This document shows, piece by piece, positions 1 through 64,000 of a stretch of DNA of 64,000 nt. The notes under the pieces were generated by a model. That model ran no database searches and was not told the origin of the DNA. It worked only from the letters and a program-made list of their open reading frames with translations. The stretch lies in sequence record PQ433349.1; one strand, written 5' to 3'. Each line of letters opens with the position of its first letter. Within the stretch, counting starts at the first letter, position 1. This DNA is from Escherichia phage vB_Ec-G1. The translations under genes and the position numbers were made by a program.

Positions 1-207
1 AGTGAAAGGCCAAATAACAACATTGTCATCAGCGTCAACAACGATTCCGCGACATTCTAGAAGACGAGAATCAATGCTCCATAAGTTATCCCAGAAAACT
101 TTGTTCTTATACTTAAGAACAGATAGACCAGAATACTCTCCTTCTTTATATGTTTTCTTATGAACTAAACCTTTTTCAACCAAATCGTCGCAATTAAATT
201 TAGCCAC
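1..207 (-). CDS. hypothetical protein, partial (start codon in window, body runs past window edge)
   Basis: GTG at 205-207 (minus) 2 nt after stop of upstream gene with AAGGAG in front; open frame VAKFNCDDLVEKGLVHKKTY... continues to position 1. Confidence 0.4.
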   Translation of the reverse strand, partial: MAKFNCDDLVEKGLVHKKTYKEGEYSGLSVLKYKNKVFWDNLWSIDSRLLECRGIVVDADDNVVIWPFT

Positions 208-208
208 A

Positions 209-760
209 TTACTCTCCTTTGATTATTTTGTGATGGTCTACAGTCACGATATCTCGTTTACTCATCATAGAAATTATCTCATCAAAATGCAAGATTTTTC
301 CGTGTGCATCCCAACCCACATCTAACATTTTACCATAAGCTTCATCAGGGAAAGATCCGTGGGAATGCCCGTGTAGCATGATTGATCCACGACCTTGTTT
401 ATTCCAGGAGGCCATAGGGTAATGGCTTAAGACGAAGAACAGCTTCTGATATTTCACTTCGTCATAATACACCACTTCTCCATACTCTGCAAGCACTTCT
501 CGGTGTTTGCTGTAGTCATGGTTCCCAACACAGTAGGTGATATCTCCTTGGAGACGGGAAGCAATTTTACGGGTATCTTCTTCAGTTCCGAAACAGAAGT
601 CGCCCAAATGCCACATCTTAACACCAGGAGTAGTAGCACATTTGTTCCATGCTTCGATCAAGGCTTCTGTCATGTGGTCCATATCTTCCCAGGGACGATA
701 TTCAGGAGCAAACTCTCGAATACGTTTATGCATAAAATGCAAATCGCTTGTAATAAACAT
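209..760 (-). CDS. metallophosphoesterase (calcineurin-like Ser/Thr phosphatase family)
   Basis: 183 aa; motifs ITSDLHFMH, GDF, GNHD, HGHSH typical of binuclear metallophosphatases. Confidence 0.8.
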   Translation of the reverse strand: MFITSDLHFMHKRIREFAPEYRPWEDMDHMTEALIEAWNKCATTPGVKMWHLGDFCFGTEEDTRKIASRLQGDITYCVGNHDYSKHREVLAEYGEVVYYDEVKYQKLFFVLSHYPMASWNKQGRGSIMLHGHSHGSFPDEAYGKMLDVGWDAHGKILHFDEIISMMSKRDIVTVDHHKIIKGE

Positions 761-1116
761 TAGTATAATCCCTCGCTAAATAATTCATGGTCGTGACCAT
801 TACGCTCATGGTCGATCTGGTCAGCATTTTCCGCGATGATGTAAGCATCCGCACGACTCCACCAATTGTAATACTGATCGATAAAGCCTTGATTATCTGG
901 TCTGCACAAAGTTTTGTTGATTACACCTGCTTCTTTCAACACGTTTAACTGTGCATATAGTACAGGATTTGCATGTCGAACACAAGGAATAATTAACTCT
1001 TCACCATTATTCAAAATATACTTATTTGCAGCACAGACGATAACACGTTGCGCATAATGACCCTCACCCATCCAAGTGAGAGGTTGGTAACAAATGTTCT
1101 GATCAATACTGCTCAT
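760..1116 (-). CDS. hypothetical protein
   Basis: 118 aa ORF, start/stop coupled to neighbours in leftward operon. Confidence 0.55.
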   Translation of the reverse strand: MSSIDQNICYQPLTWMGEGHYAQRVIVCAANKYILNNGEELIIPCVRHANPVLYAQLNVLKEAGVINKTLCRPDNQGFIDQYYNWWSRADAYIIAENADQIDHERNGHDHELFSEGLY

Positions 1117-1127
1117 TAAGTTTCTCC

Positions 1128-1484
1128 TTAATAGTGAACACGCTTCATTTGAATACCATAACGCAGCATGGATTCTTTTGCAAGCATGAATTTATCCCCA
1201 GCGGAGGGATTAGAAGTATGCACGAAAATAGTAGGTGAACCAAAACAAGGTTTACCAAACATCAGGAGTTCTTCCAAACGTAAGAAAACATCATACCCAT
1301 CTTGATCAGAGTCTTCACCCAAATCGTTGTCAAAATGCCACTCGTCTACAAAACGATAACCCTTCTGCACCTCGTTCATGTAACGAGAGGCAAGAAGTTC
1401 CTGTGATGTTTTAAACCAGATTGCATCTGGATAACCATAATCTTTTGGATCACGTAAATCATCAAGCCAAATAATAGTATCCAT
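1128..1484 (-). CDS. hypothetical protein
   Basis: 118 aa ORF in leftward operon. Confidence 0.55.
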   Translation of the reverse strand: MDTIIWLDDLRDPKDYGYPDAIWFKTSQELLASRYMNEVQKGYRFVDEWHFDNDLGEDSDQDGYDVFLRLEELLMFGKPCFGSPTIFVHTSNPSAGDKFMLAKESMLRYGIQMKRVHY

Positions 1485-1494
1485 ATAACCTCCT

Positions 1495-1965
1495 CTAAGC
1501 AGGCATGATTAAAAAAGAACTCTCTACTTCAAAATGCCAATCCTCCACAAGCCCTGATTCCCAATCCTTCTCTTCATGGAAAGAGCAAATCCAACGGTAC
1601 ATACCTGGCGGTGTATTCTCAACATCTTCTGGCAACCCATAATCCAAAGCTGTCTTACCGTTCTCTGTAAAACTAGGATGGAGATTAGGAGCTTTCAATA
1701 CAGAAACCCTGCCTCCAACATCTACAGCCACAATCCACTCTGTCATGTATGGGCTGTCATATTGAGGCTCATCAGAACCTAACTCAACAGCCTCTGTGCG
1801 TAAGATGATAATAGCCTGCTCTGTGATTGGAGCTTTGACAATATAACCGTGGTCCTCAAAAAGATCGATAACCTCGAACTCATCGCCGTTTTCGACACCA
1901 TAACTCTTATTCAAAGAGATAAACTTCGGGTTATCATCGTAAGCTTTAGTTACTTTAATTCTCAT
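1495..1965 (-). CDS. hypothetical protein
   Basis: 156 aa ORF in leftward operon. Confidence 0.55.
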   Translation of the reverse strand: MRIKVTKAYDDNPKFISLNKSYGVENGDEFEVIDLFEDHGYIVKAPITEQAIIILRTEAVELGSDEPQYDSPYMTEWIVAVDVGGRVSVLKAPNLHPSFTENGKTALDYGLPEDVENTPPGMYRWICSFHEEKDWESGLVEDWHFEVESSFLIMPA

Positions 1966-2186
1966 TTTTCCTCCTTCACTTTAACCTCAAATTCTACAGG
2001 CTTACCCTCAATGTAAAAACACTGATACTCTGCCTTATCATCCTCGTCACGAGGCCAAGTTACCAAGGAGTTATAGCAATCTTCTGGTGCTTTGAAGATG
2101 TTTTTAGTCTCCACAGTAACATTCCCATTAAGTGTTGCCAATACCACCCAACCAGCTACAGGGATCATAGTGTCTCCACTTTCCAC
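1962..2186 (-). CDS. hypothetical protein
   Basis: 74 aa ORF, 4-nt overlap with downstream gene. Confidence 0.5.
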   Translation of the reverse strand: MESGDTMIPVAGWVVLATLNGNVTVETKNIFKAPEDCYNSLVTWPRDEDDKAEYQCFYIEGKPVEFEVKVKEEK

Positions 2187-2347
2187 GTTTTACCATTATC
2201 AACCAAGGTCTTTGCTACAGCATACTCCTTCCCATTAATAATGAAATAATAAACTATAAAAGATTTTCCGATTGTTACTGTCTTAGTAACCTCTACGCGT
2301 TTAACACCTTGCATGTATTTCGCCTTACCGGAATAGAGTAAAATCAT
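2165..2347 (-). CDS. hypothetical protein
   Basis: 60 aa ORF; true start may be internal. Confidence 0.4.
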   Translation of the reverse strand: MILLYSGKAKYMQGVKRVEVTKTVTIGKSFIVYYFIINGKEYAVAKTLVDNGKTWKVETL

Positions 2348-2625
2348 TTTGCATTCCTCTTGTTGTTGATAACATCCATAGCAGTATATGGTTTATTAGT
2401 GCCATGATACTCTAGAATCATTGGAGAGCCTTCTTGCACTACTTCAAAGATACCATAAACAGAACTTTCAGCAAATACCATTTGCTTCGTGCCTTCATCG
2501 TTTACAACGAGAGAAAACTTCTTGCCTGTCCCGTTGAGGATCTCGTATTTCTTGCCAGCAGTGAATAATCCAGAGTACCACTCATTATCTGTTGCTTTTA
2601 CACACTTCAGGAAAGTCTTGATCAT
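2344..2625 (-). CDS. hypothetical protein
   Basis: 93 aa ORF, coupled stops/starts. Confidence 0.5.
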   Translation of the reverse strand: MIKTFLKCVKATDNEWYSGLFTAGKKYEILNGTGKKFSLVVNDEGTKQMVFAESSVYGIFEVVQEGSPMILEYHGTNKPYTAMDVINNKRNAK

Positions 2626-2975
2626 TTCTTTTTGCTCCTCTTTTTAGATTTCTCATACAAACCTAACACAGCCGCTTCTTTTGCACAAGTAGGAACTGAA
2701 GTCATTCCTCTTCTTTTTGCTTCTGGTAGTTGCAAAGTCCATATTCCCCACCAATAAATTTGGTCTGCCGTGAGTGGTTCAGCCATTGGATCTGCCTCCT
2801 GCTCCTCAAGACGTTGCAACGCTTCTTCAATCTTCGCGATTGGTGTGTCAAAGACGAATGCCTCCGTATCAAATTTATCTTTCTTAGGAACTGATTTGGC
2901 TACTTTGAGAACCTCGTTTTTCGGTTTCTTAGTAACGTTCTTTGGCTTTGATAACTTCTTCGGTGTTTTCGCCAC
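2622..2975 (-). CDS. hypothetical lysine-rich basic protein (possible nucleic-acid binding)
   Basis: 117 aa; N-terminus MAKTPKKLSKPKNVTKKPKN and C-terminal KKRSKKK. Confidence 0.5.
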   Translation of the reverse strand: MAKTPKKLSKPKNVTKKPKNEVLKVAKSVPKKDKFDTEAFVFDTPIAKIEEALQRLEEQEADPMAEPLTADQIYWWGIWTLQLPEAKRRGMTSVPTCAKEAAVLGLYEKSKKRSKKK

Positions 2976-3168
2976 TTACTACCTCCATACGATCTAAAAA
3001 GTCATTCACAAATCTCCAATAACGTTGACCTGTTCTAAGATCTTCATAGATAACAACAGGATCAAACACTTTAGATATTCCGGCAGGTTTTGGAAATTCC
3101 ACGACCGTATATAAGCCACCTTTTGATACACAAGAATAGGTTACACCTGTAATTGGATATTTGCTCAT
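2929..3168 (-). CDS. hypothetical protein
   Basis: 79 aa ORF. Confidence 0.45.
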   Translation of the reverse strand: MSKYPITGVTYSCVSKGGLYTVVEFPKPAGISKVFDPVVIYEDLRTGQRYWRFVNDFLDRMEVVSGENTEEVIKAKERY

Positions 3169-3359
3169 TTCTTTACGTACTCCATGATTGGGGTATGGTC
3201 GCCAGTGAGCGTCACACGGTTGTAGGAAACGTTTTGTGTCTTCAACGTCTCAATCCATTCCAGGAAATGTTCTTTCGCTTCTGTGTAGTTCTGGGTGCCT
3301 TTAACAACATGAATATCATCCAGGGTGACACGGAATACCATTTGAATAACGTCTTTCAT
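3165..3359 (-). CDS. hypothetical protein
   Basis: 64 aa ORF. Confidence 0.45.
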   Translation of the reverse strand: MKDVIQMVFRVTLDDIHVVKGTQNYTEAKEHFLEWIETLKTQNVSYNRVTLTGDHTPIMEYVKK

Positions 3360-3455
3360 TTCTTACCTCCTTTGCTGTCAAAATAGCTTACCAGAACATC
3401 GTGAACCACACAAATGGCGAAAATCAGAACAATTGTTGCCAGGACTGGGTGCTCA

Positions 3456-3779
3456 CTAATTAGTGCTATCATCTTTAACTACCTCCAGTTGCCTTTCGAG
3501 TTTAACTTTGTTTGAGAACTGATAATGACACAGCTTACAATCAATGTCAACAATCTGATCGTGATTTAACCCTACAATTTTAACTTCCTTTGCACCATCC
3601 CACTCTAAGTATTCGAAGTCTGATAAACAACTACTCTTACTTAAAATAAAATCCACCTGTTGCCACTCCACCTGCATATCATCGATATGATAAGCTGCAC
3701 AGAATACATCATGGTAGTAAAATGCTATCATAACCATCTTTTCATCAATAGCAACTACTTCCCGCCTTGTAAATCTCAT
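3456..3779 (-). CDS. hypothetical protein (first gene of leftward early operon)
   Basis: 107 aa ORF immediately left of divergent intergenic region. Confidence 0.5.
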   Translation of the reverse strand: MRFTRREVVAIDEKMVMIAFYYHDVFCAAYHIDDMQVEWQQVDFILSKSSCLSDFEYLEWDGAKEVKIVGLNHDQIVDIDCKLCHYQFSNKVKLERQLEVVKDDSTN

Positions 3780-4030
3780 TCTAGCCTCCTAAACGCGTCT
3801 CTGACGCACTTTTTATATATAAGATGATAAATCACCTTACCTCGTAAGTAAACTTGCTCTACGAGCCTCTTATGAAGCTTGTGTTATAGGCTATACTATT
3901 GCTACCTGCTTAAGCAAGGTTTTTGCACACAGAAAATAATTTTAATAAAACTCTTGACTTTTGTGTTCGAAGTATGCTACCCTAGAAATCTATTAACGAG
4001 CGCAGCGAGTTAAGGTTTTAGGTTGTTGAT

Positions 4031-4232
4031 GTAGTACTCTGTACTCAAGTACTGTACTCCGTACTAGATTAATAATTATTAAATATTAATAATAAATAAT
4101 TATTAGATCTAACAAACAGGTACAGTGTATCAGAACTGGTACGTACAGATCAACTTCTATCAATTAAAAAATAAAATAATAAATTATTATAAATAATAGT
4201 TGATCTATAGATCAGTATGAAGTACAGTACGG
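4031..4232. repeat. GTAC-rich array with perfect AT-rich palindromes (candidate origin or operator region)
   Basis: about ten GTAC tetramers in ~200 bp (five as GTACT within 4034-4065), 14-bp palindrome TTAATAATTATTAA, 12-bp palindrome GATCTATAGATC, inverted copies of CAGATCAACT / AGTTGATCT. Confidence 0.6.
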
Positions 4233-4260
4233 AACATCTTAACAAGAATGGAGGTGTGCA

Positions 4261-4446
4261 ATGATTAGTGAGAATCCGTGCAAATGGCATCATGTGCCTA
4301 TTAAAGATTGTATGTCTTGTAATCCACGTTCTATTTATAACATTGCATCTTATGACGATGACAATGTGTTAGACGATGATGAAGGCTGGGAGGATTTAGA
4401 TTGGACTGGTTATGAAACCAAAAAGGATAAAATTATTCCTAGTTGA
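4261..4446 (+). CDS. hypothetical small acidic protein
   Basis: 61 aa, RBS GGAGGTG before ATG. Confidence 0.5.
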   Translation: MISENPCKWHHVPIKDCMSCNPRSIYNIASYDDDNVLDDDEGWEDLDWTGYETKKDKIIPS

Positions 4447-4483
4447 CTTAAGATATCCTTCGTGCTAAACTAGAAGTGAGGAG

Positions 4484-4735
4484 ATGCCGATCACTCCCCA
4501 TTTGGGGTTCGAAGGATATATGCAAAATAGTTTTTATTTTAGGTGCCGTGCTTGTAATAGGCATTTGACAAACCACTCCAGACGTGATAAAAATGGAGTC
4601 ATCAAGGAATCAGACCTCTGTTCTATTTGCACAGGTTTGGCTTTTGATGATAGTCCCGAAAGGGTTTATCAGCATCAATGTATAACAGACGTTCTCGTGT
4701 CAAACTTGGTAGAGGACGAACAACTAACAGATTAG
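4484..4735 (+). CDS. hypothetical Cys-rich protein (possible zinc ribbon)
   Basis: 83 aa with CRACN...CSIC pairs; RBS GAGGAG. Confidence 0.5.
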   Translation: MPITPHLGFEGYMQNSFYFRCRACNRHLTNHSRRDKNGVIKESDLCSICTGLAFDDSPERVYQHQCITDVLVSNLVEDEQLTD

Positions 4736-4743
4736 GAGGAACA

Positions 4744-4992
4744 ATGTCTCTATTAGAAAAACACGTGTTTGAAGATGGTAACGGCAATGCAGTTTTTCTT
4801 TTCCATCCAGAAAAATACACATCTGAAAACAATGGTACAACTTCTATTGTAATCACTAAAGATGTTAAAGTTATTGATTTCTTGGCTCTGATGCGAGAGA
4901 TGGATCTTGAAATTAATACTTTTAACGCAGAAGCTTTGGTTGTTGCTCTTCTGGAAAAGAAAGATAGTGAAGAAGTAGCAGAATATGCTTAA
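4744..4992 (+). CDS. hypothetical protein
   Basis: ATG at 4744 preceded by AGGAGGA; in-frame upstream extension to 4678 lacks RBS. Confidence 0.5.
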   Translation: MSLLEKHVFEDGNGNAVFLFHPEKYTSENNGTTSIVITKDVKVIDFLALMREMDLEINTFNAEALVVALLEKKDSEEVAEYA

Positions 4993-4999
4993 ATAACTA

Positions 5000-5029
5000 T
5001 TGACAAACGTATCCTTCATATGTTAGGAT
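5000..5029 (+). promoter_or_regulatory. sigma70-like promoter upstream of tRNA cluster
   Basis: TTGACA 5000-5005, 17/18-nt spacer, TTAGGAT; shares extended motif ACTATTGACAA...TATGTTAG with promoter at 5586. Confidence 0.5.
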
Positions 5030-5238
5030 ACGTTCATCAAGTGTGGTAACAGGGTCGTTGACTTTTGTTAAGAGGGGCTTGCACTGCGGTAGTGTTAGAG
5101 ACTACTTCTTCAGAGGTTAGCTACCAAAGAGGAAAAGGAATAGTCTCGGCTCAAGAACTTTTACGCTGAAAGTTGGGCTTGGTCTTAGAGAATGTAGCGG
5201 TTCTCTGCAATTGTCAGCGTCTCTGTTACCACATTTAT

Positions 5239-5313
5239 GGCCCTGTAGCTCAATGGGAGAGCTGTCGGCTCATAACCGATAGGTAGCTGGATCGAAACCA
5301 GCCAGGGCCACCA
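5239..5313 (+). tRNA. tRNA-Met: tRNA with CAT anticodon (Met/fMet/Ile2 not distinguishable)
   Basis: acceptor GGCCCTG/CAGGGCC, D-stem GCTC/GAGC, anticodon loop CTCATAA, T-arm GCTGG-ATCGAAA-CCAGC, CCA encoded. Confidence 0.75.
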
Positions 5314-5315
5314 AC

Positions 5316-5390
5316 GTCTTTATGGTGTAATGGATAGCACAGGAGTCTTCTAAACTCTTAGTCAAGGTTCGATTCCTTGTAAAGACACCA
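5316..5390 (+). tRNA. tRNA-Arg: tRNA-Arg (anticodon TCT)
   Basis: acceptor GTCTTTA/TAAAGAC, anticodon loop CTTCTAA, T-arm CAAGG-TTCGATT-CCTTG, CCA encoded. Confidence 0.75.
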
Positions 5391-5585
5391 GAACATTTTA
5401 ACATGAATTAGCTCAAGTGATTTGAACCCACTACTGATCATGGTGGCAGAGAATGAGGCAAGTATGTCAGACATTATAAACAAAGGCCACGGTTATATTA
5501 GAAGACATAAATGCTCGAAGAGCACCGTTCGTGGAGAACGGGGGTTGGTGGAGTCACCATTCATGGTAAAATGTTTTAAAAAACT

Positions 5586-5614
5586 ATTGACAACAAACAT
5601 TATTTTATGTTAGA
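5586..5614 (+). promoter_or_regulatory. sigma70-like promoter
   Basis: TTGACA 5586-5591, 17-nt spacer, TTAGAT. Confidence 0.5.
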
Positions 5615-5622
5615 TTATAAAT

Positions 5623-5713
5623 ATGGAAGGGCAAATCGACGTGGCGACGAAAACGGTCTTGAAAACCGCCGAGCTTGAAAGAGCCTTGGGAGTTCGACTC
5701 TCCCTCCTTCCGC
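5623..5713 (+). tRNA. tRNA-Ser: tRNA-Ser (anticodon TGA), long variable arm
   Basis: acceptor GGAAGGG/TCCTTCC, anticodon loop CTTGAAA, variable hairpin GAGC-TTGAAA-GAGC, T-arm GGGAG-TTCGACT-CTCCC, CCA; D-region spacing slightly atypical. Confidence 0.6.
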
Positions 5714-5737
5714 CAGATTGGTAGATTGGTAGATTGG
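5714..5737 (+). repeat. perfect tandem repeat (GATTGGTA)x3 spanning 5' end of tRNA-Ser(GCT)
   Basis: GATTGGTAGATTGGTAGATTGGTG read directly; second copy supplies the tRNA acceptor strand. Confidence 0.8.
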
Positions 5738-5811
5738 TGAAATGGTAGCCACAACAGTTTGCTAAACTGTAGTCGGAAACGGCGTGTAGGTTCGAGTCCT
5801 ACATCTACCGC
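5726..5811 (+). tRNA. tRNA-Ser: tRNA-Ser (anticodon GCT), long variable arm
   Basis: acceptor GGTAGAT/ATCTACC, anticodon stem ACAGT/ACTGT with loop TTGCTAA, T-arm GTAGG-TTCGAGT-CCTAC, CCA. Confidence 0.7.
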
Positions 5812-5941
5812 CAAGTTCTTTTTAATATAGCTTACTTTAATAGAGTAAATTTTCGGCAGATGGCCCCCATCATCTTACCGATACCTCATAGTTAGTGGTG
5901 CGAACACTGGCTATTTTAAAAAGAATTTAAATATTAGTATT

Positions 5942-6029
5942 TAGGTGAGTTAATTCCGTAGGGGTAGCGGGGCAGACTGTAAATCTGTTATCATTGCGAT
6001 TCGGGTGGTTCGACTCCATCACTCACCAC
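5942..6029 (+). tRNA. tRNA-Tyr: tRNA-Tyr (anticodon GTA), long variable arm
   Basis: acceptor GGTGAGT/ACTCACC, anticodon arm GCAGA-CTGTAAA-TCTGT, T-arm GGTGG-TTCGACT-CCATC, CCA; anticodon arm matches E. coli tRNA-Tyr as recalled. Confidence 0.8.
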
Positions 6030-6035
6030 CAAATT

Positions 6036-6121
6036 AAGATGAGTTGGCTGAATGGTTTAAGCAGCGGACTGTTAATCCGTGTTCGAAAGAACAATATAGG
6101 TTCGAATCCTATACTCATCGC
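6036..6121 (+). tRNA. tRNA, probable anticodon GTT (Asn) but with atypical long variable arm
   Basis: perfect acceptor GATGAGT/ACTCATC, T-arm ATAGG-TTCGAAT-CCTAT, CCA; best anticodon arm GCGGA-CTGTTAA-TCCGT; 15-nt extra hairpin GTTC-GAAA-GAAC. Confidence 0.45.
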
Positions 6122-6128
6122 CAGAATT

Positions 6129-6205
6129 ATGGACTTGTAGAGTTAAGGTAAACCCCCAGTCGCCAATAGGCTTCTGGAATTGCAGGTATCGAATCCTGCC
6201 GAGTC
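6129..6205 (+). pseudogene. tRNA-like element, probably non-functional or non-canonical
   Basis: acceptor-like GGACTTG/CGAGTCC and T-arm-like GCAGG-TATCGAAT-CCTGC (8-nt loop) but no convincing anticodon arm and no CCA. Confidence 0.3.
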
Positions 6206-6211
6206 CCAGCA

Positions 6212-6286
6212 TTGCTCCTATAGTATAATGGCTATTACAACGGTTTTGTAATCCGTGGATCTCTGTTCGATTCAGTGTGGGAGCAC
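6212..6286 (+). tRNA. tRNA-Thr: tRNA-Thr (anticodon TGT)
   Basis: acceptor GCTCCTA/TGGGAGC, anticodon stem ACGG/CCGT with loop containing TTTGTAA, T-loop TTCGATT, CCA. Confidence 0.6.
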
Positions 6287-6561
6287 CAACACAACATTAA
6301 GAGCACTGTGATTGATCGTCGTATCCTGTGCACAAGGTCTGCTCGAAAGACAGTGTTCTTAGTATTGTGTTGATCACAAAAAGAGTCACCCGAAACTTGA
6401 CCGGAGTAGGGTTGGATGGGGCAAAATGAGAAGCGGCTCTCCCATCGACAGCAACGAAGAATAATATTTGACTTTGGTTTTGTATTATTTTAAGTTAGCT
6501 TACCGAACGTAGGGCTAGTCACCCAACGGGATACTCGTCACTGTCCCAATCAATAAAAGTC

Positions 6562-6591
6562 TTGACAACAAATAGTAAAATGTAGTATAGT
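6562..6591 (+). promoter_or_regulatory. sigma70-like promoter upstream of tRNA-Gly
   Basis: TTGACA 6562-6567, 18-nt spacer, TATAGT. Confidence 0.55.
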
Positions 6592-6602
6592 AAATATATA
6601 GG

Positions 6603-6676
6603 GCGTTCTTGGTGTAGCGGTAGCATTCCGTCCTTCCAAGTCGGCGGCACGAGTTCGATCCTCGTAGAACGCTCCA
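6603..6676 (+). tRNA. tRNA-Gly: tRNA-Gly (anticodon TCC)
   Basis: acceptor GCGTTCT/AGAACGC, anticodon loop CTTCCAA, T-arm ACGAG-TTCGATC-CTCGT, CCA. Confidence 0.7.
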
Positions 6677-6772
6677 AATTATTTAATAAAGGGTTGCCAG
6701 AAAACTTTCTCTTTTACTCATGGTTTTCTCCTTCTCTCACACTTCTTCTGGTTGCCCTTCATTAAATGATTT

Positions 6773-6850
6773 ATTGGTTTGTAGTGTAGTCCGGTAGCAC
6801 ACGACACTTTGACTGTCGTAGGTTTGGTTCAAATCCAGACAGACCAGCCA
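6773..6850 (+). tRNA. tRNA-Gln: tRNA-Gln (anticodon TTG)
   Basis: acceptor TGGTTTG/CAGACCA (U1-A72), anticodon arm CGACA-CTTTGAC-TGTCG, T-arm TTTGG-TTCAAAT-CCAGA, CCA. Confidence 0.7.
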
Positions 6851-6855
6851 TATAA

Positions 6856-6932
6856 CGGAGTTTAGCTCAGTTTGGTAGAGCATACGCTTTGGGAGCGTAG
6901 GGTCGCAGGTTCGAATCCTGCAATTCCGACCA
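6856..6932 (+). tRNA. tRNA-Pro: tRNA-Pro (anticodon TGG)
   Basis: acceptor CGGAGTT/AATTCCG, D-stem GCTC/GAGC, anticodon arm TACGC-TTTGGGA-GCGTA, T-arm GCAGG-TTCGAAT-CCTGC, CCA. Confidence 0.8.
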
Positions 6933-6938
6933 ATTAAA

Positions 6939-7012
6939 TGTTTCGTAGTTCAATGGTAGAACCCACGACTGATAATCGTGAGACACAAGTTCGATTCTTG
7001 TCGAAACAACCA
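6939..7012 (+). tRNA. tRNA-Ile: tRNA-Ile (anticodon GAT)
   Basis: acceptor TGTTTCG/CGAAACA, D-stem GTTC/GAAC, anticodon arm CACGA-CTGATAA-TCGTG, T-arm ACAAG-TTCGATT-CTTGT, CCA. Confidence 0.8.
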
Positions 7013-7014
7013 GT

Positions 7015-7084
7015 TTCCCGTTAGACTTACAGGATAAGAGTTCCACAGCTTATTGTGATGCTGGTTCGAATCCAGCACGGGATA
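7015..7084 (+). tRNA. tRNA-like gene, anticodon unresolved (possible pseudo-tRNA)
   Basis: T-arm GCTGG-TTCGAAT-CCAGC and acceptor TTCCCGT/ACGGGAT (1:72 mismatch) but only a 4-bp CACA/TGTG stem with 6-nt loop where the anticodon arm should be; no CCA. Confidence 0.35.
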
Positions 7085-7090
7085 CATAAT

Positions 7091-7169
7091 AGCGGGATAG
7101 AGGAGTCTGGTCGTCCTCGCCAGTTTCATATGCTGGAGATCATCGGTTCAAATCCGATTCCCGCCTCCA
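7091..7169 (+). tRNA. tRNA-Met: tRNA with CAT anticodon, second copy (1:72 mismatch, initiator-like feature)
   Basis: acceptor AGCGGGA/TCCCGCC, D-stem GAGG/CCTC, anticodon arm CCAGT-TTCATAT-GCTGG, T-arm ATCGG-TTCAAAT-CCGAT, CCA. Confidence 0.65.
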
Positions 7170-7284
7170 AATATCGCTTGCCAGCGGTATCTTTGAAGAC
7201 CTTGCCTGGTTCCTTCTAAGATGGAGGGGTGCGACTCCTTAACGCACAATTATAATAAAGCATTTCAACTTAACAGTATTTACT

Positions 7285-7307
7285 AGCCTCCTTATTGGAG
7301 GCTTTTT
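7285..7307 (+). terminator. rho-independent terminator closing the tRNA cluster
   Basis: AGCCTCC-TTATT-GGAGGCT followed by TTTT. Confidence 0.7.
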
Positions 7308-7325
7308 GCTATCTATTGAATAAAA

Positions 7326-7354
7326 CTTGACTTATTATTTTTTATATGCTAAGA
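7326..7354 (+). promoter_or_regulatory. sigma70-like promoter
   Basis: TTGACT, 17-nt spacer, TAAGAT, then RBS AGGAGG and ATG at 7377. Confidence 0.6.
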
Positions 7355-7376
7355 TAAAGTTTAGGAGGATTTTATT

Positions 7377-7673
7377 ATGCCTAAACTAAAACGTGGTCGT
7401 GGAAGACCAACAGCCGAAATGCAACAGATCTATGCAATGGATGCGGCGCAAGCAAGTGTAAAAGAATTATTTGCAGAGCATTATTTAGAAGCTATGCGAT
7501 ATATTGTTGAACTTGTTAATGATAAGGATGCAGCAAAACCTCTCCGCTTCCAAGCAGCCAAAGCTATTAAAGAGCAAGTAGAAGAATGGTTAGAAGAACA
7601 TTATGAAGCTATGGAAGAAGAAACTCCTGCCGTGCAGAATACAGATGACGTTCCTAAAAAGATCGTAATCTAA
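7377..7673 (+). CDS. hypothetical DNA-binding protein (AT-hook-like N-terminus; small-terminase role not excluded)
   Basis: 98 aa; N-terminal PKLKRGRGRPT; strong RBS. Confidence 0.55.
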   Translation: MPKLKRGRGRPTAEMQQIYAMDAAQASVKELFAEHYLEAMRYIVELVNDKDAAKPLRFQAAKAIKEQVEEWLEEHYEAMEEETPAVQNTDDVPKKIVI

Positions 7674-7721
7674 TCCCTCTCCTCTCTTGGGGCTTTGCCC
7701 CTCCTCCTTGTTATTTTTAAC

Positions 7722-7760
7722 ACCCCTCTCCGAAAGGTTAGGGGCTTTTTTATTTTTAAT
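7722..7760 (+). terminator. rho-independent terminator
   Basis: CCCCT...AGGGG hairpin followed by CTTTTTTATTTTT; a second small hairpin GGGGC-TTT-GCCCC at 7689-7701. Confidence 0.6.
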
Positions 7761-7762
7761 AC

Positions 7763-7792
7763 TTGCAATTGTATATACTTTTGTGATAAGAT
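7763..7792 (+). promoter_or_regulatory. sigma70-like promoter
   Basis: TTGCAA, 18-nt spacer, TAAGAT (same -10 as promoter at 7326). Confidence 0.5.
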
Positions 7793-7813
7793 CAGATATG
7801 AGGAGGATAAAAT

Positions 7814-7984
7814 ATGCGCAATTTTGTAGTTAAAAATGATTTTAACCGTTCTTCTTATCATAAAGATAAAAAGAATGATTACACACGGGCTTGGAACTTG
7901 GAGGAAGAACTTTATGATGACAGAGAAGACGTGGGAAGAGATCCTAGCGGAGGCTCAACCAATGGAAGTGAAGAAGATAGTTAA
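7814..7984 (+). CDS. hypothetical small protein (alternative to overlapping frame 7914-8051)
   Basis: ATG 6 nt after AGGAGGA; 56 codons; not in supplied ORF track (<60 aa). Confidence 0.3.
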   Translation: MRNFVVKNDFNRSSYHKDKKNDYTRAWNLEEELYDDREDVGRDPSGGSTNGSEEDS

Positions 7985-8051
7985 TAATGCCCCTTCTCTT
8001 CCTAAAATAAAATTTTACGAGGAAGTAGAAGATAATGAATCTAAAGACTAA
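7914..8051 (+). CDS. hypothetical small protein (alternative frame)
   Basis: ATGATG after GGAGGAAG; 45 codons; overlaps 7814-7984 in another frame so at most one is likely real. Confidence 0.3.
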   Translation: MMTEKTWEEILAEAQPMEVKKIVNNAPSLPKIKFYEEVEDNESKD

Positions 8052-8427
8052 AACTGTATTAGGTTTTGTTTTAATTGTTGTTCTTATTCTTGCCGGAATG
8101 TTTGCTTATAACAAGATACGTGAGTCTGGCTACAAAGATGGTGTTGCCTATCAAACGCAATTATATCAAGCAGCCCAAGCAAAAGCAAAACAGGATTTTG
8201 ATGTTCTTCAAAAAAGAGCCGATGAAGAAAGAGCATTATTAAATACCCAAATAAACAACTTGTCTAAAAACAATGCACAATTAAAAGCAGATTTAGAGAA
8301 GAAGAAACAAACGATCAATGAGGATACAACGAATTATGCAAAAACTAATTCTGGCAGTATGTCTTGCTTTGCCCCTAATGATGACGGGTTGTTCATCATC
8401 AACAAAAGTTTCCCCAGTTCTTATTGA
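8035..8427 (+). CDS. putative i-spanin (Rz-like inner-membrane spanin subunit)
   Basis: 130 aa; N-terminal TM segment VLGFVLIVVLILAGMFAY then coiled-coil-like segment; o-spanin-like lipoprotein gene overlaps its 3' end in another frame. Confidence 0.6.
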   Translation: MNLKTKTVLGFVLIVVLILAGMFAYNKIRESGYKDGVAYQTQLYQAAQAKAKQDFDVLQKRADEERALLNTQINNLSKNNAQLKADLEKKKQTINEDTTNYAKTNSGSMSCFAPNDDGLFIINKSFPSSY

Positions 8428-8662
8428 TGAGTGTAAGGCTGTAGCCATAGAAAAGGTTAAAGGTCCAGATTCAGACTTGATGGATAAAGTATCGACACCT
8501 GTGCCATACACTAAAAATAAAATTGCAAAAGGGGTCAGTAGATCTGAAGTTGTTAACAACCAAACTCAAAACAACGCTCTTTGGGAGCAAGATAGACGAA
8601 AGGTTTTAGGTTTACAAACATATATTAAAACACTGCAAGAAAAAGGTATTATTGCTGAATAA
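8336..8662 (+). CDS. putative o-spanin (Rz1-like outer-membrane lipoprotein)
   Basis: signal peptide with lipobox LMMTGC; overlaps i-spanin out of frame; alternative start at 8318. Confidence 0.6.
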   Translation: MQKLILAVCLALPLMMTGCSSSTKVSPVLIDECKAVAIEKVKGPDSDLMDKVSTPVPYTKNKIAKGVSRSEVVNNQTQNNALWEQDRRKVLGLQTYIKTLQEKGIIAE

Positions 8663-8671
8663 GGAGGAAAT

Positions 8672-10747
8672 GTGGCAAAGAAAAAGGCAGCAGGTAGTTT
8701 AGCTGGAGTAGATATTGAAGTAAAGGCTCAACCAGGTAAACAGACTCTTGCAATGGATTTAATGCCAGAAGTTATGATTTATGGTGGTGCCGCTGGATGT
8801 GTTTCTGCTGAAACGGAATATCTTACAAAAGATGGTTGGAGACAGATTAGTGAATATTCAGGAGAGGATATTTACCAATACAACCCTAAGAATAAGCGTT
8901 TAGAATTGGTAACACCTTATTTTGTAGAATACGATTTAAATGGAGATAACCTATACAGAATAACAAATGGTGTAGGGTTGTTCCAAGAACTTAGTATGGA
9001 ACACCGTTTTGTATTCTATAAGAAAAAGAAATCAAAGAAACATTTCGAGATTCTTGTAGGAGATCTTATTGCATTACAGCAAATAGGAAAACCCCTTCAA
9101 GGTTATGTAGAAAATCCATTCGGTAAACGTGTTCCTTTTAACATACCTGGTAAAAAGAGCACTTACTTAAAAATACACGAGGTTATTTCAACAGATGATA
9201 AGAAATATTGTTTTGAGACTCCAAGCAGTTATATTGTCTTTAGACGTGGCGATCACTGCTTCGTTACTGGGAATAGCGGCAAGTCTCGTCTGCTATTGCT
9301 GAAAGCTTTAAAATACGCCTACAAAGATCCTTTGTTTGGTGGAATACTTTTTCGTAAGAACACCACTGCTCACCGTAAACCAGGTGGTCTGTTTACAGAA
9401 GCAAAACGTTTGTATCTTCCTTTACAACCGCACGTAAAAGAAAGTACAATGGATATCATTTTTGAAGCCACTGGTGGCGGAACCCTCAAATTCGACCATT
9501 TGGAAAATGATAACGTAACAGCAGAAACAAACCATCAGGGTACACAGTATTCAATGGTAGGTTTTGACGAGTTAACCCACTTCACGCAATATGAAATGCT
9601 CTATCTTCTGGGACGTATGCGTTCAGAATCAGAAACAAGCTTCATGTTGTGCACATGTAACCCCGATGCAGATAGTTGGGTTTTGAATTGGGTGTTACCT
9701 TATCTTGATGAGGGTGGTTATCCTAGAGAAGATATGTGTGGTAAACAAAAATATTTCATCATTGTTAACGATGAACCTGTTTTTGCTGACACACCTGAAG
9801 AACTGAAAGAAAAATATCCAGAAAACTGTTTCATGGAAAACCCTAATACAGGGGAGACAGTTGTTATTGAACCACAAACTTTCGTATTTATTGGTGGGAC
9901 AATATTTGATAACCCAGAACTGATTAGGCTTAACCCTAATTACTTAGCACAGCTTAAATCACAAACAGCAATTAAAAGAGCACAGCTTCTGGATGGTTGT
10001 TGGTTTGCACGTATTCAGAAAGAATCTTTCTTTCAACGTGAATGGTTACATAAAATATCTTATAAAGATGTTCCTAACAATCTTAAACTAATGCGAGCCT
10101 GGGATAAAGCTGTTTCAGTTCCTACAGAAACTTATCGTTATCCAGACTATACAACGTCTGTCAAAATGGGTAAAGATCAAGATGGTAATATCTACATCTT
10201 TGGTGACTATGACTATGACGCTGTGGATGAGAAAAGTAAAATTTTCGGAAGGTTTAGAAGACTACCTGGGGAAAGGGATAATCTGATTCTTAATCAATGT
10301 AAGATTGATGGACCAGAAGTTACAGTAGTGCTTCCTAAAGACCCATCTGGTGCTGGGACAATAGAATATACAGAGTCTGCAAAGAAACTTATTCTAGAAG
10401 GTTTTGTTGTTAAACCAGATGCTATGCCAGGTAACAAGAAAAAGCTTCAGCGTTTTATGCCTTTTAGTAGCGCGTGTCAAAATGGTTTTGTTTATATTGT
10501 TGAAGATTCTTTCCCTAATGTGGAAACTCTAACCCACTTTTATAAAGAATTGGAATCTTTCAATGGTGAAAGATCTACAGCCACTATTAAAGATGACATT
10601 CCCGATGCTGCTGCTTCTTGTTTCAATACTCTGTCAAAAGAGAATACTTTCAAGGCAGTAGCTATCCCTGCAACAACAAATGCTCCTACAGGATACAGTA
10701 GAATGAACAGCGGATTTCACCAACCGTATAGTGTCCGTAAAAGATAA
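8672..10747 (+). CDS. terminase large subunit, intein-containing precursor
   Basis: 691 aa; GTG start after AAGGAGG; Walker A split as GGAAG/SGKS around an insert, Walker B MVGFDELTHF; C-terminal nuclease-like region. Confidence 0.85.
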   Translation: MAKKKAAGSLAGVDIEVKAQPGKQTLAMDLMPEVMIYGGAAGCVSAETEYLTKDGWRQISEYSGEDIYQYNPKNKRLELVTPYFVEYDLNGDNLYRITNGVGLFQELSMEHRFVFYKKKKSKKHFEILVGDLIALQQIGKPLQGYVENPFGKRVPFNIPGKKSTYLKIHEVISTDDKKYCFETPSSYIVFRRGDHCFVTGNSGKSRLLLLKALKYAYKDPLFGGILFRKNTTAHRKPGGLFTEAKRLYLPLQPHVKESTMDIIFEATGGGTLKFDHLENDNVTAETNHQGTQYSMVGFDELTHFTQYEMLYLLGRMRSESETSFMLCTCNPDADSWVLNWVLPYLDEGGYPREDMCGKQKYFIIVNDEPVFADTPEELKEKYPENCFMENPNTGETVVIEPQTFVFIGGTIFDNPELIRLNPNYLAQLKSQTAIKRAQLLDGCWFARIQKESFFQREWLHKISYKDVPNNLKLMRAWDKAVSVPTETYRYPDYTTSVKMGKDQDGNIYIFGDYDYDAVDEKSKIFGRFRRLPGERDNLILNQCKIDGPEVTVVLPKDPSGAGTIEYTESAKKLILEGFVVKPDAMPGNKKKLQRFMPFSSACQNGFVYIVEDSFPNVETLTHFYKELESFNGERSTATIKDDIPDAAASCFNTLSKENTFKAVAIPATTNAPTGYSRMNSGFHQPYSVRKR
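8798..9274 (+). mobile_element. mini-intein (159 aa) inserted in terminase Walker A P-loop
   Basis: insert begins Cys43 (CVSAETEYLTKDGW), has TxxH-like SMEH, ends ...FVTGN201 followed by Ser; excision restores GGAAGSGKS. Confidence 0.7.
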
Positions 10748-10750
10748 TTG

Positions 10751-10779
10751 TTGACAAAAGTCACTTTAAAGTGTATTAT
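10751..10779 (+). promoter_or_regulatory. sigma70-like promoter upstream of portal gene
   Basis: TTGACA-N17-TATTAT with TG immediately upstream of -10. Confidence 0.65.
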
Positions 10780-10848
10780 AACTAGATAGGTGAGGTTGTA
10801 TATAATACAGCCTTGCCTTAACGATTTTATACCTGACTGGAGGAACAA

Positions 10849-12414
10849 GTGTCAACAGGAAAAAGAACGTACACTAAAAAGTCAGAATACTGGGACAAAG
10901 GTGCTGCAAATAAAGCTGCTCTCTCTCCAACAAAAGAAGCAGAGAAAGAGAAAACGTTACTCCTGTCACCTGAAATAGGAACGATCGGATTAAACTCAAT
11001 CAAAGCATTTACGAATTTCATGCAACCTTATGAGACTCGTTTCCCAGAATGTATTCGAACTTTTAAAGAGATGGGTGAAGACCCTGATGTAGCTACTGCT
11101 CTTGATGCTACGTATATCTTTGTAGATAGAGCATTCTTTGATTTTAAGATAAAATACAATGTAAGCTCGGCAAAGTCAAGAAAAGCTGCTAAGTTTATTG
11201 ATTATATGTTACGTAATATGCAAGCCCCTCTACGTCAATATGTTAGATCACTTTTGACATATAAGCAATATGGGTTTGCATTCGCAGAAAAAGTTTATGA
11301 GTTGGATGAAGATCCTAAGAGTCCTTACTTTGGGTATTGGCGATTAACTAAGCTGGCTTTTAGACCACAAGATACTCTTCACATGGCTCAACCTTTTACA
11401 TATTCGGCAGACGGACGTTCTATCTTGTCTGTTAACCAGAATATCACCAATACAATGTTAGCCCCAGGGAATACAACTTTAGAAACTGGTATTAAAGAAA
11501 TTCCTTTCAGTAAAGTTTTATTTGTTGGTAGCAACATTACAGAGAATAACCCACTAGGAGTTAGTCCGCTTTTAGCTGTATATCGTAGCTGGCGTGAAAA
11601 ATCTCTTATTCAGGAATTTGAGGTTATTGGGGTATCTAAAGATTTAGGCGGTATGCCAGTTCTTAAGGTTCCAAGTGACATTCTAAACAGGGCATCTTTA
11701 GATCCTGCTGGGGATGAAGCACAATCTCTTCGAGTTCTCCAAGCCAACATCGCTAACCTGCACTCTGGTGAGCAAGCCTACATGGTATTGCCTTCAGACG
11801 TTTATGAAGGTACAGTGATGCGTCAATACGATCTTGTATTCCAAGGTGTTGATGGCACGGGTAAACAGTTTGACACTCAAGCACTAATCAAACAACGCAA
11901 ACTGGATATTTATAACCGCTTTGGTGCGGGTGTGTTGATTATGGGTGATGGTGATGCAGGAAGTTTTGCGCTTTCTGACAACAAACAAACACTATTGTCT
12001 CATTTTATTGAGCGAGATGTAGATATTGTTGTAGAAGCTATAAACTCTCAACTGATCCCTCAAACACTACGACTAAACAATATCTTCCTTTCTGATGAAG
12101 ATATGCCTAAGTTTGTTAGTGGTGAAATGGGTGATCCTGATATTGAAGTAAATGCTAAAGCTATTCAACAGTTGGTAGCCTCTGGTGCAATACCTTTAAC
12201 CCCAGAAGTTATTAACGAGTTCCTTGAAAAAATTGGTTTTGAATATCGCATCCCTGACGATATTGTTGCCAATAAAGAGAAATTCTTTGAATTCATGGAT
12301 AACTATATGCCTGACAAAACTTCACGATCAGGAGATGGTTTAGCTACAGCGGGAACTGGAACGTCTGATACTGTTTCTGCTTTAGATCCTTCAGCACAAA
12401 ACCTGTCGAATTAA
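10849..12414 (+). CDS. portal protein (putative)
   Basis: 521 aa immediately after terminase; GTG start after GGAGGAA; size and position typical of portal. Confidence 0.7.
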   Translation: MSTGKRTYTKKSEYWDKGAANKAALSPTKEAEKEKTLLLSPEIGTIGLNSIKAFTNFMQPYETRFPECIRTFKEMGEDPDVATALDATYIFVDRAFFDFKIKYNVSSAKSRKAAKFIDYMLRNMQAPLRQYVRSLLTYKQYGFAFAEKVYELDEDPKSPYFGYWRLTKLAFRPQDTLHMAQPFTYSADGRSILSVNQNITNTMLAPGNTTLETGIKEIPFSKVLFVGSNITENNPLGVSPLLAVYRSWREKSLIQEFEVIGVSKDLGGMPVLKVPSDILNRASLDPAGDEAQSLRVLQANIANLHSGEQAYMVLPSDVYEGTVMRQYDLVFQGVDGTGKQFDTQALIKQRKLDIYNRFGAGVLIMGDGDAGSFALSDNKQTLLSHFIERDVDIVVEAINSQLIPQTLRLNNIFLSDEDMPKFVSGEMGDPDIEVNAKAIQQLVASGAIPLTPEVINEFLEKIGFEYRIPDDIVANKEKFFEFMDNYMPDKTSRSGDGLATAGTGTSDTVSALDPSAQNLSN

Positions 12415-12443
12415 AAATATTTAATATTTTTTAATTTTTCTAT

Positions 12444-12472
12444 TGACAAAACAACAAATATCCTGTAGACTA
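12444..12472 (+). promoter_or_regulatory. possible sigma70-like promoter (weak -10)
   Basis: TTGACA 12444-12449 then TAGACT about 17 nt downstream. Confidence 0.35.
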
Positions 12473-12507
12473 AGATTTATGGGATATCTGTTTTTAAGAG
12501 GTTTCAA

Positions 12508-12987
12508 ATGGAACTCAATAAAGATACACTGTGGGAACTCTTCAAAACCTTCGCTGGTTTTAAAGAGAATTCTGAATCCCAACAAGATTCTATACCATCT
12601 CAAAAACCTGAAACTCTAGTCAAACAAAATAAATTTGATGAAGAAAAGATGCAGGTTATTGAGGTCTTGTATTGTCCACCTGAAGAAGACGATCTCCACG
12701 GAGAGCGCATGTCTGATTTGGAAATCAGGAAGATGGTTGACAACTTCAATGAGAATATTACCAATATTAGTGGTAATCTTGGTCACATGAAGAACACCGA
12801 TAAGTTTTCTCCAATTAAAGCTTGGGTAAATGAAGTCGATTGTTACATTGGTGACGAACTCGTTGTGGAAGGAACTCCCCTCGTTAAAATCCAATTCAAC
12901 GACCCTGAATTATATCAAGCTCGTAAAGACGGCGTTCTTAAAGGTTTGAGTATAGGCGCAATGGGCGTTAAAGTCAAGAAGGACTAA
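12508..12987 (+). CDS. head morphogenesis protein (function unassigned)
   Basis: 159 aa between portal and scaffold-like gene. Confidence 0.45.
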   Translation: MELNKDTLWELFKTFAGFKENSESQQDSIPSQKPETLVKQNKFDEEKMQVIEVLYCPPEEDDLHGERMSDLEIRKMVDNFNENITNISGNLGHMKNTDKFSPIKAWVNEVDCYIGDELVVEGTPLVKIQFNDPELYQARKDGVLKGLSIGAMGVKVKKD

Positions 12988-12989
12988 TC

Positions 12990-14105
12990 GTGGCAAATAC
13001 ATATTTAACTAACGTAGACTTTTCTGGAAAAGCTACGGAAGAGTCACTAGGTGCTCATATTGCTTACACTTTTGATTTTCAAGGTGGAGCGGCATCTGGT
13101 TATAATACCCCCCTTTTATTTAAGTCAGACGGATCTCCAGACATAACTTTTGAAAAGTTAGAAGCTCTCACTAAAATGGGAGAAGATGTTACAGAGTTAC
13201 GTAAAAGCTATATTCAACAAGTAATGGATCGCATTTCTGAAAAAGTGCGTGAAAAATTTGAAGCTGGTTGGGATTGGGTTTACGTTATTGATGCTGACTT
13301 CGATGCGAACGTTGCAATTTTCTGTTCAGATAACGGTATGTTCTCTGTTGGCTTTAAAGTTGACGGACTGAATGTTGAAGTTGAAGAGGTTGCTAAACCT
13401 GTTGTTCGTGTTACTGATTATCAAGTTGTTGATGGTGATGTAATGATCTCCATTGATTTCTTTGAGGACGTTTTAGACGATGCTTTGAGTAATCTCGTTA
13501 AGAGTTCCTTGAAACAAAGTCAAGTTAAAGATTATTTAGTGAAAGCTCACGCTAAAGCTAATACAAACTCTGTGGATGCAGAGGCTAACCCCGCAGGTGA
13601 TAAATCTGCAAACACAACTGGAATCAATAAAGGAGAAACCCCTTTGGAAAATATCAACAAAGAAGAATTCCTGAAATCTGCTGAATTCCAAGAACTGATG
13701 AAAGCACAGATCGCTGAAGCTGTAGAAAAAGCAGCCGCAGATGCACGTGCAGCCGCAGAACTTGAAGCACAGGAAAAAATCGCTAAGGCAGAACAGGAAG
13801 CAGAAGAACTTCGTAAAGCTGAACAAGCTCGTATCGAAGAAGAATATACAACTGTTGTTAAATCCTATTCTTTCGTAGAAGAAGACAAAGTTGAAGCTCT
13901 CGTTAAATATCTGGTAGACAATAAAGATATCGCTGAAACTATCGTCAAAGCATTCGAAAAAGCACGTGCAGAAGTGGACGCAGTTAAGAAAGAATTTGGA
14001 ACAGAACGTGGTGTTGATGTGATCAATACTCAACCTGTAGCTAAATCTTCTTCTGAACTGATTAGTCAGAAAGCTGCTGAACTTAAAAAAGCCCAGAAAC
14101 AATAA
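12990..14105 (+). CDS. scaffolding-like protein
   Basis: 371 aa; C-terminal half Ala/Glu/Lys-rich and coiled-coil-like (AAADARAAAELEAQEKIAKAEQEAEELRKAEQARIEEE); GTG start. Confidence 0.55.
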   Translation: MANTYLTNVDFSGKATEESLGAHIAYTFDFQGGAASGYNTPLLFKSDGSPDITFEKLEALTKMGEDVTELRKSYIQQVMDRISEKVREKFEAGWDWVYVIDADFDANVAIFCSDNGMFSVGFKVDGLNVEVEEVAKPVVRVTDYQVVDGDVMISIDFFEDVLDDALSNLVKSSLKQSQVKDYLVKAHAKANTNSVDAEANPAGDKSANTTGINKGETPLENINKEEFLKSAEFQELMKAQIAEAVEKAAADARAAAELEAQEKIAKAEQEAEELRKAEQARIEEEYTTVVKSYSFVEEDKVEALVKYLVDNKDIAETIVKAFEKARAEVDAVKKEFGTERGVDVINTQPVAKSSSELISQKAAELKKAQKQ

Positions 14106-14124
14106 TCTTAGGAGATTAAATTAA

Positions 14125-14523
14125 ATGGCTAAAGGAATTACTTTATCTAACTCTCGCCAGGAATTCGGACACCTGGTTCTGGGTGGAGTGTTTAGCTCTG
14201 ACCTTGGACACTGTGTACGTGAAGTTAACCTGGTTAAAACAGCAACCATGAAAATTGGTTCTATCCTGAAAGCTGACAACACTGAAGCTGCTAAAGCTGA
14301 AGCTGCCGATGCTGCTAAAGTTCTGATTTGGACTGATGCTCTGTTCGGTATTGACGATGTAGCAGTAGGTGACACTTTCACCGCAGTTGTTGGCGTACGT
14401 GATCTTACTCTGAACCGCTTTGCAGTATACTACAAAGATGGCTCCCTGGTAGATGACGCTGGCGTAGCAGCACTGGAAACACATGATCTGAAACTGACCG
14501 AAAAAGTCGTTTTCACTTCTTAA
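14125..14523 (+). CDS. head decoration protein (putative)
   Basis: 132 aa directly upstream of major capsid gene, strong RBS, high-expression codon usage. Confidence 0.5.
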   Translation: MAKGITLSNSRQEFGHLVLGGVFSSDLGHCVREVNLVKTATMKIGSILKADNTEAAKAEAADAAKVLIWTDALFGIDDVAVGDTFTAVVGVRDLTLNRFAVYYKDGSLVDDAGVAALETHDLKLTEKVVFTS

Positions 14524-14544
14524 TTTTAATAGGAGATTAATATA

Positions 14545-15546
14545 ATGCCAGCAGTAATTTTAGATCAGGTTGTAGATTTCAGCCCTATGATCGAACTTCA
14601 GGATTCCCCTGATACACTGATTGCCAGCCTGAATCTGTTCAGCGTTGACTATCATTCAACTACCGCTATTGAAATCGGTAAAGAAAAAGCTGAAGATGCG
14701 CTGATCTCCGCTCGTGAGCGTGGTGGTGAGCGTAACTTCCTGACCATGAAAAATCCAGAACTGAAAGCATTCCGTATTCCGTTCTTCCCTCTGGATAAAA
14801 ACATCAAAGCTCAAGATATTCAATCTTTCCGTAGCTTTGCGATGGCAGGAATCAATGACTCTCTGCGCACAGACGCTGAAGTTGTTAACCGCTATATGTC
14901 CCAGATTCTGCGTGACGTAGCAAAAACCAAAGAGAAAATCTTTGCAGAAGCAGTTATGGGTCGTGCCTATAACGGCGTAGGTGGTGCAGCTAACTCTGCA
15001 TACAACTGGTATACCGAGTGGAATGCTACCCAGAAATCTGTTGCTGTAGACTTTGCTTCTACCACTGTTTCTCCAGCAGCCACTATCGAGCAAGAAGCTC
15101 GTGCTTACATCATCGATACTAAACAAGATGGCTCTACCGCTACTCGTATCGTAGCTCTGTGTTCTCGTGAATTTTTCGCATCTCTGGTTAACTCTCCATT
15201 TGTTCGCCAGGCGTATCAGTATTTCCAGGGAACTCCTAACCTTCTGCGTGACCGCCTTAGCGGTAACATGGATGTTCAGGTGTTCGAATGGAACGGTGTA
15301 ACTTACATTGAAGATATCCACGGTAACATCCCTGCTGGTGAAGCATATGTTCTGCCTATGGGTATCGAAGGTATGTTCCAGGCGCACTACGCTCCTGCGG
15401 ATACTCCAGAACTGGCTAACACCCAGGCTCGTGAACTGTATACCTTCATGATCAGCCAGCACCGCACCATTCAGCTTCAGTCTGAATTCTCGCTGCTCGC
15501 AGTTAACACCCGTCCAGAACTGGTAGTTAAACTGACTACGGCTTAA
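14545..15546 (+). CDS. major capsid protein (lambda gpE-like family)
   Basis: 333 aa; C-terminal region with LANTQARELYTF resembles lambda E motif as recalled; strong RBS, E. coli-like optimal codons, strong terminator downstream. Confidence 0.8.
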   Translation: MPAVILDQVVDFSPMIELQDSPDTLIASLNLFSVDYHSTTAIEIGKEKAEDALISARERGGERNFLTMKNPELKAFRIPFFPLDKNIKAQDIQSFRSFAMAGINDSLRTDAEVVNRYMSQILRDVAKTKEKIFAEAVMGRAYNGVGGAANSAYNWYTEWNATQKSVAVDFASTTVSPAATIEQEARAYIIDTKQDGSTATRIVALCSREFFASLVNSPFVRQAYQYFQGTPNLLRDRLSGNMDVQVFEWNGVTYIEDIHGNIPAGEAYVLPMGIEGMFQAHYAPADTPELANTQARELYTFMISQHRTIQLQSEFSLLAVNTRPELVVKLTTA

Positions 15547-15567
15547 CAGAACTCTGTTAATATTAGA

Positions 15568-15600
15568 GGCTCGTCCGTGATGGGCGAGCCTTTTCTGTTT
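15568..15600 (+). terminator. rho-independent terminator after major capsid gene
   Basis: 9-bp stem GGCTCGTCC/GGGCGAGCC with GTGAT loop, then TTTTCTGTTT. Confidence 0.8.
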
Positions 15601-15630
15601 ACAACAAGAGTTTACAATGAGGAGATTGAT

Positions 15631-15975
15631 ATGTCAAACCCAGAATTGAAACGTTACTTTAGTTATCACGAAATGATTCGTGATTTCGAATCGCTTTCAC
15701 CACTGATTGATGCTGATAAAACATTAGTATCTGCGCCACCAATGTCTTTCTATCTGAAAGATGGTCGTATTGCATTAGGTGGAAACTTCATTCACTTCCT
15801 CACACGTTTGAGAGAAGAAACAGGTATTCTTGTGCATCCTTTTGCAAGTGAAGAACACATGGGTTACTATCTTGTAAGTTACGAAGATTATGCACCTGTA
15901 AAAATCAAAGAAGAAGTTTTAAAAGTAGAAGCGGTAGACACTCCAGCTAAAAAACGTTCCCTTCGTAAAAAATAA
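15631..15975 (+). CDS. hypothetical head-tail joining protein
   Basis: ATG at 15631 after GAGGAG; the track ORF start at 15577 lies inside the terminator loop. Confidence 0.5.
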   Translation: MSNPELKRYFSYHEMIRDFESLSPLIDADKTLVSAPPMSFYLKDGRIALGGNFIHFLTRLREETGILVHPFASEEHMGYYLVSYEDYAPVKIKEEVLKVEAVDTPAKKRSLRKK

Positions 15976-15984
15976 GGTGGGCTT

Positions 15985-16533
15985 ATGCTGAATGCGGTAG
16001 AGTTGGCACCACTGATCCGAATTCTTGTTTATAACCCTTCTCAAGAAGTATTGCCAGATGCAATGCTGATTCAGATCATCCAGACTTGGATTGATATTAT
16101 AGGGAATGAAGATAAGGATAAGTGTGCAGTATTGTGGAACAGCTTGATTTCTGTTTTAGAGTATTTATGGAACAACGATGTTCTTAATAACAATACTCAA
16201 ACAGGAGGAGCTATGTCCCGCAGAGAAAAGATGGGTGAAGTCGAAGTTGAAGTTAAATTTAACAACGGTCAAGTAACTTATAAGTCTCCGTGGGAAGATA
16301 TTTATCATAACTATTTAAATGGTCTTATGGTTATTCCTGGGTGCACGGCAGGACGAGGAGCAACCAGTAAAGTTCTTATTGGTGGTGTTGATGCTCGTGA
16401 GATTGATCGAGTAAACAGTGATCCTAACTCTGTAAATGGTCTTGGTAATGTTGCAAGTGTTGATCGTAATACACGCAACGTTAATTATTTGCGAAATTAT
16501 GGACCTGTTTCTTTTTATCGTAGGGACAAATAA
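15985..16533 (+). CDS. hypothetical structural protein (head completion/connector region)
   Basis: 182 aa, position between capsid and tail genes. Confidence 0.45.
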   Translation: MLNAVELAPLIRILVYNPSQEVLPDAMLIQIIQTWIDIIGNEDKDKCAVLWNSLISVLEYLWNNDVLNNNTQTGGAMSRREKMGEVEVEVKFNNGQVTYKSPWEDIYHNYLNGLMVIPGCTAGRGATSKVLIGGVDAREIDRVNSDPNSVNGLGNVASVDRNTRNVNYLRNYGPVSFYRRDK

Positions 16534-17021
16534 TGGAAAGTGAGATCTTACCAGGTGATGATACGGATTGGGAAACCATTATCAAAAAGATGATGGACCT
16601 TGAACAAGTTCAAATCGAAGCTGGTTTTTTAACAAACAAAAGGCATCCTGAATCAGATCTCACTATTCCTGCAATAGCAGCTATTCAACAATATGGTAAT
16701 GAAACAAATAACATACCTGCTCGCCCTTTTATAACAGATGGCGCTGTTATCTCACAGAACAATATCGCTAAAAAGATGAAGCAGGTGTTTGCAAATTACT
16801 TAATGAATAATGTCGGGTTAGCTGTTTTTGAGCCTATAGCGAGAGCCTCTAGAGAAGGAATAGCTCAAGCGATTGCAATGCAACGTTATCGTCCTTTATC
16901 TCCTGTGACAATTAAGATACGACAAGATAAAGGCAACTATTCTAATCATATCTTAATAGATACGGCACACATGATAAATGCAATCGAAACAAAAATCACA
17001 AAAAGCAAGTCTAAAAAATAA
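16533..17021 (+). CDS. hypothetical structural protein
   Basis: 162 aa, ATGA start/stop overlap with upstream gene. Confidence 0.45.
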   Translation: MESEILPGDDTDWETIIKKMMDLEQVQIEAGFLTNKRHPESDLTIPAIAAIQQYGNETNNIPARPFITDGAVISQNNIAKKMKQVFANYLMNNVGLAVFEPIARASREGIAQAIAMQRYRPLSPVTIKIRQDKGNYSNHILIDTAHMINAIETKITKSKSKK

Positions 17022-17066
17022 CTTGCATAAACTTTGTTTTTGATGTATACTAAAAAGGAGATACAA

Positions 17067-17483
17067 GTGTTACTAGATCAATTTACTCTCCTTGATCTAA
17101 CTGAATACCAAGGTCGTAGACGAATCTACAAAGAGGCAGTTGATTCAGTTATTGCTAACTTAGACAGTAGTGTAGAATATGAACCATTTACTATTGAAGC
17201 GGCAAGCTTACAACCGATATCTGGTAAAACACTGAATGCACTACCTGAAGGTTACAGATCTAAGGCTCAATATAGTTTCTGGACTAAAACAGAAATGAAG
17301 GGGTTACAACAAGGAACAGAACAGTTATCAGATCAGATATTGATAGATGGTAAATGGTATTCTGTTTATTCCCTTAAAGATTGGACCAGAACATCTTTCT
17401 TAGTCCATCATCACTGTGTTGCAATATTAGACGATCAAAACAACTCCTGGTCTTATGGAACAGAAGGAGGAAACTTTGGCTAA
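17067..17483 (+). CDS. hypothetical structural protein
   Basis: GTG start after AAAGGAGA; track start at 17034 lacks RBS. Confidence 0.45.
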   Translation: MLLDQFTLLDLTEYQGRRRIYKEAVDSVIANLDSSVEYEPFTIEAASLQPISGKTLNALPEGYRSKAQYSFWTKTEMKGLQQGTEQLSDQILIDGKWYSVYSLKDWTRTSFLVHHHCVAILDDQNNSWSYGTEGGNFG

Positions 17484-18114
17484 TATTTACCAACAAATAG
17501 AAGCATACGAAAATGCCATCTACTTAAATATAGGTGGCTTCCTTCAAGAATTAGTGGGGTTGCCAGTCTATGTTATGGATAAGCCATTCATTAAACCGGA
17601 TACTCCTTACCTAGCACTACGTATTATCACTTCCAGCGATTCTGGAGGTTGGTCTTACCGAAGCTCTATTCAAAATGATATGTATTCCTACGAGATGGAT
17701 AATACCTACGAGATTGAACTTGTAGCCTATCGTGGAAGACCTACCACTTTGATGAGCTATGTTCTGGCTGCTCTCCGTGGTGCAGAGGAATTAAAATACA
17801 AACATCTCTATTCTAAAGGTCTTGGTTTTTTAGGAGCCTCTAATATAGCTCAAGCCAATACGATTGTAGACGGAGATAAGACTGAATTAAGAGCGCGTAT
17901 GGTTATGACGTTCAACACTCGTATGAGTATTGAAGATATTGCTACTACACCAATAGAAGCAATCAACATGCACATCCGTTCATTCAGAGATAGTTACAAT
18001 GATCCTATCCCTTTAGATTTAATTCTAAACAGGGTTTATGCAATTACTTTGGTTCCAGGCGAATACTCGTCAGTTAATCAAAATGGATCATTATTTAACA
18101 ACCCTACCGAATAA
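17455..18114 (+). CDS. hypothetical tail-associated protein
   Basis: 219 aa ORF; alternative TTG start at 17476 directly after GAAGGAGG. Confidence 0.45.
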   Translation: MEQKEETLANIYQQIEAYENAIYLNIGGFLQELVGLPVYVMDKPFIKPDTPYLALRIITSSDSGGWSYRSSIQNDMYSYEMDNTYEIELVAYRGRPTTLMSYVLAALRGAEELKYKHLYSKGLGFLGASNIAQANTIVDGDKTELRARMVMTFNTRMSIEDIATTPIEAINMHIRSFRDSYNDPIPLDLILNRVYAITLVPGEYSSVNQNGSLFNNPTE

Positions 18115-18148
18115 ACTCATTGGAATTAAGTTTCTAACAGGAGCATAA

Positions 18149-19522
18149 ATGGCAACTTTTCGTGAAAAGGTAGCAACCGTAACTTTACTGTATGGTGCTA
18201 CATCAATTCGTGAAACCCAGTTCGATATTCCTCTGATCCTTACAGGTCAGAACGTAACTGGCGAAGCGATTCAATATTACTCTTCTTCCGATGCACTTTT
18301 GGAAGCAGGTTATGGATTAAATGATCCAGCGTATATTATGGCAGTCAAACTGTTTAACGGTTTGTTCCCACCAGATCAAGTCATGGTTGGTAAGCGTGAA
18401 GTTACAAACTTTACTCTAACTCCAATCGTAGAAGATAGTGCAACTTACACAATTACCATCAAAAATGGTACCAAGAAAAAAGAATTTAAATTCATTGCTG
18501 ATGACACTGCAACTGCACAAGAGATTGTAGTTGGTCTGACTGAAATGATCAATGCAGATCTTGTTTATGGCCCACTGTTTACAGTAGCTAACAACGGCGC
18601 TGCAATGACTTTCACTCCAGTAGAAGGTAAGTTTGGTTCTATTGACAGCACAGGTTTCACTCAAGAAACTGTCTATGCTAATGCTATTACGGAAGATATC
18701 GCTGCTCTGCATGATATTGATAGTAGCTGGTTCTGGACCCTTTCAGATTCCCATGAAACAGAAGATGTTCTAGCTTTGGCTGCATGGGTAGAAGAGAATG
18801 ATAAAGTTTACTTCTTCTCTAGCTCTGAACCTGGAATTAAAACGAAAGCAGAAGATAACGTTCTGGAACGACTGAATGACCTCGGTTATAATAACACTTG
18901 CTTTGCTTTGTGGATGACTGATGCAGATTCTGTATTCCCAGAAGCAGCAGTTGTTGGTGCAATCTGTTCTCGTCAACCTGGTTTAACTACCCTTCACGGT
19001 AAAACACTGGTAGGAGTAGAGATCGAGAAACTGGATCAGACTTCGGAAAACAATATTGTTCAACAGAACGGTAACATCTATCGTAAAGAGCATGGAACTC
19101 TGTTCTATCGTGATGGATTGATGGTTAGCGGTTTCTTTGTTGACTATGTTGTTCATGCTTTGTGGTTTAAAGCTCGCACAGAAGAATCACTGTTTACACT
19201 GTTTAAACAACAGTCTATGCTGGGTGGTGGTGTTCGTGCTACTTCAAACGGTCTGGCTTTGATTCGACAAGCTGTTCTGGCTAACCCGATCCAAGTAGGT
19301 ATCCTCAACGGTTCCATCGCTAATGAAGTTGTTACTTCTGAAGAGACTGGTTTGCGTGTCGATCTGAAACCTATTGTTTATATTCCTTCTCGTGCCGATA
19401 TGACCGATGCGCAAATCAATGCTCGTCTGGTTGATGGGATGAAGATTGAATATGTTTACGCTGGCTTCTTCCATTACGTTAAAGTTCAGGTCAACGTCCT
19501 GACTAACCGTACTGCAAACTAA
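18149..19522 (+). CDS. tail sheath protein (putative)
   Basis: 457 aa immediately upstream of a ~160 aa tube-sized gene and chaperone/tape-measure set; strong RBS. Confidence 0.7.
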   Translation: MATFREKVATVTLLYGATSIRETQFDIPLILTGQNVTGEAIQYYSSSDALLEAGYGLNDPAYIMAVKLFNGLFPPDQVMVGKREVTNFTLTPIVEDSATYTITIKNGTKKKEFKFIADDTATAQEIVVGLTEMINADLVYGPLFTVANNGAAMTFTPVEGKFGSIDSTGFTQETVYANAITEDIAALHDIDSSWFWTLSDSHETEDVLALAAWVEENDKVYFFSSSEPGIKTKAEDNVLERLNDLGYNNTCFALWMTDADSVFPEAAVVGAICSRQPGLTTLHGKTLVGVEIEKLDQTSENNIVQQNGNIYRKEHGTLFYRDGLMVSGFFVDYVVHALWFKARTEESLFTLFKQQSMLGGGVRATSNGLALIRQAVLANPIQVGILNGSIANEVVTSEETGLRVDLKPIVYIPSRADMTDAQINARLVDGMKIEYVYAGFFHYVKVQVNVLTNRTAN

Positions 19523-19527
19523 TACGG

Positions 19528-19547
19528 CGGGGGTTAAGCCCCCGTTA
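19528..19547 (+). terminator. GC hairpin (attenuator or partial terminator) between sheath and tube genes
   Basis: CGGGGG-TTAAG-CCCCCG, weak T-tract. Confidence 0.4.
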
Positions 19548-19568
19548 TCAAAATAAAGAGGATCTATA

Positions 19569-20048
19569 ATGGATAAAATGCTTACTGGCGTAATGGCCTA
19601 CGACCCATCTCAAGTTATCCTTTCATTAGGTGGTTGGGAACCGTGGGGTTTTGCGGCTGATACTAAAATCGTTATTGCTAAATCTAACGATATTATCAAC
19701 CCTTATTCAGGGACTGATGGTGACGTTTCACTAGCTTTGAGTCGTAACCGTTTGGGAACACTCACAATGTCTTTGCAACGCACATCTCCAGCTAACGAAG
19801 TACTTGCAACATATGCACAAACAATGTATTCTACTCGTCAAGTAGCATTCAGCGTTTACTTGGAAGACCCACGTGGCTATTACATTAGCACGATTGGATG
19901 GATTCAAAGTCAGCCTGAAGATACTATTGGCGAAATGATTACAGAGAACCAATGGGTTATTGGTCTTAAAGATGCAAGCCTTCTGCGTAATGAAGTTGGT
20001 GTAGGTTTGAGCACCCTTAACTCAATCTCTGCTCTGACAATTCAATAA
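19569..20048 (+). CDS. tail tube protein (putative)
   Basis: 159 aa directly after sheath gene. Confidence 0.65.
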   Translation: MDKMLTGVMAYDPSQVILSLGGWEPWGFAADTKIVIAKSNDIINPYSGTDGDVSLALSRNRLGTLTMSLQRTSPANEVLATYAQTMYSTRQVAFSVYLEDPRGYYISTIGWIQSQPEDTIGEMITENQWVIGLKDASLLRNEVGVGLSTLNSISALTIQ

Positions 20049-20054
20049 TAAATA

Positions 20055-20076
20055 AAGGGCAGAAATGCCCTTTTTA
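20055..20076 (+). terminator. rho-independent terminator
   Basis: AAGGGCA-GAAA-TGCCCTT followed by TTT. Confidence 0.7.
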
Positions 20077-20093
20077 TCATTAGAGAGGAAAAT

Positions 20094-20576
20094 ATGTCAC
20101 AAGAACAAGATAACACAATTCAAAAATATGCTCGACCAGAAGAAGTAGTTGAGATTCCGTTAGATGGAAACAGATCTGTTACTTTCCGTATTATGAAGTG
20201 GAGTCCATCTAAAGTGTTTGACAGGATTCCAGAATTGGGTAGTGTTCTGGTTGTTCCTATGACTATGTATAGCACAGCAACAATGTCAGCAGACGAAGAC
20301 CTTGAGTCACGTATTGCTATGGCACTGATCCAACTTTTTGCGGGTTTGGAAGAAAAGAATTTAACTGTCTTTTTGCGTAAAATTTTAGATGAGGTTTATA
20401 CTCAAGACGGTTATAACGTTGCAGAAAATTTTGATGAATTATTTATGGCTCACCCAGAACTAGTGTTAGATCTTACTGCTAAAGTTCTGGAGGTAAACTA
20501 CGGCCCTTTTTTCAAACGAGGTTTCGGAAAACTGTTCACACAGCTTCAGGCGATGACGAGTTTAGCAGCAAATTAA
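20094..20576 (+). CDS. tail assembly chaperone (gpG-like)
   Basis: 160 aa between tube and tape measure; contains slippery TTTTTTC near 3' end. Confidence 0.6.
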   Translation: MSQEQDNTIQKYARPEEVVEIPLDGNRSVTFRIMKWSPSKVFDRIPELGSVLVVPMTMYSTATMSADEDLESRIAMALIQLFAGLEEKNLTVFLRKILDEVYTQDGYNVAENFDELFMAHPELVLDLTAKVLEVNYGPFFKRGFGKLFTQLQAMTSLAAN

Positions 20577-20842
20577 CACCTGCGATTGAACATGCTATCG
20601 ACACAGCAACGAAAACCCTTACTTTGAAGTGGTATGAGGTTATTCTTTGCAAAGTCGTTAAAGATACCTCGGAAACACTGAAAACATTGGATAACTACGG
20701 TGTAGATTATCTTTTAAAACTATATGAGTATTTAACATACGAAGAGTATGTTGAAGCCATGTATGTTAAAGACACTTCAATAAAGAGAAAACATCAAAAC
20801 CAGACAAATAAAATGTCAGATTTGTTTAAGAAACTTGTTTAA
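20094..20842 (+). CDS. predicted chaperone frameshift fusion product (gpGT-like)
   Basis: chaperone frame to 20512 joined to -1 frame 20513-20842, ending 21 nt before tape measure start. Confidence 0.5.
20507..20513 (+). other. candidate -1 programmed ribosomal frameshift site
   Basis: T TTT TTC in X_XXY_YYZ register of chaperone frame, 21 codons before its stop; -1 frame stays open to 20842. Confidence 0.55.
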
Positions 20843-20862
20843 TCCAACACGAGGAACATACT

Positions 20863-22851
20863 TTGTTAGAAATTAACGCCTCCAAAATTAGTAACGTGGT
20901 TACGTTTAAGGTGGACAAGAACAGTCTCAAGGAAGCAAAAGATGCCGTGTTGAGTGTTCAGAAGTTTGCAAATAAAATGCAACCCACTATGAACATGACC
21001 AAGTTTAGACAACAAATGAAAGAGATTGAGCGTGAACTTAAGAAAGCTCAAACTCAAAGTCAAAAACCTATGCGAGCACCTACTCCCGCTGGAGCGGGTG
21101 CTCCTGTAGGCGGATCTGGCAGACCTAGAACTCCTAAAACCCCGCAAGGAAGAGAAGAAGAAAAAGCTCGTAAAGCTGCTGAACGCGAAGCTAAAGCAGC
21201 AGCACGTAGGGAAGACTTAGGTAATCTTCGTTTGCAGAACTTTAACTATCGAGCAAGAGCATTTAGTAAAGCCAGTCCTGGCGCTATGCAAGAAGCTAGA
21301 GACGTTATGGGTAAAGCTGTAGAGCAATACAAAAAGGGTGAAATAACTCTTCAACGTATGAACCAAGCTCTTGCTCACCAGTTGGATGCTTTACGCAGAT
21401 CTCATCGTGAAAAGAATGCTGAAATAGAAGACGAGGTTCGCGGTCGTCGCCGTATTCGTAGAGAGTTAGAAGCAGAAGCTAAAATGCGTATACGTATGCG
21501 AAATCGTGAACTTAGGGATATAGAACGCAATCGTAAACGTGAATTAGCTCAACAAAGACGTGACCGTGATCGTCGATATGGACAATTAAAAGAAGGTGCA
21601 GCAGGTCTTAATCCACGCATGATTGCATCCTCTTTGATTGGTGCTGGGCTGTTTGCGGGTGGTTCTGTAGTTGGTAATACGTTGATGAATACTAATGAAA
21701 GAATTAAACTTGTAAGCCGTGGTGCTGAAAACGTTCAGACAAACGCCAACGCTATTTTGGCAATGACAGCTTGGGGTGAACAGAACGGTGTAGACTCTGC
21801 AAATATTATTAAGTCAATAGATAATATTAAAGACGTTCGTGAACGTCTTGGTAATACAGTTTTAGCCTCAAAATGGAATGAGAAAGAAGGGAAGTGGAAA
21901 GGCGGCGATAATGGCATAAATGACATTATGAACTTGTTTGGATGGAATCCAGAACAGCTTAAACCTTTACAGAACGATCCTTTAGCTTTTATTCAGGCTA
22001 CTGTTAATGAAGGTGAGCGTCGAGGTATGAACTCTGCTCAAATCGGGCGACTTCTTGAAAACCTTGGTGATGACCTTATGCACTACCAACGTATGTTTAG
22101 TAAAAACGGCGAAGGGTATAATGAAGTATTGAAAATGCTTCAAAGAACAGGTGCAACATTAACTCAAGAACAAATAGATGCTTCTAAAGAGTTTACTCGT
22201 TTTGCTGCAACAGTTCAGCTTGTAGGTCAAGGTATGCAGAACCATTTCTTAGAGGGTTTTGTGAAAGCCTTACCTAAAGATGATTCTTGGTTGGATAACG
22301 TTAAAGTGCTAGATCAGTTTGCCAAAGATTTAGGTGAAGAACTTGGTAAGACAACAGTGCAATTAGGAGGTTTTGCTAAAGAATTGGGAGATGGTTTCGG
22401 ATCTTTTACCAATTGGCTTAAAGAAACATTCCCAGATACATTCGGAGACAACACAGATCCTAATAAATCTATGGCACAAAAAGCATACGAGGCAACGCAA
22501 AGTGGAGACAGCAATCCTGTAGCAGATTGGTTGTACAATTTAACAGGTATTGATACACAAGATATTGGTCGTATGTGGAGAGGAGAACAAACAAGGACAC
22601 GTGCTTTTGGATTTGGTAATCCTCTTGAAGATTTACGTGAATCAGCCTATACACCTAACGTAAGTTTGGCTCGTAATCAACCTGTTGTTGAGAATACGGT
22701 AGCAATACCAAGTGATCTTATCAAAGTTACGATCAGCCCTTCTTCAGAGTTTGGAAATATTCTTGATGCAAGAATTCAAAATAGCGGAAATAGCATTTTC
22801 CAACGTTTGTCTCTTTCAACTCTAAGTGGACAATCTAACACTGGTGGTTAA
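20863..22851 (+). CDS. tail tape measure protein
   Basis: 662 aa, charged coiled-coil-like N-half, Gly-rich TM-like segment SSLIGAGLFAGGSVVG; TTG start after GAGGAA; follows chaperone pair. Confidence 0.75.
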   Translation: MLEINASKISNVVTFKVDKNSLKEAKDAVLSVQKFANKMQPTMNMTKFRQQMKEIERELKKAQTQSQKPMRAPTPAGAGAPVGGSGRPRTPKTPQGREEEKARKAAEREAKAAARREDLGNLRLQNFNYRARAFSKASPGAMQEARDVMGKAVEQYKKGEITLQRMNQALAHQLDALRRSHREKNAEIEDEVRGRRRIRRELEAEAKMRIRMRNRELRDIERNRKRELAQQRRDRDRRYGQLKEGAAGLNPRMIASSLIGAGLFAGGSVVGNTLMNTNERIKLVSRGAENVQTNANAILAMTAWGEQNGVDSANIIKSIDNIKDVRERLGNTVLASKWNEKEGKWKGGDNGINDIMNLFGWNPEQLKPLQNDPLAFIQATVNEGERRGMNSAQIGRLLENLGDDLMHYQRMFSKNGEGYNEVLKMLQRTGATLTQEQIDASKEFTRFAATVQLVGQGMQNHFLEGFVKALPKDDSWLDNVKVLDQFAKDLGEELGKTTVQLGGFAKELGDGFGSFTNWLKETFPDTFGDNTDPNKSMAQKAYEATQSGDSNPVADWLYNLTGIDTQDIGRMWRGEQTRTRAFGFGNPLEDLRESAYTPNVSLARNQPVVENTVAIPSDLIKVTISPSSEFGNILDARIQNSGNSIFQRLSLSTLSGQSNTGG

Positions 22852-22858
22852 TAAAATA

Positions 22859-22880
22859 CCTCGCTTCGGCGGGGTTTTTT
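22859..22880 (+). terminator. rho-independent terminator after tape measure
   Basis: CCTCGC-TTCG-GCGGGG then TTTTTT. Confidence 0.75.
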
Positions 22881-22888
22881 CGTTTCCC

Positions 22889-22918
22889 TTGACACGAAGT
22901 TTCTATATGTGTTACAAT
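22889..22918 (+). promoter_or_regulatory. sigma70-like promoter for baseplate genes
   Basis: TTGACA-N18-TACAAT. Confidence 0.6.
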
Positions 22919-22977
22919 AATCAATATGGGAAGATCTTGCATCTTCCTTTTGGCATTATCATTACTACGAGGTTATC

Positions 22978-23679
22978 ATGGCAGCAATGACTCCACAACA
23001 GTCGGTGAGAGCCGTCTATAAGGCAGAACAGGAAATCAACTCTACCGAGAATAAAAATACCTCGGCATCTACCGTAAAGGGTGATAATGGTTTCTGTATT
23101 TTAGCAAGTGTTTATAATAGTTCAAGCGATCAATACATTCAAAACTTTAAAGCAATTACTTTCGATTCAGTCCCTGAAATAGGTGTAACTCGTGAAGCAG
23201 ACGTTACAAGTTTTCCTGTGGAATCAGGATCGGATGTAAGCGATCATGTTCAGATAAAAAATAACAGATTTAAACTTTCAGGTATAATTACCGAAACACC
23301 AATTCGGCTTATGCGAGATCAATTATACAGTGCAGGTGTAAATGGAGCAAGGATTTCTCAAGCAATAGAATATCTAGACCAAATATTTGAGGCAAGACAA
23401 CCAATAGTTCTTTTGACAGAACACAGAACTTTTGAAAATGTTATCCTCAAAGGTTATTCGTATGATTATAAATCTGAATTTGCTATGCAATTTGATTTAG
23501 AGTTTGAACAAATCCGTCTCGTTTCTAAGGCCACTACTAACGCTATTGCTGTAAAAACAGCACCAAATAAGTCAACTGGTGGTGATGTGAAAGGTCAAGT
23601 TGCTTCGAATGGTCCTAAGTCAGATATTACAGTAAGAACTGCTGAAGCTACTAATACCCCAACAAACAACGGAGGTTAA
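22978..23679 (+). CDS. tail/baseplate assembly protein (putative)
   Basis: 233 aa, first gene after tape measure. Confidence 0.45.
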   Translation: MAAMTPQQSVRAVYKAEQEINSTENKNTSASTVKGDNGFCILASVYNSSSDQYIQNFKAITFDSVPEIGVTREADVTSFPVESGSDVSDHVQIKNNRFKLSGIITETPIRLMRDQLYSAGVNGARISQAIEYLDQIFEARQPIVLLTEHRTFENVILKGYSYDYKSEFAMQFDLEFEQIRLVSKATTNAIAVKTAPNKSTGGDVKGQVASNGPKSDITVRTAEATNTPTNNGG

Positions 23680-23681
23680 TA

Positions 23682-24095
23682 GTGACAACTTATTCTAAAA
23701 CAACAAGGTCTACAAGTAATACAGGCTACAGTGCAGTTTATCTGGAGGACCATTCTACTTATTTTGCATGGTATCTGAAAACTGAAGAGTACCCTGATCA
23801 AACATATACAGTTACATTGGATGGAGTTGATTATGACATTCGTTTAAGGTGGAACACTAGGGACGAGTCTTGGCAATGTCAGATAGGATTATCTGGAGAT
23901 GATCCAAGTATAAGTTTCAAAGTTACAAATGGTTTAGATCTTCTTAAACCTTATAAATATCTTGAAAGTGTGCCAGATGGTCAATTGTATATAGTAGATA
24001 CAGTTAAGATTAATGGTCGTCCTGGGTATACAACTACAGGTCGAGATAAACGTTTTGTATTGGTTTATATTGATAACAAACCTAATCAGGCGTAA
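23682..24095 (+). CDS. tail/baseplate protein (putative)
   Basis: 137 aa, GTG start after ACGGAGG. Confidence 0.45.
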   Translation: MTTYSKTTRSTSNTGYSAVYLEDHSTYFAWYLKTEEYPDQTYTVTLDGVDYDIRLRWNTRDESWQCQIGLSGDDPSISFKVTNGLDLLKPYKYLESVPDGQLYIVDTVKINGRPGYTTTGRDKRFVLVYIDNKPNQA

Positions 24096-24104
24096 GGAGA
24101 TAAT

Positions 24105-25115
24105 ATGGCAGAAAGAGAGTATACAAAAGCTCCTGCCCCTAATTTAAACAGGGCATACAAATTATTAATTGGTTCTGCCACAAACACAATACAGAAGAGA
24201 ACTAAGAACTCGGCATTTAAATCTACAGTAGATTTGGATACCAAGTTAGGGACAACAGAAAAATCCTCTTCTAATTTGTATTTGTTGCAAGACCATCAAA
24301 TAACCTTCAGTATTAAGAAAGATAATAACAAAGATCCTAACCAAGCAGAGATTGTAGTTTATAACCTTTCGGATGATACTGTTAACTATATAAACCGTGG
24401 TATCCGAAATAACTTGGCTGTTGCTTTAGCGGTAGGATACGAAGGTGAAGAGTTGGTTATGGTCTTCAAAGGAACTATCCAGTGGGTTAGTGATACTTTT
24501 GACTCGGTAGACAGGAAAACCACTTTACACTGTTTGGATGGCGGTATTAACATTGCAGAAGCAAGAACAAGCCGCAGTTATCCAAAAGGAACTAAAATCA
24601 AACGTGTTGTGACAGATTTGGTAAAGGATTTAGGAACTACAGAAGGTAATATACACGTAGATAATGATCAAACCTTATCCTCAGCAACAGCTATGTGTGG
24701 AAACACTTCACATTACCTAGAACATATTTGTAAAAGTATTGATCACAATGTGTCAATACAAGATGGATCTGTTTATGTCACTCCTCGTTCACAAATGTCT
24801 AGTGCACGTAGCGCCTACATTAGCCCTGAAACTGGTCTGATAGGAAGTCCAGAACCATTCCACAACGATATAAAACCTACTAAAAAAGTTACCAAGTCAT
24901 CTAAGAAGGCAAAGAAACCTACAGATGGTGTTAAATTCAAATGCCAAATGAATGGTGCAATATTACCAGAAAAAACAATCTGGTTAAAAAGCCGAGATTA
25001 TGATGGTCCATTTAAAGTTGTTTCTGTTTCTCACAATGGTGATAAAGAGGGTAAAGAGTGGGTTACTGAAGTGGAGTGTGTATCCGTGTCTGAAATAATG
25101 ACTAAGGAGAAATAA
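24105..25115 (+). CDS. tail protein (baseplate hub region)
   Basis: 336 aa, position. Confidence 0.45.
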   Translation: MAEREYTKAPAPNLNRAYKLLIGSATNTIQKRTKNSAFKSTVDLDTKLGTTEKSSSNLYLLQDHQITFSIKKDNNKDPNQAEIVVYNLSDDTVNYINRGIRNNLAVALAVGYEGEELVMVFKGTIQWVSDTFDSVDRKTTLHCLDGGINIAEARTSRSYPKGTKIKRVVTDLVKDLGTTEGNIHVDNDQTLSSATAMCGNTSHYLEHICKSIDHNVSIQDGSVYVTPRSQMSSARSAYISPETGLIGSPEPFHNDIKPTKKVTKSSKKAKKPTDGVKFKCQMNGAILPEKTIWLKSRDYDGPFKVVSVSHNGDKEGKEWVTEVECVSVSEIMTKEK

Positions 25116-25849
25116 TGGATGCATTAAATTTTGTCACAGCAATGCGTGGCTTAATGACAGAACAATTAGCAGAAGTCCATACAGCCCTGCCAGTCCGTGT
25201 GACTGGCGTTAATTATGGTGCTAAAACTGTCACTTTAGAATCTATTGTTAAAAACACACGATCTAGTGAAGATGAAATAGATTACCCTACTTTTGAAGAT
25301 GTTCCTTTTATGGTTAATGGGGGTGGGACAGGAAGAATCTCATTCCCTATTAAAGCTGGCGATTTAGGAACTGTTATATTTTCTGAAAGAGATCCTTCTA
25401 ATGCACTGCAAACTAGTGGGGAAACCTCTTCATCATCCACTTTTATGCAGCCTTGTGGATTATACCCTATTTGTTTTATTCCTAAAATAGCTACAGGAAC
25501 AGATTCAACAGAAGCTGTAGATTCTGAAAAGGTGGTTATTTCTAATAACAAAAACACATACGCTTCTTTCGACCCCACAGGAAATATCTCAATATGGAAT
25601 AGTCAAGGGATGAAAATAGATATTACTACCTCTGGCATCACTATTACAGATGGCACAGGGACTTTGGATCTAAAAGGTGGTAATTTAACTTTCAAAGGCG
25701 GCGTAGCAGATATCAATGGTCTTAAAATAGATCAGAATGGTTTGATGACAGATGGCAATGGCATCGGATTCCATACTCACACGCACACGGTTCGTAACAT
25801 TCAGAGCGGTAACTCAAGTGCCGAGTCCTTAAAACCAACAGGAGCCTAA
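25115..25849 (+). CDS. baseplate spike / gpV-like protein (putative)
   Basis: 244 aa; C-terminal IGFHTHTHTV His-rich tip. Confidence 0.5.
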   Translation: MDALNFVTAMRGLMTEQLAEVHTALPVRVTGVNYGAKTVTLESIVKNTRSSEDEIDYPTFEDVPFMVNGGGTGRISFPIKAGDLGTVIFSERDPSNALQTSGETSSSSTFMQPCGLYPICFIPKIATGTDSTEAVDSEKVVISNNKNTYASFDPTGNISIWNSQGMKIDITTSGITITDGTGTLDLKGGNLTFKGGVADINGLKIDQNGLMTDGNGIGFHTHTHTVRNIQSGNSSAESLKPTGA

Positions 25850-25850
25850 C

Positions 25851-26477
25851 ATGGGAATCCCTTTTGACTTAAAACTTGGGCCAAACAACGACCTCATCAT
25901 GGATGATGGGGATTTGGTCCTCACTACAACCAGAACAGAAATTGCAGCACAAACTCTTGGGATAACTCTGAACACGTATCGTGGGGAGTGGTTTTTAAAT
26001 ACTAACTTCGGTGTTCCTTACTTACAAGAGATTATTGGTGTTGCTAGAAAGAAAGATATTGTAGACAGAATATTTTTAGCAGAGATTGCCAAAAACGTTT
26101 ACATAGATACAATAAACAGTTATAAATCTGCTTATGACATGGACCAACGTTATTATTCAATGACAGTTATGGTCACAGTTGGAGCAGATACAGTAACATC
26201 TATATTCAATACTCAACCTTCTGAAGAGTTTATTTACCCTGAAGCTGGTGAAGACAATGCAGCGATCATTTGTGAAGCTTACAGTATTGTTGAGAATTCG
26301 AATAGACTTTATCGCTTTATCAACTTTGTTGGTTTGCCACGTGATACCTACTCTACTTGGTGGAATGAATGGTCTACAGAGTCAGCAGTGGAAAGAATCA
26401 TGGTTAACGAAAAAGGTGATGCATTAGCTACAAACAATAACTTCGGTATAACAGCTATGACAGGAGTAGAAGAGTAA
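25851..26477 (+). CDS. baseplate wedge protein (putative)
   Basis: 208 aa, position after spike gene. Confidence 0.45.
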   Translation: MGIPFDLKLGPNNDLIMDDGDLVLTTTRTEIAAQTLGITLNTYRGEWFLNTNFGVPYLQEIIGVARKKDIVDRIFLAEIAKNVYIDTINSYKSAYDMDQRYYSMTVMVTVGADTVTSIFNTQPSEEFIYPEAGEDNAAIICEAYSIVENSNRLYRFINFVGLPRDTYSTWWNEWSTESAVERIMVNEKGDALATNNNFGITAMTGVEE

Positions 26478-26950
26478 TGGCAGATTTAACTACGATCAAA
26501 ATTTCTGATCTTACACAAACAACCTCTGTGTCTGATACAGATTTCTTTGTAACAGATCAGGCTGGAATAACAAAGAAAACTTCTTTGAAAGTGCTGTTGA
26601 GTGGTGCAGGGGTAACTAGAAACCGTCTGAATGCACGGGGAACAGTAACTAGCACCCTGGCATTAGATATTAGTTCGGCAGAATATTTTTCAGCAACTTT
26701 ATCTTCTGCAACGTGCACAATTAGTTTTACTAATATTCCAGTAGCAACAAATGCAGTTTTAAACTTTACTTTAGCTTTGCGTCAAGGAAGTGGTGCAAAT
26801 AAAGTCGTATGGCCTTCTTCTGTAAAATGGAGTTTTGGTCGTTCCCCAGTTTTGAGTTATCGTCAAGGTGCAACAGACACTTTTGAGTTTATCAGTTATG
26901 ATAATGGAGCAACTTGGACAGGTAGCTTAGTTTTAGCAGGAGTTATTTAA
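26477..26950 (+). CDS. hypothetical baseplate protein
   Basis: 157 aa, ATGA overlap with upstream gene. Confidence 0.45.
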   Translation: MADLTTIKISDLTQTTSVSDTDFFVTDQAGITKKTSLKVLLSGAGVTRNRLNARGTVTSTLALDISSAEYFSATLSSATCTISFTNIPVATNAVLNFTLALRQGSGANKVVWPSSVKWSFGRSPVLSYRQGATDTFEFISYDNGATWTGSLVLAGVI

Positions 26951-29826
26951 TGTCAAGAGTTAAGCACAATATTGACAACACGTTTCAGTTGATTGAAGGG
27001 TTGGTTCAGTTTTTGGAAAGAAATACTGGGCTTACCATAGATCCTACGGTTCAGCATTACATTATCAACCCACAAAACGTATTGGCGAACAACAGACACT
27101 TTATTAACTGGACAGCGCAGGAAGGGCAACCAAACGGTGACGCTACTACCGAAGGTCAATCTGTGCTTATCACTGGTTTTGCTTATGCATATTTGGCTAC
27201 AGGGGATAAAAAATATCTTGAATCTGCCGAGAAGTATTGGCAAGCCTATATAGATCACTTCTTCGGGGGCCAACCTATTCCTGATCCTCCGGCTAAATAT
27301 CGTCCCAACTGGATCATCAATGGTAAAGAACCACGTTTAGCACACTACCCTCTCACAGATGATGGATATCCTACGCACGGCGGGTTCAAAGGTAGCATGA
27401 TGACTTGGATTAACGGAAGGACTGTTATTCCTAAAGGTGCGCCACACTGGGGAGAATACTTAGATAAAGCTTGGTTTGCTTTCAATGGTAATCTTGGTTG
27501 GAACTCTGTTAACGCAACAGTGTATGCAATTAACCCAGATGGTTCAACCAACTGGAAAGAATATGGAGATCAGTGGGACGTTGAATGGATTATAGATCGT
27601 CTAGGACGTAAAGTTGACTGGGATGGTAACATTTTATCTACTGGTCATAGCTTTGCAGAATATGGAACAGTGCAACTTAAAAACGCTTCTGTGAACGGTG
27701 ACTATAAATTCAACTACGCTACATGCAACCCTGTAGAACACGGTGGGTATCTACTTAAGCGTAATGAGATGTGGCATAACCGTCCTGTAAACGTTCCGGT
27801 AGAGTTAGGTTATCAAGATAATGCTTCCGATGCTGAAACGTGGTGGTGTGATGCAAACTACTTGATGTATCAGATCACAGGAGAGAGAAAATACTGGCTT
27901 TGCTGGCAATCTTCTTTATTGTTGTGTCAAGACTACTCAAACATCGATATGTTTGATAAATTCTTCCGTAGATCTACGTCAGCAATAATTCCTTTTACAG
28001 ATGGTATCTCTTATGATTACTCATACCCATCTACAGCAATACCTAAATATTCTCGTGACGAATTAGGATACACAGTAATTCGCCAAGATGTTTCAGCACA
28101 AACAACTCTAGAACAACAGGCAGTTTGGTTCAGAGTGGATCAGAATTCAAAACTGCGTATTGAGTTTCAAGGTGTAGATGATGCAGGGGAAGGCGTTCTT
28201 TTCCGTCCAGAGTTAGAATTAAGCAAGACTAAGAGTGAAACAGACACAGTGACATATCGTTGTGGCTTACCTCTTGGTGCAGCTAATATGACTAAGATGG
28301 ATATACCTCTATCTAGTTTTATGCGCACCGAACCTCCTGGAGGTGGTGTATATATTATTGCTGAACCTAGAATCATTGTTGACTGGGGAAGCAATACTGT
28401 GATACAATATAAATATGCAACTGGTATTGCTGGGACAAATAGTGATCAGATAGTTTCTGCTAATATGGATTCAGATGGTGGTTTTACTATTGGGTTTTGG
28501 TTAACACCAACTAAAACAACCAATTTAAAATCTATTACGTATCGTTCATACGCAGATGATTTTAACATCACTATTACGGATTCCGCAGGTTGGAGATGGT
28601 GGGCCATGTTAGAAAAAACAAATTCTACATGGGTTACTAAAGCTTTAAGTCCTGCTGATTTCAAATTAAGCACTTGGCAACCCAATCATAACGACACAGA
28701 GACAAAACCTTCGTCAATAAACCTGACTGCTGTTGATCAGATCAACATTGCATTGGATTCTGAACCTGCAAATGGCTTGACAGGGGCAATCGACTTTTAT
28801 TGCGTTAACGATATCCCATCTTTGTATTCTTCAGCCGCTGGTGATGATTACACAATGTATTTCAGGGTTACAGTTTCATCTGAAAATCCTTATACAGCAA
28901 AACTTGGAGATTGTACAATACTGGACTACAAACTTGACAGTTTGAATTATACTCCAGGAATCATTCCATTTTCCAATATTAGTGATCCTAACACAGCATT
29001 ATATGACGGTTGGCGTGGTATTCCTTACCCAGGTTATCAATACCCATCCTTATATTGTTTTAAAGGGAGAGATATTGACTGGGTTCGTATGAACAACAGT
29101 ATAGACTTTTTATATGATTCACAAATGTGGTTTTATAATAAGTTTGCTCCTGTAATGCCTGGGCCAATGGCACAAGCTTATGTTTGGGATCGTTGGGATG
29201 CTCATAAATATGGAAACAAAAATGAGTTCACAATGTATCATTGGAACGATAAAGCTTGGGATGGTTATGAAGCACGAGCATTCTTCTGTGCGTGTCATAC
29301 GGTATACGAACTGAAACAACGAGGAGCCGAAGTTCCTGAAAAACTTTTAACAGTTTGTAAAAACTGGATCAACTATCTGAAATGGTTCCAAGATAACAAC
29401 GAAGGAAGAACACCAACAATATTTTATCCCAATGGAGAAGTGGCTGCGCCTGTAGATGACTTTACAAGTCACATGTCTGCGCTCTTTATGGCGGGATGTG
29501 CTATAATGGGGATGGCTGGATATGATTCAGAAATTCCTAACATTAGAATAGTAGCAGACCGCTGTTTTGAACTTATTCAGGAAAACTATATTGTTCTTGG
29601 TCCTAATCACGTCATGAATGGTTGTTGGAGTGCCGCTCCTAGACCAGACAGTGATAACGGAGTCTTCTTTGGCTTCCACGCTGGAGAGTTGTTACGTGGT
29701 TTTGGGTTGTATGCTTTATACAAAAAACTTAATCCCCAAAATGCATTACCTGTTTTGGATTCGAGCAATATTCCTGCACTTACTGTTTTGACAATGGCAA
29801 ACATTAGTGTGGACGTTACCGAGTAA
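26950..29826 (+). CDS. large virion protein, possible glycoside-hydrolase-like barrel domains
   Basis: 958 aa; Trp/Tyr-rich segments (GFAYAYLATGDKKYLESAEKYWQAY) loosely resembling (alpha/alpha)-barrel glycosidases; no firm motif. Confidence 0.5.
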   Translation: MSRVKHNIDNTFQLIEGLVQFLERNTGLTIDPTVQHYIINPQNVLANNRHFINWTAQEGQPNGDATTEGQSVLITGFAYAYLATGDKKYLESAEKYWQAYIDHFFGGQPIPDPPAKYRPNWIINGKEPRLAHYPLTDDGYPTHGGFKGSMMTWINGRTVIPKGAPHWGEYLDKAWFAFNGNLGWNSVNATVYAINPDGSTNWKEYGDQWDVEWIIDRLGRKVDWDGNILSTGHSFAEYGTVQLKNASVNGDYKFNYATCNPVEHGGYLLKRNEMWHNRPVNVPVELGYQDNASDAETWWCDANYLMYQITGERKYWLCWQSSLLLCQDYSNIDMFDKFFRRSTSAIIPFTDGISYDYSYPSTAIPKYSRDELGYTVIRQDVSAQTTLEQQAVWFRVDQNSKLRIEFQGVDDAGEGVLFRPELELSKTKSETDTVTYRCGLPLGAANMTKMDIPLSSFMRTEPPGGGVYIIAEPRIIVDWGSNTVIQYKYATGIAGTNSDQIVSANMDSDGGFTIGFWLTPTKTTNLKSITYRSYADDFNITITDSAGWRWWAMLEKTNSTWVTKALSPADFKLSTWQPNHNDTETKPSSINLTAVDQINIALDSEPANGLTGAIDFYCVNDIPSLYSSAAGDDYTMYFRVTVSSENPYTAKLGDCTILDYKLDSLNYTPGIIPFSNISDPNTALYDGWRGIPYPGYQYPSLYCFKGRDIDWVRMNNSIDFLYDSQMWFYNKFAPVMPGPMAQAYVWDRWDAHKYGNKNEFTMYHWNDKAWDGYEARAFFCACHTVYELKQRGAEVPEKLLTVCKNWINYLKWFQDNNEGRTPTIFYPNGEVAAPVDDFTSHMSALFMAGCAIMGMAGYDSEIPNIRIVADRCFELIQENYIVLGPNHVMNGCWSAAPRPDSDNGVFFGFHAGELLRGFGLYALYKKLNPQNALPVLDSSNIPALTVLTMANISVDVTE

Positions 29827-29834
29827 GGGGTAAA

Positions 29835-31988
29835 ATGAAACAAGCTATATTTACTGTCACGCGAGACAAGAGAGTAAATGCGAGTTCATTTAACTACACG
29901 ACTGTTGACGGAACAGCAGTCGCTGGTAGAGATTATATAGCAAAATCGGGAACACTTGTGTTCCCTGATGATGCTGATTCTGCTACCATTGTGGTTGAAG
30001 TATTTGAACGACCAAAGAACTCAATAGATCTTAACTTCTCCCTCCAAGTTTCAGGGATTAGTCAAAATAACATGATGGTTGAAACGACCATCAATTGTAT
30101 TATAACTACTATCCAAGAAAATACTACTCCAATAACTTGGACTACAAAAGACGTTAAAATGTTCTCTCCTATGTATTGGACAATAGATTCTCAAGCAACG
30201 GAAAGTTGTTCTATTGTATCTCATGGAGACTCTTTTACTGCAAGATTTGTAAACAGAACAACAGCAGGTTTGGCAGGGGTTATCTGGAGCACAGTTGACA
30301 AATATGACCATAAAGGTGTTGGGTATTTACCCCACACAGATTTAAGTTCAGAGAAACTTTGGTTTAAAATGGAAATTAGTCAAAACATGCCAGGTTTTAA
30401 AGAAGAACCTTTGGTGCCAACTTTGACTGTAACTCTCTTGGATAAAAGTGTCCACTATGTTAGTTTAGGATTTTATGCTTCAGATATTTCAGAAGATGGT
30501 AAAACAGCTACAATCAAATTAGATTTTGGTAATATCTTCTCTGGTCCTAATAATGATATTCCTTTGGACATGAGTGCTGTAGATAATATTTTCTTCTCTT
30601 TGATTACAGCAAGGTATGAAGAAATAGAAGAGGTTGTACCTATTGACAGTCAAGAGGCTTGGTTTACTTTCACTCTTCTTGAACCTACCTCTGGTTACAG
30701 TATGATGAAAGTCAGCAACCTTGTCCAGCCTGAACATGATATTCGCATGTGCACATCTTATGATGATATGTATAACCTGACTCCAGAGAGAGTTATTTAT
30801 AATACGTATGCACTAGGTTATCGTGGAATGATTAACCATTACAACGGAATGTCTCACTATTATGAGTTCTCATGGAACGGAACATCTTGGGCTTTAAATA
30901 GATCTGTTTTCCTGAATCCGGCTACAGAAGCTTGGCTTAACAGTTTCCATTCTATAGCTAATGAAAATGGCTACACAATAATGAACTCTTTGAGTTTTGA
31001 GTTGATGAGCACAGTTTGTCCTGTAGAATGGGTTCAACATGATTGGAACGATGCTCTTGCAGCAACAGGTTATGAGCCGCCTAGTTATGTGTTATCTCCA
31101 ACAATTGATGAAGGTATGGAATATTTGCAAAATGTTATTAACAAAATAGCATCTATTTCTCAAGCTAACAATATTCCAGTCGTCATTCAAATTGGTGAAC
31201 CTTGGTGGTGGTATAATACAGCAAGTAAAATGCCTTGTATATATGATTACACTACCAAACTGGCATTCAATACAGAAACAGGCTTATTTGCACAAGATGC
31301 AGGAACAATAGATAATTATAAAACAGGAACGCCATTTGACGAATACTATGCATTTTTGTCTCGTAAACTAGGGTTAAGAGTTACAAAGTTTGCAACAGAT
31401 ACTAGAGCAACTTATCCAGGAGCTAAAGTAACATTGCTTCCATTCTTACCATCAATTATTGGCAACGGGTTGATGGAGAAAGTTAACTTTCCGTCTGATT
31501 ACTACATTCCTGAAGCTTTTGATTTTTACTGTTCGGAGTGTTACGACTGGCTTCTGGAAGGTAAAATGATGAAAGCATTTGATGCAATTACCATACCACA
31601 TGAAAAATTAGGTTTTGAATATTCTGATATTCACTACCTTTCAGGTTTTGTTCCAGATGCTACTCTTGCACCTTTGTATGGCTTTGATCCTAAATCAAAC
31701 TACCGCACATATCTTTGGAAGATGATTATAGGTAACATAGTGTTGAACGCCAATAAGTTTGACGGACTTACACAATATATATGGGCCTATCCTCAAATAA
31801 TGCATGATTCTATCACGGTAGTTAATTCTCAATCCCAAGTTTTCTATATGGGTAACGTGCCTTTGAACGTTTATTTACAGGATATCACTCTTAAACAGGT
31901 AAATGTTGAGATTGCCACCATAAGTGGAATTACATTAGCCACTAAATCTGGAGAAGATTTAGTAACAACACAAAAATTTTATATATAG
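29835..31988 (+). CDS. structural protein with N-terminal Calx-beta-like domain
   Basis: 717 aa; N-terminus NYTTVDGTAVAGRDYIAKSGTLVFPDDADSATIVVEVFE matches Calx-beta pattern as recalled. Confidence 0.5.
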   Translation: MKQAIFTVTRDKRVNASSFNYTTVDGTAVAGRDYIAKSGTLVFPDDADSATIVVEVFERPKNSIDLNFSLQVSGISQNNMMVETTINCIITTIQENTTPITWTTKDVKMFSPMYWTIDSQATESCSIVSHGDSFTARFVNRTTAGLAGVIWSTVDKYDHKGVGYLPHTDLSSEKLWFKMEISQNMPGFKEEPLVPTLTVTLLDKSVHYVSLGFYASDISEDGKTATIKLDFGNIFSGPNNDIPLDMSAVDNIFFSLITARYEEIEEVVPIDSQEAWFTFTLLEPTSGYSMMKVSNLVQPEHDIRMCTSYDDMYNLTPERVIYNTYALGYRGMINHYNGMSHYYEFSWNGTSWALNRSVFLNPATEAWLNSFHSIANENGYTIMNSLSFELMSTVCPVEWVQHDWNDALAATGYEPPSYVLSPTIDEGMEYLQNVINKIASISQANNIPVVIQIGEPWWWYNTASKMPCIYDYTTKLAFNTETGLFAQDAGTIDNYKTGTPFDEYYAFLSRKLGLRVTKFATDTRATYPGAKVTLLPFLPSIIGNGLMEKVNFPSDYYIPEAFDFYCSECYDWLLEGKMMKAFDAITIPHEKLGFEYSDIHYLSGFVPDATLAPLYGFDPKSNYRTYLWKMIIGNIVLNANKFDGLTQYIWAYPQIMHDSITVVNSQSQVFYMGNVPLNVYLQDITLKQVNVEIATISGITLATKSGEDLVTTQKFYI

Positions 31989-31996
31989 GAGTAAAA

Positions 31997-33619
31997 ATGT
32001 CAACTACAATTACTAATTTACCCGAAACATCAAAAGTTAATGGTTCAGATTACCTGGTTTTAGACCAACCTGATAAGACTGTTAAAAGCACAGTTTCCAA
32101 CTTTCTTGCTGACACTGGGGTGGTTTTAGCCACCCAGTTGAAAGATACAGATGGAGCAGATTTAATAGGCTCACCACATGCCGGAACTCTGGCACAAATG
32201 TTGCCGTGGGTTACTCCAGAGCAATTTGGCGCTGTTGGTGACGGTGTAACAGATGATATTGCGGCTCTTGACGCCTGTATGTCATACGCGAGAGAACGCG
32301 GAGTAGATATCGTATTTTCCAAAACTTATGCCATTTCCAGACCCTACGTAATATATATGGGGCTACGGAGGAACCCACGCCATATAGGTATGGGTAATAT
32401 GGCAAAAATAATCATTACAACTACGGCCACATCTGGGCTTCCGGTTGATTCTTATGAGATTCCTATGGACGTTAACGCGGCTGTTATTGTAGCCGCGATC
32501 ACAGGTACAGGGTATAACCAGCAACCACAGAACTTCCGCTGGGAAAACATCGACATTGATACTACTGTAAATGCAGATTACGGCATGTATACGACAAAAA
32601 TGCAATCAGCATCCATACGGAACTTCAGGACTCATAATTTCAAAACAGGTATCCAAGATAACGGGTCATGGAATACTTTGTATGAAAATATAAAAATGAC
32701 AAAACACAGTATTGTTGGCTTCCGTAAGACTAGGGGTACTAGCACTACTATACGTAACTGTTATGTAGAGCAATCCACCGTAGGGTATCACGTTCGCAGT
32801 GGCTATTCTCAGCTTGAGGGTTGTGCTTGTGATACAAGTACAGATGTATCTTATTGGATTGAAGGCAACCCTGTAGCGTCTAGTAGTGACGATACTTTCT
32901 CTATTGTATCTTGTGGCTCAGAGAACTCAGGCAAAGCTGTTATACGATTAACTGGTACAGTTACACTTAGTGTAAGAAACTTCCAAGCATTTAACTGGGC
33001 GCAGCAGCAAGACCCTATACCTGAATACTTCATGGATTTACAGTCAAATAGCGCTAGTATATCTCTTGAAGATATACGGTATTTAGGTATTAGCGCCGGA
33101 CGAATAAAAGATACTGGGGTTAGTAACAATATAACCATTCGCAACATGACTACACGTGGAAGCGATGTGCGCAGCGGCGATGTACTGCCGAATAGCACCA
33201 AGATTATTGAAATGTCGCGTTCAGGTGTTCGTGTGTCTTCCGGTTATTCCCCTGATGGGATACTTATAGATTTTGACAATCTCTTCTTCACCACAGGGTC
33301 TAGCACTCAGCCAGTAAACTACAGTCCATTATTCAATAAGCAGCGTATATACCGCACGAAGGTGACGGTAACAAGAACATCGGGAACATATGGGAGAGCA
33401 CAAGTAACTTTGCCATTCAATTTTTCTGATACAAGTTATGTAGTGCAACTTACACCCAATGTGTACCATACCGACATAGCTACACATGCTCTCGTGGCTA
33501 CTGTTGGGCCTACAGACAAGACAGTAAACAGTTTTTATGTAAATTTAGGTAGCATCAACGGCAGCAGTACGTGGACTAGTTGTCAGGTTGATGTTACCGT
33601 TTTCGGACTGACTCCATAA
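31997..33619 (+). CDS. tailspike with right-handed beta-helix (pectate-lyase-like) domain, putative depolymerase
   Basis: 540 aa; FGAVGDGVTDDIAALDAC motif near N-terminus of the helix domain; N-terminal virion-attachment-like segment. Confidence 0.7.
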   Translation: MSTTITNLPETSKVNGSDYLVLDQPDKTVKSTVSNFLADTGVVLATQLKDTDGADLIGSPHAGTLAQMLPWVTPEQFGAVGDGVTDDIAALDACMSYARERGVDIVFSKTYAISRPYVIYMGLRRNPRHIGMGNMAKIIITTTATSGLPVDSYEIPMDVNAAVIVAAITGTGYNQQPQNFRWENIDIDTTVNADYGMYTTKMQSASIRNFRTHNFKTGIQDNGSWNTLYENIKMTKHSIVGFRKTRGTSTTIRNCYVEQSTVGYHVRSGYSQLEGCACDTSTDVSYWIEGNPVASSSDDTFSIVSCGSENSGKAVIRLTGTVTLSVRNFQAFNWAQQQDPIPEYFMDLQSNSASISLEDIRYLGISAGRIKDTGVSNNITIRNMTTRGSDVRSGDVLPNSTKIIEMSRSGVRVSSGYSPDGILIDFDNLFFTTGSSTQPVNYSPLFNKQRIYRTKVTVTRTSGTYGRAQVTLPFNFSDTSYVVQLTPNVYHTDIATHALVATVGPTDKTVNSFYVNLGSINGSSTWTSCQVDVTVFGLTP

Positions 33620-33624
33620 AACTA

Positions 33625-33643
33625 AGCCCCCGAATTGGGGGGC
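33625..33643 (+). terminator. GC hairpin after tailspike gene
   Basis: GCCCCC-GAATT-GGGGGGC, no clear T-tract. Confidence 0.4.
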
Positions 33644-33660
33644 ACAATTACGGTAATATT

Positions 33661-34104
33661 ATGAATGAATCAGGTGAACTGCTCCTAGTCAGACTGGAGA
33701 AACGATTGAAGACTCTGTTTGATAATCAGGCAATGGATAGACAGGACCGTGAGAAACTGGAGGAAACTTTGGTAGAACTACGGGATTCAATAAACGATAT
33801 AGTAAATAGACTTAACAGCGTGGAGGATATCTTAGCTAAATCTGAACCTACCATCGAAGAGTTCATCACCATTAAACATAAAGTTGCTGGTGCTGGAATT
33901 TTTGGCAAGTGGGCTTCATTAAGGTTCACACAAGATATGTCCTGCAAGCGCATGTCATCGCCATGTGATAAAATGATGAAAACATATCGTAGCAGGGTTA
34001 ATCTTGTCTTTAATTACTATCGTACTAACTCAAAGTGTTGTCACTACCACTGCAAGCCCCTCTTTGGAGGGGGCTTACTTAGAAAAACAAAGAGGTTGTT
34101 ATGA
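33661..34104 (+). CDS. hypothetical protein
   Basis: 147 aa, weak RBS. Confidence 0.4.
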   Translation: MNESGELLLVRLEKRLKTLFDNQAMDRQDREKLEETLVELRDSINDIVNRLNSVEDILAKSEPTIEEFITIKHKVAGAGIFGKWASLRFTQDMSCKRMSSPCDKMMKTYRSRVNLVFNYYRTNSKCCHYHCKPLFGGGLLRKTKRLL

Positions 34105-34409
34105 ATGAAATGTTCTCCCAAGGTGGTAAAGGTTCAACCGGAATCTTAACCAATAAACAAGCAGTAGCCCGTCACTTTGGAGTTAAACAATCTGAGGTTG
34201 TTTACTTCTCAGTTGGTGTGGATTTGGGTGGGTATAAGGTTGTCTATGATAAGGAGACGCAAAGGGCGTATTCCCTACCTGCTGATATTGCCTCAGGTAT
34301 TACTGCCATTAGTCTTAGTGCTGCTGTACTTGTGCATTCAGCGGGTTCTGTAGACCTTGGGGAATTAGCTGTATATCGTGATTTAAAAAGTAATGAGAAC
34401 GCACCATGA
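34101..34409 (+). CDS. hypothetical protein
   Basis: 102 aa, RBS AAAGAGG. Confidence 0.45.
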   Translation: MNEMFSQGGKGSTGILTNKQAVARHFGVKQSEVVYFSVGVDLGGYKVVYDKETQRAYSLPADIASGITAISLSAAVLVHSAGSVDLGELAVYRDLKSNENAP

Positions 34410-34648
34410 GAAAATTTTTAATAGGTATGTTTTGTACATATCCTGATAATAAAGTCAGTTCTACTAAAGTCTGGAACGCTGTAGGCATGTCGGTTATGAC
34501 AGGCATGTTTATCTTTTTAGGAATAGAAAAAGAAATTCCTGAATGGATGGGTTGGGCTTTTGTTTTCATGATAACCCCTTCTCGCCTCATGAAAAATCTT
34601 ATTGATTTACGTTGGGGCAGATCACAATCTACCAAAGAGGATGACTAA
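34406..34648 (+). CDS. small membrane protein with two predicted TM segments (holin-like topology)
   Basis: 80 aa; hydrophobic stretches VWNAVGMSVMTGMFIFLGI and WMGWAFVFMITPS, charged C-terminus. Confidence 0.4.
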   Translation: MRKFLIGMFCTYPDNKVSSTKVWNAVGMSVMTGMFIFLGIEKEIPEWMGWAFVFMITPSRLMKNLIDLRWGRSQSTKEDD

Positions 34649-36135
34649 TGGACGAATATGGTTTGACAGATGCGGGATTTGTAATCCCGACTTTTGACGA
34701 TGTTCTAAACAATTATATGACAGCAGTAAAAAACACATTTGGTGCAGATGCAGCCACTTCGGAAGATACTGTGATCGGACAACTGTTTAGAATAATTGCA
34801 TACACAGATTACACATTGTGGGAAGGTATGCAAGGTGTTTATAATACTCAAACACTGGATGGTGCAGAAGGTATTTATCTTGATGAAATCTTTTCTAAAC
34901 GCGGTTTCTATCGAGCAGGGGCAGCAGCAAGTACAGGTTATGCATATGTTAAGAGTAATAACAAAGCAGCTTGGACTTATGAGCTAGGCACGGATATTTA
35001 CTTCAACTCTGATAGTGATATGAACTACTATGTTAGCACACCAACTATGTTGAATGCTAAGATTGCAGCTTATCAAATCTCTCGTGCTAATGCAACTGCT
35101 ACAGGTGTTCCAAATATTACTTTTTATGCACAAAGTGCGGTAGATGGAGGACTAAACAGTAAAACACTTGCACCTGGTTCTTCTACATTTATAACCGATC
35201 TTGAAACTTTTATCAAGGCAAATTTAACAGAAGCTGATCGTAGTCTTGTATTTTCTGATTCAGGTAACTTATCAATTGGTTTTACTTCTTTAACTAGTGA
35301 TACTCCAGTGGGACTGGTAACTCCTATTAAATTTTATGCTAGTGTTCCGGTTGGAACCAAGTGGAGTGAGATTCCGGTAGTTGCAGCAGAGAAAGGATAC
35401 AATCCTGTTGGTGTGGAGTCTATTACAGGGATATCTTCTACCTTTACAGGTTATCTTGACAGTGGTAACTTCTATTCATTTTCTCCTGGTCGAGATGTTG
35501 AGACAGACGCAGAATTCCGCTCTCGTTTCAATGACAATGTTGATGAAGCTAACGCAGGGACACGAGCAGCCATTGTGAAAGCTCTGCTACTTACAGATGG
35601 TGTTACTAAGGTGAAGATTTACGATAACCCTACGTTACATGATCAAGAACATGCTCCGGCTATGACTTTCCAGACTATAGTTTATGGAGGAAGTGCTGAA
35701 GAAGTTGCTGAAGTTATTTACAAAACTAAACCAATCAACAGTTTGACACATGGAACAACCAACATAACTGTTACAACGGAAGACGGAGGACAAGAAATTA
35801 TTCGCTTCTCCCCTGGTGCTTCTGCTATGTATTCCGTAAAACTTGTTTATCAAACTGTCAACGGAACAACTTTAAGTGGAACAGAAAAACAAAACATCGT
35901 AGAAGCTTTACAAAACCTGCAAGCTTACTTTGAGTTAGGTTCTTCAGTAACGAACGATCAAATCAAAGGTGTTATTTATGCAGCACTTGCTTTTGGACGC
36001 TTGACTTCTCTTCGTGTTTATGTTAAACTTAATACTGAGGATGACAGTAAATATACAGAGAATAATATAGTTCCTGCTTATAATGTTGTCCCTTCTTTTG
36101 ACCTTGATAACATTTCTTACGAGTATGGAGTGTAA
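34648..36135 (+). CDS. baseplate J-like protein (putative)
   Basis: 495 aa, position and size. Confidence 0.5.
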   Translation: MDEYGLTDAGFVIPTFDDVLNNYMTAVKNTFGADAATSEDTVIGQLFRIIAYTDYTLWEGMQGVYNTQTLDGAEGIYLDEIFSKRGFYRAGAAASTGYAYVKSNNKAAWTYELGTDIYFNSDSDMNYYVSTPTMLNAKIAAYQISRANATATGVPNITFYAQSAVDGGLNSKTLAPGSSTFITDLETFIKANLTEADRSLVFSDSGNLSIGFTSLTSDTPVGLVTPIKFYASVPVGTKWSEIPVVAAEKGYNPVGVESITGISSTFTGYLDSGNFYSFSPGRDVETDAEFRSRFNDNVDEANAGTRAAIVKALLLTDGVTKVKIYDNPTLHDQEHAPAMTFQTIVYGGSAEEVAEVIYKTKPINSLTHGTTNITVTTEDGGQEIIRFSPGASAMYSVKLVYQTVNGTTLSGTEKQNIVEALQNLQAYFELGSSVTNDQIKGVIYAALAFGRLTSLRVYVKLNTEDDSKYTENNIVPAYNVVPSFDLDNISYEYGV

Positions 36136-36137
36136 AA

Positions 36138-36767
36138 ATGGCAGTGAGTGTTGACCATGTAACAACTTGGGCCAGTATCAATGAAGACGTTAAAAACCTT
36201 CTGATTGAAGATTTTAAATCTTCTCCTAACATTGTCAAGCTCCTCTACATCGTATCCAGTGAAAAGCAAAAGATAGATCAGGCAATGATCTATCTTGCTA
36301 AACACCGCTTGATCTCCACAGCCACAGGCAAATACCTAGATATCTTAGGAGAAGAAATGGGGATCGAACGTAATGGCTCTGATGATGAAGAGTATAGAAC
36401 AATATTAAAAATCAGGGCTTACCGCGTAGCCTCATCGGGGACTCGTGGTGACATAATTGATATCTTCGCCCGTTTCACAGGAACCGAGCGTGAAACGCTT
36501 AATACTTACGTAGGTTTGAATAAAACCTTTGATGTGTTTTTCTACAACCTGTGTCTTCAATCTGATCAAGCTTTAGAGCAGTTGCTAAGTGTTTTTCCTA
36601 TTATTAGCAGCTACCGTCTTGGAGCAAAAGCAGGATCAGCTTTTGGTTTTAGTTCTTATTATGCTACCAAACCGCCTCATGGTATTGGTGGTTTAGGTTC
36701 CCTGTACATGGAATCTACTGGGGATGAAACAGGACGCATGTGTACGCTTCTCAAGCAAATAGATTAA
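36138..36767 (+). CDS. baseplate/tail protein (gpI-like, putative)
   Basis: 209 aa following J-like gene. Confidence 0.45.
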   Translation: MAVSVDHVTTWASINEDVKNLLIEDFKSSPNIVKLLYIVSSEKQKIDQAMIYLAKHRLISTATGKYLDILGEEMGIERNGSDDEEYRTILKIRAYRVASSGTRGDIIDIFARFTGTERETLNTYVGLNKTFDVFFYNLCLQSDQALEQLLSVFPIISSYRLGAKAGSAFGFSSYYATKPPHGIGGLGSLYMESTGDETGRMCTLLKQID

Positions 36768-36776
36768 GGAGTTTAA

Positions 36777-37838
36777 ATGGCGAAGCCAATATATTATCCT
36801 GACTGGGCTACACAAACTGTAACGCTCCCAGGAACTTTAAACACAAACAAAATTAGACCTAAAGAAACCATCCGCACAGTTGGTATGGATTATGGTCAAA
36901 TCATGACTTGCGAAGAAATGAACTGGATTCTTAATAATATCGGTTTATGGATTCGTTATTTGGTGGATGACTTTATTCCAACTTTACCTAATACTTACTT
37001 GCCTTTAGTTGGAACTAAGATTACAATGGCAGGCGATGCTACTGGTGAGGCTACTTGGAACGGTGATAAAGAAGTTATTTTATCTATCCAAGTTCAAGAT
37101 AACAGTCATAATCACTTATCGGCAAACATTACAGATGCTACTAGTTCAATAGTAACACCAAATGTGTTGGTAAAACGTGATGCAGGTGGTGCTATTTATG
37201 GTGGTGATGTTTATGTTAATGGTACTTCCACAACAGATCCTGCAACCCTGTTTTTCAAGAACTTTGCAGGACAGACTAATGGTGAGATTTCTGCCGAATA
37301 CCAAAGTGGAGGTCAGCTTTATATTTATCGTAGAAATCCTAGCACAGGTAGTGTAGCCGCAGGTGTTCGTTTATATGATGCAGGTTATGTTCTAATAGAC
37401 AATCCAAGATCAAACAATGGACAAGACACTTCTAACGGAAATGCTTTAGTTCGTTTAGATTATCTGAACTCTCGTTTGACTTCCCTTCAGAACACATTGC
37501 AGACGAATATTAACACTGTTCAAAACAACTTGAATAATGTTAACAACAACCTCTCTTCTCGTATAAACAATGTAGAAAGTAATCATCAAAGTCAGATTAC
37601 AAATAACTACAACTATGCTAACGGAACCTTTGTAAGAGATATTCGTTATACTAGCCAAGGTGTGTATTATCCACCAGGGAACGAGGTTTCTTGGACTTAT
37701 ATCTGTTCTTCTGGTTATGTTCTTTCTGGTATTATCGTACAGGAAACAGGACGTAGCTCTGCGGATAACATCGGTGGGGTTTACTTCAAACGCCTCCAGC
37801 GCAACGTTAACGGAAACTGGTACGATATTGGAGGCTAA
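36777..37838 (+). CDS. tail fibre protein
   Basis: 353 aa, Asn/Thr/Ser-rich, followed by assembly-chaperone-like gene. Confidence 0.55.
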   Translation: MAKPIYYPDWATQTVTLPGTLNTNKIRPKETIRTVGMDYGQIMTCEEMNWILNNIGLWIRYLVDDFIPTLPNTYLPLVGTKITMAGDATGEATWNGDKEVILSIQVQDNSHNHLSANITDATSSIVTPNVLVKRDAGGAIYGGDVYVNGTSTTDPATLFFKNFAGQTNGEISAEYQSGGQLYIYRRNPSTGSVAAGVRLYDAGYVLIDNPRSNNGQDTSNGNALVRLDYLNSRLTSLQNTLQTNINTVQNNLNNVNNNLSSRINNVESNHQSQITNNYNYANGTFVRDIRYTSQGVYYPPGNEVSWTYICSSGYVLSGIIVQETGRSSADNIGGVYFKRLQRNVNGNWYDIGG

Positions 37839-38384
37839 ATGATATTTACAAACTTTAAAAAATATATTCCTGAAGACCCTGAAATAAAAGAATTGGTAGA
37901 AGCAGAGAACATTCTTTTTCTTCGTTGCGATCAAGGTTACGATTGGTATGATTTACGTAGCACAGAATTCAATAACGATAAAATGAAAGTCGTTTTTGAC
38001 GATCAAAATCGTATTGTGTTTTGGAACACTGATCCTACATTACTTTGCCCTGAAGATCTTTCTATAGCACAAGTGGACTTTAATATAGACACTTTTGAGG
38101 ATATTAGAAACAAGGTTCTGGATTTAGAAACTTTGACTCTTAAGGATAAAGAGTATTCCCGTGAAGAGTTGATGACACAAGCTAGTGCAAAAATTCGCTC
38201 TTTACAAGAAACAGCGGTAGCACTTATAACACCTTTACAGTATGCTAAAGATTTAGAAATGGCTACTGAAGACGAATTAGCTTATCTTAAAAATCTTCAA
38301 GTTTATGTAGTTAAACTAAATCGTGTTCCGCTTCAAAAAGACTATCCTTACGCTATAGATTGGCCTACATTACCGACAGAATAA
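37839..38384 (+). CDS. tail fibre assembly protein (putative)
   Basis: 181 aa immediately downstream of fibre gene. Confidence 0.5.
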   Translation: MIFTNFKKYIPEDPEIKELVEAENILFLRCDQGYDWYDLRSTEFNNDKMKVVFDDQNRIVFWNTDPTLLCPEDLSIAQVDFNIDTFEDIRNKVLDLETLTLKDKEYSREELMTQASAKIRSLQETAVALITPLQYAKDLEMATEDELAYLKNLQVYVVKLNRVPLQKDYPYAIDWPTLPTE

Positions 38385-38393
38385 GGGATCACT

Positions 38394-38729
38394 ATGGAAT
38401 TTCAAGAAGCATGGGGACTTGCAAAGGATGCAATAATCCCTTTAATCGGAGTCATCTGGTTCTTTTTCAAACAAAAAATGGATAAATTCGGCTCTGATCT
38501 TGAGGAAATGGAGGAGAAAAGTCGAGAGCTAGAGAAGAAGTTGGTCTTTGTTGAATCAACTTATGCAACTAAAGCCGAACTTACCCAGATGCTAAATCAA
38601 ATTAACTCTACATTAATGGCAAATAATAACACCCTTGAGCAAAAAATTGAAAAGATTATGGACCTCAAGAATGCGACTATCCAAATGATGCTAGATGACA
38701 TAGTTAAACGTACACAGAATAAGGGGTAA
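38394..38729 (+). CDS. membrane-anchored coiled-coil protein, unknown function
   Basis: 111 aa; N-terminal TM AIIPLIGVIWFFF then charged helical region. Confidence 0.45.
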   Translation: MEFQEAWGLAKDAIIPLIGVIWFFFKQKMDKFGSDLEEMEEKSRELEKKLVFVESTYATKAELTQMLNQINSTLMANNNTLEQKIEKIMDLKNATIQMMLDDIVKRTQNKG

Positions 38730-38732
38730 TTA

Positions 38733-41700
38733 ATGGCAACATTCCCAACATATCCAGCAACGTCTCTCGAACAGGGCGTAGACCTGGTTATTTTCTCATC
38801 TAACCAACTCCATGATGTTATTAATGGAAGTGCTACAGAGAGTATTGAAACAGAATCAGGGTTGATACCAACCCTGAGAAAAGCCCTTGTTGACAACTTT
38901 TTCTTTAAAAGCCCATTGGATTGGGCGCAAGGCACAAACGAAACAGTTTTTAACCAACTTCGTTATTTCCAGAATGGAGTATTGAGCGGTTATTACTATG
39001 CCCCTAACGCTACATTGGTTAACCCAATCCCTATGCAAGGGACTCCAGTAGGAGATAACAACTGGGTATTGTGGGGACTGAAAACAGAACAATTAGCAAC
39101 AGAAGTCACCCCGTGGGTATACTCTGGTGCAACGGGTTATGAAACAGTAATTAGTCCTCCTTACATCTTTGATAGTGCTATTGTTACGATCAATGGTGTT
39201 ATTCAGGTTCTGGGGGAAGCTTTCCGTATAGAAGATAGTAAGATCATCCTATCTGAACCTTTGGGACACGATCCTGCAACAGGACTGCCAAACAAGCTTT
39301 TTGCTTACATTGGTAAAATCGTAGCTTCCGCAGATACAGATCCTAACCTAGAGAACCGTCTTGTCAGTTTAGAAACAAAAACGGAAGAACTAACAGAAAG
39401 CATGGATAAAGTCCCTCTGCAAACTATTGCTCGTAAATATGGTTTGTTAGATGATGAGGTGGCTTACGCAACAGCAGGTCAATCGTTAACAGGGATTAAA
39501 GCTCTGTATGATCCAGTAGCACAGTCTTCCTACACATTACCTCCTAACATCACAGGAACTTTAACATCCTTGTCTGTTTCTGGAGTAATGACTTATTCTG
39601 GGGGGTCTGTAGATCTTTCTGCACTAGCTGTTGAACGTGGACAGTTTGTTCATTTGCCTACAAGCTTTGGTAATAACGTAACTCTGACAGCTAAAAATCA
39701 GACGATTGGACGTGGTGCTGGTCGTTATCGTTGGGCTGGAAGTTTACCAAAAAGTATTTTGGCCTCCGATACATTGGAGACAAGTGGTGGATTAGGTCCA
39801 AATGCATGGGTTCTGACCAATACAGAAGGACTGTTAACCCCTCGTGGTGGAACATACAACGATTTATTCGATGTTGTCTACTTGTCAGAATTTGCTAACA
39901 ACACAACAACATATACCACACCAGAAGCAGCTTTCCAAGCGGCACTGTTAGCAGCAAAAGCTTCGAAAAGCAAGATTCTCGATGCTTACGGTTGCGATAT
40001 GACTTTCACGACAAGCTCTTTTGATATTCAAGGTATCACTTTGCGTGGGGGTGTGTTCCGTGGTCAACGCGACTATCGTGTGCAAAATGCTACAGTAGAA
40101 GGCACAACTTTCCGTAACTCTCGTGTTATGTATTGGGGTGGTGCTGTGCGCATGTTCGATTGTTTGTGGGACGGTGCTCCTCGCGCAGGTCAAGTTGGTA
40201 GCTTGGTATTCCAAGGCAACCCAATATCAGGTACTTTTGAAATTGATAATTGTACTTTTAAAAACGGGTTGTATGGCATCCTTCAACAAGGAACAGGGGA
40301 ACCAGTAACACGTGGTGTCTTCCGTAACCTTACCTTCATGGACATGCAAGGTGATGCAATAGAACTGAACGTCATCAATAAACATTATGACGATGGTTGT
40401 GTGATTGAGAATATTTACCTGTCTAATATCGATGGGACTAACGCTCCTATTCCTCTGTCCAACTGGGGTATCGGTATCGGTGTAGCTGGTAAAGGACCAT
40501 ATGGTTACGGAATCCCTGATGATCAATATTGCAAGAATATTACAATTCGTAACGTTTTTGCAAAACGTTGTCGTCAGATTGTCCACGTAGAAGTTGGTCG
40601 TAATATCTCTATCGAAAACATTCATGGCGATCCAGACCAGACCGTATCTGTTGGGACAGGTTTGGCAACTGGCGCAGTTGTAATGTACGGAAGTAAAGAT
40701 TTTACGATTGACGGTGTTTACGGAGAGCCTAAAACAGACGGTAGCACACTTGCAAGTAATATCCGTATGATTTATTTGGAGTGGGGAACTAACGCAGTTC
40801 TGGACGGAGAGGGTAATCCGGTAGTTCCGGCACAGGGTAGACCTTCAAACCCATGCTTTAACTATTCTGTTCGTAATATTCATACCAAAACTGGACGTGT
40901 TTTTGCGGGAGTTTCCGCTGGGCCAGGTTATGAAAACAGAGTTAGCTTTGAAAATATTCGTTGCGCTGCATTGCAGTTGTTCGGTATAGCTTCTTGGCTT
41001 TCAATGTCTAACATCACCTGTAATATCTTCGATTGTGTTGGTCAACCTGAATCTGGTCCAGGGACATTTTATGATGGATTCTTCCGTAGAGAAAAATCTG
41101 TTCTTGAAATGGTTAACGTAAACTGTTACCCAGATGGCAAGACGATGGTTACTGGTCGTCCACAGTGGAGCCGTTGCCGTTACTCGGATATTCATCGTGT
41201 CAACTGTAATGTTGAAGCTAATATGTATACCAATATCGCAGGTGGTATTGGAGCTATTGTAGGGACAACGGGCAAAGTTTATTACTTAGAGCCTAATCCT
41301 AGTCGAAACATTGATGGAATGCATTTCCCAACAGGGAAAGAGTTTGACAAAGGGGATATGATAGTCAAGGCGGATAATACGTTCTTCCTTGTAACAACAA
41401 GTGGGGCATATATTCCAGATATCCCAGCTTTCGGTATTCGAGCTACACAGGCAGGAGATACCTTCCTGACACAGAACTTGACTCCTAACGGGACAGCAAC
41501 AAATGCTTCTTGGTTGTATCATTACCCTCTGTCAGCAGGGACACGTATCCGTATTCCTGGTGCTGGCGTAGGTGGAGCAGATTTGGACACAGTTATTACT
41601 CGTGCACCTTATCAAGATAATGATACGTGGACTAACCCAGTTAAAATAGACATTGCAGATCCAATTGTAACGCCTACAAGTGCTGGAGTTAGAATTAAAA

Positions 41701-41786
41701 CCATACCTAATGATTCCAGTAATGTTTCTGTAGGTAATACTGCGGTTATTCGCCCAACGCCAGTAGTAGATGTGCCAACAACCTAA
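38733..41786 (+). CDS. large tailspike/fibre with parallel beta-helix repeats (second putative depolymerase)
   Basis: 1017 aa; repeated beta-helix-like rungs (NCTFKNGLYGIL..., NLTFMDMQGDAIELNV..., IENIYLSNIDG..., NITIRNVFAKRCRQIVHVEVG...). Confidence 0.6.
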   Translation: MATFPTYPATSLEQGVDLVIFSSNQLHDVINGSATESIETESGLIPTLRKALVDNFFFKSPLDWAQGTNETVFNQLRYFQNGVLSGYYYAPNATLVNPIPMQGTPVGDNNWVLWGLKTEQLATEVTPWVYSGATGYETVISPPYIFDSAIVTINGVIQVLGEAFRIEDSKIILSEPLGHDPATGLPNKLFAYIGKIVASADTDPNLENRLVSLETKTEELTESMDKVPLQTIARKYGLLDDEVAYATAGQSLTGIKALYDPVAQSSYTLPPNITGTLTSLSVSGVMTYSGGSVDLSALAVERGQFVHLPTSFGNNVTLTAKNQTIGRGAGRYRWAGSLPKSILASDTLETSGGLGPNAWVLTNTEGLLTPRGGTYNDLFDVVYLSEFANNTTTYTTPEAAFQAALLAAKASKSKILDAYGCDMTFTTSSFDIQGITLRGGVFRGQRDYRVQNATVEGTTFRNSRVMYWGGAVRMFDCLWDGAPRAGQVGSLVFQGNPISGTFEIDNCTFKNGLYGILQQGTGEPVTRGVFRNLTFMDMQGDAIELNVINKHYDDGCVIENIYLSNIDGTNAPIPLSNWGIGIGVAGKGPYGYGIPDDQYCKNITIRNVFAKRCRQIVHVEVGRNISIENIHGDPDQTVSVGTGLATGAVVMYGSKDFTIDGVYGEPKTDGSTLASNIRMIYLEWGTNAVLDGEGNPVVPAQGRPSNPCFNYSVRNIHTKTGRVFAGVSAGPGYENRVSFENIRCAALQLFGIASWLSMSNITCNIFDCVGQPESGPGTFYDGFFRREKSVLEMVNVNCYPDGKTMVTGRPQWSRCRYSDIHRVNCNVEANMYTNIAGGIGAIVGTTGKVYYLEPNPSRNIDGMHFPTGKEFDKGDMIVKADNTFFLVTTSGAYIPDIPAFGIRATQAGDTFLTQNLTPNGTATNASWLYHYPLSAGTRIRIPGAGVGGADLDTVITRAPYQDNDTWTNPVKIDIADPIVTPTSAGVRIKTIPNDSSNVSVGNTAVIRPTPVVDVPTT

Positions 41787-41792
41787 TGGAAT

Positions 41793-41812
41793 AGAGGGGG
41801 AATTCCCCCTCT
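41793..41812 (+). terminator. perfect palindromic hairpin between tailspike and collagen-like fibre genes
   Basis: AGAGGGGG-AATT-CCCCCTCT. Confidence 0.4.
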
Positions 41813-41848
41813 TCTTCCAATAGAATGGTCTAATGATAGGAGAGATAA

Positions 41849-43873
41849 ATGAATTTAACAAGACCTAATAGTGCGATAGCCGATCTGGTAGAAGCTACTT
41901 ATCGAAAACGTCGCAGCTTTGAGGCAGGTTTTACATTACGTAATTCCCGTGAAGTTTTGCTGTTAGCAGCAGAAGGGAATTATTACCAATGGAAAGGAAC
42001 TTTTCCTAAAGTAGTTCCAGCAAACTCTACGCCAGCCACCACAGGTGGTATTTCTTCCCTTGCATGGCAAAGTGTTGGGACCGCTGATGATATAGCAATT
42101 ATCAATGCCAAGTTTACGGCAATGCAGCAACAGATTGATGATCTGTCGGAAACAATACCTGAAGCTGGTAAATCGGCTTATCAGATCGCACTTGATAATG
42201 GTTTTGTTGGAACAGAAGCACAATGGCTTGCTTCTTTGAAAGGGGATACTGGTGCTCAACTTAATATTAAAGGATCATTAGCAAGCACTAGTGAACTACC
42301 ATCCACAGGTAACGTTGCAGGGGATGGTTATATCGTAGGTGATGTAATCTACGCTTGGGATGGTTCTGTTTGGAAACTTATTTCTTCTCTTGGGCCAGAA
42401 GGTAAATCAGCTTACGAGGTATGGTTGGCAGATGGTAATACAGGATCTGTTTATGATTTTCTTACCTCTATAAAAGGTGATAAAGGCGATGTTGGTCCTA
42501 CAGGGCCACAGGGAGCACCTGGTGTTAACGCCAACGGTTTTGATTATCGTGGGGATTTGCCTTCTACAAGTAACTTACCACAACCTAACTCTGAAAACGT
42601 AAGCCAAGCTTATTCTATCAATGGTAATCTTTATGTCTCTAATGGGACAGCTTGGGTCAACATGGGTAATATTGTTGGTCCTCAAGGTCCACAAGGTGAG
42701 GCAGGTAAAGACGGTCTAGATGGAACAGATGGGGATGAAGGGAAATCTGCATATCAAAGTTGGCTGGATGCTGGTAATGAAGGGACAGAAGTAGATTTTA
42801 TTGCCTCACTTAAAGGTCCAAAAGGAGACAAGGGTGATCAAGGAGAGCGAGGTCCACAAGGTGAACTAGGTCCACAAGGACCAGTGGGTGCAACAGGATC
42901 AGGCTTAGAGATTATCGGGGTTCTGAACAGTGAAGCTGAACTTCCTCCTACTGGAGAAGTAGGTGATGCATATAAAATTAATAATGATTTGTATGTTTGG
43001 GTTCAAGATGCTACGGAATGGATGAATGTTGGCAGTCTTGGAGGAACATCAATTACAGCTAAAGGTCATGTTCCGAACAGTGAAGCTCTCCCTGTTTATA
43101 ATAACTATGGTGATGCCTACTTAACTGAAGATACTAGTAATCTTTACATCTATACCTACGATCAAGACACCAATTCCGCATCTTTTGTTGACATGGGAAG
43201 TATTAAAGGCGACAAAGGTGAAAAAGGGGATAAAGGAGATAAGGGTGATCCTGGAACAAACGGAACCAACGGTACTAATGGGACCAACGGTAAGGACGGC
43301 GCACAGTGGTTTGTAGCAACAACTAATCCAGTCGCAGGTGATGGTGTTATCAATGATTACGCTTTCAATACTACCACTGGGGCAGTGTTTAAGAAAACAG
43401 ATTCTTCTACGTGGACACTTATAGGAACTCTTCCTAGTATACCAGAAGCCCCTCAAGATGGCTTGACGTATGGTCGTTCTGATGGAAACTGGATCGAAAT
43501 ATCAGGATCAGATCCTACGGAAGCTATAACACCAACTAGAGTTACAGCAGGTTTCATGGAACTTGAAACAACTACTGCCAACTCTGGAGCATCTTGGACT
43601 CCTTCTGGAACTTCCAATATGTATGTTGTTACAGTAACTGATGCTCTGACAGTTGGAGCATGGCCTGGTGTCACTGGCTCTACAAAACCTAAAGCGTTTT
43701 CAGCAATGATTTATTTGATTCAAGATACAACGGGACACACGGTTACACTAGATGCGTCTTATGGAGCACTAAATGATACAGAAATAGCAACTGCTGCTAA
43801 CGCAGTAACAATTTTGCAATTAACGTATCCTGGTGTGGGTGATATCGTGGACATGGTTGTTGTAACACGATAA
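41849..43873 (+). CDS. collagen-like tail fibre protein
   Basis: 674 aa; Gly-X-Y runs (GPQGPQGEAGKDGLDGTDGDEGK; GDKGEKGDKGDKGDPGTNGTNGTNGTNGKDG) and three ~30-aa repeats GKSAYxxWLxxGxxG...SLKG. Confidence 0.7.
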   Translation: MNLTRPNSAIADLVEATYRKRRSFEAGFTLRNSREVLLLAAEGNYYQWKGTFPKVVPANSTPATTGGISSLAWQSVGTADDIAIINAKFTAMQQQIDDLSETIPEAGKSAYQIALDNGFVGTEAQWLASLKGDTGAQLNIKGSLASTSELPSTGNVAGDGYIVGDVIYAWDGSVWKLISSLGPEGKSAYEVWLADGNTGSVYDFLTSIKGDKGDVGPTGPQGAPGVNANGFDYRGDLPSTSNLPQPNSENVSQAYSINGNLYVSNGTAWVNMGNIVGPQGPQGEAGKDGLDGTDGDEGKSAYQSWLDAGNEGTEVDFIASLKGPKGDKGDQGERGPQGELGPQGPVGATGSGLEIIGVLNSEAELPPTGEVGDAYKINNDLYVWVQDATEWMNVGSLGGTSITAKGHVPNSEALPVYNNYGDAYLTEDTSNLYIYTYDQDTNSASFVDMGSIKGDKGEKGDKGDKGDPGTNGTNGTNGTNGKDGAQWFVATTNPVAGDGVINDYAFNTTTGAVFKKTDSSTWTLIGTLPSIPEAPQDGLTYGRSDGNWIEISGSDPTEAITPTRVTAGFMELETTTANSGASWTPSGTSNMYVVTVTDALTVGAWPGVTGSTKPKAFSAMIYLIQDTTGHTVTLDASYGALNDTEIATAANAVTILQLTYPGVGDIVDMVVVTR

Positions 43874-43875
43874 CA

Positions 43876-43900
43876 GAAGCCCCGAAAGGGGCTTTCTTTT
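43876..43900 (+). terminator. rho-independent terminator
   Basis: GAAGCCCC-GAAA-GGGGCTTTC then TTTTT. Confidence 0.7.
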
Positions 43901-43914
43901 TATGGAGGGTTTAA

Positions 43915-46587
43915 ATGTTTCCAATTCCAATATTTACTATTATGACCAGCACTGGTGTCGTTCCTCTGCCAGCAGGTATTGTTAAAAAAGTAATTACTTT
44001 AGATTACCCAGATAACGCTGGTAATTCTAACAGCAGTTTAGCAATTTTGCTTAATGATGGTAGATTGTTTACTCAAGGTGCAAACCTCTTTGGTGAGATT
44101 GCAGATGGAACTCGTAGTGCACGATTCAATAATTTCCACTTAGCTTCTACTGTAGTAGCAGATGTGTTTACCGCAGATCGTTGTTTTGTTATTAAAACTA
44201 ACAGTGGGGGATGGCAATATTCAGGATTGACAGCAGGGTTGGTAGGATCTATAGCAGCAGGTGGTACGGATGCATGTGTAACTACTTGGACCAGCTTTCC
44301 ATCTGTGATAACAGGGACTATTTCTTTAGCCAATCTTAAAGAGGTTAAAGGAGGGTATAACAATACTCTCTGGTTAATGAATAGCGGCGTTCTTTATGGA
44401 TCGGGTCAAAACACAGTAGGCAGTTTAGGTGCAAGTACTACTAACGAAGTTTCTACTCCTCGTCAGATAACAAGCGCAGCAGTTGCTTTTGATGCAGGTT
44501 ACAACCAATGCTCTTATGTCAACAATGTGGGAACCTTGCGTGTTTGTGGAGCTAGTAAAGGTTTAGCAGGTAATAATAACACAACAACAGCTTTTGTCAA
44601 TGCCAAGATATCCGCTACTGAAACAGTGTATGTCAAAGATTACATCAATACAGTTTCCCAGACAATAGTTGTAGGAGATACCTCCGGTGGCACGGGTACA
44701 GTAAACTACTTATATGTTAGATCTAATACAGAAACAACCTACACTAAACTGGATACCTTTGCAGCAGGTTTCTCAACATGGAAGTTTCCACCAAGCCGCC
44801 ACTCTTTTTTCGTTGGGATCAATAATTCCTTGTGGGCTATTGGTAAGAACTACACTGCAAACTTAGGTTTGGGGTATGATTCTGCGAGCGGAGATCCACT
44901 CCAAGTGGGAAAACCAGTTAAACCTGAAGGAGTGGGTTCCTGGGATATAAACAAGCTCACAAGCGTTCATACGCTGAATATGGATGTTACTAACCAATTA
45001 GGTTATCAAGGAACCTTTTTCGTTTATAATGGAGATATGTATTATTCCGGTATTTGGAAAGATGGGAAAGCCTCGTATCTGTTCAATAGTGGTCTAAACT
45101 ATAATAAATTCACACCAATAGCAAGCTCCGTGATTACGGGTGATATTCTGGCAACTGGTTTAACTACAGATTCTTTAGGAATTTGTATTGTAGGTGGAAC
45201 TAAACAGTTGACACATTCTGTTAGCCCAGAAGGAGGTAAACTTTTCAATATTAAATACACTTCTTCTGCCCCTCCAAACATGACAATATCATCTACTGGT
45301 TTAATGACTTTCCATGCAGAAGGTGGTTTTGATGCAGGTATGACAGCCTTAAACGCTGAAGGAACAACTTTATCAGATACCTCTGGAGGATATGCTTCAA
45401 CATTGAGCGTTTACACCCCTAGCTTATCTGCGATGGATGTAGGAACAACACAAACAATGGTAGCAGAAATAACACCAACAGGAGCAGCAAGCTTACCTGA
45501 TATGGTTGTTGAGTATACAACTACAGATCCTAATGTTGCTACAGTAGATCCTACAACTGGTGTAATAACTGGTGTTGGTGATGGTGGTTGTAGGATTGGT
45601 TGCACAGCTACGTATCAAGGTGTTGTTACCGCTTCTGATAGTTCTTATTTAACGGTGAATGCTGTTGCGGGAAAGGAGTTAGCTCCATCTCCGAGTAGTA
45701 GTTTAACGGTTCTAAACGGATATTTCAACCACTCGGCAGATGGGGCAATTACGTTCCCAACTTTATCGGGTACTGTTACACCAGCTAACTTTGTAGTTAA
45801 GGTGGATGACGTTGTAGTTCCTTCAAGTAAAGTAATATTTAGAAACAAAGCTTTCTCTACAGTGGATAGTTATCCAGCAGGAGAATATAGACTGACTATT
45901 GAATTTGCAAGTGCTTCAGTAGTTAATAGTGTGGAAGTGTCTATGGAAGCAAACCCAAGTCTTTTAGAACTTTGGGGCGGTAATAGAATCAGTTATTCTA
46001 CAAGCCCAGCCTCACAATTCTTAAAAGGTTGTGCTAACTTAAGACGAATAACTTCTGATTGTTTTAGTAACACATCTTACACCGGAACATCTATAAGCGG
46101 TATCTTCTCTGGCTGCACAAGTTTGACAGCTATCCCTGAAGGATTATTCAGTGATGCTTTATTTCCTTCAATGACAACAATGTCAAGCACGTTTGAAGGT
46201 TGTACATCTTTAACATCTATTCCTTCAGATTTATTTAAGAATCTGTCAAAAGTTACAAGATATTCTTACACCTTTAAAGATTGCACCTCTCTTGCAGAAG
46301 TTCCAGCAGGAATGTTTGATAATATTCCAACGAAAGTGACCTCTTTAACAGCTACATTCCAAGGTTGTTTAGGACTTACAGATTTTAATAAGATCTTTAA
46401 TGACAACCCAGGGTTAACTGTTTGTGGTAAACGTGGAGCATTATCTTCTTTCTTTAGTGGATGCACAAATCTTACAGGAACAGGAACAACATTAACAAAT
46501 ACATTAGGCGGAGTAGCTAATAGTTACCTATTCAGGTATTGCACAAAACTTTCTGATTATAACAACATTCCTTCGGGTTATAAATAA
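43915..46587 (+). CDS. tail fibre / receptor-binding protein with Ig-like (Big_2-like) region and C-terminal BspA-type leucine-rich-repeat-like units
   Basis: 890 aa; C-terminal repeats FSGCTSLTAIP, FEGCTSLTSIP, FKDCTSLAEVP, FQGCLGLTDF, FSGCTNLTG; upstream DPNVATVDPTTGVITGVGDG Ig-like signature. Confidence 0.6.
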   Translation: MFPIPIFTIMTSTGVVPLPAGIVKKVITLDYPDNAGNSNSSLAILLNDGRLFTQGANLFGEIADGTRSARFNNFHLASTVVADVFTADRCFVIKTNSGGWQYSGLTAGLVGSIAAGGTDACVTTWTSFPSVITGTISLANLKEVKGGYNNTLWLMNSGVLYGSGQNTVGSLGASTTNEVSTPRQITSAAVAFDAGYNQCSYVNNVGTLRVCGASKGLAGNNNTTTAFVNAKISATETVYVKDYINTVSQTIVVGDTSGGTGTVNYLYVRSNTETTYTKLDTFAAGFSTWKFPPSRHSFFVGINNSLWAIGKNYTANLGLGYDSASGDPLQVGKPVKPEGVGSWDINKLTSVHTLNMDVTNQLGYQGTFFVYNGDMYYSGIWKDGKASYLFNSGLNYNKFTPIASSVITGDILATGLTTDSLGICIVGGTKQLTHSVSPEGGKLFNIKYTSSAPPNMTISSTGLMTFHAEGGFDAGMTALNAEGTTLSDTSGGYASTLSVYTPSLSAMDVGTTQTMVAEITPTGAASLPDMVVEYTTTDPNVATVDPTTGVITGVGDGGCRIGCTATYQGVVTASDSSYLTVNAVAGKELAPSPSSSLTVLNGYFNHSADGAITFPTLSGTVTPANFVVKVDDVVVPSSKVIFRNKAFSTVDSYPAGEYRLTIEFASASVVNSVEVSMEANPSLLELWGGNRISYSTSPASQFLKGCANLRRITSDCFSNTSYTGTSISGIFSGCTSLTAIPEGLFSDALFPSMTTMSSTFEGCTSLTSIPSDLFKNLSKVTRYSYTFKDCTSLAEVPAGMFDNIPTKVTSLTATFQGCLGLTDFNKIFNDNPGLTVCGKRGALSSFFSGCTNLTGTGTTLTNTLGGVANSYLFRYCTKLSDYNNIPSGYK

Positions 46588-46589
46588 GA

Positions 46590-46619
46590 AAAGGAGCCAT
46601 TTGGCTCCTTTCTTTTATT
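46590..46619. terminator. bidirectional terminator between convergent late and replication blocks
   Basis: AAAGGAGCC-ATTT-GGCTCCTTT flanked by A-run on one side and T-run on the other. Confidence 0.7.
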
Positions 46620-46651
46620 CAGCGTTCAACCTCATACACTTGAAACAAACC

Positions 46652-47578
46652 TTAGAAGCAATGCAGGAAGTTTCTACCATATTGCAGTCCAATAGGGGCA
46701 AATGGAATATCATCATCGAAGTCCATTGGAGGTTCTTCTTGATTACTTGGTTCTGGTTGTGGTTCAGGTTTCTTCTCTTCTTTCTTCTCTTCTTTCTTAG
46801 GTTGTTCTGCGGAACCACGAATGGCAGCAGCAACTTTATCAGACAGAGCCAGAACTTTACGAGCAGAATCAATCAGATCTTCTACAGATACAGTCTTAAT
46901 GGTATGGTCTTTACAAGCATTGAGAATAGCGTGACCAACAGATGCCCCAAGATCATAATCATTAATATCAACGCCACGAGATTCAGCAATTTCAGATTTC
47001 AGCGTGACAGTTGCAGATTGAACAACCCCAGCGATATCGAAAGCATCGCCTTTAACACCATTACGAATCAGTTCCAGTGCACCATTTACTGCGTGACCAG
47101 TTTCCAGACCTACAGTATCACGTTTTTTATAGGACTGTTTAGGAGCAGCATCGTTGGAACCTTTATTGCCAGAAGATTTGTTAGACTTCTGAACACCATC
47201 GGTAGACAATACTGTAATACGAGATTTTTTAGTATTGTAGTAAGTTTTACCGCCTTTATTATCAACGCGATCAATATCAATACTTACTTCTACACCTTTT
47301 TCAATAGTGATCCAATTATCACCTTCTTTGACTTGCAGGTTTTCATAACCTTCTTTCAGTTCAATATCACCAAGAGAAATCCAAACACCTTTCTCATCTG
47401 GTTTAGCACCTTTCTCTTTCAGAACAAGAGAAGCTCGGTGAGTTGAAACAATCGTTTTTCCTTCCCAATGAAAAGTTTTAGGTTCAGCGAATTTATCCAG
47501 TTTAACGTAGTCTACGATACCAGTTGCATAAGTTACGGTTTTGCCTTTACGATCAGTTTCAGTATTAATTACGGACAT
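46652..47578 (-). CDS. ssb: single-stranded DNA-binding protein
   Basis: 308 aa; OB-fold-like N-terminus, Gly/Lys-rich linker, acidic C-terminal tail ending DFDDDIPF; RBS GAGGAGA. Confidence 0.8.
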   Translation of the reverse strand: MSVINTETDRKGKTVTYATGIVDYVKLDKFAEPKTFHWEGKTIVSTHRASLVLKEKGAKPDEKGVWISLGDIELKEGYENLQVKEGDNWITIEKGVEVSIDIDRVDNKGGKTYYNTKKSRITVLSTDGVQKSNKSSGNKGSNDAAPKQSYKKRDTVGLETGHAVNGALELIRNGVKGDAFDIAGVVQSATVTLKSEIAESRGVDINDYDLGASVGHAILNACKDHTIKTVSVEDLIDSARKVLALSDKVAAAIRGSAEQPKKEEKKEEKKPEPQPEPSNQEEPPMDFDDDIPFAPIGLQYGRNFLHCF

Positions 47579-47594
47579 TATTATCTCCTCTACA

Positions 47595-47987
47595 TTACAT
47601 TAATTTTGCACAGAAAGAGCGGAGTCTTTCCATATCATCTTGCTCTAACAGGTATTTACCTTTACCTATTCCAACTCCAATTTCACCATTAGGGAAATGA
47701 ACTATTTGCACTGGAAAACCTCCGAGTTTAATTGTGGCAGCTTTGCCTTCTTCGTCTATAACGTTTCGGATTGTATCTTGCAGTGAAATGAATTCTTTGT
47801 TTGTAACAGTGGTTTCAATTATTTCAGATGCTTCAACACGAGCAGTTAGCTTCTTGTTTCCACCTTGAATAACCAAAATCTGAAAATAAAAAGAGTTGTC
47901 AAGACCTACAACATTTTTCTCAACTAGTGTTAAACTGGTATAGTTTCCATAAACAGTTTCAACAGCTATCTTAGAACGTTCAGTCAT
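47595..47987 (-). CDS. hypothetical protein
   Basis: 130 aa. Confidence 0.5.
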   Translation of the reverse strand: MTERSKIAVETVYGNYTSLTLVEKNVVGLDNSFYFQILVIQGGNKKLTARVEASEIIETTVTNKEFISLQDTIRNVIDEEGKAATIKLGGFPVQIVHFPNGEIGVGIGKGKYLLEQDDMERLRSFCAKLM

Positions 47988-48032
47988 TGAATGCTATCCT
48001 ATCATAAAATGTTTAATATTGTCAAGCTTTAA

Positions 48033-48626
48033 TTACCAAGGAATATCATCTTCTTCTAATCTGGTATCTACTTGAGGTGGACGTGGAACCTTAACCTCTT
48101 TCACAAAACGAAGATATGGGAAACGTGTAGCAATTTTAATAACATGTTTGGCATCTTCTCTAACATCTTTGTGCAAGAAGCAGATCCCTGTTTCCAAGGT
48201 TGTTTCAAAATCTTTAGAATAATAACAGTCCTTCCCATCAAATGCAGCCTGGCAGATGGATAGATCGAACTCATTTAGAAAGGTTGTCATTACGCTTGGT
48301 TCCATAATCATAAGGTTGCAAAGCTGACCATCACGTTCAAACTCAAAAACGTGTTTAAGACCAGTAACACCCTCGTAGTTATCCGAAGCTTCTTTGTTTC
48401 CTAATTTACGAACATTAGTTCCCATCAAAGCAGATGCAATCAATTCTTGTATTTGCTCTTCTGATCGATGTGCAGGAAGAGACGTGTAAAAATCCAGATC
48501 ACGTCCAGCAATATCAAGAATACGCCAATCACGAACAGCGCCGCCAGCCAAGACAGAATTAGGATCAGCAATCTTTAATACGGTAAGAATTTCTTTGGCA
48601 ATATTGATTTGTTTTGATTTAGTCAT
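48033..48626 (-). CDS. nucleotidyltransferase (pol-beta superfamily) with SSB-like acidic C-terminal tail
   Basis: 197 aa; GGAVRD...DLDF motif; C-terminus EEDDIPW. Confidence 0.55.
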   Translation of the reverse strand: MTKSKQINIAKEILTVLKIADPNSVLAGGAVRDWRILDIAGRDLDFYTSLPAHRSEEQIQELIASALMGTNVRKLGNKEASDNYEGVTGLKHVFEFERDGQLCNLMIMEPSVMTTFLNEFDLSICQAAFDGKDCYYSKDFETTLETGICFLHKDVREDAKHVIKIATRFPYLRFVKEVKVPRPPQVDTRLEEDDIPW

Positions 48627-48837
48627 GGATACGCTCCACAGTTACTTTTACAACATCGTCCATATTAATCTCATCCCCCAAGACCTCAATAACACCTTCC
48701 TCATAAAGTCGAGCACATTCTTCCCACACTTCAGCTTCCGTCATTCCACCTGCAATCTTATTTGCAAGACCTTTAATAACATCTTCATTTTGTTCATCAA
48801 CAAGAATTGAAACATTAAAGCTCACTAATTTACGCAT
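48619..48837 (-). CDS. hypothetical protein
   Basis: 72 aa, RBS AAGGAGA. Confidence 0.5.
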   Translation of the reverse strand: MRKLVSFNVSILVDEQNEDVIKGLANKIAGGMTEAEVWEECARLYEEGVIEVLGDEINMDDVVKVTVERIHD

Positions 48838-48848
48838 TGTTTTCTCCT

Positions 48849-49015
48849 TATACTTCTAAACGGAAAGTTTCTTTAGATACAAAATCGTATCCACCTTTTT
48901 CAAGCCAGTCATTGTAAACCTCATCGGCTTGAGACTCTATCATAAAATACCGAGTGATAACTTCGTCTCCGACAATACGCACAATTTTATAGCAAATCAT
49001 GATACCATTTCCCAT
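48849..49015 (-). CDS. hypothetical small protein (not in ORF track)
   Basis: 55 codons MGNGIMICYKIVRIVGDEV...; ATG after GGAGGAAG, TAATG coupling to upstream gene. Confidence 0.4.
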
Positions 49016-49206
49016 TAATCTTCCTCCAGATCAATTTCATTATAACAATGTATGCAGAAACCATCATTGTGCATATGTTGTTCATAGGACATATCTTTAC
49101 CACAAGACCAACAACGGATATCCCCATCGTCCCATTCACGTTCTTCTTCACCTTCAAATTCATCTGGTAGGTAAGGCATACCAAGACAATCTAAATCGTA
49201 ATGCAT
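49015..49206 (-). CDS. small zinc-ribbon-like protein
   Basis: 63 aa; CWSCG...CIHCY; RBS AGGAGGAG. Confidence 0.5.
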   Translation of the reverse strand: MHYDLDCLGMPYLPDEFEGEEEREWDDGDIRCWSCGKDMSYEQHMHNDGFCIHCYNEIDLEED

Positions 49207-49219
49207 ATCTCCTCCTATA

Positions 49220-49237
49220 AAGGGGCAGAAGCCCCTT
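49220..49237 (-). terminator. hairpin downstream of DNA polymerase gene
   Basis: AAGGGGC-AGAA-GCCCCTT. Confidence 0.45.
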
Positions 49238-49254
49238 ATAAAACAATGAGTTAA

Positions 49255-52200
49255 CTAGTGACAGGACGCCCAGGAGTTACCCACATCATATCCGGCAGTA
49301 AGCTGAACATTAAGATTGTAAAATTCTCCAGCCTTAGTAACAGCTAAAGCAGCAAGTTCACCTGCCCGACTATAGGCTGTAAACCATCCACCTTTGGGAG
49401 ATTCATGAATGTTAGCCCAAATTTGCCCTGTCTCTTTTTCCTTATTATGCTTCCATTCTTCAACTTTAGCAAGGCATTCTTTATCAATTTTCTTTTGTTC
49501 TTCAGGATCGTCTACTTTCTTCCAACCTAATGATTCAGGTGAAAACCATTTAAATTCTACAAGGTTACGAGAAACTTCAAGCTGGGCTTCATCGTGATAT
49601 GCAATCATTTGTTGCACGAAGTCTTTATTCTTCCAGTCATCTTTAAAGAAGTCAACACTTAGCCCTTCTTCTTCGATCATGTCGTCATAAATAACCATTG
49701 CACGTTTAGCACAGATAACCCCACCACTTTGGAACAGAGAGTTAAGAATCGCGTGAGCAGAACGAGTAGGAACCTTACGACCGTCAATACCCAAAACATA
49801 CTGTTTACCAGTCTTAACCCAGAAATCGTTTAAACGTTCTTTAAGACGCGCCAGTGGGAATGCAGCTTCCCAGAAAGCATCGAACACCAACTGACCTGTA
49901 AACTTATCGCTACCAATTGTTTTAGCAACCTTGTCGGCTTGTGCACCATAAGTAATACCATACTTAACAGATTTAGCAGGACTACGTTCAAATTTACGTC
50001 CAATAGTTTCAGTGATACGTTTTGCCATCATTGTGTGAACATCATTAGGTTTCTCTAACAACAGAGCGTTACAATATTCATGTGGCTCCGGCTCGTACCG
50101 CCAACAGTTTCCTGTGATGGTAATGCAGTCTTTCTGACGCATGACCCACGTACCAAGTTCTGTTTGTGGACACCAAACATCCTCTACACCCCACTCTTCA
50201 ATAGTCAAACTTTGAACAGGAATGTGAGAGCGGTTAGCCAATGTTACCACTTTTACTTTCTGCTCTTTTGTATTGAAAGCTACAGAGATATTGCCTCCAT
50301 GCACCAGGTACGAGGCAGTTAAAGCTGCTTCAAAAAGTTCACCTGGGTTCTGCGCCCAACGCCAAACAGGTTTTTGTTTATGTTCATGCCAGTAACCATC
50401 TGCAATCAAGAAACCTTCCAAGAAAGCTACACGCTCGGCATGAGACATATTAACTACACGCTCTACCCACGGAACATCCCATTTACCTTGTTGAACAGAA
50501 GTTAAACTATTTACCTGATCTTGTTCCATGTTAAATGGAGCATTACAAATAATATTATCTCCTGTGCAAAGCTCGGCAGTTGTTCTGACTTTAGGCACAT
50601 AAGTATTCCCTTTACTACGGGTATTAACATACCAACGGTGATCTGCTGTTGCACGGTAAGTGTGTGATTTCCCTTTAATCTCAAACGTCTTACTATTTTT
50701 ATAGAAGACCTTACCTTTTACTTTAGTCCATTCTTTCAGACCTGTTTCAGCATTGTACCCTAAAATCTCATCCCCTTCCTTCAGGTCGTGATATCCTACC
50801 CAACCTTTACGAGTCAAAGCTTGAGCATCCATCGGCACACAGTAGTGTGACTCAATCTTTGCTTCCAAAGAGTCGAAGTCATAACCGATCTGGAAGTATT
50901 TAGGAACTTCTACACCAAACAAGTTACGCATCTCCCATCCAAACAAAGATGTGACACGAGGAATATTAGCTACAGATCTATGTTTCATACGAGAGGTTGC
51001 AGCATCACATGTAGCGGCTGGGGTAGGAATACGCCCATCTGCCCTTACTGCGGCTAAGAAACCTTTATCGTATTCTTGATCTTCTTCATCTTCTTCCCAA
51101 TCAGCACCGCCACCTAAAATAGAGTTCCTACGATGCTTATACGTTAAGTATTCTACAATCTGTGTAGCATAGGGAAATTTCTCACCCAAAGCTTGCAAAT
51201 TGGGACAGATTTCTTTTTCCTGACCTTTGGTAAAACATGGGTTAGTCAATACTTTAAGACCGCGACCTTTACCTTTTGCTATACGCTCTTGAATCTTCCT
51301 TTCCAAGGTTTCCGGTGTGCACTCCAGATGATCACAACGGTCCTGACAAAAATTAGAAGATAAAGTTTGCTCAACGTAAGCTCGAATACCTTTCTGAAGT
51401 TCTTCCTCACTCTTTTTAATCTTGGTGCCAGATTTAAGAGTCAAATCTTTATCTTTATATTCTGATGGTACCCAACCTAATCCTACAAGCCAGTTTTTAA
51501 TATGGGTTGTATCGTTCAATGTTGCAGGGATGTTAGGATCACACAGAGGCTCATCTGCTGCAACTGGCAGTTTCCACTCTTTCCCCAACATAACTAACCA
51601 CCAATCGCCATCCCTCTCTTCCAAATGACCATCATGTTTCTTAGCAAAATTGATCATATGGTTAGTTGGTTCTAGGTTCTTTTTAATTTGCAATTTAGGC
51701 GGAATAAAAGCTTTAAGATAACCTTTTGTTGCTGGTTTAGGTGGCAAAATAGGCTCAACGAGTAAACGAAGACGCTCCATTTCTGCATCCAAAAAAGCAA
51801 GGTTCTCTTCTGCTTGTTTCATGTTAAAAGCAAACCCACGGTGTTCCTGGCGTGTAATAATGTCTGCTACACGTTGTTCAAGTTCAAATGGACCTTCCCA
51901 TTTATCATAATCACCCCATTCTTCCATAAGGTAATTATATACGCTCGTATTGGCTTTGTTGTCATAGATACAGTAATAAAGCATATCCGCAGCAAAAGTC
52001 TTAAATCGATCTTCTTCTGGAATCTCTTTACGGAAATCTATTTTTACATCACCACCTGCTTTTCGAGAAAGTGCTGCCAAGCTATGTCCTGATTTGCCCT
52101 CAATCTTTCGATCTGGGTTTAACACTTTACTCAAAATCAAGGAGTCAATAAGTTTTACCTTATTTTTGCCCCACGTATTATATTTAACACTGTAATCTAA

Positions 52201-52587
52201 TCCATAAAACAGTTTTGTAGCCAACCAGTCGTAGTTGATACCGTTGTGAGCCACAGCCATTTCAACCAGATATTCAGGCTTGTCTTTAAAATAACCTTCA
52301 TGATTAATAAAATCTGGGAAATCTTTTAGTTGAAAATGCGTGTAATCTTGCGCCACATACTCTTTAAGAACATATGTGTATTTACCATCTGACTCTTCAT
52401 AAGGACGCCCATCAAAGATGTATTTAGGGCCATCGTGGAAAGCTACTATTTCTCCTGTTTCATGGTTCTCTAAGACAATACAGTGCATTTGAAATGTGTC
52501 TTTGAGACGATAAGGACTAGCTAAATAATCAATAGTGTCATTATTCAACAATCCGTTTGCTTCAATATCCCATGTAAACTTACTCAC
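49255..52587 (-). CDS. family A DNA polymerase with 3'-5' exonuclease domain, intein-containing precursor
   Basis: 1110 aa; exo motif DIEANGL; motif A GYDFDSLEAKIESHY, motif B RSPAKSVKYGITYG, motif C YHDEAQLEV; GTG start after AAAGGAGG. Confidence 0.9.
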   Translation of the reverse strand: MSKFTWDIEANGLLNNDTIDYLASPYRLKDTFQMHCIVLENHETGEIVAFHDGPKYIFDGRPYEESDGKYTYVLKEYVAQDYTHFQLKDFPDFINHEGYFKDKPEYLVEMAVAHNGINYDWLATKLFYGLDYSVKYNTWGKNKVKLIDSLILSKVLNPDRKIEGKSGHSLAALSRKAGGDVKIDFRKEIPEEDRFKTFAADMLYYCIYDNKANTSVYNYLMEEWGDYDKWEGPFELEQRVADIITRQEHRGFAFNMKQAEENLAFLDAEMERLRLLVEPILPPKPATKGYLKAFIPPKLQIKKNLEPTNHMINFAKKHDGHLEERDGDWWLVMLGKEWKLPVAADEPLCDPNIPATLNDTTHIKNWLVGLGWVPSEYKDKDLTLKSGTKIKKSEEELQKGIRAYVEQTLSSNFCQDRCDHLECTPETLERKIQERIAKGKGRGLKVLTNPCFTKGQEKEICPNLQALGEKFPYATQIVEYLTYKHRRNSILGGGADWEEDEEDQEYDKGFLAAVRADGRIPTPAATCDAATSRMKHRSVANIPRVTSLFGWEMRNLFGVEVPKYFQIGYDFDSLEAKIESHYCVPMDAQALTRKGWVGYHDLKEGDEILGYNAETGLKEWTKVKGKVFYKNSKTFEIKGKSHTYRATADHRWYVNTRSKGNTYVPKVRTTAELCTGDNIICNAPFNMEQDQVNSLTSVQQGKWDVPWVERVVNMSHAERVAFLEGFLIADGYWHEHKQKPVWRWAQNPGELFEAALTASYLVHGGNISVAFNTKEQKVKVVTLANRSHIPVQSLTIEEWGVEDVWCPQTELGTWVMRQKDCITITGNCWRYEPEPHEYCNALLLEKPNDVHTMMAKRITETIGRKFERSPAKSVKYGITYGAQADKVAKTIGSDKFTGQLVFDAFWEAAFPLARLKERLNDFWVKTGKQYVLGIDGRKVPTRSAHAILNSLFQSGGVICAKRAMVIYDDMIEEEGLSVDFFKDDWKNKDFVQQMIAYHDEAQLEVSRNLVEFKWFSPESLGWKKVDDPEEQKKIDKECLAKVEEWKHNKEKETGQIWANIHESPKGGWFTAYSRAGELAALAVTKAGEFYNLNVQLTAGYDVGNSWASCH
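50107..50841 (-). mobile_element. intein (245 aa) with LAGLIDADG-type homing endonuclease motif in DNA polymerase
   Basis: insert starts Cys583 right after motif A, has TxxH-like TADH, LEGFLIADG, ends ...ITITGN827 followed by Cys828; separates motifs A and B. Confidence 0.75.
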
Positions 52588-53381
52588 TATTCCTCCTTTC
52601 TAATGTTCTCCAGAACCCACTGAAGTTCTTTTAAACTTAAACTTCTTACTCCCGCAGTTTTACTAGCTTCAGCTTTAAGTAACGGGTAAGCCTCAATGAT
52701 ACGCGTTTTAAGATCAGAAGTCAAGGCTTTTAAAAAATAGGTAGATGCTTCAGATAAAGAATCTTCTTCTGATAACACTTTACCTGCACTTGCTCCCGCT
52801 CTCCTAACGGCTATATCGTAGTCTTTACTGTTACCTAATACGAATAGTCGATTCTCTCCTAAAACAACGGGAGAACGCTTCTCGTTGCGTTTAATCCATA
52901 TCTGGAATACACAAGGAACATCCCAAGGTTCTCCATGAAGAATAAAAGATCCTTTTGGACATTCTTCTTCGTAAAGAAGATGCATGTGGGGATTTAGTTT
53001 GTGTGCAAAAAAGATTTTTTGAAATGTGCGAGGCAAGATAAAACAAATACCACCTTCGTTATCCAACATTTCAGCACAATGGTTAAAGAACTTAATGGCA
53101 AGACTAGCATTTTTTCCAAACGGAGGATTACCGACAAAAGCAGTTACACTACCAACAGACTCAACAGATTGAGCTAAAAAATCTGCCTCAATACAATCTT
53201 CAAACTTAGGGTCAATATCAAAAGAAGTTATGTTTTTAAAACAAGAAGAGAAAGCTCCTTCTCCCGCAGATGGTTCTACGTAGTTAGCTTCCTCTCCAAA
53301 AATTTCTTTGATCTTATCACATAAGAACCCCGCATAAGCGGGGTTAGTGTAATATTGATCAAGTGTGTTCAACTTGCTCAA
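52587..53381 (-). CDS. N6-adenine DNA methyltransferase (motif I before NPPF; N4-cytosine not excluded)
   Basis: 264 aa; VEPSAGEGAF then VGNPPFG; TTG start after AAGGAGG; 1-nt overlap with polymerase start. Confidence 0.7.
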   Translation of the reverse strand: MSKLNTLDQYYTNPAYAGFLCDKIKEIFGEEANYVEPSAGEGAFSSCFKNITSFDIDPKFEDCIEADFLAQSVESVGSVTAFVGNPPFGKNASLAIKFFNHCAEMLDNEGGICFILPRTFQKIFFAHKLNPHMHLLYEEECPKGSFILHGEPWDVPCVFQIWIKRNEKRSPVVLGENRLFVLGNSKDYDIAVRRAGASAGKVLSEEDSLSEASTYFLKALTSDLKTRIIEAYPLLKAEASKTAGVRSLSLKELQWVLENIRKEE

Positions 53382-53390
53382 TAGTCCTCC

Positions 53391-53822
53391 TTAGTTGTTA
53401 GCGAACTCAATAGTGAGGTCAACTTTACCATCATCAGAAATAACCATGTTTTTAGTATTTTTAAAGATGATATCTACTTTACCTTCACTTACACGACAGA
53501 ATGCAACACCATCTGCAACTTTATCGATATAATATTTGTAAGAAAGAATACCCACTTTACTACGACCAGCACCTTTTGTGAAAGAAGGGCTTACATCGAA
53601 ACGGAAACCTTTAGAAGAAACAACACGGTAAGAACGTCCAGTTGGGATATGTTCAATAACAGAGACATTGTTCTCAACAACTTTTACAGCAAACTCTTCA
53701 GGATGATCCTCAACAATCATGTGCGGAATGGCAAATGCCAACGCTTGTTTGTGTTTAATAACACCAGCACCCAGAGCACCAGCAGCTTTAACTTTTGCAT
53801 TCAGATCGATTGTCATACGCAT
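53391..53822 (-). CDS. hypothetical protein
   Basis: 143 aa, RBS AGAGGAGAAG. Confidence 0.5.
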   Translation of the reverse strand: MRMTIDLNAKVKAAGALGAGVIKHKQALAFAIPHMIVEDHPEEFAVKVVENNVSVIEHIPTGRSYRVVSSKGFRFDVSPSFTKGAGRSKVGILSYKYYIDKVADGVAFCRVSEGKVDIIFKNTKNMVISDDGKVDLTIEFANN

Positions 53823-53855
53823 TTTTACTTCTCCTCTTGTTTGGTTGATGAGACA

Positions 53856-53884
53856 AGTATAAGTCCCTTCCGCAAAGTTGTCAA
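53856..53884 (-). promoter_or_regulatory. sigma70-like promoter (minus strand)
   Basis: minus-strand TTGACA-N17-TATACT between terminator hairpin and gene 53391-53822. Confidence 0.6.
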
Positions 53885-53888
53885 CAGG

Positions 53889-53916
53889 TATTTTTAATAA
53901 AAGGGCCGAAGCCCTT
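53889..53916 (-). terminator. terminator hairpin at primase-helicase stop codon
   Basis: AAGGGC-CGAA-GCCCTT overlapping stop, T/A-rich tract on minus strand. Confidence 0.55.
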
Positions 53917-55693
53917 AATAGTTGCTATCCGTAGGCAAATTAGCAGGATTGTTGAAATACTGCTCTTTGTCATGCAGAGTTGCAGTTCTAATATCATAGT
54001 AAAACTGCCCTGCTGGACCAGTTTCCGAGAACTCACGGTTTTTTAGGATAAAGCAATGAGTCGTATTGCGTTCTACAGGGTCTTCAGCGGCTTTATCTCG
54101 TTCCAAAGCCAAGGTAATACCAGCACCTTTAGCCAAGAAACTACTACCCATTGCATCGTCCTCTGTTAAGTGTTCATTGCCACCATTAGCCGATTTCTTA
54201 ACGTGTGAGATGACGATAATAGTTATAGCATACTCTTTCATGATGCGCTTCAACCATGTTGCTAACTCTTCCTGGGCTTGAACATCCATACCAGAAAGCA
54301 AATCAGAATAAGGGTCGATAACAAGAATTGTTACTCCAAAATAGATGATCATCTCCAAAACTTTTTCTTTGATAGACTCCACATCTGCTCCACGATCATC
54401 ACACACATAAAAACGTGGTGATCCATCTTCTCTTTCGTAAAAATCTAGGATTTTTTCTTTATTCTCTTCCAAGATTTGAAATTTCTCTTCCGGTGTTTTC
54501 CTGTGTAGAGGAATATGCAGGAACGAGGACAACAGGTTACGAGAATATTTCTTATAAGTTGCTTCCAAGGACAGAATACCTAGGGTATGTTCTGGGTGCG
54601 CAACAATAATATGTTTGGTGATCTCGTTCACCATCAAAGTTTTACCGATACTGGTCTTTGCCAGGATGACTGTAATCTCTTCCTCTACTAAACCACCACC
54701 CAGCATATTTGCAGCAACACGCATAAAAGGAGGCAAGGTAATCATCTTGGATTCCAAGCATTCTAATGCAGCTTCATACAAGACATTAGAAGCATAAACA
54801 CCTGCTGGGGTGTATAGACGAGCACTCCAAAAAGCTTTTACGAAATCTTTTGCACGACCTTCTTCCAGATACTGATTGGCATCCTTAAGATCCATCTGCA
54901 TACGGTAGACTTTGTTACGAGGCAGCACCTTAACAATATTTTCAAATGCCTCATTACCTGCTTTGTCATTATCCATGCAAACAATAATCTTCTTAAATTT
55001 TTCAAAGAAAGGGTATTGTGCCTGAACTTGTTTATACATACTGGTTTCACCAGTTGTGCCACTAACTACTGCTGGAAGTTCATATTTGTTGTCCAAGTTT
55101 TCAGACAGCATTTGATAAGCTGCCAGAGCATCGTGTTCACCACCTGTAATTACCACAGTATGAGAACGGTCTGCAAAACGGATTTGTCCAAAAAGATCTA
55201 CATCTTTACCTACTTGACCAATAGGTTTACTGAAATCTTTAGGATGAATACGACGCTTAAAACCAACCAATTCTTTACCGATAGTAGTTGGATATAAACA
55301 ACTTTCTACTACCATCTGATCCCCTTCCTGACGGTATTCATAACGAACACCATAGAAAGATGAAACTTTTTCTTTAATGCCTCGATAACCACGTGGGTTG
55401 GTTGATGTTTCTTGAACAATTTTACGATGAATCTGTTTATTAAATTCCGAACCCACAATCTCCTCCTCTTCTTCTAAAACTTCACCATTTTCTCGTAACC
55501 ATTCTACGCTAGGAATAGTGTATTCACACGCAAAGCACTTAGCACCTTTATGCTCTCCATTAGAATCTAATCCATAAACCATCAGGTTATTACGAGAGCG
55601 ATCCTTGCCATTTTTCATGCAGCGCGGACAACCTGTATGCCCTTCCTTGCTAAGATCAACATCAAATCCATATTTAGTTATAATGTGCGACAC
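53915..55693 (-). CDS. bifunctional primase-helicase (T7 gp4-like)
   Basis: 592 aa; N-terminal zinc ribbon CPRC...CFAC, TOPRIM-like region, helicase Walker A AKTSIGKT and Walker B LVIDPYSD; GTG start. Confidence 0.85.
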   Translation of the reverse strand: MSHIITKYGFDVDLSKEGHTGCPRCMKNGKDRSRNNLMVYGLDSNGEHKGAKCFACEYTIPSVEWLRENGEVLEEEEEIVGSEFNKQIHRKIVQETSTNPRGYRGIKEKVSSFYGVRYEYRQEGDQMVVESCLYPTTIGKELVGFKRRIHPKDFSKPIGQVGKDVDLFGQIRFADRSHTVVITGGEHDALAAYQMLSENLDNKYELPAVVSGTTGETSMYKQVQAQYPFFEKFKKIIVCMDNDKAGNEAFENIVKVLPRNKVYRMQMDLKDANQYLEEGRAKDFVKAFWSARLYTPAGVYASNVLYEAALECLESKMITLPPFMRVAANMLGGGLVEEEITVILAKTSIGKTLMVNEITKHIIVAHPEHTLGILSLEATYKKYSRNLLSSFLHIPLHRKTPEEKFQILEENKEKILDFYEREDGSPRFYVCDDRGADVESIKEKVLEMIIYFGVTILVIDPYSDLLSGMDVQAQEELATWLKRIMKEYAITIIVISHVKKSANGGNEHLTEDDAMGSSFLAKGAGITLALERDKAAEDPVERNTTHCFILKNREFSETGPAGQFYYDIRTATLHDKEQYFNNPANLPTDSNY

Positions 55694-55705
55694 TTTGTTC
55701 TCCTG

Positions 55706-55984
55706 TTAAAATGGTTCGTTAGTCTCCATCATATATTCTGCTTCTAGTTCTTCCATGTGCTTTCTAAATTGGAAAGCAATTTCTGCTACAGTTACATTTA
55801 AATCTTTTTCAAAAACTTCTGTAGAGCCTTCATAAAAACGAATACCGTCAATTAAAAGCCCTCCGTGGTAATCCCAATCACTTTCACGAGAAAGCGGGTT
55901 AGGCTCTTCATAATAGTAATCCACCTCCACGACTAAGGCTTTCCCGTTACGAGTGGTGTATTCAAAATCAAAAGTGTTAATCAT
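55706..55984 (-). CDS. hypothetical protein
   Basis: 92 aa. Confidence 0.5.
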   Translation of the reverse strand: MINTFDFEYTTRNGKALVVEVDYYYEEPNPLSRESDWDYHGGLLIDGIRFYEGSTEVFEKDLNVTVAEIAFQFRKHMEELEAEYMMETNEPF

Positions 55985-56928
55985 TATAGCTCCTCAAATA
56001 AAAGTCTACGACGCTCATTCAACACATCAATGTGATAATGAGTCCTGACATACTTAGCTAATGCTAATCCTTTCTCCATGCAAACATCGGGAGCACTTAA
56101 TAAGTATTCCGTAATATCTTTCCACTCGGAAGGTGTTTCAGCAAAGAATAACAGATCTTTAAACTCTTGTGTATGATAATTCTCACGAGGAGAACAGATC
56201 AAAGGTAAACCCTTAGCACCTGCCTCAAGAATTTTAAGATTGCTTTTTGCATTATTAAACACGTTATCAATCAATGGCGCAAGACTGATTTGATGACCAT
56301 CGTAAGATTCCATGTAGTTGGCATATGGTCTTACACCTTCATAAACACAAGTTGGTGCTACATTTTCCCTGATTACAGACCATTCACGACTACTTAAAAC
56401 TTCAGAATCCCTACGAAAACCACATATTGTAAGATCTTTACCAAAATCGGGCAAGATAGCCAAATCTTGTTTATGTGTTTCACTTCCAGCCCAGACTAAT
56501 GGAGTTTTGGAGTAGCGATCACGGGTCAACACAAATTGACCTTCATCGTAAGGAAGTCCATTAGGGATTATGTGCACATTATCATTGTATTGTGAAAGTT
56601 CAACTTGCAAGGCAGGTGTCGTAGTTGTAACAAGGTCACTGTGCTCTAAAAACCATTTTAAATGTTCACGAATACCTGATTCAAAAATACCTTCTAACAT
56701 GTGTCCTTTTGGAATAACTAAAGAGTCATCCAAATCCATAACCATTTTAAAGCCTAGGTTTTTAAGGGCTAAAAAGCCCTCTTTACCTTTTGTTGGCACC
56801 CCGTTAAAAACGAAAACGTTGTGTTTAGGTTGTGAAGAGAACTGCCTTGAGTAAGGCAGCACTACCCTATGGAAATCGCAGACACTATAATTGATTCCGT
56901 TACGATTGTCAAGAATTATTTGTCCCAT
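55984..56928 (-). CDS. glycosyltransferase-like protein (GT-B-like)
   Basis: 314 aa; KILEAGAKGLPLICS; paralogous to 56936-57883. Confidence 0.55.
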   Translation of the reverse strand: MGQIILDNRNGINYSVCDFHRVVLPYSRQFSSQPKHNVFVFNGVPTKGKEGFLALKNLGFKMVMDLDDSLVIPKGHMLEGIFESGIREHLKWFLEHSDLVTTTTPALQVELSQYNDNVHIIPNGLPYDEGQFVLTRDRYSKTPLVWAGSETHKQDLAILPDFGKDLTICGFRRDSEVLSSREWSVIRENVAPTCVYEGVRPYANYMESYDGHQISLAPLIDNVFNNAKSNLKILEAGAKGLPLICSPRENYHTQEFKDLLFFAETPSEWKDITEYLLSAPDVCMEKGLALAKYVRTHYHIDVLNERRRLLFEEL

Positions 56929-56935
56929 ACATCAC

Positions 56936-57883
56936 CTACAAACTTTCAATAACCTGGCGTCGCAATTCGTTTGCATCTGCCAGATTGTAGTGTGTTCGAA
57001 CATGTTCAGCCAAGAACAAGCCACGATCTTCCCGATAGTTTGGATTGCGAAGAAGCTTAACAATTTCGTAATGCCATTCTGCTTTATTCTCTGCGTAAGC
57101 AACAGCACGAGCATCTACAGGGTTAAAATAAGGTAACACCTTAGAACAAACAATCGGAATACCTTTTGCCCCAGCTTCCAGGATTTTGAGATTACTTTTG
57201 CAATTATTAAAATCATTATCTACCAAAGGAGCTATAGCAATAGCATGACTTTCGTAAACATTCATGTAATTATCTAAATCTTTTACAGCAGCTTTATATT
57301 TGGCATTTGGTAAATTTCTGCGAATCTTAATCCACTCTTGTCCCGTGATGCTCTGCGATGCTTCATATCCCGCAATAGTAAGAAGTTCATCATCGAAAGT
57401 ATTAGAGACTAGTCGTAAATCGGGTTCGTGACTAGCACCGCCAGCCCATACAACAGGGGTACCGGATGAACGATCATTTGACAAAGTGAATTGTCCACTA
57501 TCAAAAGGAAGTGCATTTCGGATCACAACAACATTCCTATTTAAGTGACGGATCTTATATGCCAAGTATTCCGTAGTCACAATAACCACATCAGCAAGCT
57601 TAACCATAGCCACAATAGCATGAGTGTTTGACTCGTATAAACTTGCCAAATAATGCTCTGGATTAAGTTGGTAAAAATCATCTAAGTCTACAACAATCTT
57701 AACACCTTGGCGTTTCAAAGATAAAACGTATTCTGCACCTTTAGAGTGGATACGGTTAAACACAACAACATCTTTCTTAGGTTGAATATTATTGTTGTTA
57801 AATGGTATAACAATACGATGATAGTCACAACCGCTGTGAGGTTTTGCATCAATTTTTAGTTTAGACCATTTTTTATTTGACAT
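56936..57883 (-). CDS. glycosyltransferase-like protein (GT-B-like), paralog
   Basis: 315 aa; shares CD(F/Y)HR, VDLDD, P(L/V)VWAG, APL(I/V)DN.FNN.KSNLKILEAGAKG, VRTHY with neighbour. Confidence 0.55.
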   Translation of the reverse strand: MSNKKWSKLKIDAKPHSGCDYHRIVIPFNNNNIQPKKDVVVFNRIHSKGAEYVLSLKRQGVKIVVDLDDFYQLNPEHYLASLYESNTHAIVAMVKLADVVIVTTEYLAYKIRHLNRNVVVIRNALPFDSGQFTLSNDRSSGTPVVWAGGASHEPDLRLVSNTFDDELLTIAGYEASQSITGQEWIKIRRNLPNAKYKAAVKDLDNYMNVYESHAIAIAPLVDNDFNNCKSNLKILEAGAKGIPIVCSKVLPYFNPVDARAVAYAENKAEWHYEIVKLLRNPNYREDRGLFLAEHVRTHYNLADANELRRQVIESL

Positions 57884-58556
57884 GTGCTAGTGCCTCCTCA
57901 TAAGAAAGTCGGATTTTCCCATTTTTAATATCCTCTAAAGATGCTTTGTATTCTTCCCAGTTAATACCAATAGCAGCTTCTTTCTCTTCTTTTGTCAGAT
58001 TAGCAAAAGGCATAGGATTGTTTCCAAAAACATCGTCTGGGTGGATATAAGCCATGATACGAAGTGGACAAGGTGTTGCCTGAATACCATGATTCAAACC
58101 AGCAGCTTTCAAACGGTGTCCCCATTCAGCATCTTCAAAACCATAACCGTGAGTGTAAGGGCGGAAATAACCCATCTTCTCAACAACGGCACGAGAATAC
58201 ATTGCAAATTGACACATTGCAAGTTCCCAGAGAATAACTTCTCCTTTGCTTCCAACAACTTTATCTTTGAAATACTCCGGCATACCAAAGAAATCCCATC
58301 CTCCAGAAACAGCCTGATCTACAAAGTATGTTTCCCATCCTTCCATGACTGGGTAGCAATCATCGTCAAAAATAAACCAATAATCATAACCTTCTTCATA
58401 AAACTGGTGCATAAGTTCATTCCTGGCATAAGCTACACCTTTACGATCTGGATCGTTGAATACTCGAAAATCTGCACGTGGATCTGTTACAAGGTAGTCT
58501 TTAAGTGGACGGACGCCTACAGTGATAACACCCACTCCGATTTTAATATTTTCCAT
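57873..58556 (-). CDS. glycosyltransferase (GT-A-like, DxD motif)
   Basis: 227 aa; YWFIFDDDCYP. Confidence 0.55.
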   Translation of the reverse strand: MENIKIGVGVITVGVRPLKDYLVTDPRADFRVFNDPDRKGVAYARNELMHQFYEEGYDYWFIFDDDCYPVMEGWETYFVDQAVSGGWDFFGMPEYFKDKVVGSKGEVILWELAMCQFAMYSRAVVEKMGYFRPYTHGYGFEDAEWGHRLKAAGLNHGIQATPCPLRIMAYIHPDDVFGNNPMPFANLTKEEKEAAIGINWEEYKASLEDIKNGKIRLSYEEALAHVK

Positions 58557-58564
58557 TATCTCTC

Positions 58565-59128
58565 CTAAATAGTTTTACTGTGATCGTGACAGTGTAATAA
58601 ATGATGTATAGACCGTTGAGGATTTGTTTGACCTAATCTGTAAATGTGAAACAGATACATTCCCCGCATCAATCCTAACCTCTTTCCTTTTTCATGTAAA
58701 GTGCGAGAGAAAATTAAGTCGAATTGGATAGATTTTTCTTCGAAAGGAATTTCATTCCACAACGATTTTCTAAAAAGCAAAAAGAAACCTGCCAGAGGTG
58801 TTCCGAAAGGAACTTCTTCAACACTCACTTTATGATATTCTCTTGCAATCTTAGCATATTCTATATGGTTTAGAATATCTGGATCATCGTTAATTTGGTT
58901 AGAGAAAAGCTGATAACCACTACCTAACCTGTTACAAGTTGCACCTATTACATCAAAAGGTGGGTTTGAAATAACAAGCTCTTCAAGCATAGATGGTTGA
59001 TCAGGCAGGAGGAACATTGTATCGGTATCTCTTAAGCACACCCAACTATCATCTGGAAGAACGGCAATAGCTTCATTGATAGCCTTGCCGATATTTCCTG
59101 TCAGATAGGGAGTAATATAATAAATCAT
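58565..59128 (-). CDS. putative glycosyltransferase-like protein
   Basis: 187 aa; N-terminal YYITPY...LRDTDTMFL DxD-like pattern; weak assignment. Confidence 0.4.
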   Translation of the reverse strand: MIYYITPYLTGNIGKAINEAIAVLPDDSWVCLRDTDTMFLLPDQPSMLEELVISNPPFDVIGATCNRLGSGYQLFSNQINDDPDILNHIEYAKIAREYHKVSVEEVPFGTPLAGFFLLFRKSLWNEIPFEEKSIQFDLIFSRTLHEKGKRLGLMRGMYLFHIYRLGQTNPQRSIHHLLHCHDHSKTI

Positions 59129-59144
59129 TCTCCCCTCCGTTATA

Positions 59145-59336
59145 TTAACTGTCAGCTACAATCCCACGTTTAATCATTTCTTGTTGGATTTGGATGACAC
59201 GATCTCGTGCTTCCATATATTCTTTAAAAGATTCTTGGAGATGGTCACGAGCTACATCCCGTAGTTTAATCAGTTTGTCGTTTGTCACTTCTTGAAGAGA
59301 GATCTCGCCAGTTTCATTGGTCCCAAGCGTTTTCAT
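59145..59336 (-). CDS. hypothetical protein
   Basis: 63 aa, RBS AAGGAGG. Confidence 0.45.
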   Translation of the reverse strand: MKTLGTNETGEISLQEVTNDKLIKLRDVARDHLQESFKEYMEARDRVIQIQQEMIKRGIVADS

Positions 59337-59544
59337 TTACAACCTCCTTAATAGCTACTGCACAGTTCTTACAAATACATTGACCTTTGTTCTTAGAAAT
59401 TTCAATGTAAGGTTCATTTTCGTTTTCTCCGCGTCGTGAATCGTATATTACAGTATTGAAGCAGACAACGCAAATGTTTTTAATAACGACATATTTTTGC
59501 ACTTTCTGTTTAGTGCGGAAATTGACTTCAATGACTTCTCCCAT
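59314..59544 (-). CDS. small Cys-rich protein
   Basis: start at internal ATG (MGEVIEV...) after AGGGGAG; two CxxC pairs. Confidence 0.45.
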   Translation of the reverse strand: MGEVIEVNFRTKQKVQKYVVIKNICVVCFNTVIYDSRRGENENEPYIEISKNKGQCICKNCAVAIKEVVNENAWDQ

Positions 59545-59828
59545 CAGTGAATCTCCCCTAAAATGTTGTTTTGAGACATTACTGCGGAGCATTCTACAGC
59601 ATCATGAGTCCTTGCAAAACGCTCCCACAGCACAGCATCTACTTTAAGAACCATACAAGGATAAATACTGTCGTTGATCATATCAATGCTATATTTATCT
59701 ACATCCTTTTCATCTTCCATAAACAAAGTAGCGTATGCTTCCAAATGTTTACGGGTGTAGTATACGTCCTCTTCGGTAAGACCGACAACCAGGTAACTTG
59801 CTACAACAACAGTATTATCTTCTTGCAT
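59544..59828 (-). CDS. hypothetical protein
   Basis: start at internal ATG 59828 after AAAGGGGAG; track start at 59891 is GTG without RBS. Confidence 0.45.
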   Translation of the reverse strand: MQEDNTVVVASYLVVGLTEEDVYYTRKHLEAYATLFMEDEKDVDKYSIDMINDSIYPCMVLKVDAVLWERFARTHDAVECSAVMSQNNILGEIH

Positions 59829-59829
59829 T

Positions 59830-60351
59830 TTAACTCCCCTTTGGTAGATAGAAACCATGCACTTTATCTCGATAAACAAGACGCATATCACGCTCCCAGT
59901 GTGTCCTTATATTCCGTTTCTTGAAGTATAGAGCACCTTTAGTAACATCTAAAACAGACCGCAATTCAGGAAAATGTTTCTCTAAATAAAGTAAACGCTC
60001 CGCTATTGCTTTTGCTTCCTGCCACTTATCTTTCTCTGTTACGTTAAAAGTTTTCGCATATGAGAATTGCCCTTTCTGGAACAAGACTCCTCTGACTGTG
60101 TTAGGAAAGTAGGCATCATTTCTTCTATTGATTACCACATTCCCAACGGCATTCATTCCTTTTTTACCCAGACCGCGACCTTCTGCGTAAATTGCACAAG
60201 CTAATAGAATTTTATCATTATATTGCTTTGTACATTTGTGAACTACTTTAGCGGTTTTTACGTTTGCAGCTTCGGCTTTCGCCACAACAGGTGTAAATGT
60301 AAAAGCAGTTAAGGATAGTAACGCAACTGTTACAAAGTTTTTTATCAGCAA
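59830..60351 (-). CDS. secreted cell-wall hydrolase (SleB-like), candidate endolysin
   Basis: 173 aa; N-terminal signal peptide-like FVTVALLSLTAFTFTPVVAKA; CAIYAEGRG...GNVVINR; TTG start after AAGGAGG. Confidence 0.65.
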   Translation of the reverse strand: MLIKNFVTVALLSLTAFTFTPVVAKAEAANVKTAKVVHKCTKQYNDKILLACAIYAEGRGLGKKGMNAVGNVVINRRNDAYFPNTVRGVLFQKGQFSYAKTFNVTEKDKWQEAKAIAERLLYLEKHFPELRSVLDVTKGALYFKKRNIRTHWERDMRLVYRDKVHGFYLPKGS

Positions 60352-60383
60352 ATTTTGCCTCCTTTTTAAGTTAACGAATTTCT

Positions 60384-60412
60384 AGTATAACACGATAGAG
60401 GCTTTATTGCAA
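60384..60412 (-). promoter_or_regulatory. sigma70-like promoter (minus strand) for hydrolase gene
   Basis: minus-strand TTGCAA-N17-TATACT. Confidence 0.55.
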
Positions 60413-60432
60413 GAGGGGGATTTCTCCCCCTC
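60413..60432 (-). terminator. GC hairpin downstream of TerD-like gene
   Basis: GAGGGGGA-TTTC-TCCCCCTC; no clear T-tract. Confidence 0.4.
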
Positions 60433-60450
60433 AAAATCATTTGTTAATTA

Positions 60451-61053
60451 TTATGGACATTCATACCATTCTTTTTTACCACCGAAGGCCATCACCACAT
60501 CACAAATATCCAGACCAGCTTTGCCTACACCATATGCTTTCAGCTTCCATTCCCCATCTTCACGAACCAAGGAAGCCACGTGGCAGATTGTGTTGCCAGC
60601 TACTTCAGGAGCCAGGAAGTCAAAATCCAGAATTTCCACATTGCGCTCGGAGTCGAAGATTTTAAGCATACCTTCAGAAGCATGACCAAAACGTTTCAGA
60701 CCTGTATCATCATCAATGGTCAGAACAAAGGCAATCTCTTGTGCATCAGGGGAGATTTTAGCCAGAGTAATATCAATCTGCTCCATGCTGCCAGTTCCAT
60801 CACGAACATCGTCACCAGCGAAGGTAGAACGTTCAGGATCAAACTTGTTAGCATAGCAAACCAGATGACGTGCAGACAGCATTTCAGGATTGCCAGCGGC
60901 ATTGTGACGACAAACCAGTGCACTTACATCCAGATCCAGTTTAGAATCAGATTTCCAAGAGAATTCCAGGCGCAGTTCTTTCAGAGCCGGAGCAACTTTC
61001 TTCAGGGAAATTTTTTCGCTAGAGCCTTTTTTCAGGGAAATTTTATCAGTCAT
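60451..61053 (-). CDS. TerD-domain protein
   Basis: 200 aa; duplicated ISLKK N-terminus, LDLDVSALV, GDDVRDG, GEWK consistent with TerD family as recalled. Confidence 0.75.
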   Translation of the reverse strand: MTDKISLKKGSSEKISLKKVAPALKELRLEFSWKSDSKLDLDVSALVCRHNAAGNPEMLSARHLVCYANKFDPERSTFAGDDVRDGTGSMEQIDITLAKISPDAQEIAFVLTIDDDTGLKRFGHASEGMLKIFDSERNVEILDFDFLAPEVAGNTICHVASLVREDGEWKLKAYGVGKAGLDICDVVMAFGGKKEWYECP

Positions 61054-61068
61054 CTTTTGTCTCCTCTA

Positions 61069-61338
61069 TTATTTAAGTGTAATACCAGTTACAGTCAATT
61101 CTACTTCCAAAAGCTTAGATGTGTTTTGGATTGATACTAATTGTGCATGATGGTTTAGTTCTACAGCAGAATAATCATTTTCCCCATCGTCTACTTTTAA
61201 ATAAACAATGATTTCACTAAGGTCTAAACCATTTTCGTCAAATGCATTTTCATAGACGAAAGTATCTCCTACATCCAAATCTTTAATGGTAAGGCATCGT
61301 TTATTTACTTTTTGCTCATCAATTTCGAAGTTTAACAC
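61069..61338 (-). CDS. small hypothetical protein, paralog B
   Basis: 89 aa; aligns along its length with 62360-62638 product (shared LDVG.TF, VELTVTGITLK / VDLEVTNITLK). Confidence 0.5.
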   Translation of the reverse strand: MLNFEIDEQKVNKRCLTIKDLDVGDTFVYENAFDENGLDLSEIIVYLKVDDGENDYSAVELNHHAQLVSIQNTSKLLEVELTVTGITLK

Positions 61339-61567
61339 TTCTTCCTCCTAATGTTATCTCCGGTTTGTATATACGAAGAATTATAGCGTTTTCATTTTCT
61401 TTGTCAACCCATTCTTCATAATCAGGCCATACATGAATCTCTACTCTACTTACAATATCTTCCATTCGCACAGTCCCAATGAAATACTCTTTGAGACTGC
61501 GCATAATGAAAGCTTCTCTCTCACGCCAATAATTTTCTATGACTTGAGAGGCAAGCTCGTCGATCAT
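61319..61567 (-). CDS. hypothetical protein
   Basis: 82 aa. Confidence 0.45.
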   Translation of the reverse strand: MIDELASQVIENYWREREAFIMRSLKEYFIGTVRMEDIVSRVEIHVWPDYEEWVDKENENAIILRIYKPEITLGGRSVKLRN

Positions 61568-62358
61568 TTTTTAGCACCTACTTTAACAACCCACTCTCCG
61601 AACTCTTCAGATAAGAGTTTGTCATAAAGCTCTGAATCTGTCAAGTCTAAATCTTTAATACCAATAAAACCAACATTATCATAAGCATTTGCCAGTTCTT
61701 TCAGGAAGCCAAACTTCTCATTACCAACGCCAACCATGAACCAATAAATAGGTTTATTCTTATTCTCTTCGATAAGACGACGAACAGCACTAGGATCACC
61801 ATTCTCACCATCCGTCTGGAAGAATACAACACCAGGGGTAACGTCAGCACCTGGTTCAGATACAGCTACAACTTTTTCACGCTCTACAGACACTGTTTCA
61901 GTTTTACCAAGCAGACGATTAAAGAAGCCTTTCTTTGGAGCCTCCTCTTGTACCACTTGTTTAGTGGTAATATATTTAGTAACAGTGCCAAAATACTCAT
62001 CGTAGATATCCGCCATTACAGGGGCGTAATTTGTTCCACCTCCGATACGAACATTACGCATACATTTACCAACATAGTCATCGTAAACATCTGCTGTTGC
62101 TGGAGTAAGCTCTTGGGAACTCGTATTGAAGGCCCACATATCAATTTGTTGATTATCGTCGAACAGCATACCAAAAGGAAGCAGTTTACCTACAAAATCA
62201 CTCACTACCCCACTAGAATATAGACCATGCATACTACCAGAAATATCTAGAGCACATGCTACACGAAGAACAATCTTACCTTCATTCAGGTTCTTATTCT
62301 TTTTCAGAGAGAAAGCAAGGTTTTCTTGACGTTTTTTCAGGCTGATTTTCTCGGACAT
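61564..62358 (-). CDS. von Willebrand factor A (vWA) domain protein, TerY-like
   Basis: 264 aa; MIDAS motif DISGSM; N-terminus MSEKISLKK echoes TerD N-terminus. Confidence 0.7.
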   Translation of the reverse strand: MSEKISLKKRQENLAFSLKKNKNLNEGKIVLRVACALDISGSMHGLYSSGVVSDFVGKLLPFGMLFDDNQQIDMWAFNTSSQELTPATADVYDDYVGKCMRNVRIGGGTNYAPVMADIYDEYFGTVTKYITTKQVVQEEAPKKGFFNRLLGKTETVSVEREKVVAVSEPGADVTPGVVFFQTDGENGDPSAVRRLIEENKNKPIYWFMVGVGNEKFGFLKELANAYDNVGFIGIKDLDLTDSELYDKLLSEEFGEWVVKVGAKK

Positions 62359-62359
62359 A

Positions 62360-62638
62360 TTATTTCTCCTTCTTAAGTGTGATATTGGTAACTTCTAAAT
62401 CTACTTCCACCATATTTGTATCTGGTGGGATGCAATGAGTATAGCCTCGTTGTGCTAGTGATCCATTAATACAGATCGCACTGTTTGTGGAATTTTTAAT
62501 GAACACCAAGTTACGGTAGGTATCCAACCCTGCGTCTTCATAGGCATCATAATACATGAATGTGGCCCCTACGTCAAGATCTTCGAAAGCAATAGGTAAA
62601 TCCTGACTTTTTTCTTCTTGAATATTGAATCTAAACAC
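62360..62638 (-). CDS. small hypothetical protein, paralog A
   Basis: GTG start overlapping upstream stop after GAGGAGG; product VFRFNIQEEK... Confidence 0.5.
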   Translation of the reverse strand: MFRFNIQEEKSQDLPIAFEDLDVGATFMYYDAYEDAGLDTYRNLVFIKNSTNSAICINGSLAQRGYTHCIPPDTNMVEVDLEVTNITLKKEK

Positions 62639-63194
62639 GCATACCTCCTCTACCAATTTTGAAGCCCAAATCGTAAGCTTCCTTAGTGATCTTTTGTAAC
62701 TCACTTATAGGAAGTGTTACAAGAGGATCATCTTCTTCAATTTCCATCTTGTCATCTTCTGTTTCAATGAGAGTATTATGCACTTTGTGATAAGGGTTGT
62801 CAACACGTTTAAACTTATTCTTTTCTGTGCTGAAAAAACAGTCTGGATCTTCTTCACCATCACCCCAACCTTGGTTAGGATCTCCGTCAGATTGTTCTGT
62901 AGGGATTTCACCTGTAAAGTACTCTTCCAGCACCATAGCAATACCGTCCCTTGGATTTGAGGAATGCATTAAATCACAAACCTTACCCCAATCCATAGCC
63001 CATTCGAACCGTTCACGAATGCCATTTTCATCCTCCTTCCCAGAGAAAACACAACCATAACTATCATAGTTGCCATACATCTCTTCAATAACAACACCGT
63101 CCTTCAAAAGAAAGAGGTAGCAAGGTGATCCGTCGAAAGAAGTAGAAAGGGCAGCTTTGCCCGATTCTTTGCACAAAAAGCTAAAACAACCCAT
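62631..63194 (-). CDS. hypothetical acidic protein
   Basis: 187 aa. Confidence 0.5.
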   Translation of the reverse strand: MGCFSFLCKESGKAALSTSFDGSPCYLFLLKDGVVIEEMYGNYDSYGCVFSGKEDENGIRERFEWAMDWGKVCDLMHSSNPRDGIAMVLEEYFTGEIPTEQSDGDPNQGWGDGEEDPDCFFSTEKNKFKRVDNPYHKVHNTLIETEDDKMEIEEDDPLVTLPISELQKITKEAYDLGFKIGRGGMRV

Positions 63195-63592
63195 TACAAA
63201 CCCTCCTTCAGATTATCAAGAGCTACAGTGGTTTCACAAAATTCTCCATAAGCTTTATGATGTTCCAGAAAAGCTTCGGGTCCACCCCAGTCATTATCTT
63301 GTGTATTCCAGCCATCAATAAAAGCATCTTCAATGATTGTGATCAGTTCCTGTCGAGTCAACGTAATGGTATCAGGTTTCTGCGTAGTTTCCACACGGAA
63401 CCCTGGTTCTTCATAAAAACCTTTAGTTACAATGGATTCTAACTCTTCTGCATCACAGAGGAAGTAGCCACAAAGATAACACCAACCGTCATCATCTTTC
63501 ATTACTTCATAAACTTCACCACTTGCTAACTTGGTGAAAAGAGTAGGGTCTGTTACTGTAAGTTTTAAAAGAATACCTGTTGGATTATACAT
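63194..63592 (-). CDS. hypothetical protein
   Basis: 132 aa. Confidence 0.5.
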   Translation of the reverse strand: MYNPTGILLKLTVTDPTLFTKLASGEVYEVMKDDDGWCYLCGYFLCDAEELESIVTKGFYEEPGFRVETTQKPDTITLTRQELITIIEDAFIDGWNTQDNDWGGPEAFLEHHKAYGEFCETTVALDNLKEGL

Positions 63593-63758
63593 CTTCTTCC
63601 TCCTCTAAAATATGGAACCCGTAATTACAATAATCCTGAAAGGTTTCGTGTGCAAGATCTTCTATATCCTCTTGAGACATATCATCTTCAATTTCGATAT
63701 CCACAACCTCATTGCATCCACACCAAGCAGTTTCAATATTCACTCGTAATATTTTCAT
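63585..63758 (-). CDS. hypothetical small acidic Cys-containing protein (not in ORF track)
   Basis: 57 codons MKILRVNIETAWCGCNEVVD...; ATG after GGAGGAGGAG. Confidence 0.4.
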   Translation of the reverse strand: MKILRVNIETAWCGCNEVVDIEIEDDMSQEDIEDLAHETFQDYCNYGFHILEEEEDV

Positions 63759-63955
63759 TACTCCTCCTCCTCATTGAAGTCAATATCTGCAAGGAGTTCG
63801 AATTTACGGAAGTTACGACAACCTTCATAAATATAACAATCACGACAAACTGCTAGAACACTTGGGGGATATATGCCTCCCATCGGTGCGAATCGTTTTT
63901 CGTCATCATAACGGACACCAATGTCTTCATCAATTATATAGATACGGATTCTCAT
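63758..63955 (-). CDS. hypothetical protein
   Basis: 65 aa; CRDCYIYEGC. Confidence 0.45.
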   Translation of the reverse strand: MRIRIYIIDEDIGVRYDDEKRFAPMGGIYPPSVLAVCRDCYIYEGCRNFRKFELLADIDFNEEEE

Positions 63956-64000
63956 TTACCAAGCCCTCGTTTCACAGCAGCTACCATCCCGTCTTCCAGA
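63956..64000 (-). CDS. hypothetical protein, partial (only last 14 codons in window)
   Basis: open minus-strand frame ending TAA at 63956-63958 overlapping downstream ATG. Confidence 0.3.
   Translation of the reverse strand, partial: SGRRDGSCCETRAW

What the first reader, a model, noticed from the sequence alone, without database searches (positions are those of the whole stretch)
8035..8662. Overlapped two-component spanin pair located beside the terminase, far from the candidate endolysin
An N-terminally anchored coiled-coil protein (8035-8427) has a lipoprotein gene (lipobox LMMTGC) starting inside its 3' end in another frame, the classic Rz/Rz1 architecture. No endolysin or holin is adjacent. 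The only muralytic candidate seen is the signal-peptide SleB-like hydrolase at 59830-60351 on the other arm, so the lysis functions appear dispersed.
Basis: partly seen in the sequence, partly recalled or inferred. Interest (0 to 1): 0.5.

Follow-up and report, generated by a model that had tools for sequence, protein, structure and literature searches.

The report
Known overlapped spanin pair, phAPEC8-like phage
The two overlapping genes are the outer-membrane-disrupting "spanin" pair of a phAPEC8-like E. coli phage; the reading is correct, but the pair was catalogued in 2018 and is annotated in reference genomes, so the finding is ordinary.

Summary
ORF 8035-8427 encodes a 130-aa protein with an N-terminal membrane anchor and a long helix. 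ORF 8318-8662, in the +1 frame, encodes a lipoprotein with lipobox LMMTGC. The two overlap by 110 nt and end 9 nt before the large terminase gene.

The window is a Phapecoctavirus (phAPEC8/ESCO5-like E. coli myovirus, 99% identical to deposited genomes). RefSeq ESCO5 annotates the same two ORFs as "Rz-like spanin" and "o-spanin". Kongari et al. 2018 list the nearly identical phAPEC8 pair as an overlapped two-component spanin of the "phi92" family.

The pair and its position upstream of the terminase are conserved across Stephanstirmvirinae. The homologous but "separated" spanins of PVP-SE1 occupy the same position.

Dispersed lysis genes are real but already described for this group and for T4. 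Relatives carry a T4 E-like lysozyme about 29 kb upstream of the spanins, outside the window. It is at least as good an endolysin candidate as the SleB-like hydrolase.

No experiment exists for this spanin family, so function is inferred. Verdict: correct, already known, low interest.

The parts
8035..8427 (+). i-spanin gene (130 aa): N-in/C-out membrane anchor at residues 7-25 (nt 8053-8109), periplasmic helix to about residue 104, and a conserved non-helical C-terminal tail carrying one conserved Cys (C111).
   Evidence: ORF. Hydrophobicity. AlphaFold helix 3-104. PHROG 4297 'Rz-like spanin', E 3e-35. RefSeq ESCO5 gp260 'Rz-like spanin'. The phAPEC8 gp121 entry in Kongari 2018 Table S1 differs by 2 aa.
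8318..8662 (+). o-spanin gene (114 aa from ATG 8318; more likely 108 aa from ATG 8336). It has a lipoprotein signal with lipobox LMMTGC (nt 8375-8392), Ser at +2, a 90-aa mature protein, one further conserved Cys, and a C-terminal motif DRrK..LQtYIKtLQ.
   Evidence: ORF. Lipobox and homologue starts. PHROG 1267 'Rz-like spanin', E 1e-20. RefSeq ESCO5 gp259 'o-spanin'. phAPEC8_00146 in Kongari 2018.
8318..8427 (+). Dual-coding overlap (110 nt; 92 nt if the o-spanin starts at 8336). It encodes the i-spanin C-terminal tail in frame 0 and the o-spanin signal peptide and lipobox in frame +1.
   Evidence: Both frames stay open and keep their features in phi92, Klebsiella 05F01 and phi1_175008, at about 41-55% (i-spanin) and 37-65% (o-spanin) identity. 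Kongari 2018 gives 110 bp for phAPEC8 and 95 bp for phi92.
7689..7757 (+). Two GC hairpins followed by T-runs (7689-7701 and 7723-7744). This terminator-like element closes the upstream 98-aa gene, and the spanin-terminase transcription unit probably starts after it.
   Evidence: Sequence. Fold of -23.7 kcal/mol, z -2.85. The consensus scan did not flag it because of its loop-length rule. The transcription unit is an inference.
7814..8051 (+). Two small hydrophilic genes (56 aa at 7814-7984; 29 aa at 7962-8051) with good ribosome-binding sites. They lead the unit that contains the spanins and are not holins.
8672..10747 (+). Large terminase subunit gene, 9 nt downstream of the o-spanin stop codon. 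It is the conserved right-hand neighbour of the spanin pair.
   Evidence: PF03237 E 5e-17 and PHROG 979 E 1.5e-216. The same synteny occurs in ESCO5, phi92, 05F01, phi1_175008 and PVP-SE1.
59830..60351 (-). SleB/Hydrolase_2-type cell-wall hydrolase with an N-terminal signal-like segment. It is one of two candidate endolysins of this phage group and lies 51 kb from the spanins on the other strand.
   Evidence: PF07486 at 64 bits. TIGR02869 partial hit. Sequence. ESCO5 gp207 'endolysin / putative cell wall hydrolase SleB'.
34406..34648 (+). 80-aa protein with two hydrophobic segments and a charged C-terminus, inside the tail module. It is a possible but unproven holin candidate.
   Evidence: sequence. 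PHROG 1322 'membrane protein'. Conserved in 371 phage records of the rV5-like supergroup.

Best explanation
These two genes encode the two-component spanin of a Phapecoctavirus (phAPEC8-like E. coli myovirus).

The 130-aa product is the inner-membrane subunit (i-spanin). It has a type II anchor and a long periplasmic helix or coiled coil, ending in a conserved tail.

The 108/114-aa product is the outer-membrane subunit (o-spanin). It would be made as a prolipoprotein, lipidated on the lipobox Cys and cleaved by signal peptidase II. Because residue +2 is Ser, it would be sent by Lol to the inner leaflet of the outer membrane.

The two subunits would bind through their periplasmic ends to form a bridge threaded through the peptidoglycan mesh. 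Once a holin-released or exported muralytic enzyme destroys the mesh, the complexes are free to collapse and fuse the inner and outer membranes. That removes the last barrier to phage release.

The genes sit at the head of the late packaging and structural unit, immediately before the large terminase, and are not part of a lysis cassette. This position is tolerable because spanins stay inert until peptidoglycan is degraded.

Shown here: the ORFs, the membrane anchor, the helix, the lipobox, the overlap, their conservation, their family membership, and their prior annotation.

Inferred from the lambda, P2 and T4 paradigms: subcellular location, complex formation, membrane fusion, and timing.
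For: The ORFs and their features are. The lipobox is rare in this window. The AlphaFold model gives a single helix over residues 3-104 at high confidence.

Both proteins match PHROG families annotated 'Rz-like spanin': 4297 (E 3e-35) and 1267 (E 1.4e-20). RefSeq ESCO5 annotates the same two ORFs, with the same lengths, as 'Rz-like spanin' and 'o-spanin'.

Kongari et al. 2018 (PMC6139136), Table S1, lists the phAPEC8 pair as 'ovl'. It differs from the window by 2 aa and 1 aa. The entry gives a 110-bp overlap, family 'phi92', lipobox MMTG, and one predicted coiled coil at residues 42-106.

The pair, its overlap and its position (tRNA cluster, small ORFs, spanins, TerL, portal) are conserved in phi92 and two Klebsiella phages. 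One conserved periplasmic Cys is present in each subunit.

PVP-SE1 gp78/gp77 are homologous: 27% identity at E 8e-5, and 31% at E 2e-9, with the same PHROGs. They also lie directly upstream of TerL, and Kongari lists them as separated spanins.

No terminator lies between the o-spanin and TerL. A terminator-like element lies upstream at 7689-7757.
Against: No member of this spanin family has been tested experimentally, as far as the searched literature shows. [quoted passage not shown]

There is no significant match to the curated lambda Rz/Rz1 or P2 LysB models. Pfam gives none. TIGR03495 LysB scores 14.8 bits against a cut-off of 92.75.

The i-spanin model shows one uninterrupted helix rather than the two coiled-coil segments with a hinge described for lambda Rz. 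The o-spanin is long (90 aa mature) and has only four prolines. Mechanistic details may therefore differ from lambda.

Lipoprotein processing and signal peptidase II cleavage were judged by pattern only, because no LipoP or SignalP was available. The o-spanin start codon is ambiguous (8318 or 8336).
Confidence: 0.9

Rival explanations
1. The spanin reading is right, but the spanins' muralytic partner is not the SleB-like hydrolase in the window. It is instead a cytoplasmic T4 E-like lysozyme encoded outside the window and released by an unlinked holin, giving a T4-style lysis system of separate genes.
For: ESCO5 gp080 (29570-30070) is 166 aa, matches PF00959, has no signal sequence, and is about 48% identical to the lysozymes of T4-like phages. 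It is present at 95% identity or more in 64 records, and at 60-90% in 68 more, which matches the spread of the spanin pair. The rV5 paper names the pfam00959 lysozyme as the 'obvious lysin', with a holin separated from it 'as in phage T4' (PMC3606486).
Against: The gene is not in the window, so its presence in this phage is inferred from relatives that are 99% identical. RefSeq labels the SleB-like protein 'endolysin'. The BME3 paper treats both as endolysins (PMC12210895). Neither has been tested by knockout.
Confidence: 0.55
2. The SleB-like hydrolase (59830-60351) is the working endolysin. It would be exported by Sec through its N-terminal segment, either as a signal-anchor-release enzyme or as a cleaved secreted enzyme. 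Lysis timing would then be set by a pinholin or by membrane depolarisation.
For: The Hydrolase_2 domain scores above the Pfam cut-off. The N-terminal hydrophobic stretch NFVTVALLSLTAFTFTPVVA is rich in Thr, Ser and Ala and is followed by AKA|EA. It is annotated 'endolysin' in ESCO5.
Against: The gene lies among replication, glycosyltransferase and TerD genes on the opposite strand, not among late genes. A T4-type soluble lysozyme is also encoded by the relatives. The export mode was not predicted with a dedicated tool. Nothing links it specifically to the spanins.
Confidence: 0.3
3. The pair is not a spanin. The lipoprotein would be an outer-membrane superinfection-exclusion or receptor-blocking protein of the Cor/Llp type. 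The membrane-anchored helical protein would be unrelated, and the overlap would be mere gene packing.
For: Phage lipoproteins with other roles do exist (established knowledge). A negligible PHROG hit to Cor was seen at E 0.97. No experiment has tested this family.
Against: The strict pairing of a type II membrane helix protein with a downstream lipoprotein gene is conserved over deep divergence, in both overlapped and separated forms. Both proteins fall into spanin PHROGs with strong E-values. No other spanin candidate was seen in the window. ESCO5 annotates none elsewhere in its genome.
Confidence: 0.04
4. The second ORF is a spurious overlapping reading frame and only the 130-aa protein is real.
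For: Several deposited genomes do not annotate it, for example phi92 RefSeq and phAPEC8_ev052.
Against: The frame stays open and is 37-65% identical at protein level across the subfamily, which is better conserved than the i-spanin. It keeps its lipobox and C-terminal motif. The lipobox is rare by chance. Under-annotation of overlapped o-spanin genes is a documented artefact: 196 of 528 were missing in Kongari 2018.
Confidence: 0.01

Closest known systems
phAPEC8 gp121 / phAPEC8_00146 and phi92 gp118 plus its unannotated o-spanin (the 'phi92' overlapped two-component spanin family of Kongari et al. 2018; also RefSeq ESCO5 gp260/gp259)
   Same: It is essentially the same genes. The proteins are 130 and 114 aa and differ from phAPEC8 by 2 and 1 residues. 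The overlap is 110 bp, the lipobox is MMTG|C, and the position before TerL is the same.
   Different: Nothing of substance differs. The likely start at 8336 rather than 8318 is a minor annotation point.
rV5 / PVP-SE1 spanins (PVP-SE1 gp78/gp77; Kongari 'rv5' family, separated architecture)
   Same: The proteins are homologous: same PHROGs 4297 and 1267, 27% and 31% identity. They have the same topology signals and the same location immediately upstream of the large terminase gene.
   Different: The PVP-SE1 genes overlap by only 4 bp and so count as 'separated', whereas here the overlap is 92-110 nt. Kongari's clustering placed the two groups in different families.
P2 LysB/LysC (prototype of the overlapped architecture)
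   Same: The o-spanin gene starts inside the 3' end of the i-spanin gene in the +1 frame and runs past its stop codon. The topology of both subunits is the same.
   Different: There is no significant sequence relationship: TIGR03495 LysB scores 14.8 bits against a cut-off of 92.75. P2 LysB/LysC lie in a lysis cassette with the holin and endolysin (established knowledge), whereas this pair does not.
Lambda Rz/Rz1
   Same: It would work in the same way: an inner-membrane coiled-coil subunit plus an outer-membrane lipoprotein, periplasmic cysteines, and outer-membrane disruption after peptidoglycan breakdown.
   Different: Lambda Rz1 is fully embedded in Rz, its mature form is only 40 aa, and it is proline-rich. 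Lambda Rz has two coiled-coil segments with a hinge. Here the genes are overlapped, the mature o-spanin is 90 aa, and one continuous helix is predicted. There is no Pfam Rz or Rz1 match. The lambda genes are in the SRRzRz1 cassette.
T4 PseT.2/PseT.3 and the T4 lysis gene layout
   Same: The lysis genes are scattered around a large myovirus genome, with lysozyme, holin and spanins unlinked. The relatives' lysozyme is a T4 E homologue. The rV5 paper draws the same analogy.
   Different: The T4 spanin genes are separated rather than overlapped, belong to a different sequence family, and are not next to the terminase gene (Kongari 2018; established knowledge).

Membership tests
Two-component spanin (i-spanin/o-spanin; criteria of Summer 2007 and Kongari 2018) | The i-spanin has a single N-terminal transmembrane domain in N-in/C-out (type II) topology. 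| tested here: met
   The hydrophobic segment at residues 7-25 has a Kyte-Doolittle mean of 2.59. K4 and K6 lie on the N side. No other hydrophobic segment is present. This is a prediction only.
Two-component spanin (i-spanin/o-spanin; criteria of Summer 2007 and Kongari 2018) | The periplasmic domain of the i-spanin is largely alpha-helical or coiled coil. | tested here: met
   AlphaFold gives a helix over residues 3-104 with pLDDT 87-97. For the near-identical phAPEC8 protein, Kongari's file 4 gives a coiled coil at 42-106.
Two-component spanin (i-spanin/o-spanin; criteria of Summer 2007 and Kongari 2018) | The o-spanin has an outer-membrane lipoprotein signal: a lipobox with an invariant Cys and no Asp at +2. 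| tested here: met
   ...ALPLMMTG|CSSS fits the PROSITE-type pattern and has Ser at +2. Processing itself cannot be tested here.
Two-component spanin (i-spanin/o-spanin; criteria of Summer 2007 and Kongari 2018) | The o-spanin gene is embedded in, overlapping, or immediately downstream of the i-spanin gene. | tested here: met
   The gene is in the +1 frame with a 110-nt overlap (92 nt from ATG 8336) and extends 235 nt beyond the i-spanin stop. This is the 'overlapped' class.
Two-component spanin (i-spanin/o-spanin; criteria of Summer 2007 and Kongari 2018) | Periplasmic cysteines are available for intermolecular disulfides. | tested here: met
   One conserved Cys occurs in the i-spanin tail (C111, motif MSCF). 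One conserved Cys occurs in the mature o-spanin (motif E/Q-C-K). Both are conserved in four lineages. Disulfide formation was not tested.
Two-component spanin (i-spanin/o-spanin; criteria of Summer 2007 and Kongari 2018) | The pair is required for outer-membrane disruption: spherical-cell arrest in Mg2+ when mutated, and complementation of lambda Rz/Rz1. | not testable with these tools
   This is a wet-lab phenotype. No report for this family was found in the searched literature.
phi92/phAPEC8 spanin sequence family (PHROG 4297 and PHROG 1267) | Significant sequence match of both subunits to the family profiles or members. | tested here: met
   PHROG 4297 at E 3.2e-35 and PHROG 1267 at E 1.4e-20. 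Identity to phAPEC8-group proteins is 98-99%.
Lambda Rz / Rz1 family (embedded architecture) | Sequence match to the Rz and Rz1 models, with the o-spanin gene wholly embedded in the i-spanin gene. | tested here: not met
   No Pfam Rz or Rz1 family appears among hits up to E = 1. The o-spanin gene runs past the i-spanin stop. The pair works like Rz/Rz1 but is not a member of that family.
P2 LysB/LysC family | Match to TIGR03495 (phage_LysB) above its cut-off. | tested here: not met
   14.8 bits against a cut-off of 92.75, E 0.025. The architecture class is shared but the sequence family is not.
Canonical lysis cassette (holin-endolysin-spanin cluster) | The spanin genes are contiguous with holin and endolysin genes. 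| tested here: not met
   The neighbours are two small hydrophilic ORFs and TerL. The muralytic genes lie 51 kb downstream (window) and about 29 kb upstream (ESCO5). This is not a defining feature of spanins.

The most novel reading that the evidence does not exclude
The most novel reading not excluded concerns the lysis system as a whole, not the spanins. This phage group may lyse E. coli with two muralytic enzymes of different export logic. One is a cytoplasmic T4-type lysozyme that needs a large-hole holin. The other is a Sec-exported SleB-type hydrolase made from the replication arm. The spanins would be hard-wired to the packaging operon. If the exported SleB-type enzyme were a true second (signal-anchor-release or secreted) endolysin acting with the same spanins, that would be an unusual dual-endolysin arrangement for a coliphage.
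Probability: 0.15. Interest if true: 0.3.

Novelty: already known. Interest (0 to 1): 0.08.

Why it matters
It matters little beyond correct annotation. The pair is the expected outer-membrane disruption module of a well-sampled group of therapeutic-candidate coliphages (phAPEC8/ESCO5-like), and it was already in a curated spanin census.

Three practical points follow.

1. Many deposited Phapecoctavirus and phi92-like genomes still label the o-spanin "hypothetical" or omit it, so the annotation could be propagated.
2. The holin of this group is still unidentified, and the true endolysin has not been assigned by experiment.
3. The phi92-type overlapped pair and the rV5-type separated pair are homologous and syntenic. 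They are a convenient natural pair for studying how spanin gene overlap evolves.

Tried and rejected
- **Curated models for the two proteins.** Pfam and NCBIfam gave only sub-threshold coiled-coil noise and a sub-threshold LysB hit. PHROGs were informative.

- **Holin search next to the spanins and in the window.** The adjacent small ORFs have no membrane segment. An unannotated TTG ORF at 7687-7833 with one hydrophobic stretch lies over the terminator hairpins, so I dismissed it. The only plausible in-window candidate is the 80-aa two-segment protein at 34406-34648. It has no holin family match (PHROG 1322 'membrane protein'; no Pfam hit). Going by gene numbering, it is probably not the gp129 proposed as holin in rV5. 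The question is left open.

- **Membrane-protein scan of the rest of ESCO5.** Many small membrane proteins turned up in the early regions and none could be singled out. The ESCO5 product name 'hol-like chemotaxis' (gp113) refers to a coiled-coil protein without a membrane segment, not a holin.

- **Other muralytic domains in the window.** None was found in ten large tail and baseplate proteins.

- **ESCO5 'lipoprotein' gp229 (window 38394-38729) as an alternative outer-membrane lipoprotein.** It has no lipobox; it is a membrane anchor plus coiled coil.

- **Promoter scan.** The number of hits is no greater than in shuffled sequence, so it is uninformative.

- **Intein test on the TerL insertion.** There was no Pfam, NCBIfam or PDB sequence hit. 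BLAST against my recalled Npu DnaE intein matched only the first 10 residues (E 0.05). The single-sequence AlphaFold model was unusable at pLDDT 37, so I ran no fold search.

- **Large protein-database and metagenome searches.** I did not use them because the answer was already clear from annotated phage genomes and the literature.
Full report
**What the window is.** A 3.5-kb stretch around the finding is 99.3% identical to Escherichia phage KKP 3954 and 99.0% identical to Escherichia phage ESCO5. It is 98% identical to many other phAPEC8-like genomes. These are about 150-kb myoviruses of the genus Phapecoctavirus, subfamily Stephanstirmvirinae. The window runs from the end of an early or replication arm through a tRNA cluster, then through the packaging, head and tail genes on the + strand. 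It ends in a second replication arm on the - strand.

**Checking the observation.**
- ORF 8035-8427 encodes 130 aa.
- ORF 8318-8662 encodes 114 aa in the +1 frame, giving a 110-nt overlap.
- The first protein has one strongly hydrophobic segment (residues 7-25, Kyte-Doolittle mean 2.59) after a short basic N-terminus.
- A single-sequence AlphaFold model puts residues 3-104 into one continuous helix with pLDDT about 87-97. The last 26 residues are unstructured.
- The second protein begins MRIQRIMQKLILAVCLALPLMMTGC|SSS, which fits the standard lipobox pattern and has Ser at +2.

I checked that such a pattern is not common here. Of 436 ATG-started ORFs of at least 60 aa in all six frames, four matched, and two of those are this gene's two possible starts. 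The other two are an antisense ORF and an internal Met of a tail protein. Shuffled sequence gave 3 hits in 20 trials.

The large terminase gene (PF03237; PHROG 979, E 1.5e-216) begins 9 nt after the o-spanin stop codon.

One refinement concerns the start codon. In phi92 and in Klebsiella phages 05F01 and phi1_175008, the homologous lipoprotein starts at the position of Met7. A GAGGA lies 11 nt upstream of ATG 8336, while nothing comparable precedes 8318. The real product is therefore probably 108 aa with the lipid-modified Cys at position 19. Either start gives a workable signal peptide.

**What it is.** Both proteins match PHROG families annotated as spanins. The i-spanin matches PHROG 4297 (E 3.2e-35) and the lipoprotein matches PHROG 1267 (E 1.4e-20). 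RefSeq ESCO5 annotates ORFs of identical length and position as "Rz-like spanin" (gp260) and "o-spanin" (gp259).

The spanin census of Kongari et al. 2018 (PMC6139136) lists phAPEC8 gp121 and phAPEC8_00146 in its supplementary table as an overlapped ("ovl") two-component spanin. These sequences differ from the window by two residues and one residue. The entry gives a 110-bp overlap, lipobox MMTG, a 90-aa mature o-spanin, one predicted coiled coil at residues 42-106 of the i-spanin, and family "phi92". The finding is therefore a rediscovery of a catalogued gene pair.

**Conservation.**
- tblastn finds the i-spanin in 133 phage records and the o-spanin in 137. These are essentially all Phapecoctavirus and Justusliebigvirus (phi92-like) genomes plus related Klebsiella phages.
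- In phi92, 05F01 and phi1_175008 the proteins are only 41-55% (i-spanin) and 37-65% (o-spanin) identical to the window's. Each still keeps the membrane anchor, the lipobox, an overlap of about 95 nt, one conserved periplasmic Cys per subunit, and the conserved motifs.
- Those motifs are the i-spanin tail SG.MSCF.PND.GL.IIN.SFP and the o-spanin C-terminus LWE.DR.K...LQ.YIK.LQ.
- The overlap thus encodes two conserved peptides in two frames, which rules out a spurious ORF.
- The gene order tRNA cluster, small ORFs, i/o-spanin, TerL, portal is the same in all of them.

The relationship reaches further. In Salmonella phage PVP-SE1 (Vequintavirinae, rV5-like), gp78 has a membrane anchor plus coiled coil, and gp77 has lipobox LLVGC. 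They lie directly upstream of TerL with a 4-bp overlap. Kongari lists them as "separated" spanins. They are homologous to the window's pair, at 27% identity (E 8e-5) and 31% identity (E 2e-9), and fall in the same PHROGs. Placement of the spanins beside the terminase is therefore an old, conserved trait of this large phage lineage and not a peculiarity of this genome.

**Surroundings and likely expression.** After the last tRNA there is a terminator (7285-7303), a promoter-like site, and a 98-aa gene (7377-7673). That gene belongs to PHROG 3330 of unknown function. One depositor calls it a small terminase subunit, which I could not verify. It is followed by two GC hairpins with T-runs at 7689-7701 and 7723-7744 (-23.7 kcal/mol, z -2.85).

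Next come two small hydrophilic genes with good ribosome-binding sites (56 aa at 7814-7984; 29 aa at 7962-8051). They are followed by the i-spanin (GAGGAAG 9 nt upstream), the o-spanin and TerL, with no terminator-like site in between. I infer that the spanins are transcribed with the packaging genes as part of a late unit. This is inference from sequence only. Rfam found nothing but tRNAs in 4500-9000.

**The rest of the lysis system.** ESCO5 labels it "endolysin". I found no other Pfam muralytic domain in ten large structural proteins of the window.

The window, however, covers less than half of the genome. In ESCO5 a 166-aa T4 E-like lysozyme without a signal sequence (gp080, 29570-30070, PF00959) lies about 29 kb upstream of the spanins on the other strand, beyond the window's left edge. 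It is about 48% identical to the lysozymes of T4-like phages. It occurs at 95% identity or more in 64 records and at 60-90% in 68 more, the same spread as the spanin pair.

The literature already says this. [quoted passage not shown] The rV5 paper names the pfam00959 lysozyme as the obvious lysin, with the putative holin separated from it "as in phage T4" (PMC3606486).

Which enzyme works with the spanins has not been tested. I lean towards the T4-type lysozyme as the main endolysin (about 0.55). The SleB-like protein would then be an alternative or additional enzyme.

The holin is unidentified. The best in-window candidate is an 80-aa protein with two hydrophobic segments and a charged C-terminus (34406-34648). 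It is conserved in 371 phage records inside the tail module, but it has no holin family match.

**How it most likely works.** I apply the established spanin model, built on lambda Rz/Rz1, P2 LysB/LysC and T4 PseT.2/PseT.3. This is established knowledge and was not tested here.
- The i-spanin sits in the inner membrane with its helix in the periplasm.
- The o-spanin is lipidated, cleaved by signal peptidase II, and delivered by Lol to the outer membrane, since Ser at +2 gives no retention signal.
- The two subunits join through their periplasmic ends and are caged by the peptidoglycan mesh.
- When the endolysin removes the mesh, the complexes collapse and fuse the two membranes.

Two features suggest that the structural details differ from lambda: the single uninterrupted helix, and the long mature o-spanin with few prolines and a helical C-terminal part. 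These features are already tabulated for this family.

**Comparison and membership.**
- The pair meets all sequence-testable criteria of a two-component spanin of the overlapped class. It is a member of the phi92/phAPEC8 family.
- It is not a member of the lambda Rz/Rz1 sequence family, having no Pfam match and not being embedded.
- It is not a member of the P2 LysB family (TIGR03495 at 14.8 bits against a cut-off of 92.75).
- It is not part of a lysis cassette, which spanins do not require.

**Verdict.** Confidence that this is a functional spanin pair is about 0.9. The remaining doubt exists only because no one has tested this family experimentally. Interest is low.

Noticed in passing
window 8798-9274 (inside the large terminase gene 8672-10747): A 159-aa insertion splits the Walker A motif of TerL: VMIYGGAAG|CVSAETEY...DHCFVTGN|SGKSRLLLL. 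PVP-SE1 TerL (IIGGAAGSGKSYLL) and Aeromonas phage 2L372X TerL (VMIYGGAAGSGKSRLLL) have the motif uninterrupted. The insertion starts with Cys, ends with Asn, and is followed by Ser, as in a mini-intein. phi92 has it too. There was no Pfam, NCBIfam or PDB sequence hit, and the single-sequence AlphaFold model was unusable at pLDDT 37. The intein reading therefore rests on position and junction residues only.
   Followed up: partly
window 34406-34648 (+): This 80-aa protein has two hydrophobic segments and a charged C-terminus (…RWGRSQSTKEDD). It sits between tail-fibre genes and is conserved in 371 phage records across the rV5-like supergroup (PHROG 1322 'membrane protein'). It is a possible holin, but that is unproven.
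   Followed up: partly
window 31997-34409 compared with ESCO5 83032-85797: ESCO5 has one 921-aa tail protein here. The window instead has three ORFs of 540, 147 and 102 aa. The 102-aa ORF (34101-34409) matches only the N-terminal anchor domain of tailspike proteins (PHROG 7992 and others). This looks like a swapped or split receptor-binding module.
   Followed up: no
window 5944-6028 (+): Rfam finds an eleventh tRNA here (39 bits, 85 nt) that ARAGORN did not report. ESCO5 does not annotate it either.
   Followed up: no
window 38394-38729 (+): The ESCO5 homologue (gp229) is annotated 'lipoprotein', but the protein has no lipobox. It is an N-terminal hydrophobic segment followed by a coiled coil, placed after the tail-fibre assembly gene.
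   Followed up: partly
ESCO5 29570-30070 (locus L002), outside the window: A T4 E-like soluble lysozyme (166 aa, PF00959, about 48% identical to the lysozymes of T4-like phages) is conserved in all Stephanstirmvirinae. It is the probable main endolysin and lies about 21 kb beyond the window's left edge.
   Followed up: yes
locus L008 (PVP-SE1) 1574-2262: PVP-SE1 gp78/gp77 are homologous spanins in the 'separated' arrangement at the same place, directly upstream of TerL. The phi92-type overlapped pair and the rV5-type separated pair are therefore one family in two architectures. PHROGs group them, whereas Kongari 2018 lists them as separate families.
   Followed up: yes
locus L009 (Aeromonas phage 2L372X) 2393-4234: TerL is annotated as two CDSs about 380 nt apart, and the missing TerL segment can be read in another frame just before the second CDS. 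The arrangement looks like an intron or a frameshift.
   Followed up: no
window 7327-7355 and about 7763-7792 (+): The 98-aa gene and the spanin/terminase unit are each preceded by a similar promoter-like pair: TTGACT...TAAGAT and TTGCAA...TAAGAT. This may be a phage-specific promoter motif. Only the first passed the consensus scan.
   Followed up: no
window 60451-61053 (-) and neighbours: The SleB-like hydrolase gene sits next to a TerD-domain protein (PF02342, E 3e-28). In ESCO5 it lies near 'tellurite resistance' and TerC-like genes and four glycosyltransferase genes. That is a stress and DNA-modification neighbourhood, not a lysis one.
   Followed up: no

What the first reader, a model, noticed from the sequence alone, without database searches (positions are those of the whole stretch)
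8798..9274. Mini-intein splitting the terminase large-subunit Walker A motif
The terminase ORF is about 160 aa longer than it needs to be, and its ATPase P-loop is interrupted: ...MIYGGAAG | C43-VSAETEYLTKDGW ... SMEH ... FRRGDHCFVTGN201 | S-GKSRLL. Removing residues 43-201 gives GGAAGSGKS, a canonical Walker A, with Walker B MVGFDELTHF downstream. The insert starts with Cys, ends with Asn and is followed by Ser, which is the splice-junction chemistry of an intein, and its N-terminal block resembles intein block A. At 159 aa it has no room for an endonuclease domain. Packaging would then depend on protein splicing.
Basis: partly seen in the sequence, partly recalled or inferred. Interest (0 to 1): 0.8.

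Follow-up and report, generated by a model that had tools for sequence, protein, structure and literature searches.

The report
Mini-intein splitting phage terminase P-loop
The DNA-packaging motor gene of this E. coli phage is interrupted, exactly inside its ATP-binding loop, by a 159-residue self-splicing protein element (a mini-intein) that almost certainly has to cut itself out before the phage can package DNA. Inteins at this kind of site are known in other phages, but this one goes unannotated and has an unusual catalytic signature.

Summary
ORF 8672..10747 (+) encodes a 691-aa large terminase (TerL). Residues 43-201 (nt 8798-9274) start with Cys, end with Gly-Asn, are followed by Ser, and split the Walker A motif GAAG|SGKS. 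Intein-free relatives read straight through (IGGAAGSGKS, YGGAAGAGKT).

Pfam and NCBIfam do not detect the insert. A family profile matches the solved AceL NrdHF intein (E ~5e-12). An AlphaFold model (pLDDT 93.6) matches only HINT-fold structures.

The same element type occurs inside PhoH, RtcB, DnaB, RNR, RpoB and DNA polymerases, often with a LAGLIDADG endonuclease. Of 232 family members, 99% have Cys1, 98% have Cys at block F:4, all end in Asn (nearly all in Gly-Asn), and all with a C-extein have Ser, Cys or Thr at +1.

The intein and the extein have diverged equally between phage genera (87.3% identity each), so the insert is under purifying selection.

Refinement: this is not a textbook class 1 intein. 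It carries class-3-like hallmarks (Cys F:4, Thr G:5, no penultimate His) alongside a conserved Cys1, so the initiating thiol is unresolved.

A second intein of the same family sits in the DNA polymerase gene (nt 50107-50841, minus strand).

Verdict: a real intein, and a new member of a known kind. Interest is moderate.

The parts
8661..8667 (+). Shine-Dalgarno AAGGAGG upstream of the GTG start of terL
   Evidence: Read directly from the sequence.
8672..10747 (+). terL precursor ORF, 691 aa (78.7 kDa), including the stop codon
   Evidence: ORF list. Pfam Terminase_6N E = 5e-17 on aa 202-460. phrog_979 TerL E = 1.5e-216. 99.9% identical to Escherichia phage nepoznato TerL.
8672..8797 (+). N-extein, aa 1-42, ending in the first half of Walker A (G39-A-A-G42, nt 8786-8797)
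   Evidence: Alignment to intein-free TerLs.
8798..9274 (+). Mini-intein, 159 aa (TerL aa 43-201; 18.6 kDa), HINT fold, no endonuclease domain
   Evidence: Family profile vs PDB 6zgq, E about 5e-12. AF2 model pLDDT 93.6. Foldseek top 50 hits are all HINT-fold proteins. phrog_32482 (PhoH with intein) matches the insert in two separated stretches.
8798..8839 (+). Block A (CVSAETEYLTKDGW). Cys43 is intein Cys1, codon 8798-8800
   Evidence: Cys1 in 230 of 232 family members. T6, E7, G13 and W14 are nearly invariant.
8978..9019 (+). Block B (LFQELSMEHRFVFY). Ser108 = B:7, His111 = B:10 (codon 9002-9004), Phe113 = B:12
   Evidence: His at B:10 in 231 of 232 members. B:7 is Ser or Thr. B:12 is V/M/I/L/F. 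Matches S65/H68/M70 of AceL NrdHF.
9200..9241 (+). Block F (KKYCFETPSSYIVF). Cys180 = F:4, codon 9209-9211
   Evidence: Cys at F:4 in 228 of 232 members. Equivalent to the branch-point Cys124 of AceL NrdHF.
9254..9274 (+). Block G (HCFVTGN). Thr199 = G:5, Gly200 = G:6 (no penultimate His), Asn201 = G:7
   Evidence: C-terminus is TGN in 168 and SGN in 41 of 232 members; Asn is universal. AceL NrdHF ends ...VTG(N).
9275..10744 (+). C-extein, aa 202-691. It starts with the +1 nucleophile Ser202 and the second half of Walker A (SGKS, 9275-9286). Walker B MVGFDE is at 9554-9571, and the nuclease domain lies downstream.
   Evidence: TIGR01630 and phrog_9453 match the C-terminal domain.
50107..50841 (-). 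Second intein of the same family, outside the given finding. It is 245 aa, inside the family A DNA polymerase ORF 49255..52587 (aa 583-827): ...ESHY|CVPMDAQALTRKGW...TADHRW...FLEGFLIADGY...VWCPQ...ITITGN|CWRY
   Evidence: Six-frame HMM scan, translation, sub-threshold Pfam Intein_splicing and LAGLIDADG_3 matches. The intein-free JG004 polymerase is 73.5% identical in one HSP across the junction, while phi92 and Phapecoctavirus give two pieces.

Best explanation
Nt 8798-9274 encode a splicing-competent mini-intein inserted in the Walker A P-loop of the large terminase (GAAG|SGKS).

The gene is translated as a 78.7-kDa precursor whose ATP-binding loop is broken by a 159-residue HINT domain. The intein then excises itself and joins Gly42 to Ser202. 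This yields a 60.1-kDa TerL with an intact GAAGSGKS P-loop and a free 18.6-kDa intein. DNA packaging therefore depends on protein splicing.

The proposed chemistry runs in three steps. A thioester forms at the Gly42-Cys43 bond. [quoted passage not shown] Asn201 then cyclises and an O-N shift follows. His111 (B:10), Ser108 (B:7) and Thr199 (G:5) assist.

I think it somewhat more likely that Cys43 (intein Cys1) initiates in the class 1 manner, with Cys180 (F:4) assisting or relaying, than that Cys180 initiates alone.

The element has lost any homing endonuclease. It is a fixed, vertically inherited passenger of this phage lineage, and it descends from a large, endonuclease-bearing intein family that targets P-loops.

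Shown here: the insert and its exact boundaries, the fold, family membership, conservation of the catalytic residues, and purifying selection. Inferred: that splicing occurs, and which thiol initiates it.
For: Boundaries and P-loop restoration.

HINT fold: family profile against 6zgq at E = 5.7e-13 and 4.8e-12; AF2 model with pLDDT 93.6; Foldseek top 50 hits are all inteins, BIL or Hedgehog domains.

Mobile-element signature: the same element type is embedded in TerL (PF03237 and PF04466), PhoH, RtcB, DnaB, RNR-beta, GTP cyclohydrolase I, RpoB, SNF2 and DNA polymerase. It always sits at a conserved motif and often carries LAGLIDADG_3. A 241-aa version sits at the identical site in Av-05 TerL, whereas KNP2 and A6-1 lack it.

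Catalytic residues are conserved across 232 family members: Cys1 99%, His B:10 99.6%, Cys F:4 98%, C-terminal Asn 100% (Gly-Asn in all but one) and +1 Ser/Cys/Thr in all 231 that have a C-extein.

Purifying selection and co-inheritance: between the window and Justusliebigvirus EmilieFrey, the intein is 87.3% identical (55 synonymous vs 20 non-synonymous codon changes) and the C-extein is 87.3% identical (186 vs 62). About 133 phage records carry the insert, which matches the roughly 132-136 records holding a closely related TerL.

These are isolated, plaque-forming phages. An intact Walker A is required for TerL ATPase activity (established knowledge of terminases), so the insert must be removed or tolerated.

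The closest solved relative, AceL NrdHF, also has Ser at B:7, lacks His at F:13 and G:6, and ends T-G-N|S. It splices efficiently in vitro (PMC7891396).
Against: No experimental evidence of splicing exists for this protein or any close relative, and none was found in the held literature.

Pfam and NCBIfam intein models do not match the insert. A single-sequence phmmer search against PDB found no intein.

The penultimate His (G:6) and His F:13, which assist Asn cyclisation in most inteins, are absent.

The AF2 model rests on an alignment of the same family. I could not inspect its coordinates for active-site geometry.
Confidence: 0.9

Rival explanations
1. It is a splicing intein, but it works by the class 3 route. 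Cys180 (block F:4) attacks the Gly42-Cys43 peptide bond directly and forms a block-F branched thioester. The N-extein then passes to Ser202, and Cys43 is dispensable for catalysis.
For: The closest solved and biochemically characterised relative, AceL NrdHF, is a proven class 3 intein. It has the same block pattern: Ser B:7, His B:10, a hydrophobic non-Trp residue at B:12, Cys F:4, Thr G:5, Gly G:6, Asn, and +1 Ser. Cys F:4 is 98% conserved and Thr or Ser at G:5 about 90% conserved in the family. +1 is Ser or Thr in 71% of members, as is typical of class 3. Class 3 inteins concentrate in phage and helicase-type P-loop ATPases, including terminases. Three of the 37 WCT-triplet inteins in Tori et al. 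retain an N-terminal Ser or Cys. The DNA polymerase intein in this same window has a complete W-C-T triplet plus Cys1.
Against: Cys1 is present in 230 of 232 family members. If it were catalytically idle it should vary, as position 1 does in classical class 3 inteins (Pro, Ala, Gly). Trp at B:12 is absent (Phe113). Cys at F:4 also occurs in class 1 inteins, where it is the second most common residue at that position (PMC4031507). Thr at G:5 occurs in the class 1 gp41-1 intein. Canonical class 3 structures (MchDnaB1, MsmDnaB1) rank well below class 1 inteins in the fold search.
Confidence: 0.35
2. It is a decayed or non-splicing HINT-domain insertion. TerL either tolerates it as a permanent extra domain, or the element only cleaves (BIL-like) and leaves TerL as two associated chains.
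For: No splicing data exist. The penultimate His is absent. No endonuclease remains, so the element is no longer mobile. phrog_979 models the insert as a collinear part of TerL.
Against: Every residue needed for splicing is retained and under purifying selection, at the same intensity as the essential extein. A 159-aa domain between Gly42 and Ser202 would separate the two halves of Walker A. The +1 nucleophile that BIL domains lack is present. Lack of the penultimate His is family-wide and compatible with fast splicing in AceL NrdHF.
Confidence: 0.04
3. The insert is removed at the RNA level (an intron), or it is an assembly or annotation artefact, rather than an intein.
For: Related phages do carry introns or homing-endonuclease insertions in terL. 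One example is the HNH endonuclease gene splitting nepoznato terL. Another is the intron confirmed as spliced at the mRNA level in Pectobacterium phage CB7 terL.
Against: The insert is in frame with no stop codons. Its conservation is at the protein level (synonymous changes far outnumber non-synonymous ones). It folds as a HINT domain. No Rfam intron family matches. The same sequence is present in about 133 independently sequenced phage genomes.
Confidence: 0.01

Closest known systems
AceL NrdHF intein (PDB 6zgq; naturally split class 3 intein from an Ace Lake metagenome; PMC7891396)
   Same: It is homologous over nearly the full length (profile E = 4.8e-12, residues 6-157 vs 12-154) and is the best structural match. 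It is of similar size (146 vs 159 aa). The key positions match: Ser at B:7, His at B:10, a hydrophobic non-Trp residue at B:12 (Met vs Phe), Cys at F:4, Thr-Gly-Asn at the C-terminus, no His at F:13 or G:6, and +1 Ser.
   Different: AceL NrdHF begins with Ala and is naturally split. It sits in an NrdH-NrdF protein and has been shown to use the class 3 pathway. The window intein is contiguous, begins with a family-invariant Cys, sits in a TerL P-loop, and is biochemically untested.
Mycobacteriophage TerL inteins (Kelley et al. 2016, PMC5050341) and the phiCbK TerL intein (PMC3556154)
   Same: These are inteins interrupting the ATPase domain of the phage large terminase, most commonly in the Walker A P-loop. 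Both class 1 and class 3 types occur, and a non-His penultimate residue (including Gly) is common in phage inteins.
   Different: The insertion point differs. TerL1-a lies between the invariant Lys and Thr, with TerL1-b one residue away. In phiCbK the site is K|S. Here the site is three residues upstream of the Lys (GAAG|SGKS). In mycobacteriophages the Terminase_6-type TerL carries inteins only at the C-motif (site f), not the P-loop. The hosts are Actinobacteria and Caulobacter rather than E. coli, and those inteins are detected by standard InterPro and Pfam models, whereas this one is not.
Classical class 3 (WCT-triplet) inteins, e.g. MP-Be DnaB, Msm and Mch DnaB-1 (PMC2807308, PMC7664689)
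   Same: Cys at F:4, Thr at G:5 and +1 Ser/Thr. They share a preference for phage and helicase-type P-loop ATPases, and a phage origin has been proposed for them.
   Different: Those inteins lack an N-terminal nucleophile and have Trp at B:12. The TerL intein has Cys1 and Phe at B:12, and it is structurally no closer to them than to class 1 inteins.
Intein-free TerL of Vequintavirinae and Felixounavirus phages (A6-1, KNP2, C600M2/wV8)
   Same: The extein is homologous (34-40% identity) with the same Walker A, Walker B and nuclease layout. The predicted spliced product reproduces their P-loop exactly (GGAAGSGKS).
   Different: They have no insert and are 500-534 aa long, against the 691-aa precursor here.

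Membership tests
Intein (HINT-fold protein-splicing element) | HINT (Hedgehog/intein) fold of the inserted segment | tested here: met
   AF2 model pLDDT 93.6, pTM 0.85. Foldseek against PDB: the top 50 hits are all inteins, BIL or Hedgehog domains, best 6zgq at E = 1e-6, TM 0.67-0.69. Profile against PDB sequences: 6zgq at E about 5e-12, with weaker hits to other inteins.
Intein (HINT-fold protein-splicing element) | In-frame insertion in a conserved site of a host protein whose intein-free homologues are contiguous there | tested here: met
   GGAAG|SGKS here, against GGAAGSGKS in A6-1 and KNP2 and GGAAGAGKT in C600M2. Single HSP across the junction.
Intein (HINT-fold protein-splicing element) | Splice-junction residues: N-terminal Cys/Ser (or a class 2/3 substitute), block B Thr/Ser-x-x-His, C-terminal Asn, and +1 Cys/Ser/Thr | tested here: met
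   Cys43, Ser108-x-x-His111, Asn201 and Ser202. All are conserved in 232 relatives.
Intein (HINT-fold protein-splicing element) | Penultimate His (G:6), a common but not obligatory feature | tested here: not met
   Gly200. Gly at G:6 is family-wide and is also found in AceL NrdHF, which splices. It is variable in phage inteins. It is therefore not disqualifying.
Intein (HINT-fold protein-splicing element) | Sporadic, mobile distribution across unrelated host proteins, with or without a homing endonuclease | tested here: met
   Family members occur in TerL, PhoH, RtcB, DnaB, RNR-beta, GTP cyclohydrolase I, RpoB, SNF2 and DNA polymerase. Lengths run 139-376 aa, many with LAGLIDADG_3. Av-05 carries one while KNP2 does not.
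Intein (HINT-fold protein-splicing element) | Autocatalytic excision with ligation of the exteins | not testable with these tools
   Needs expression with western blot or MS. None is reported in the held literature.
Class 1 intein | N-terminal Cys/Ser that forms the linear (thio)ester and is required for splicing | tested here: inconclusive
   Cys1 is present and 99% conserved. Whether it is required is not testable in silico.
Class 3 intein | Cys at block F:4 (branch-point nucleophile) | tested here: met
   Cys180, conserved in 228 of 232 members. It aligns with Cys124 of AceL NrdHF.
Class 3 intein | Thr at block G:5 | tested here: met
   Thr199. The family has T in 168 and S in 41 of 232 members.
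Class 3 intein | Trp at block B:12 | tested here: not met
   Phe113. The family has V/M/I/L/F here. AceL NrdHF has Met and is still class 3.
Class 3 intein | No requirement for an N-terminal nucleophile (usually absent) | tested here: inconclusive
   Cys1 is present and nearly invariant, which argues for a function. Its dispensability can only be tested by a C43A mutation.
Large terminase, Terminase_6-type (PF03237) | Pfam Terminase_6N above the gathering score; Walker A and Walker B ATPase motifs; C-terminal nuclease domain | tested here: met
   PF03237 at 62.7 bits against a cutoff of 22. Walker A is restored only after in-silico splicing. Walker B MVGFDE is at aa 295-300. phrog_979 E = 1.5e-216, and phrog_9453 and TIGR01630 match the C-terminal part.

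The most novel reading that the evidence does not exclude
[quoted passage not shown] Both Cys1 and Cys F:4 are almost invariant. Splicing could therefore proceed through a relay of two thioesters (Cys1 linear, then Cys F:4 branched, then +1 Ser/Thr). Alternatively, the two cysteines could form a redox switch that gates terminase maturation. Under this reading AceL NrdHF would be a derivative that lost Cys1. That would mean class 3 chemistry can arise from within a class 1-type lineage, contrary to the proposals of a single or convergent origin. Because the host is E. coli and the extein is essential for packaging, the question could be tested genetically in the native context.
Probability: 0.15. 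Interest if true: 0.65.

Novelty: new member of a known kind. Interest (0 to 1): 0.42.

Why it matters
1. It corrects the annotation of an essential gene in about 130 sequenced E. coli, Klebsiella and Citrobacter myophages (Stephanstirmvirinae: Phapecoctavirus, Justusliebigvirus/phi92-like), several of which are candidates for phage therapy. Their TerL is listed as a plain 691-aa protein or as 'hypothetical protein'.

2. A 2024 paper states that no inteins have been reported in E. coli or coliphages (PMC11162368). This window holds two, in TerL and in the DNA polymerase.

3. The intein is invisible to Pfam and NCBIfam yet belongs to a very large family: 5,073 clusters at 50% identity with E up to 1e-10. 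Standard pipelines therefore under-count inteins.

4. A compact 159-aa intein that must function in the E. coli cytoplasm, and whose relative AceL NrdHF splices within minutes, is a candidate protein-engineering tool.

5. [quoted passage not shown]

Tried and rejected
**Searches that found nothing**
- Pfam-A and NCBIfam scans of the insert, at E-values up to 10, gave no family.
- A single-sequence phmmer search of the insert against PDB gave only noise: a portal protein, IMPase and a WW domain.
- The first homologous-protein run, with the insert alone, returned only 5 near-identical fragments. I had to assemble a diverse seed alignment by hand from tblastn hits in phage genomes before profile searches worked.
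- The Rfam gathering-threshold scan of the whole window found no intron or other RNA family in terL, only 11 tRNAs at 5239-7166.

**Sources that did not help**
- Tori & Perler 2011, on class 3 inteins with an N-terminal nucleophile, is not held in the library. What I say about that paper rests on how other papers cite it.
- I checked whether the BASEL phage record (EmilieFrey) annotates the intein. It does not.
- Literature searches for intein together with phAPEC8, Phapecoctavirus, phi92 or coliphage found no report of this element.

**Readings I considered and rejected**
- Ordinary domain insertion.
- RNA intron.
- Assembly artefact.
- BIL-type cleavage-only domain.

The rival explanations section gives the reasons for each.

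**What I could not do**
- I could not inspect the atomic coordinates of the AF2 model, so the distances between Cys1, Cys F:4 and His B:10 were not measured.
Full report
**1. The observation.** The window is part of a ~150-kb Escherichia myophage of the Stephanstirmvirinae. Its TerL is 99.9% identical to that of Phapecoctavirus nepoznato. ORF 8672..10747 (+) starts with GTG, 4 nt downstream of AAGGAGG, and encodes 691 aa. Residue 43 is Cys (TGT, 8798-8800). Residues 199-201 are Thr-Gly-Asn (ending at 9274), and residue 202 is Ser. Pfam Terminase_6N matches only from residue 202, beginning at profile position 8. Deleting residues 43-201 gives ...MIYGGAAG-SGKSRLLLL..., so GAAGSGKS fits the Walker A pattern GxxxxGK[ST]. 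Walker B (MVGFDE) follows at aa 295-300. Every statement of fact in the finding is correct, including the sizes: 78.7 kDa precursor, 60.1 kDa product and 18.6 kDa insert.

**2. Intein-free homologues.** A tblastn search with the in-silico spliced protein shows Felixounavirus TerLs aligning in a single HSP from residue 17 across the junction. Read directly, the P-loops are ILVIGGAAGSGKSFLL in phage A6-1, ILIIGGAAGSGKSYLL in KNP2 (Vequintavirinae) and LVLYGGAAGAGKTAAL in C600M2. The predicted ligated sequence GGAAGSGKS is therefore exactly what uninterrupted relatives have. These relatives are 500-534 aa long.

**3. What the insert is.**
- Standard profile libraries do not recognise it. Pfam and NCBIfam give no hit even at E = 10, and phmmer against PDB gives noise.
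- PHROGs gave the first clue. The TerL family phrog_979 models the insert collinearly. A PhoH-like family (phrog_32482) also matches the insert, in two separated stretches: the N part at profile positions 54-166 and the C part at 370-405. That is the pattern expected if the same element, with a larger middle, sits in another P-loop ATPase.
- A tblastn search of the insert against phage genomes found weak two-piece matches inside RtcB, DNA polymerase, primase/helicase, RNR and other TerLs.
- Reading those loci showed the same architecture each time: C-[VL]-D-x-D-T-E-[YV]-L-T-x-x-G-W ... [ST]-x-x-H ... K-Y-C-F ... T-G-N, followed by Ser or Cys.
- Each is inserted at a catalytic motif. Examples are GVDIG|CGM in Corynebacterium phage Lederberg RtcB, DIH|S in Acinetobacter phage ME3 DNA polymerase, and the identical GGAAG|SGKS site in Av-05 TerL (241 aa) and in Vibrio phage TerLs (146 aa).

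**4. Fold and family.**
- A profile of eight such sequences hits the crystal-structure sequence of the AceL NrdHF intein (6zgq) at E = 5.7e-13. Weaker hits go to the RecA, PolII and DnaX mini-inteins and a BIL domain.
- A deeper profile of 22 mini-inteins aligns with 6zgq over residues 6-157 (E = 4.8e-12), including the C-terminal ...VTG(N).
- AlphaFold2 with that alignment gives a confident all-beta model (pLDDT 93.6, pTM 0.85). Its 50 best Foldseek matches in the PDB are all HINT-fold proteins. AceL NrdHF comes first, followed by Prp8, CDC21, DnaB and DnaE inteins, BIL domains and Hedgehog. There is no room for, and no sign of, an endonuclease domain.
- A word-indexed profile search recovered the element in proteins carrying Terminase_6N, Terminase_3, PhoH, RtcB, DnaB_C, RNR small subunit, GTP cyclohydrolase I, RpoB and SNF2 domains, often with LAGLIDADG_3.
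- An exhaustive HMMER scan of 1.84 billion cluster representatives found 13,485 proteins at E up to 1e-3 and 5,073 at E up to 1e-10.
- In 232 complete inteins from 189 proteins, the conserved positions are:
  - position 1: Cys in 230
  - B:10: His in 231
  - B:7: Ser or Thr
  - B:12: V/M/I/L/F
  - F:4: Cys in 228
  - C-terminus: TGN in 168 and SGN in 41, with Asn universal
  - +1: Ser in 135, Cys in 66, Thr in 30
- Median length is 313 aa, and 43 of the 232 are mini-inteins. 42% are inserted at G|[SCT][GSA]K[STD] P-loops.
- The nearest neighbours of the window intein are other 158-160-aa inteins at YGGAAG|SGKSRL in TerL (51-84% identity over the splicing blocks). Next come 300-330-aa inteins in other P-loop NTPases at 42-46%.
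- The TerL mini-intein is thus a site-specific, endonuclease-less offshoot of a large P-loop-targeting family.

**5. Selection and inheritance.**
- Between the window and Justusliebigvirus EmilieFrey, the intein is 87.3% identical at the protein level (55 synonymous vs 20 non-synonymous codon differences). The C-extein is also 87.3% identical (186 vs 62). The insert is therefore under purifying selection as strong as that on the essential ATPase, and it has co-diverged with it.
- About 133 phage records carry the insert at 60% identity or better. This matches the roughly 132-136 records with a closely related TerL, so it appears fixed in the subfamily.
- Distribution is patchy at greater distance. 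A clade of Vibrio phages whose exteins are ~53-55% identical has a much more diverged 146-aa version (25-29% identity). Av-05 has a 241-aa version, while its relatives KNP2 and A6-1 have none.
- The insert is slightly more AT-rich (34.2% GC) than the rest of terL (38.6%).

**6. How it most likely works.**
- Shown: a HINT-fold element with all splice-junction residues sits exactly between Gly42 and Ser202 of an otherwise canonical Walker A.
- Inferred: the precursor cannot bind ATP productively until the intein excises. Splicing joins Gly42 to Ser202 and releases an 18.6-kDa intein, so packaging depends on splicing.
- The closest characterised relative, AceL NrdHF, is a proven class 3 intein. 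Its Cys124 at F:4 attacks the N-terminal junction. It has an 'MCT' rather than a WCT triplet, Ser at B:7, no His at F:13 or G:6, and ends T-G-N|S (PMC7891396). All of these features are shared by the window intein (F113/C180/T199, S108, G200, N201|S202).
- AceL NrdHF begins with Ala, however, whereas Cys1 is 99% conserved in the family. That argues that Cys1 is used.
- Cys is also the second most common residue at F:4 in inteins generally (PMC4031507). Thr at G:5 occurs in the class 1 gp41-1 intein.
- I therefore give about 0.55 to class 1-type initiation at Cys43, with Cys180 assisting or relaying. I give about 0.35 to class 3-type initiation at Cys180. The remainder goes to other outcomes.

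**7. Comparison with what is known.** Inteins in phage TerL, and specifically in its P-loop, are well documented.
- In mycobacteriophages the insertion sites are TerL1-a between Lys and Thr, and TerL1-b one residue away. Both class 1 and class 3 types occur, and the penultimate residue is frequently not His (PMC5050341).
- In phiCbK the site is K|S and the intein starts with Pro1 (PMC3556154).
- What differs here:
  - the exact site, three residues upstream of the Lys
  - the TerL family (Terminase_6-type, which in mycobacteriophages carries inteins only at the C-motif)
  - the host (E. coli)
  - the failure of standard profiles to detect it
  - the hybrid catalytic signature
- I found no report of this intein. 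GenBank records call the gene 'terminase large subunit', 'hypothetical protein' or 'large terminase with endonuclease'. A 2024 paper states that no inteins have been reported in E. coli or coliphages. The held library is incomplete, so this is absence of evidence only.

**8. Verdict.** It is a new member of a known kind, not a new kind. Interest is moderate. A specialist would not be surprised by a TerL P-loop intein. The coliphage host, the invisibility to standard models, the size of the family and the Cys1 / Cys F:4 / Thr G:5 combination give it some value as an experimental system.

**9. Seen in passing.**
- The window contains a second intein of the same family in the family A DNA polymerase (nt 50107-50841, minus strand; 245 aa). 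It has Cys1, a complete W-C-T triplet, a LAGLIDADG-like motif and +1 Cys. It was verified against the intein-free JG004 polymerase.
- In nepoznato the otherwise identical terL is additionally split by an HNH homing-endonuclease gene that the window lacks.
- Eleven tRNA genes lie at 5239-7166.

Noticed in passing
window 50107-50841 (minus strand), inside ORF 49255..52587: A second intein of the same family interrupts the family A DNA polymerase (aa 583-827, 245 aa)...SLEAKIESHY|CVPMDAQALTRKGW...TADHRW...FLEGFLIADGY...VWCPQ...ITITGN|CWRY. It has Cys1, a complete class 3 W-C-T triplet and +1 Cys, with a LAGLIDADG-like motif in the middle. Pfam gives only sub-threshold Intein_splicing (E = 0.009) and LAGLIDADG_3 (E = 0.13) matches. 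The intein-free Pseudomonas phage JG004 polymerase (73.5% identity) aligns in one HSP across the junction, while phi92 and Phapecoctavirus show a 735-nt gap.
   Followed up: partly
L006 (Acinetobacter phage ME3 DNA polymerase), compared with window 49255..52587: The homologous polymerase of phage ME3 has no insert at the window's HY|C site. It carries a 234-aa member of the same intein family about 30 residues downstream, at DIH|S. Two different insertion sites are therefore used in one polymerase family.
   Followed up: no
L012 (Escherichia phage nepoznato, MN850571.1 3553-6597), corresponding to window terL at about nt 9900: In nepoznato the 99.9%-identical terL is annotated as two CDSs separated by about 1 kb holding an HNH homing endonuclease gene (probably an intron or free-standing HEG insertion). 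The window lacks this insertion. terL in this phage group is thus a hotspot for several selfish elements.
   Followed up: partly
window 5239-7166 (+): A cluster of 11 tRNA genes lies just upstream of the spanin/terminase region (Rfam RF00005, 39-72 bits).
   Followed up: no
window 8035-8662 (+): Two overlapping small ORFs lie immediately upstream of terL (8035..8427, 130 aa, with an N-terminal hydrophobic segment; 8318..8662, 114 aa, with a lipobox-like LMMTGC). They correspond in position to the i-spanin and o-spanin annotated in phage EmilieFrey.
   Followed up: no
L009 (Escherichia phage Av-05 terL, KM190144.1): The annotated Av-05 TerL CDS ends prematurely (...FIGFDEGRTVCSL*) soon after Walker B. 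This may be a frameshift, an intron or a further insertion downstream of its 241-aa P-loop intein.
   Followed up: no

What the first reader, a model, noticed from the sequence alone, without database searches (positions are those of the whole stretch)
14125..15546. Capsid genes use host-like optimal codons unlike the AT-rich remainder
By eye the decoration and major capsid genes are dominated by CTG, CGT, GGT, GAA, AAA and ACC codons and look more GC-rich than neighbouring late genes, which favour A/T-ending codons. They also have the strongest RBSs and are bracketed by the strongest terminator in the window. This suggests selection for very high translation, or a capsid module acquired from a different lineage.
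Basis: seen in the sequence. Interest (0 to 1): 0.4.

Follow-up and report, generated by a model that had tools for sequence, protein, structure and literature searches.

The report
Capsid genes tuned to host codons
The two most abundant head proteins of this E. coli phage are written almost entirely in the codons that E. coli uses for its own most highly expressed genes, which is the familiar mark of selection for efficient translation and not a sign of foreign origin.

Summary
The window is a Phapecoctavirus (phAPEC8/ESCO5-like E. coli myovirus). 14125-14523 encodes the head decoration protein and 14545-15546 the major capsid protein (MCP).

The core observation is real. Against a reference built from E. 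coli ribosomal-protein, tuf and fus genes, MCP (CAI 0.666) and decoration (0.652) rank 1 and 2 of 78 ORFs (others 0.379 +/- 0.083). The excess survives control for amino-acid sequence (z 9.8 and 5.6) and for GC3 as well (z 7.5 and 4.2).

Several details fail:
- GC3 is raised only in MCP.
- The Shine-Dalgarno sites are average (rank 46 of 78).
- The terminator is the strongest in the window but lies only downstream.
- Four other genes on both strands are similarly adapted: sheath, SSB, a TerD-like gene and an unknown 143-aa gene.

Translational selection is supported:
- The codons fit E. coli's high-expression set better than its average genes.
- The same genes are biased in relatives at 90% and about 41% MCP identity.
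- dS is lowest in these genes.

Acquisition from another lineage is not supported. Synteny and identity levels agree with portal, terminase and tube in five relatives.

This is a known phenomenon (Lucks et al. 2008) and of low interest.

The parts
12443..12471 (+). Promoter-like site (TTGACA-N17-TAGACT) with an AT-rich upstream stretch, in the portal-protease intergenic region. It is the inferred start of the head-gene transcription unit.
   Evidence: Consensus scan gives 10 of 12 matches. The region is 92% identical to ESCO9 while synonymous sites of the flanking genes are saturated. Function is inferred, not shown.
12508..12987 (+). Probable prohead protease (XkdF/S78-like). Relatives annotate it as a DNA methyltransferase. 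CAI 0.403.
   Evidence: Pfam Peptidase_S78_2, E 1.4e-11. CAI.
12990..14105 (+). Putative scaffold protein with moderate codon adaptation (CAI 0.526).
   Evidence: ESCO5 annotation, phrog_2970, CAI and z = 3.3.
14110..14114 (+). Shine-Dalgarno AGGAG of the decoration gene, 10 nt before the ATG, followed by an A/T-only spacer.
   Evidence: Sequence. Duplex energy -7.3 kcal/mol, rank 46 of 78. The motif is conserved in ESCO9.
14125..14523 (+). Head decoration protein gene. CAI 0.652, rank 2 of 78.
   Evidence: phrog_2680, E 1.9e-43. PDB match to phi92 gp123, E 1.8e-71. Codon statistics.
14531..14535 (+). Shine-Dalgarno AGGAG of the MCP gene, 9 nt before the ATG.
   Evidence: Sequence. Duplex energy -7.3 kcal/mol.
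14545..15546 (+). Major capsid protein gene (HK97 fold, Phage_cap_E). CAI 0.666, rank 1 of 78.
   Evidence: Pfam PF03864, E 3.7e-36. PDB match to phi92 gp124, E 6.9e-201. Codon statistics.
15565..15593 (+). Intrinsic-terminator-like hairpin (13 bp, 7 G-C) followed by TTTTCTGTTT, 19 nt after the MCP stop.
   Evidence: Scan. Fold -21 kcal/mol, z -5.8, the strongest of the candidates folded. A hairpin plus U-tract occupies the same position in ESCO9, JES2013, KNP2 and K408, with unrelated stem sequences.

Best explanation
The decoration and major capsid genes are the most highly translated genes of this phage. They have been shaped by long-term selection on synonymous sites to use the codons read by E. 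coli's most abundant tRNAs.

Inferred mechanism:
- The two genes lie at the end of a head-gene transcription unit: promoter-like site 12443-12471, then protease, scaffold, decoration and MCP, closed by the strong terminator at 15565-15593.
- Each virion needs several hundred copies of each protein, in roughly equal numbers.
- Fast elongation on host-optimal codons (CTG, CGT, GGT, GCT, GTT, ACC/ACT, AAA, GAA, CAG, ATC, AAC, TTC) frees ribosomes sooner and raises capsid output and burst size.
- The low-copy bulk of the genome stays at its A/T-biased mutational equilibrium. It leans on codons such as AGA, ACA, CAA and ATA, for several of which the phage carries its own tRNAs.

Shown here: the bias, its independence from amino-acid content and GC3, its host-high-expression character, its conservation in orthologs, and the reduced dS.

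Inferred, not shown: the expression level, the transcription unit, and the fitness effect.
For: 1. Size of the bias. CAI 0.666 and 0.652 are ranks 1 and 2 of 78. z = 9.8 and 5.6 with amino acids fixed, and 7.5 and 4.2 with GC3 class also fixed.
2. Fit to host models. Per-codon log-likelihood fits the E. coli high-expression set best: MCP -1.29 vs -1.50 for E. coli average genes and -1.54 for the rest of the phage; decoration -1.38, -1.61 and -1.51. Only 4 of 78 ORFs fit any E. coli model better than the phage's own usage.
3. Main axis of codon usage. PC1 of RSCU explains 27% of the variance and tracks CAI (rho 0.87), not GC3 (rho 0.16). MCP is the top gene. Positive loadings are CGT, CTG, TCT, GCT and GGT; negative are AGA, TTA, ATA, AGT and ACA.
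4. Spread across the genome. The adapted set covers several modules and both strands: MCP, sheath, TerD-like, SSB, decoration and a 143-aa gene all have z > 4. Two of the non-structural ones sit behind near-consensus sigma-70 promoters.
5. Conservation in orthologs. Per-gene CAI correlates with ESCO9 (rho 0.87) and JES2013 (rho 0.73). MCP is 0.668 and 0.730 there, and decoration 0.644 and 0.632.
6. Synonymous constraint. dS window vs ESCO9 is lowest in decoration (0.52), MCP (0.80) and scaffold (0.89). Elsewhere it is 1.2-2.4 or saturated. CAI vs dS gives rho -0.74. The tube has a similar dN (0.058) but dS 1.18.
7. Abundance. In rV5 virion mass spectrometry the MCP and decoration homologs had the highest coverage (83% and 85%) (PMC3606486). 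A solved capsid of a homolog holds 788 and 793 chains over two entries.
8. Literature. Head proteins of 74 phages are biased to host-preferred codons after control for amino acids and GC3 (PMC2266997). Recoding the T7 capsid gene with 182 suboptimal codons halved capsid protein and burst size (PMC5592923).
Against:
- The Shine-Dalgarno sites are only average, so high initiation is not evident from the SD alone.
- The tail tube should match the sheath in copy number, yet it is only weakly adapted here (CAI 0.414, z 2.7).
- Adaptation is incomplete. Pro stays CCT/CCA (13/14; host-optimal CCG 1/14), GGA stays at 22%, and GAT and TAT remain in the majority.
- An Akashi-type test found no excess of optimal codons at invariant residues of MCP (odds ratio 1.16, Z 0.42). 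There is therefore no support for accuracy selection specifically, although the test had little power.
Confidence: 0.85

Rival explanations
1. The capsid module (decoration plus MCP) was acquired horizontally from a lineage or host-like source with a different, more GC-rich codon usage, and has not yet drifted to the phage's own composition.
For: These two genes have the highest total GC in the window (0.468 and 0.454, against 0.386). They fit E. coli codon models better than the phage's own usage. Phage genomes are mosaic, and this window does contain a swapped tailspike cassette at 32148-34410.
Against: - The order portal-protease-scaffold-decoration-MCP is conserved in ESCO5, ESCO9, JES2013 and Vibrio phage K408.
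- MCP identity to each relative matches other core genes. ESCO9: MCP 90%, tube 92%, TerL 86%, portal 83%. JES2013: 41, 44, 42 and 43%. KNP2: 41, 43, 38 and 45%. K408: MCP 31%, portal 31%.
- The bias is equally strong in orthologs whose other genes have saturated synonymous sites, so it is maintained and is not a fading relic.
- The codons match E. coli's high-expression set, not average E. coli DNA: GCT/GCA 84% and GTT/GTA 92%, rather than GCG, GCC and GTG.
- Decoration GC3 is not raised.
- The short intergenic stretches inside the module are about 20-26% GC.
- The one truly swapped region in the window shows the opposite signature: GC3 0.365, ENC 54.5 and a low CAI of 0.306.
Confidence: 0.03
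2. A local mutational or compositional bias (regional GC elevation, transcription- or replication-associated mutation) raises GC in this stretch, and the resemblance to host-optimal codons is incidental.
For: The 1-kb windows 14001-16000 are among the more GC-rich in the profile (0.433-0.439). MCP GC3 is raised (z 5.5).
Against: - The CAI excess persists when each codon's third-position G/C class is held fixed (z 7.5 and 4.2).
- The main codon-usage axis does not correlate with GC3 (rho 0.16).
- Many of the favoured codons end in T or A (CGT, GGT, GCT, GTT, TCT, ACT, AAA, GAA).
- Genes immediately adjacent are not affected (15580-15975 CAI 0.43, portal 0.34).
- Equally adapted genes lie on the opposite strand 30-45 kb away.
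Confidence: 0.03
3. Synonymous sites in these genes are selected for something other than elongation efficiency on host tRNAs. Candidates are mRNA stability or structure, avoidance of nuclease or restriction targets, or independence from the phage's own tRNA supply.
For: The capsid genes avoid four host-rare codons that are common in the bulk genes: AGA 0/22 vs 20%, ACA 12% vs 42%, CAA 22% vs 71%, ATA 0/27 vs 19%. The phage encodes cognate tRNAs for the first three (anticodons UCU, UGU, UUG). A reader for ATA would be present only if one of the two CAU tRNAs is an Ile2 type, which was not tested. The SD sites are only average, so control may lie elsewhere. The Akashi-type test gave no accuracy signal.
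Against: - The preferred codons are those of E. coli ribosomal-protein and EF-Tu/EF-G genes across nearly all amino acids. The tRNA-abundance explanation is the simplest.
- An experiment in T7 links capsid-gene codon optimality directly to translation output without transcript effects (PMC5592923).
- No specific motif avoidance was tested here.
Confidence: 0.08

Closest known systems
Translational selection for host-preferred codons in phage head genes (Lucks, Nelson, Kudla & Plotkin 2008, PMC2266997; from my own knowledge, not checked here, earlier work by Sharp and co-workers on T7 and T4)
   Same: Head proteins carry significantly more host-preferred codons than non-structural genes after control for amino-acid sequence and GC3, and head exceeds tail. 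The window shows exactly this: MCP and decoration lead, followed by sheath and scaffold, with the other structural genes well behind.
   Different: Nothing in kind. In this window only a handful of the roughly 40 structural genes are adapted. Three non-structural genes (SSB, TerD-like, a 143-aa unknown) are as adapted as the head genes.
T7 gene 10 (major capsid) codon-deoptimisation experiments (Jack et al. 2017, PMC5592923)
   Same: A major capsid gene whose synonymous codon content determines capsid protein yield and burst size. It gives an experimental basis for the mechanism proposed here.
   Different: Different phage family and capsid gene. No such experiment exists for this phage as far as the searches showed.
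Phage-encoded tRNAs that complement codons common in the phage and rare in the host (rV5: PMC3606486; Sf14: PMC12482277)
   Same: The window's tRNA cluster (5239-7169) includes readers of AGA, ACA, GGA, CAA and CCA. These codons are 2-7 times more frequent in the bulk phage genes than in E. coli genes.
   Different: In Sf14 the late and structural genes were inferred to rely on phage tRNAs. Here the two most abundant late proteins avoid AGA, ACA, CAA and ATA and use host-optimal codons. They keep GGA and CCA at bulk levels.
phi92 gp124/gp123 and lambda gpE-type capsid with a decoration protein
   Same: MCP matches Pfam Phage_cap_E and phi92 gp124 (E 6.9e-201). Decoration matches phi92 gp123 (E 1.8e-71).
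   Different: None relevant. The proteins are ordinary orthologs.

Membership tests
Genes under translational selection for host-optimal codons | Host-optimal codon use exceeds expectation from the gene's amino-acid sequence and the genome's own synonymous usage | tested here: met
   z = 13.3 and 7.3 by resampling; z = 9.8 and 5.6 analytically; ranks 1 and 2 of 78.
Genes under translational selection for host-optimal codons | The excess is not explained by GC3 or base composition | tested here: met
   z = 7.5 and 4.2 with the third-position G/C class fixed. PC1 correlates with CAI (rho 0.87) and not with GC3 (rho 0.16).
Genes under translational selection for host-optimal codons | Codon choice resembles the host's highly expressed genes more than the host's average genes | tested here: met
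   Log-likelihood per codon: MCP -1.29 (high-expression set) vs -1.50 (average genes); decoration -1.38 vs -1.61.
Genes under translational selection for host-optimal codons | Synonymous substitution rate is reduced relative to less biased genes | tested here: met
   dS 0.52 (decoration) and 0.80 (MCP) vs 1.2-2.4 or saturated elsewhere. Spearman CAI vs dS is -0.74, p 1.3e-4.
Genes under translational selection for host-optimal codons | The gene product is among the most abundant proteins made | not testable with these tools
   Indirect only. Homologs give the highest virion mass-spectrometry coverage in rV5. A homologous solved capsid holds about 780 chains of each protein.
Horizontally acquired (mosaic) module | Break of synteny or absence from close relatives | tested here: not met
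   The same gene order is found in ESCO5, ESCO9, JES2013 and K408. Alignment to ESCO5 is continuous at 98.4% across 6863-32147.
Horizontally acquired (mosaic) module | Divergence from relatives is discordant with the rest of the core genes | tested here: not met
   MCP identity tracks portal, TerL and tube in five relatives. This rests on pairwise identities only; no trees were built.
HK97-fold major capsid protein, Phage_cap_E (PF03864) | Full-length match above the Pfam gathering score | tested here: met
   125.3 bits against a cutoff of 22.9, covering residues 14-331. PDB match to phi92 gp124.
Rho-independent terminator | Stable G+C-rich hairpin immediately followed by a U-tract, downstream of a stop codon and on the coding strand | tested here: met
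   13-bp stem, -21 kcal/mol, followed by TTTTCTGTTT. The position is conserved in four relatives. Termination itself was not tested.

The most novel reading that the evidence does not exclude
The phage runs a two-tier codon regime. A handful of very abundant proteins (MCP, decoration, sheath, SSB, TerD-like) are tuned to the host's abundant tRNAs. They avoid AGA, ACA and CAA, for which the phage brings its own tRNAs, and also the host-rare ATA.

The exceptions would then reflect the phage's own tRNAs relaxing selection even in top-expressed genes. GGA is kept at 22-25% where a phage tRNA-Gly(UCC) is present, against 0-3% in JES2013, whose locus lacks that tRNA. Pro is kept as CCA/CCT.

This would contrast with models in which late structural genes depend mainly on phage tRNAs.
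Probability: 0.25. Interest if true: 0.3.

Novelty: already known. Interest (0 to 1): 0.12.

Why it matters
It matters little beyond this phage. It is a clean, quantitative example of translational selection on synonymous sites in a virus, with a built-in contrast between a few strongly adapted genes and an A/T-biased bulk that is served partly by phage tRNAs.

Practical uses are modest:
- The codon signal marks which unannotated genes are probably very highly expressed, such as the 143-aa ORF 53391-53822 and the TerD-like gene.
- It supports E. coli-like enterobacteria as the long-term host.
- It warns against reading compositional outliers in phage genomes as horizontal transfer without a control for expression-linked codon bias.

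Tried and rejected
- **Biopython's built-in Sharp E. coli index** is absent from this version. I built a reference from 30 MG1655 ribosomal-protein, rpoA, tufA and fusA genes instead.
- **Akashi-type accuracy test.** I compared optimal codons at invariant and variable MCP residues across six phages. There was no signal (odds ratios 0.72-1.27, |Z| < 0.9), so I make no claim for accuracy selection. Only 57 invariant synonymous sites were available.
- **The 'strongest RBS' idea** was tested by anti-SD duplex energy, allowing alternative starts for the other genes. It is rejected (rank 46 of 78).
- **Function of other high-CAI genes.** PDB and NCBIfam searches for 46652-47578 and 53391-53822 gave nothing useful beyond an SSB-type C-terminal tail. 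The SSB label rests on the RefSeq annotation of the ESCO5 ortholog.
- **Link between phage tRNAs and the residual non-optimal codons.** GGA fits the presence or absence of tRNA-Gly(UCC) across three genomes, but Pro does not: all three carry tRNA-Pro(UGG), yet JES2013 uses CCG at 42%. This remains a weak lead.
- **Horizontal transfer and regional GC bias** were considered and rejected, as set out under the rival explanations.
- **Not done:** formal phylogenetic trees, whole-genome CAI ranking outside the window, and any tRNA-adaptation index using measured tRNA pools.

Full report
**What the window is.** Bases 13000-17000 match about 60 E. coli phages of the genus Phapecoctavirus at 95-99.7% identity (phAPEC8, ESCO5, ESCO13 and others). 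The annotated relative ESCO5 gives the order large terminase, portal, a small ORF, scaffold, head decoration, major head protein, neck genes, sheath, tube, chaperone, tape measure, baseplate. ORF 14125-14523 matches phrog_2680 'head decoration' (E 1.9e-43). ORF 14545-15546 matches phrog_29 and Pfam Phage_cap_E (E 3.7e-36). Both match solved chains of phage phi92, gp123 and gp124. A cluster of ten tRNA genes lies at 5239-7169. Their anticodons read Met (two), AGA, AGY, AAY, ACA, GGA, CAA, CCA and AUY.

**Checking the observation.**
- I built a CAI reference from 30 highly expressed E. coli K-12 genes: ribosomal proteins, rpoA, tufA and fusA, 5185 codons in all. I applied it to 78 ORFs chosen from the mechanical ORF list by strand block.
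- MCP scores 0.666 and decoration 0.652, the two highest values. The other 76 average 0.379 with sd 0.083.
ACC is 41% alongside ACT at 44%.
- Redrawing each gene's synonymous codons from the usage of the other ORFs gives z = 13.3 and 7.3. A leave-one-out analytic version gives 9.8 and 5.6. It still gives 7.5 and 4.2 when every codon's third-position G/C class is held fixed. The bias is real and far beyond chance.

- Total GC is highest in these two genes, but GC3 is clearly raised only in MCP (0.425 vs 0.296 expected). Decoration is 0.344 vs 0.280 (z 1.7). Its GC excess comes from codon positions 1 and 2, i.e. an Ala-rich composition.
- Both genes still end most codons in A or T. Many favoured codons are T- or A-ending (CGT, GGT, GCT, GTT, TCT, ACT, AAA, GAA).
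- The Shine-Dalgarno sites (AGGAGA, -7.3 kcal/mol against the anti-SD) rank 46 of 78. Many genes have AAGGAGG at -12 to -13 kcal/mol.
- The hairpin at 15565-15593 is the strongest terminator-like element in the window, at -21 kcal/mol against at most -16.4 for the others folded. It lies only downstream of MCP. Nothing separates scaffold from decoration.
- The bias is not confined to the capsid. Sheath (z 7.0), a TerD-domain gene at 60451-61053 (z 6.7), the SSB gene at 46652-47578 (z 6.3) and an unknown 143-aa gene at 53391-53822 (z 4.6) are comparably adapted.

**Selection or foreign origin?** Five tests separate the two readings.
1. *Which E. coli usage is matched.* Both genes fit the high-expression set better than 43 ordinary K-12 genes, and better than the phage's own usage. 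Ala and Val are GCT/GCA and GTT/GTA, as in ribosomal-protein genes. They are not GCG, GCC or GTG, as in average E. coli DNA.
2. *The main axis of codon usage.* The first principal component of RSCU among 51 ORFs of at least 120 codons explains 27% of the variance. It correlates with CAI (rho 0.87) and not with GC3 (rho 0.16). MCP is at its extreme.
3. *Persistence in relatives.* I compared 25 orthologs in ESCO9 (Justusliebigvirus, MCP 90% identical) and 23 in JES2013 (Vequintavirus, MCP about 41-43%). The per-gene CAI ranking is preserved (rho 0.87 and 0.73). MCP and decoration are again on top (0.668 and 0.644; 0.730 and 0.632). Synonymous sites in most genes are saturated between these lineages, so an inherited foreign signature would have decayed. 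A maintained one implies selection.
4. *Synonymous divergence.* dS between the window and ESCO9 is lowest in decoration (0.52), MCP (0.80) and scaffold (0.89), against 1.2-2.4 or uncomputable elsewhere. CAI vs dS gives rho -0.74. The tail tube has the same dN as MCP but dS 1.18, so the low dS is not simply recent recombination.
5. *Concordance with other core genes.* Gene order around the capsid genes is the same in both subfamilies and in a Vibrio phage. MCP identity to each of five relatives equals that of portal, terminase and tube.

As a positive control, the window does hold one truly swapped segment. Bases 32148-34410, in the tailspike region, have no counterpart at that place in ESCO5. 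Its signature is the opposite of the capsid genes': raised GC3, weak bias (ENC 54.5) and low CAI (0.306).

**How it most likely works.**
- The portal-protease intergenic region carries a promoter-like TTGACA-N17-TAGACT preceded by an AT-rich tract. It is 92% identical to ESCO9 even though the neighbouring coding regions are saturated at silent sites.
- The next strong terminator is the one after MCP. A strong hairpin plus U-tract sits right after the MCP stop in ESCO9, JES2013, KNP2 and K408, with unrelated stem sequences.
- I therefore infer a head transcription unit: protease (Pfam Peptidase_S78_2), scaffold, decoration, MCP. Its terminator keeps the downstream neck and tail genes at lower transcript levels.
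- Within the unit, decoration and MCP are needed in hundreds of copies per virion and in about equal numbers. A solved homologous capsid holds 788 and 793 chains across two entries. In rV5 virions these two proteins gave the highest mass-spectrometry coverage.
- Host-optimal codons shorten ribosome transit and raise output. In T7, replacing 182 capsid-gene codons with suboptimal ones halved capsid protein and burst size without changing transcripts (PMC5592923).
- The expression level, the transcription unit and the fitness effect are inferences here, not measurements.

**Relation to the phage tRNAs.** The bulk genes use AGA, ACA, CAA, GGA, CCA and ATA far more than E. coli does, and the phage encodes tRNAs for five of these. 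The capsid genes avoid AGA (0/22), ACA (12% vs 42%), CAA (22% vs 71%) and ATA (0/27). They keep GGA (22%) and CCA (43%) at bulk levels, and almost never use the host-optimal CCG. JES2013 has no tRNA-Gly(UCC) in the fetched locus, and GGA is 0/33 in its MCP plus decoration. However, Pro usage does not follow tRNA presence in the same way. This is a weak lead and not a finding.

**Comparison with what is known.** Elevated use of host-preferred codons in phage head genes was shown across 74 phages by Lucks et al. (PMC2266997). Their analysis controlled for amino acids and GC3, and found head genes more biased than tail genes. The present case is a textbook instance. I found no paper analysing it in phAPEC8-like phages, but nothing about it departs from the known pattern.

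**Verdict.** The 'high translation' reading is right and the 'foreign module' reading is wrong. The finding is already known in kind and of low interest.

Noticed in passing
window 32148-34410 (ORFs 31997-33619, 33661-34104, 34101-34409): A swapped receptor-binding cassette. This stretch has no similarity to the otherwise 97-98% identical ESCO5 at the same place, and only partial hits in other phages. The tailspike ORF has a weak pectate-lyase-like Pfam match. Composition: GC3 0.365, ENC 54.5-61, CAI 0.27-0.31.
   Followed up: partly
window 12508-12987 (+): Orthologs in ESCO5 and JES2013 are annotated 'DNA methyltransferase'. Pfam instead gives Peptidase_S78_2 (XkdF-type prohead protease, E 1.4e-11), which fits its place between portal and scaffold. 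This is probably a propagated misannotation.
   Followed up: partly
window 60451-61053 (-) and 61564-62358 (-); promoter-like site 61407-61380 (-): A phage-encoded TerD-domain protein (CAI 0.645; fits the E. coli high-expression codon model best) and a vWA-TerF-like protein (CAI 0.48). The TerD gene lies downstream of a perfect 12/12 sigma-70 consensus (TTGACA-16-TATAAT). These are probably very highly expressed early genes of unknown role.
   Followed up: partly
window 53391-53822 (-); promoter-like site 53884-53856 (-): A 143-aa protein of unknown function (phrog_9938; no Pfam, PDB or NCBIfam match) lies between the primase/helicase and a methyltransferase gene, near the DNA polymerase gene. 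Its CAI of 0.640 is as high as the capsid genes, and an 11/12 sigma-70-like promoter sits just upstream. It is likely an abundant replication-associated protein.
   Followed up: partly
window 5239-7169 (+): A cluster of 10 tRNA genes (Met x2, Arg-UCU, Ser-GCU, Asn-GUU, Thr-UGU, Gly-UCC, Gln-UUG, Pro-UGG, Ile-GAU). The A-ending codons they read are common in the bulk phage genes and rare in E. coli. The sets differ between relatives: 15 in the ESCO9 locus, 4 in JES2013, 19 in KNP2.
   Followed up: partly
window 46589-46612 (both strands): A palindromic hairpin with T-runs on both sides (-16 kcal/mol on each strand) lies exactly where the rightward structural block meets the leftward replication block. 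It is a probable bidirectional terminator.
   Followed up: partly
window 12405-12515 and L003 17865-17978: The portal-protease intergenic region, with TTGACA-N17-TAGACT and an AT-rich upstream tract, is 92% identical between two genera whose coding regions are saturated at silent sites. This points to a conserved regulatory element.
   Followed up: partly
window 8035-8427 and 8318-8662 (+): Two overlapping ORFs just upstream of the large terminase gene correspond to the Rz-like i-spanin and o-spanin pair annotated in ESCO5.
   Followed up: no
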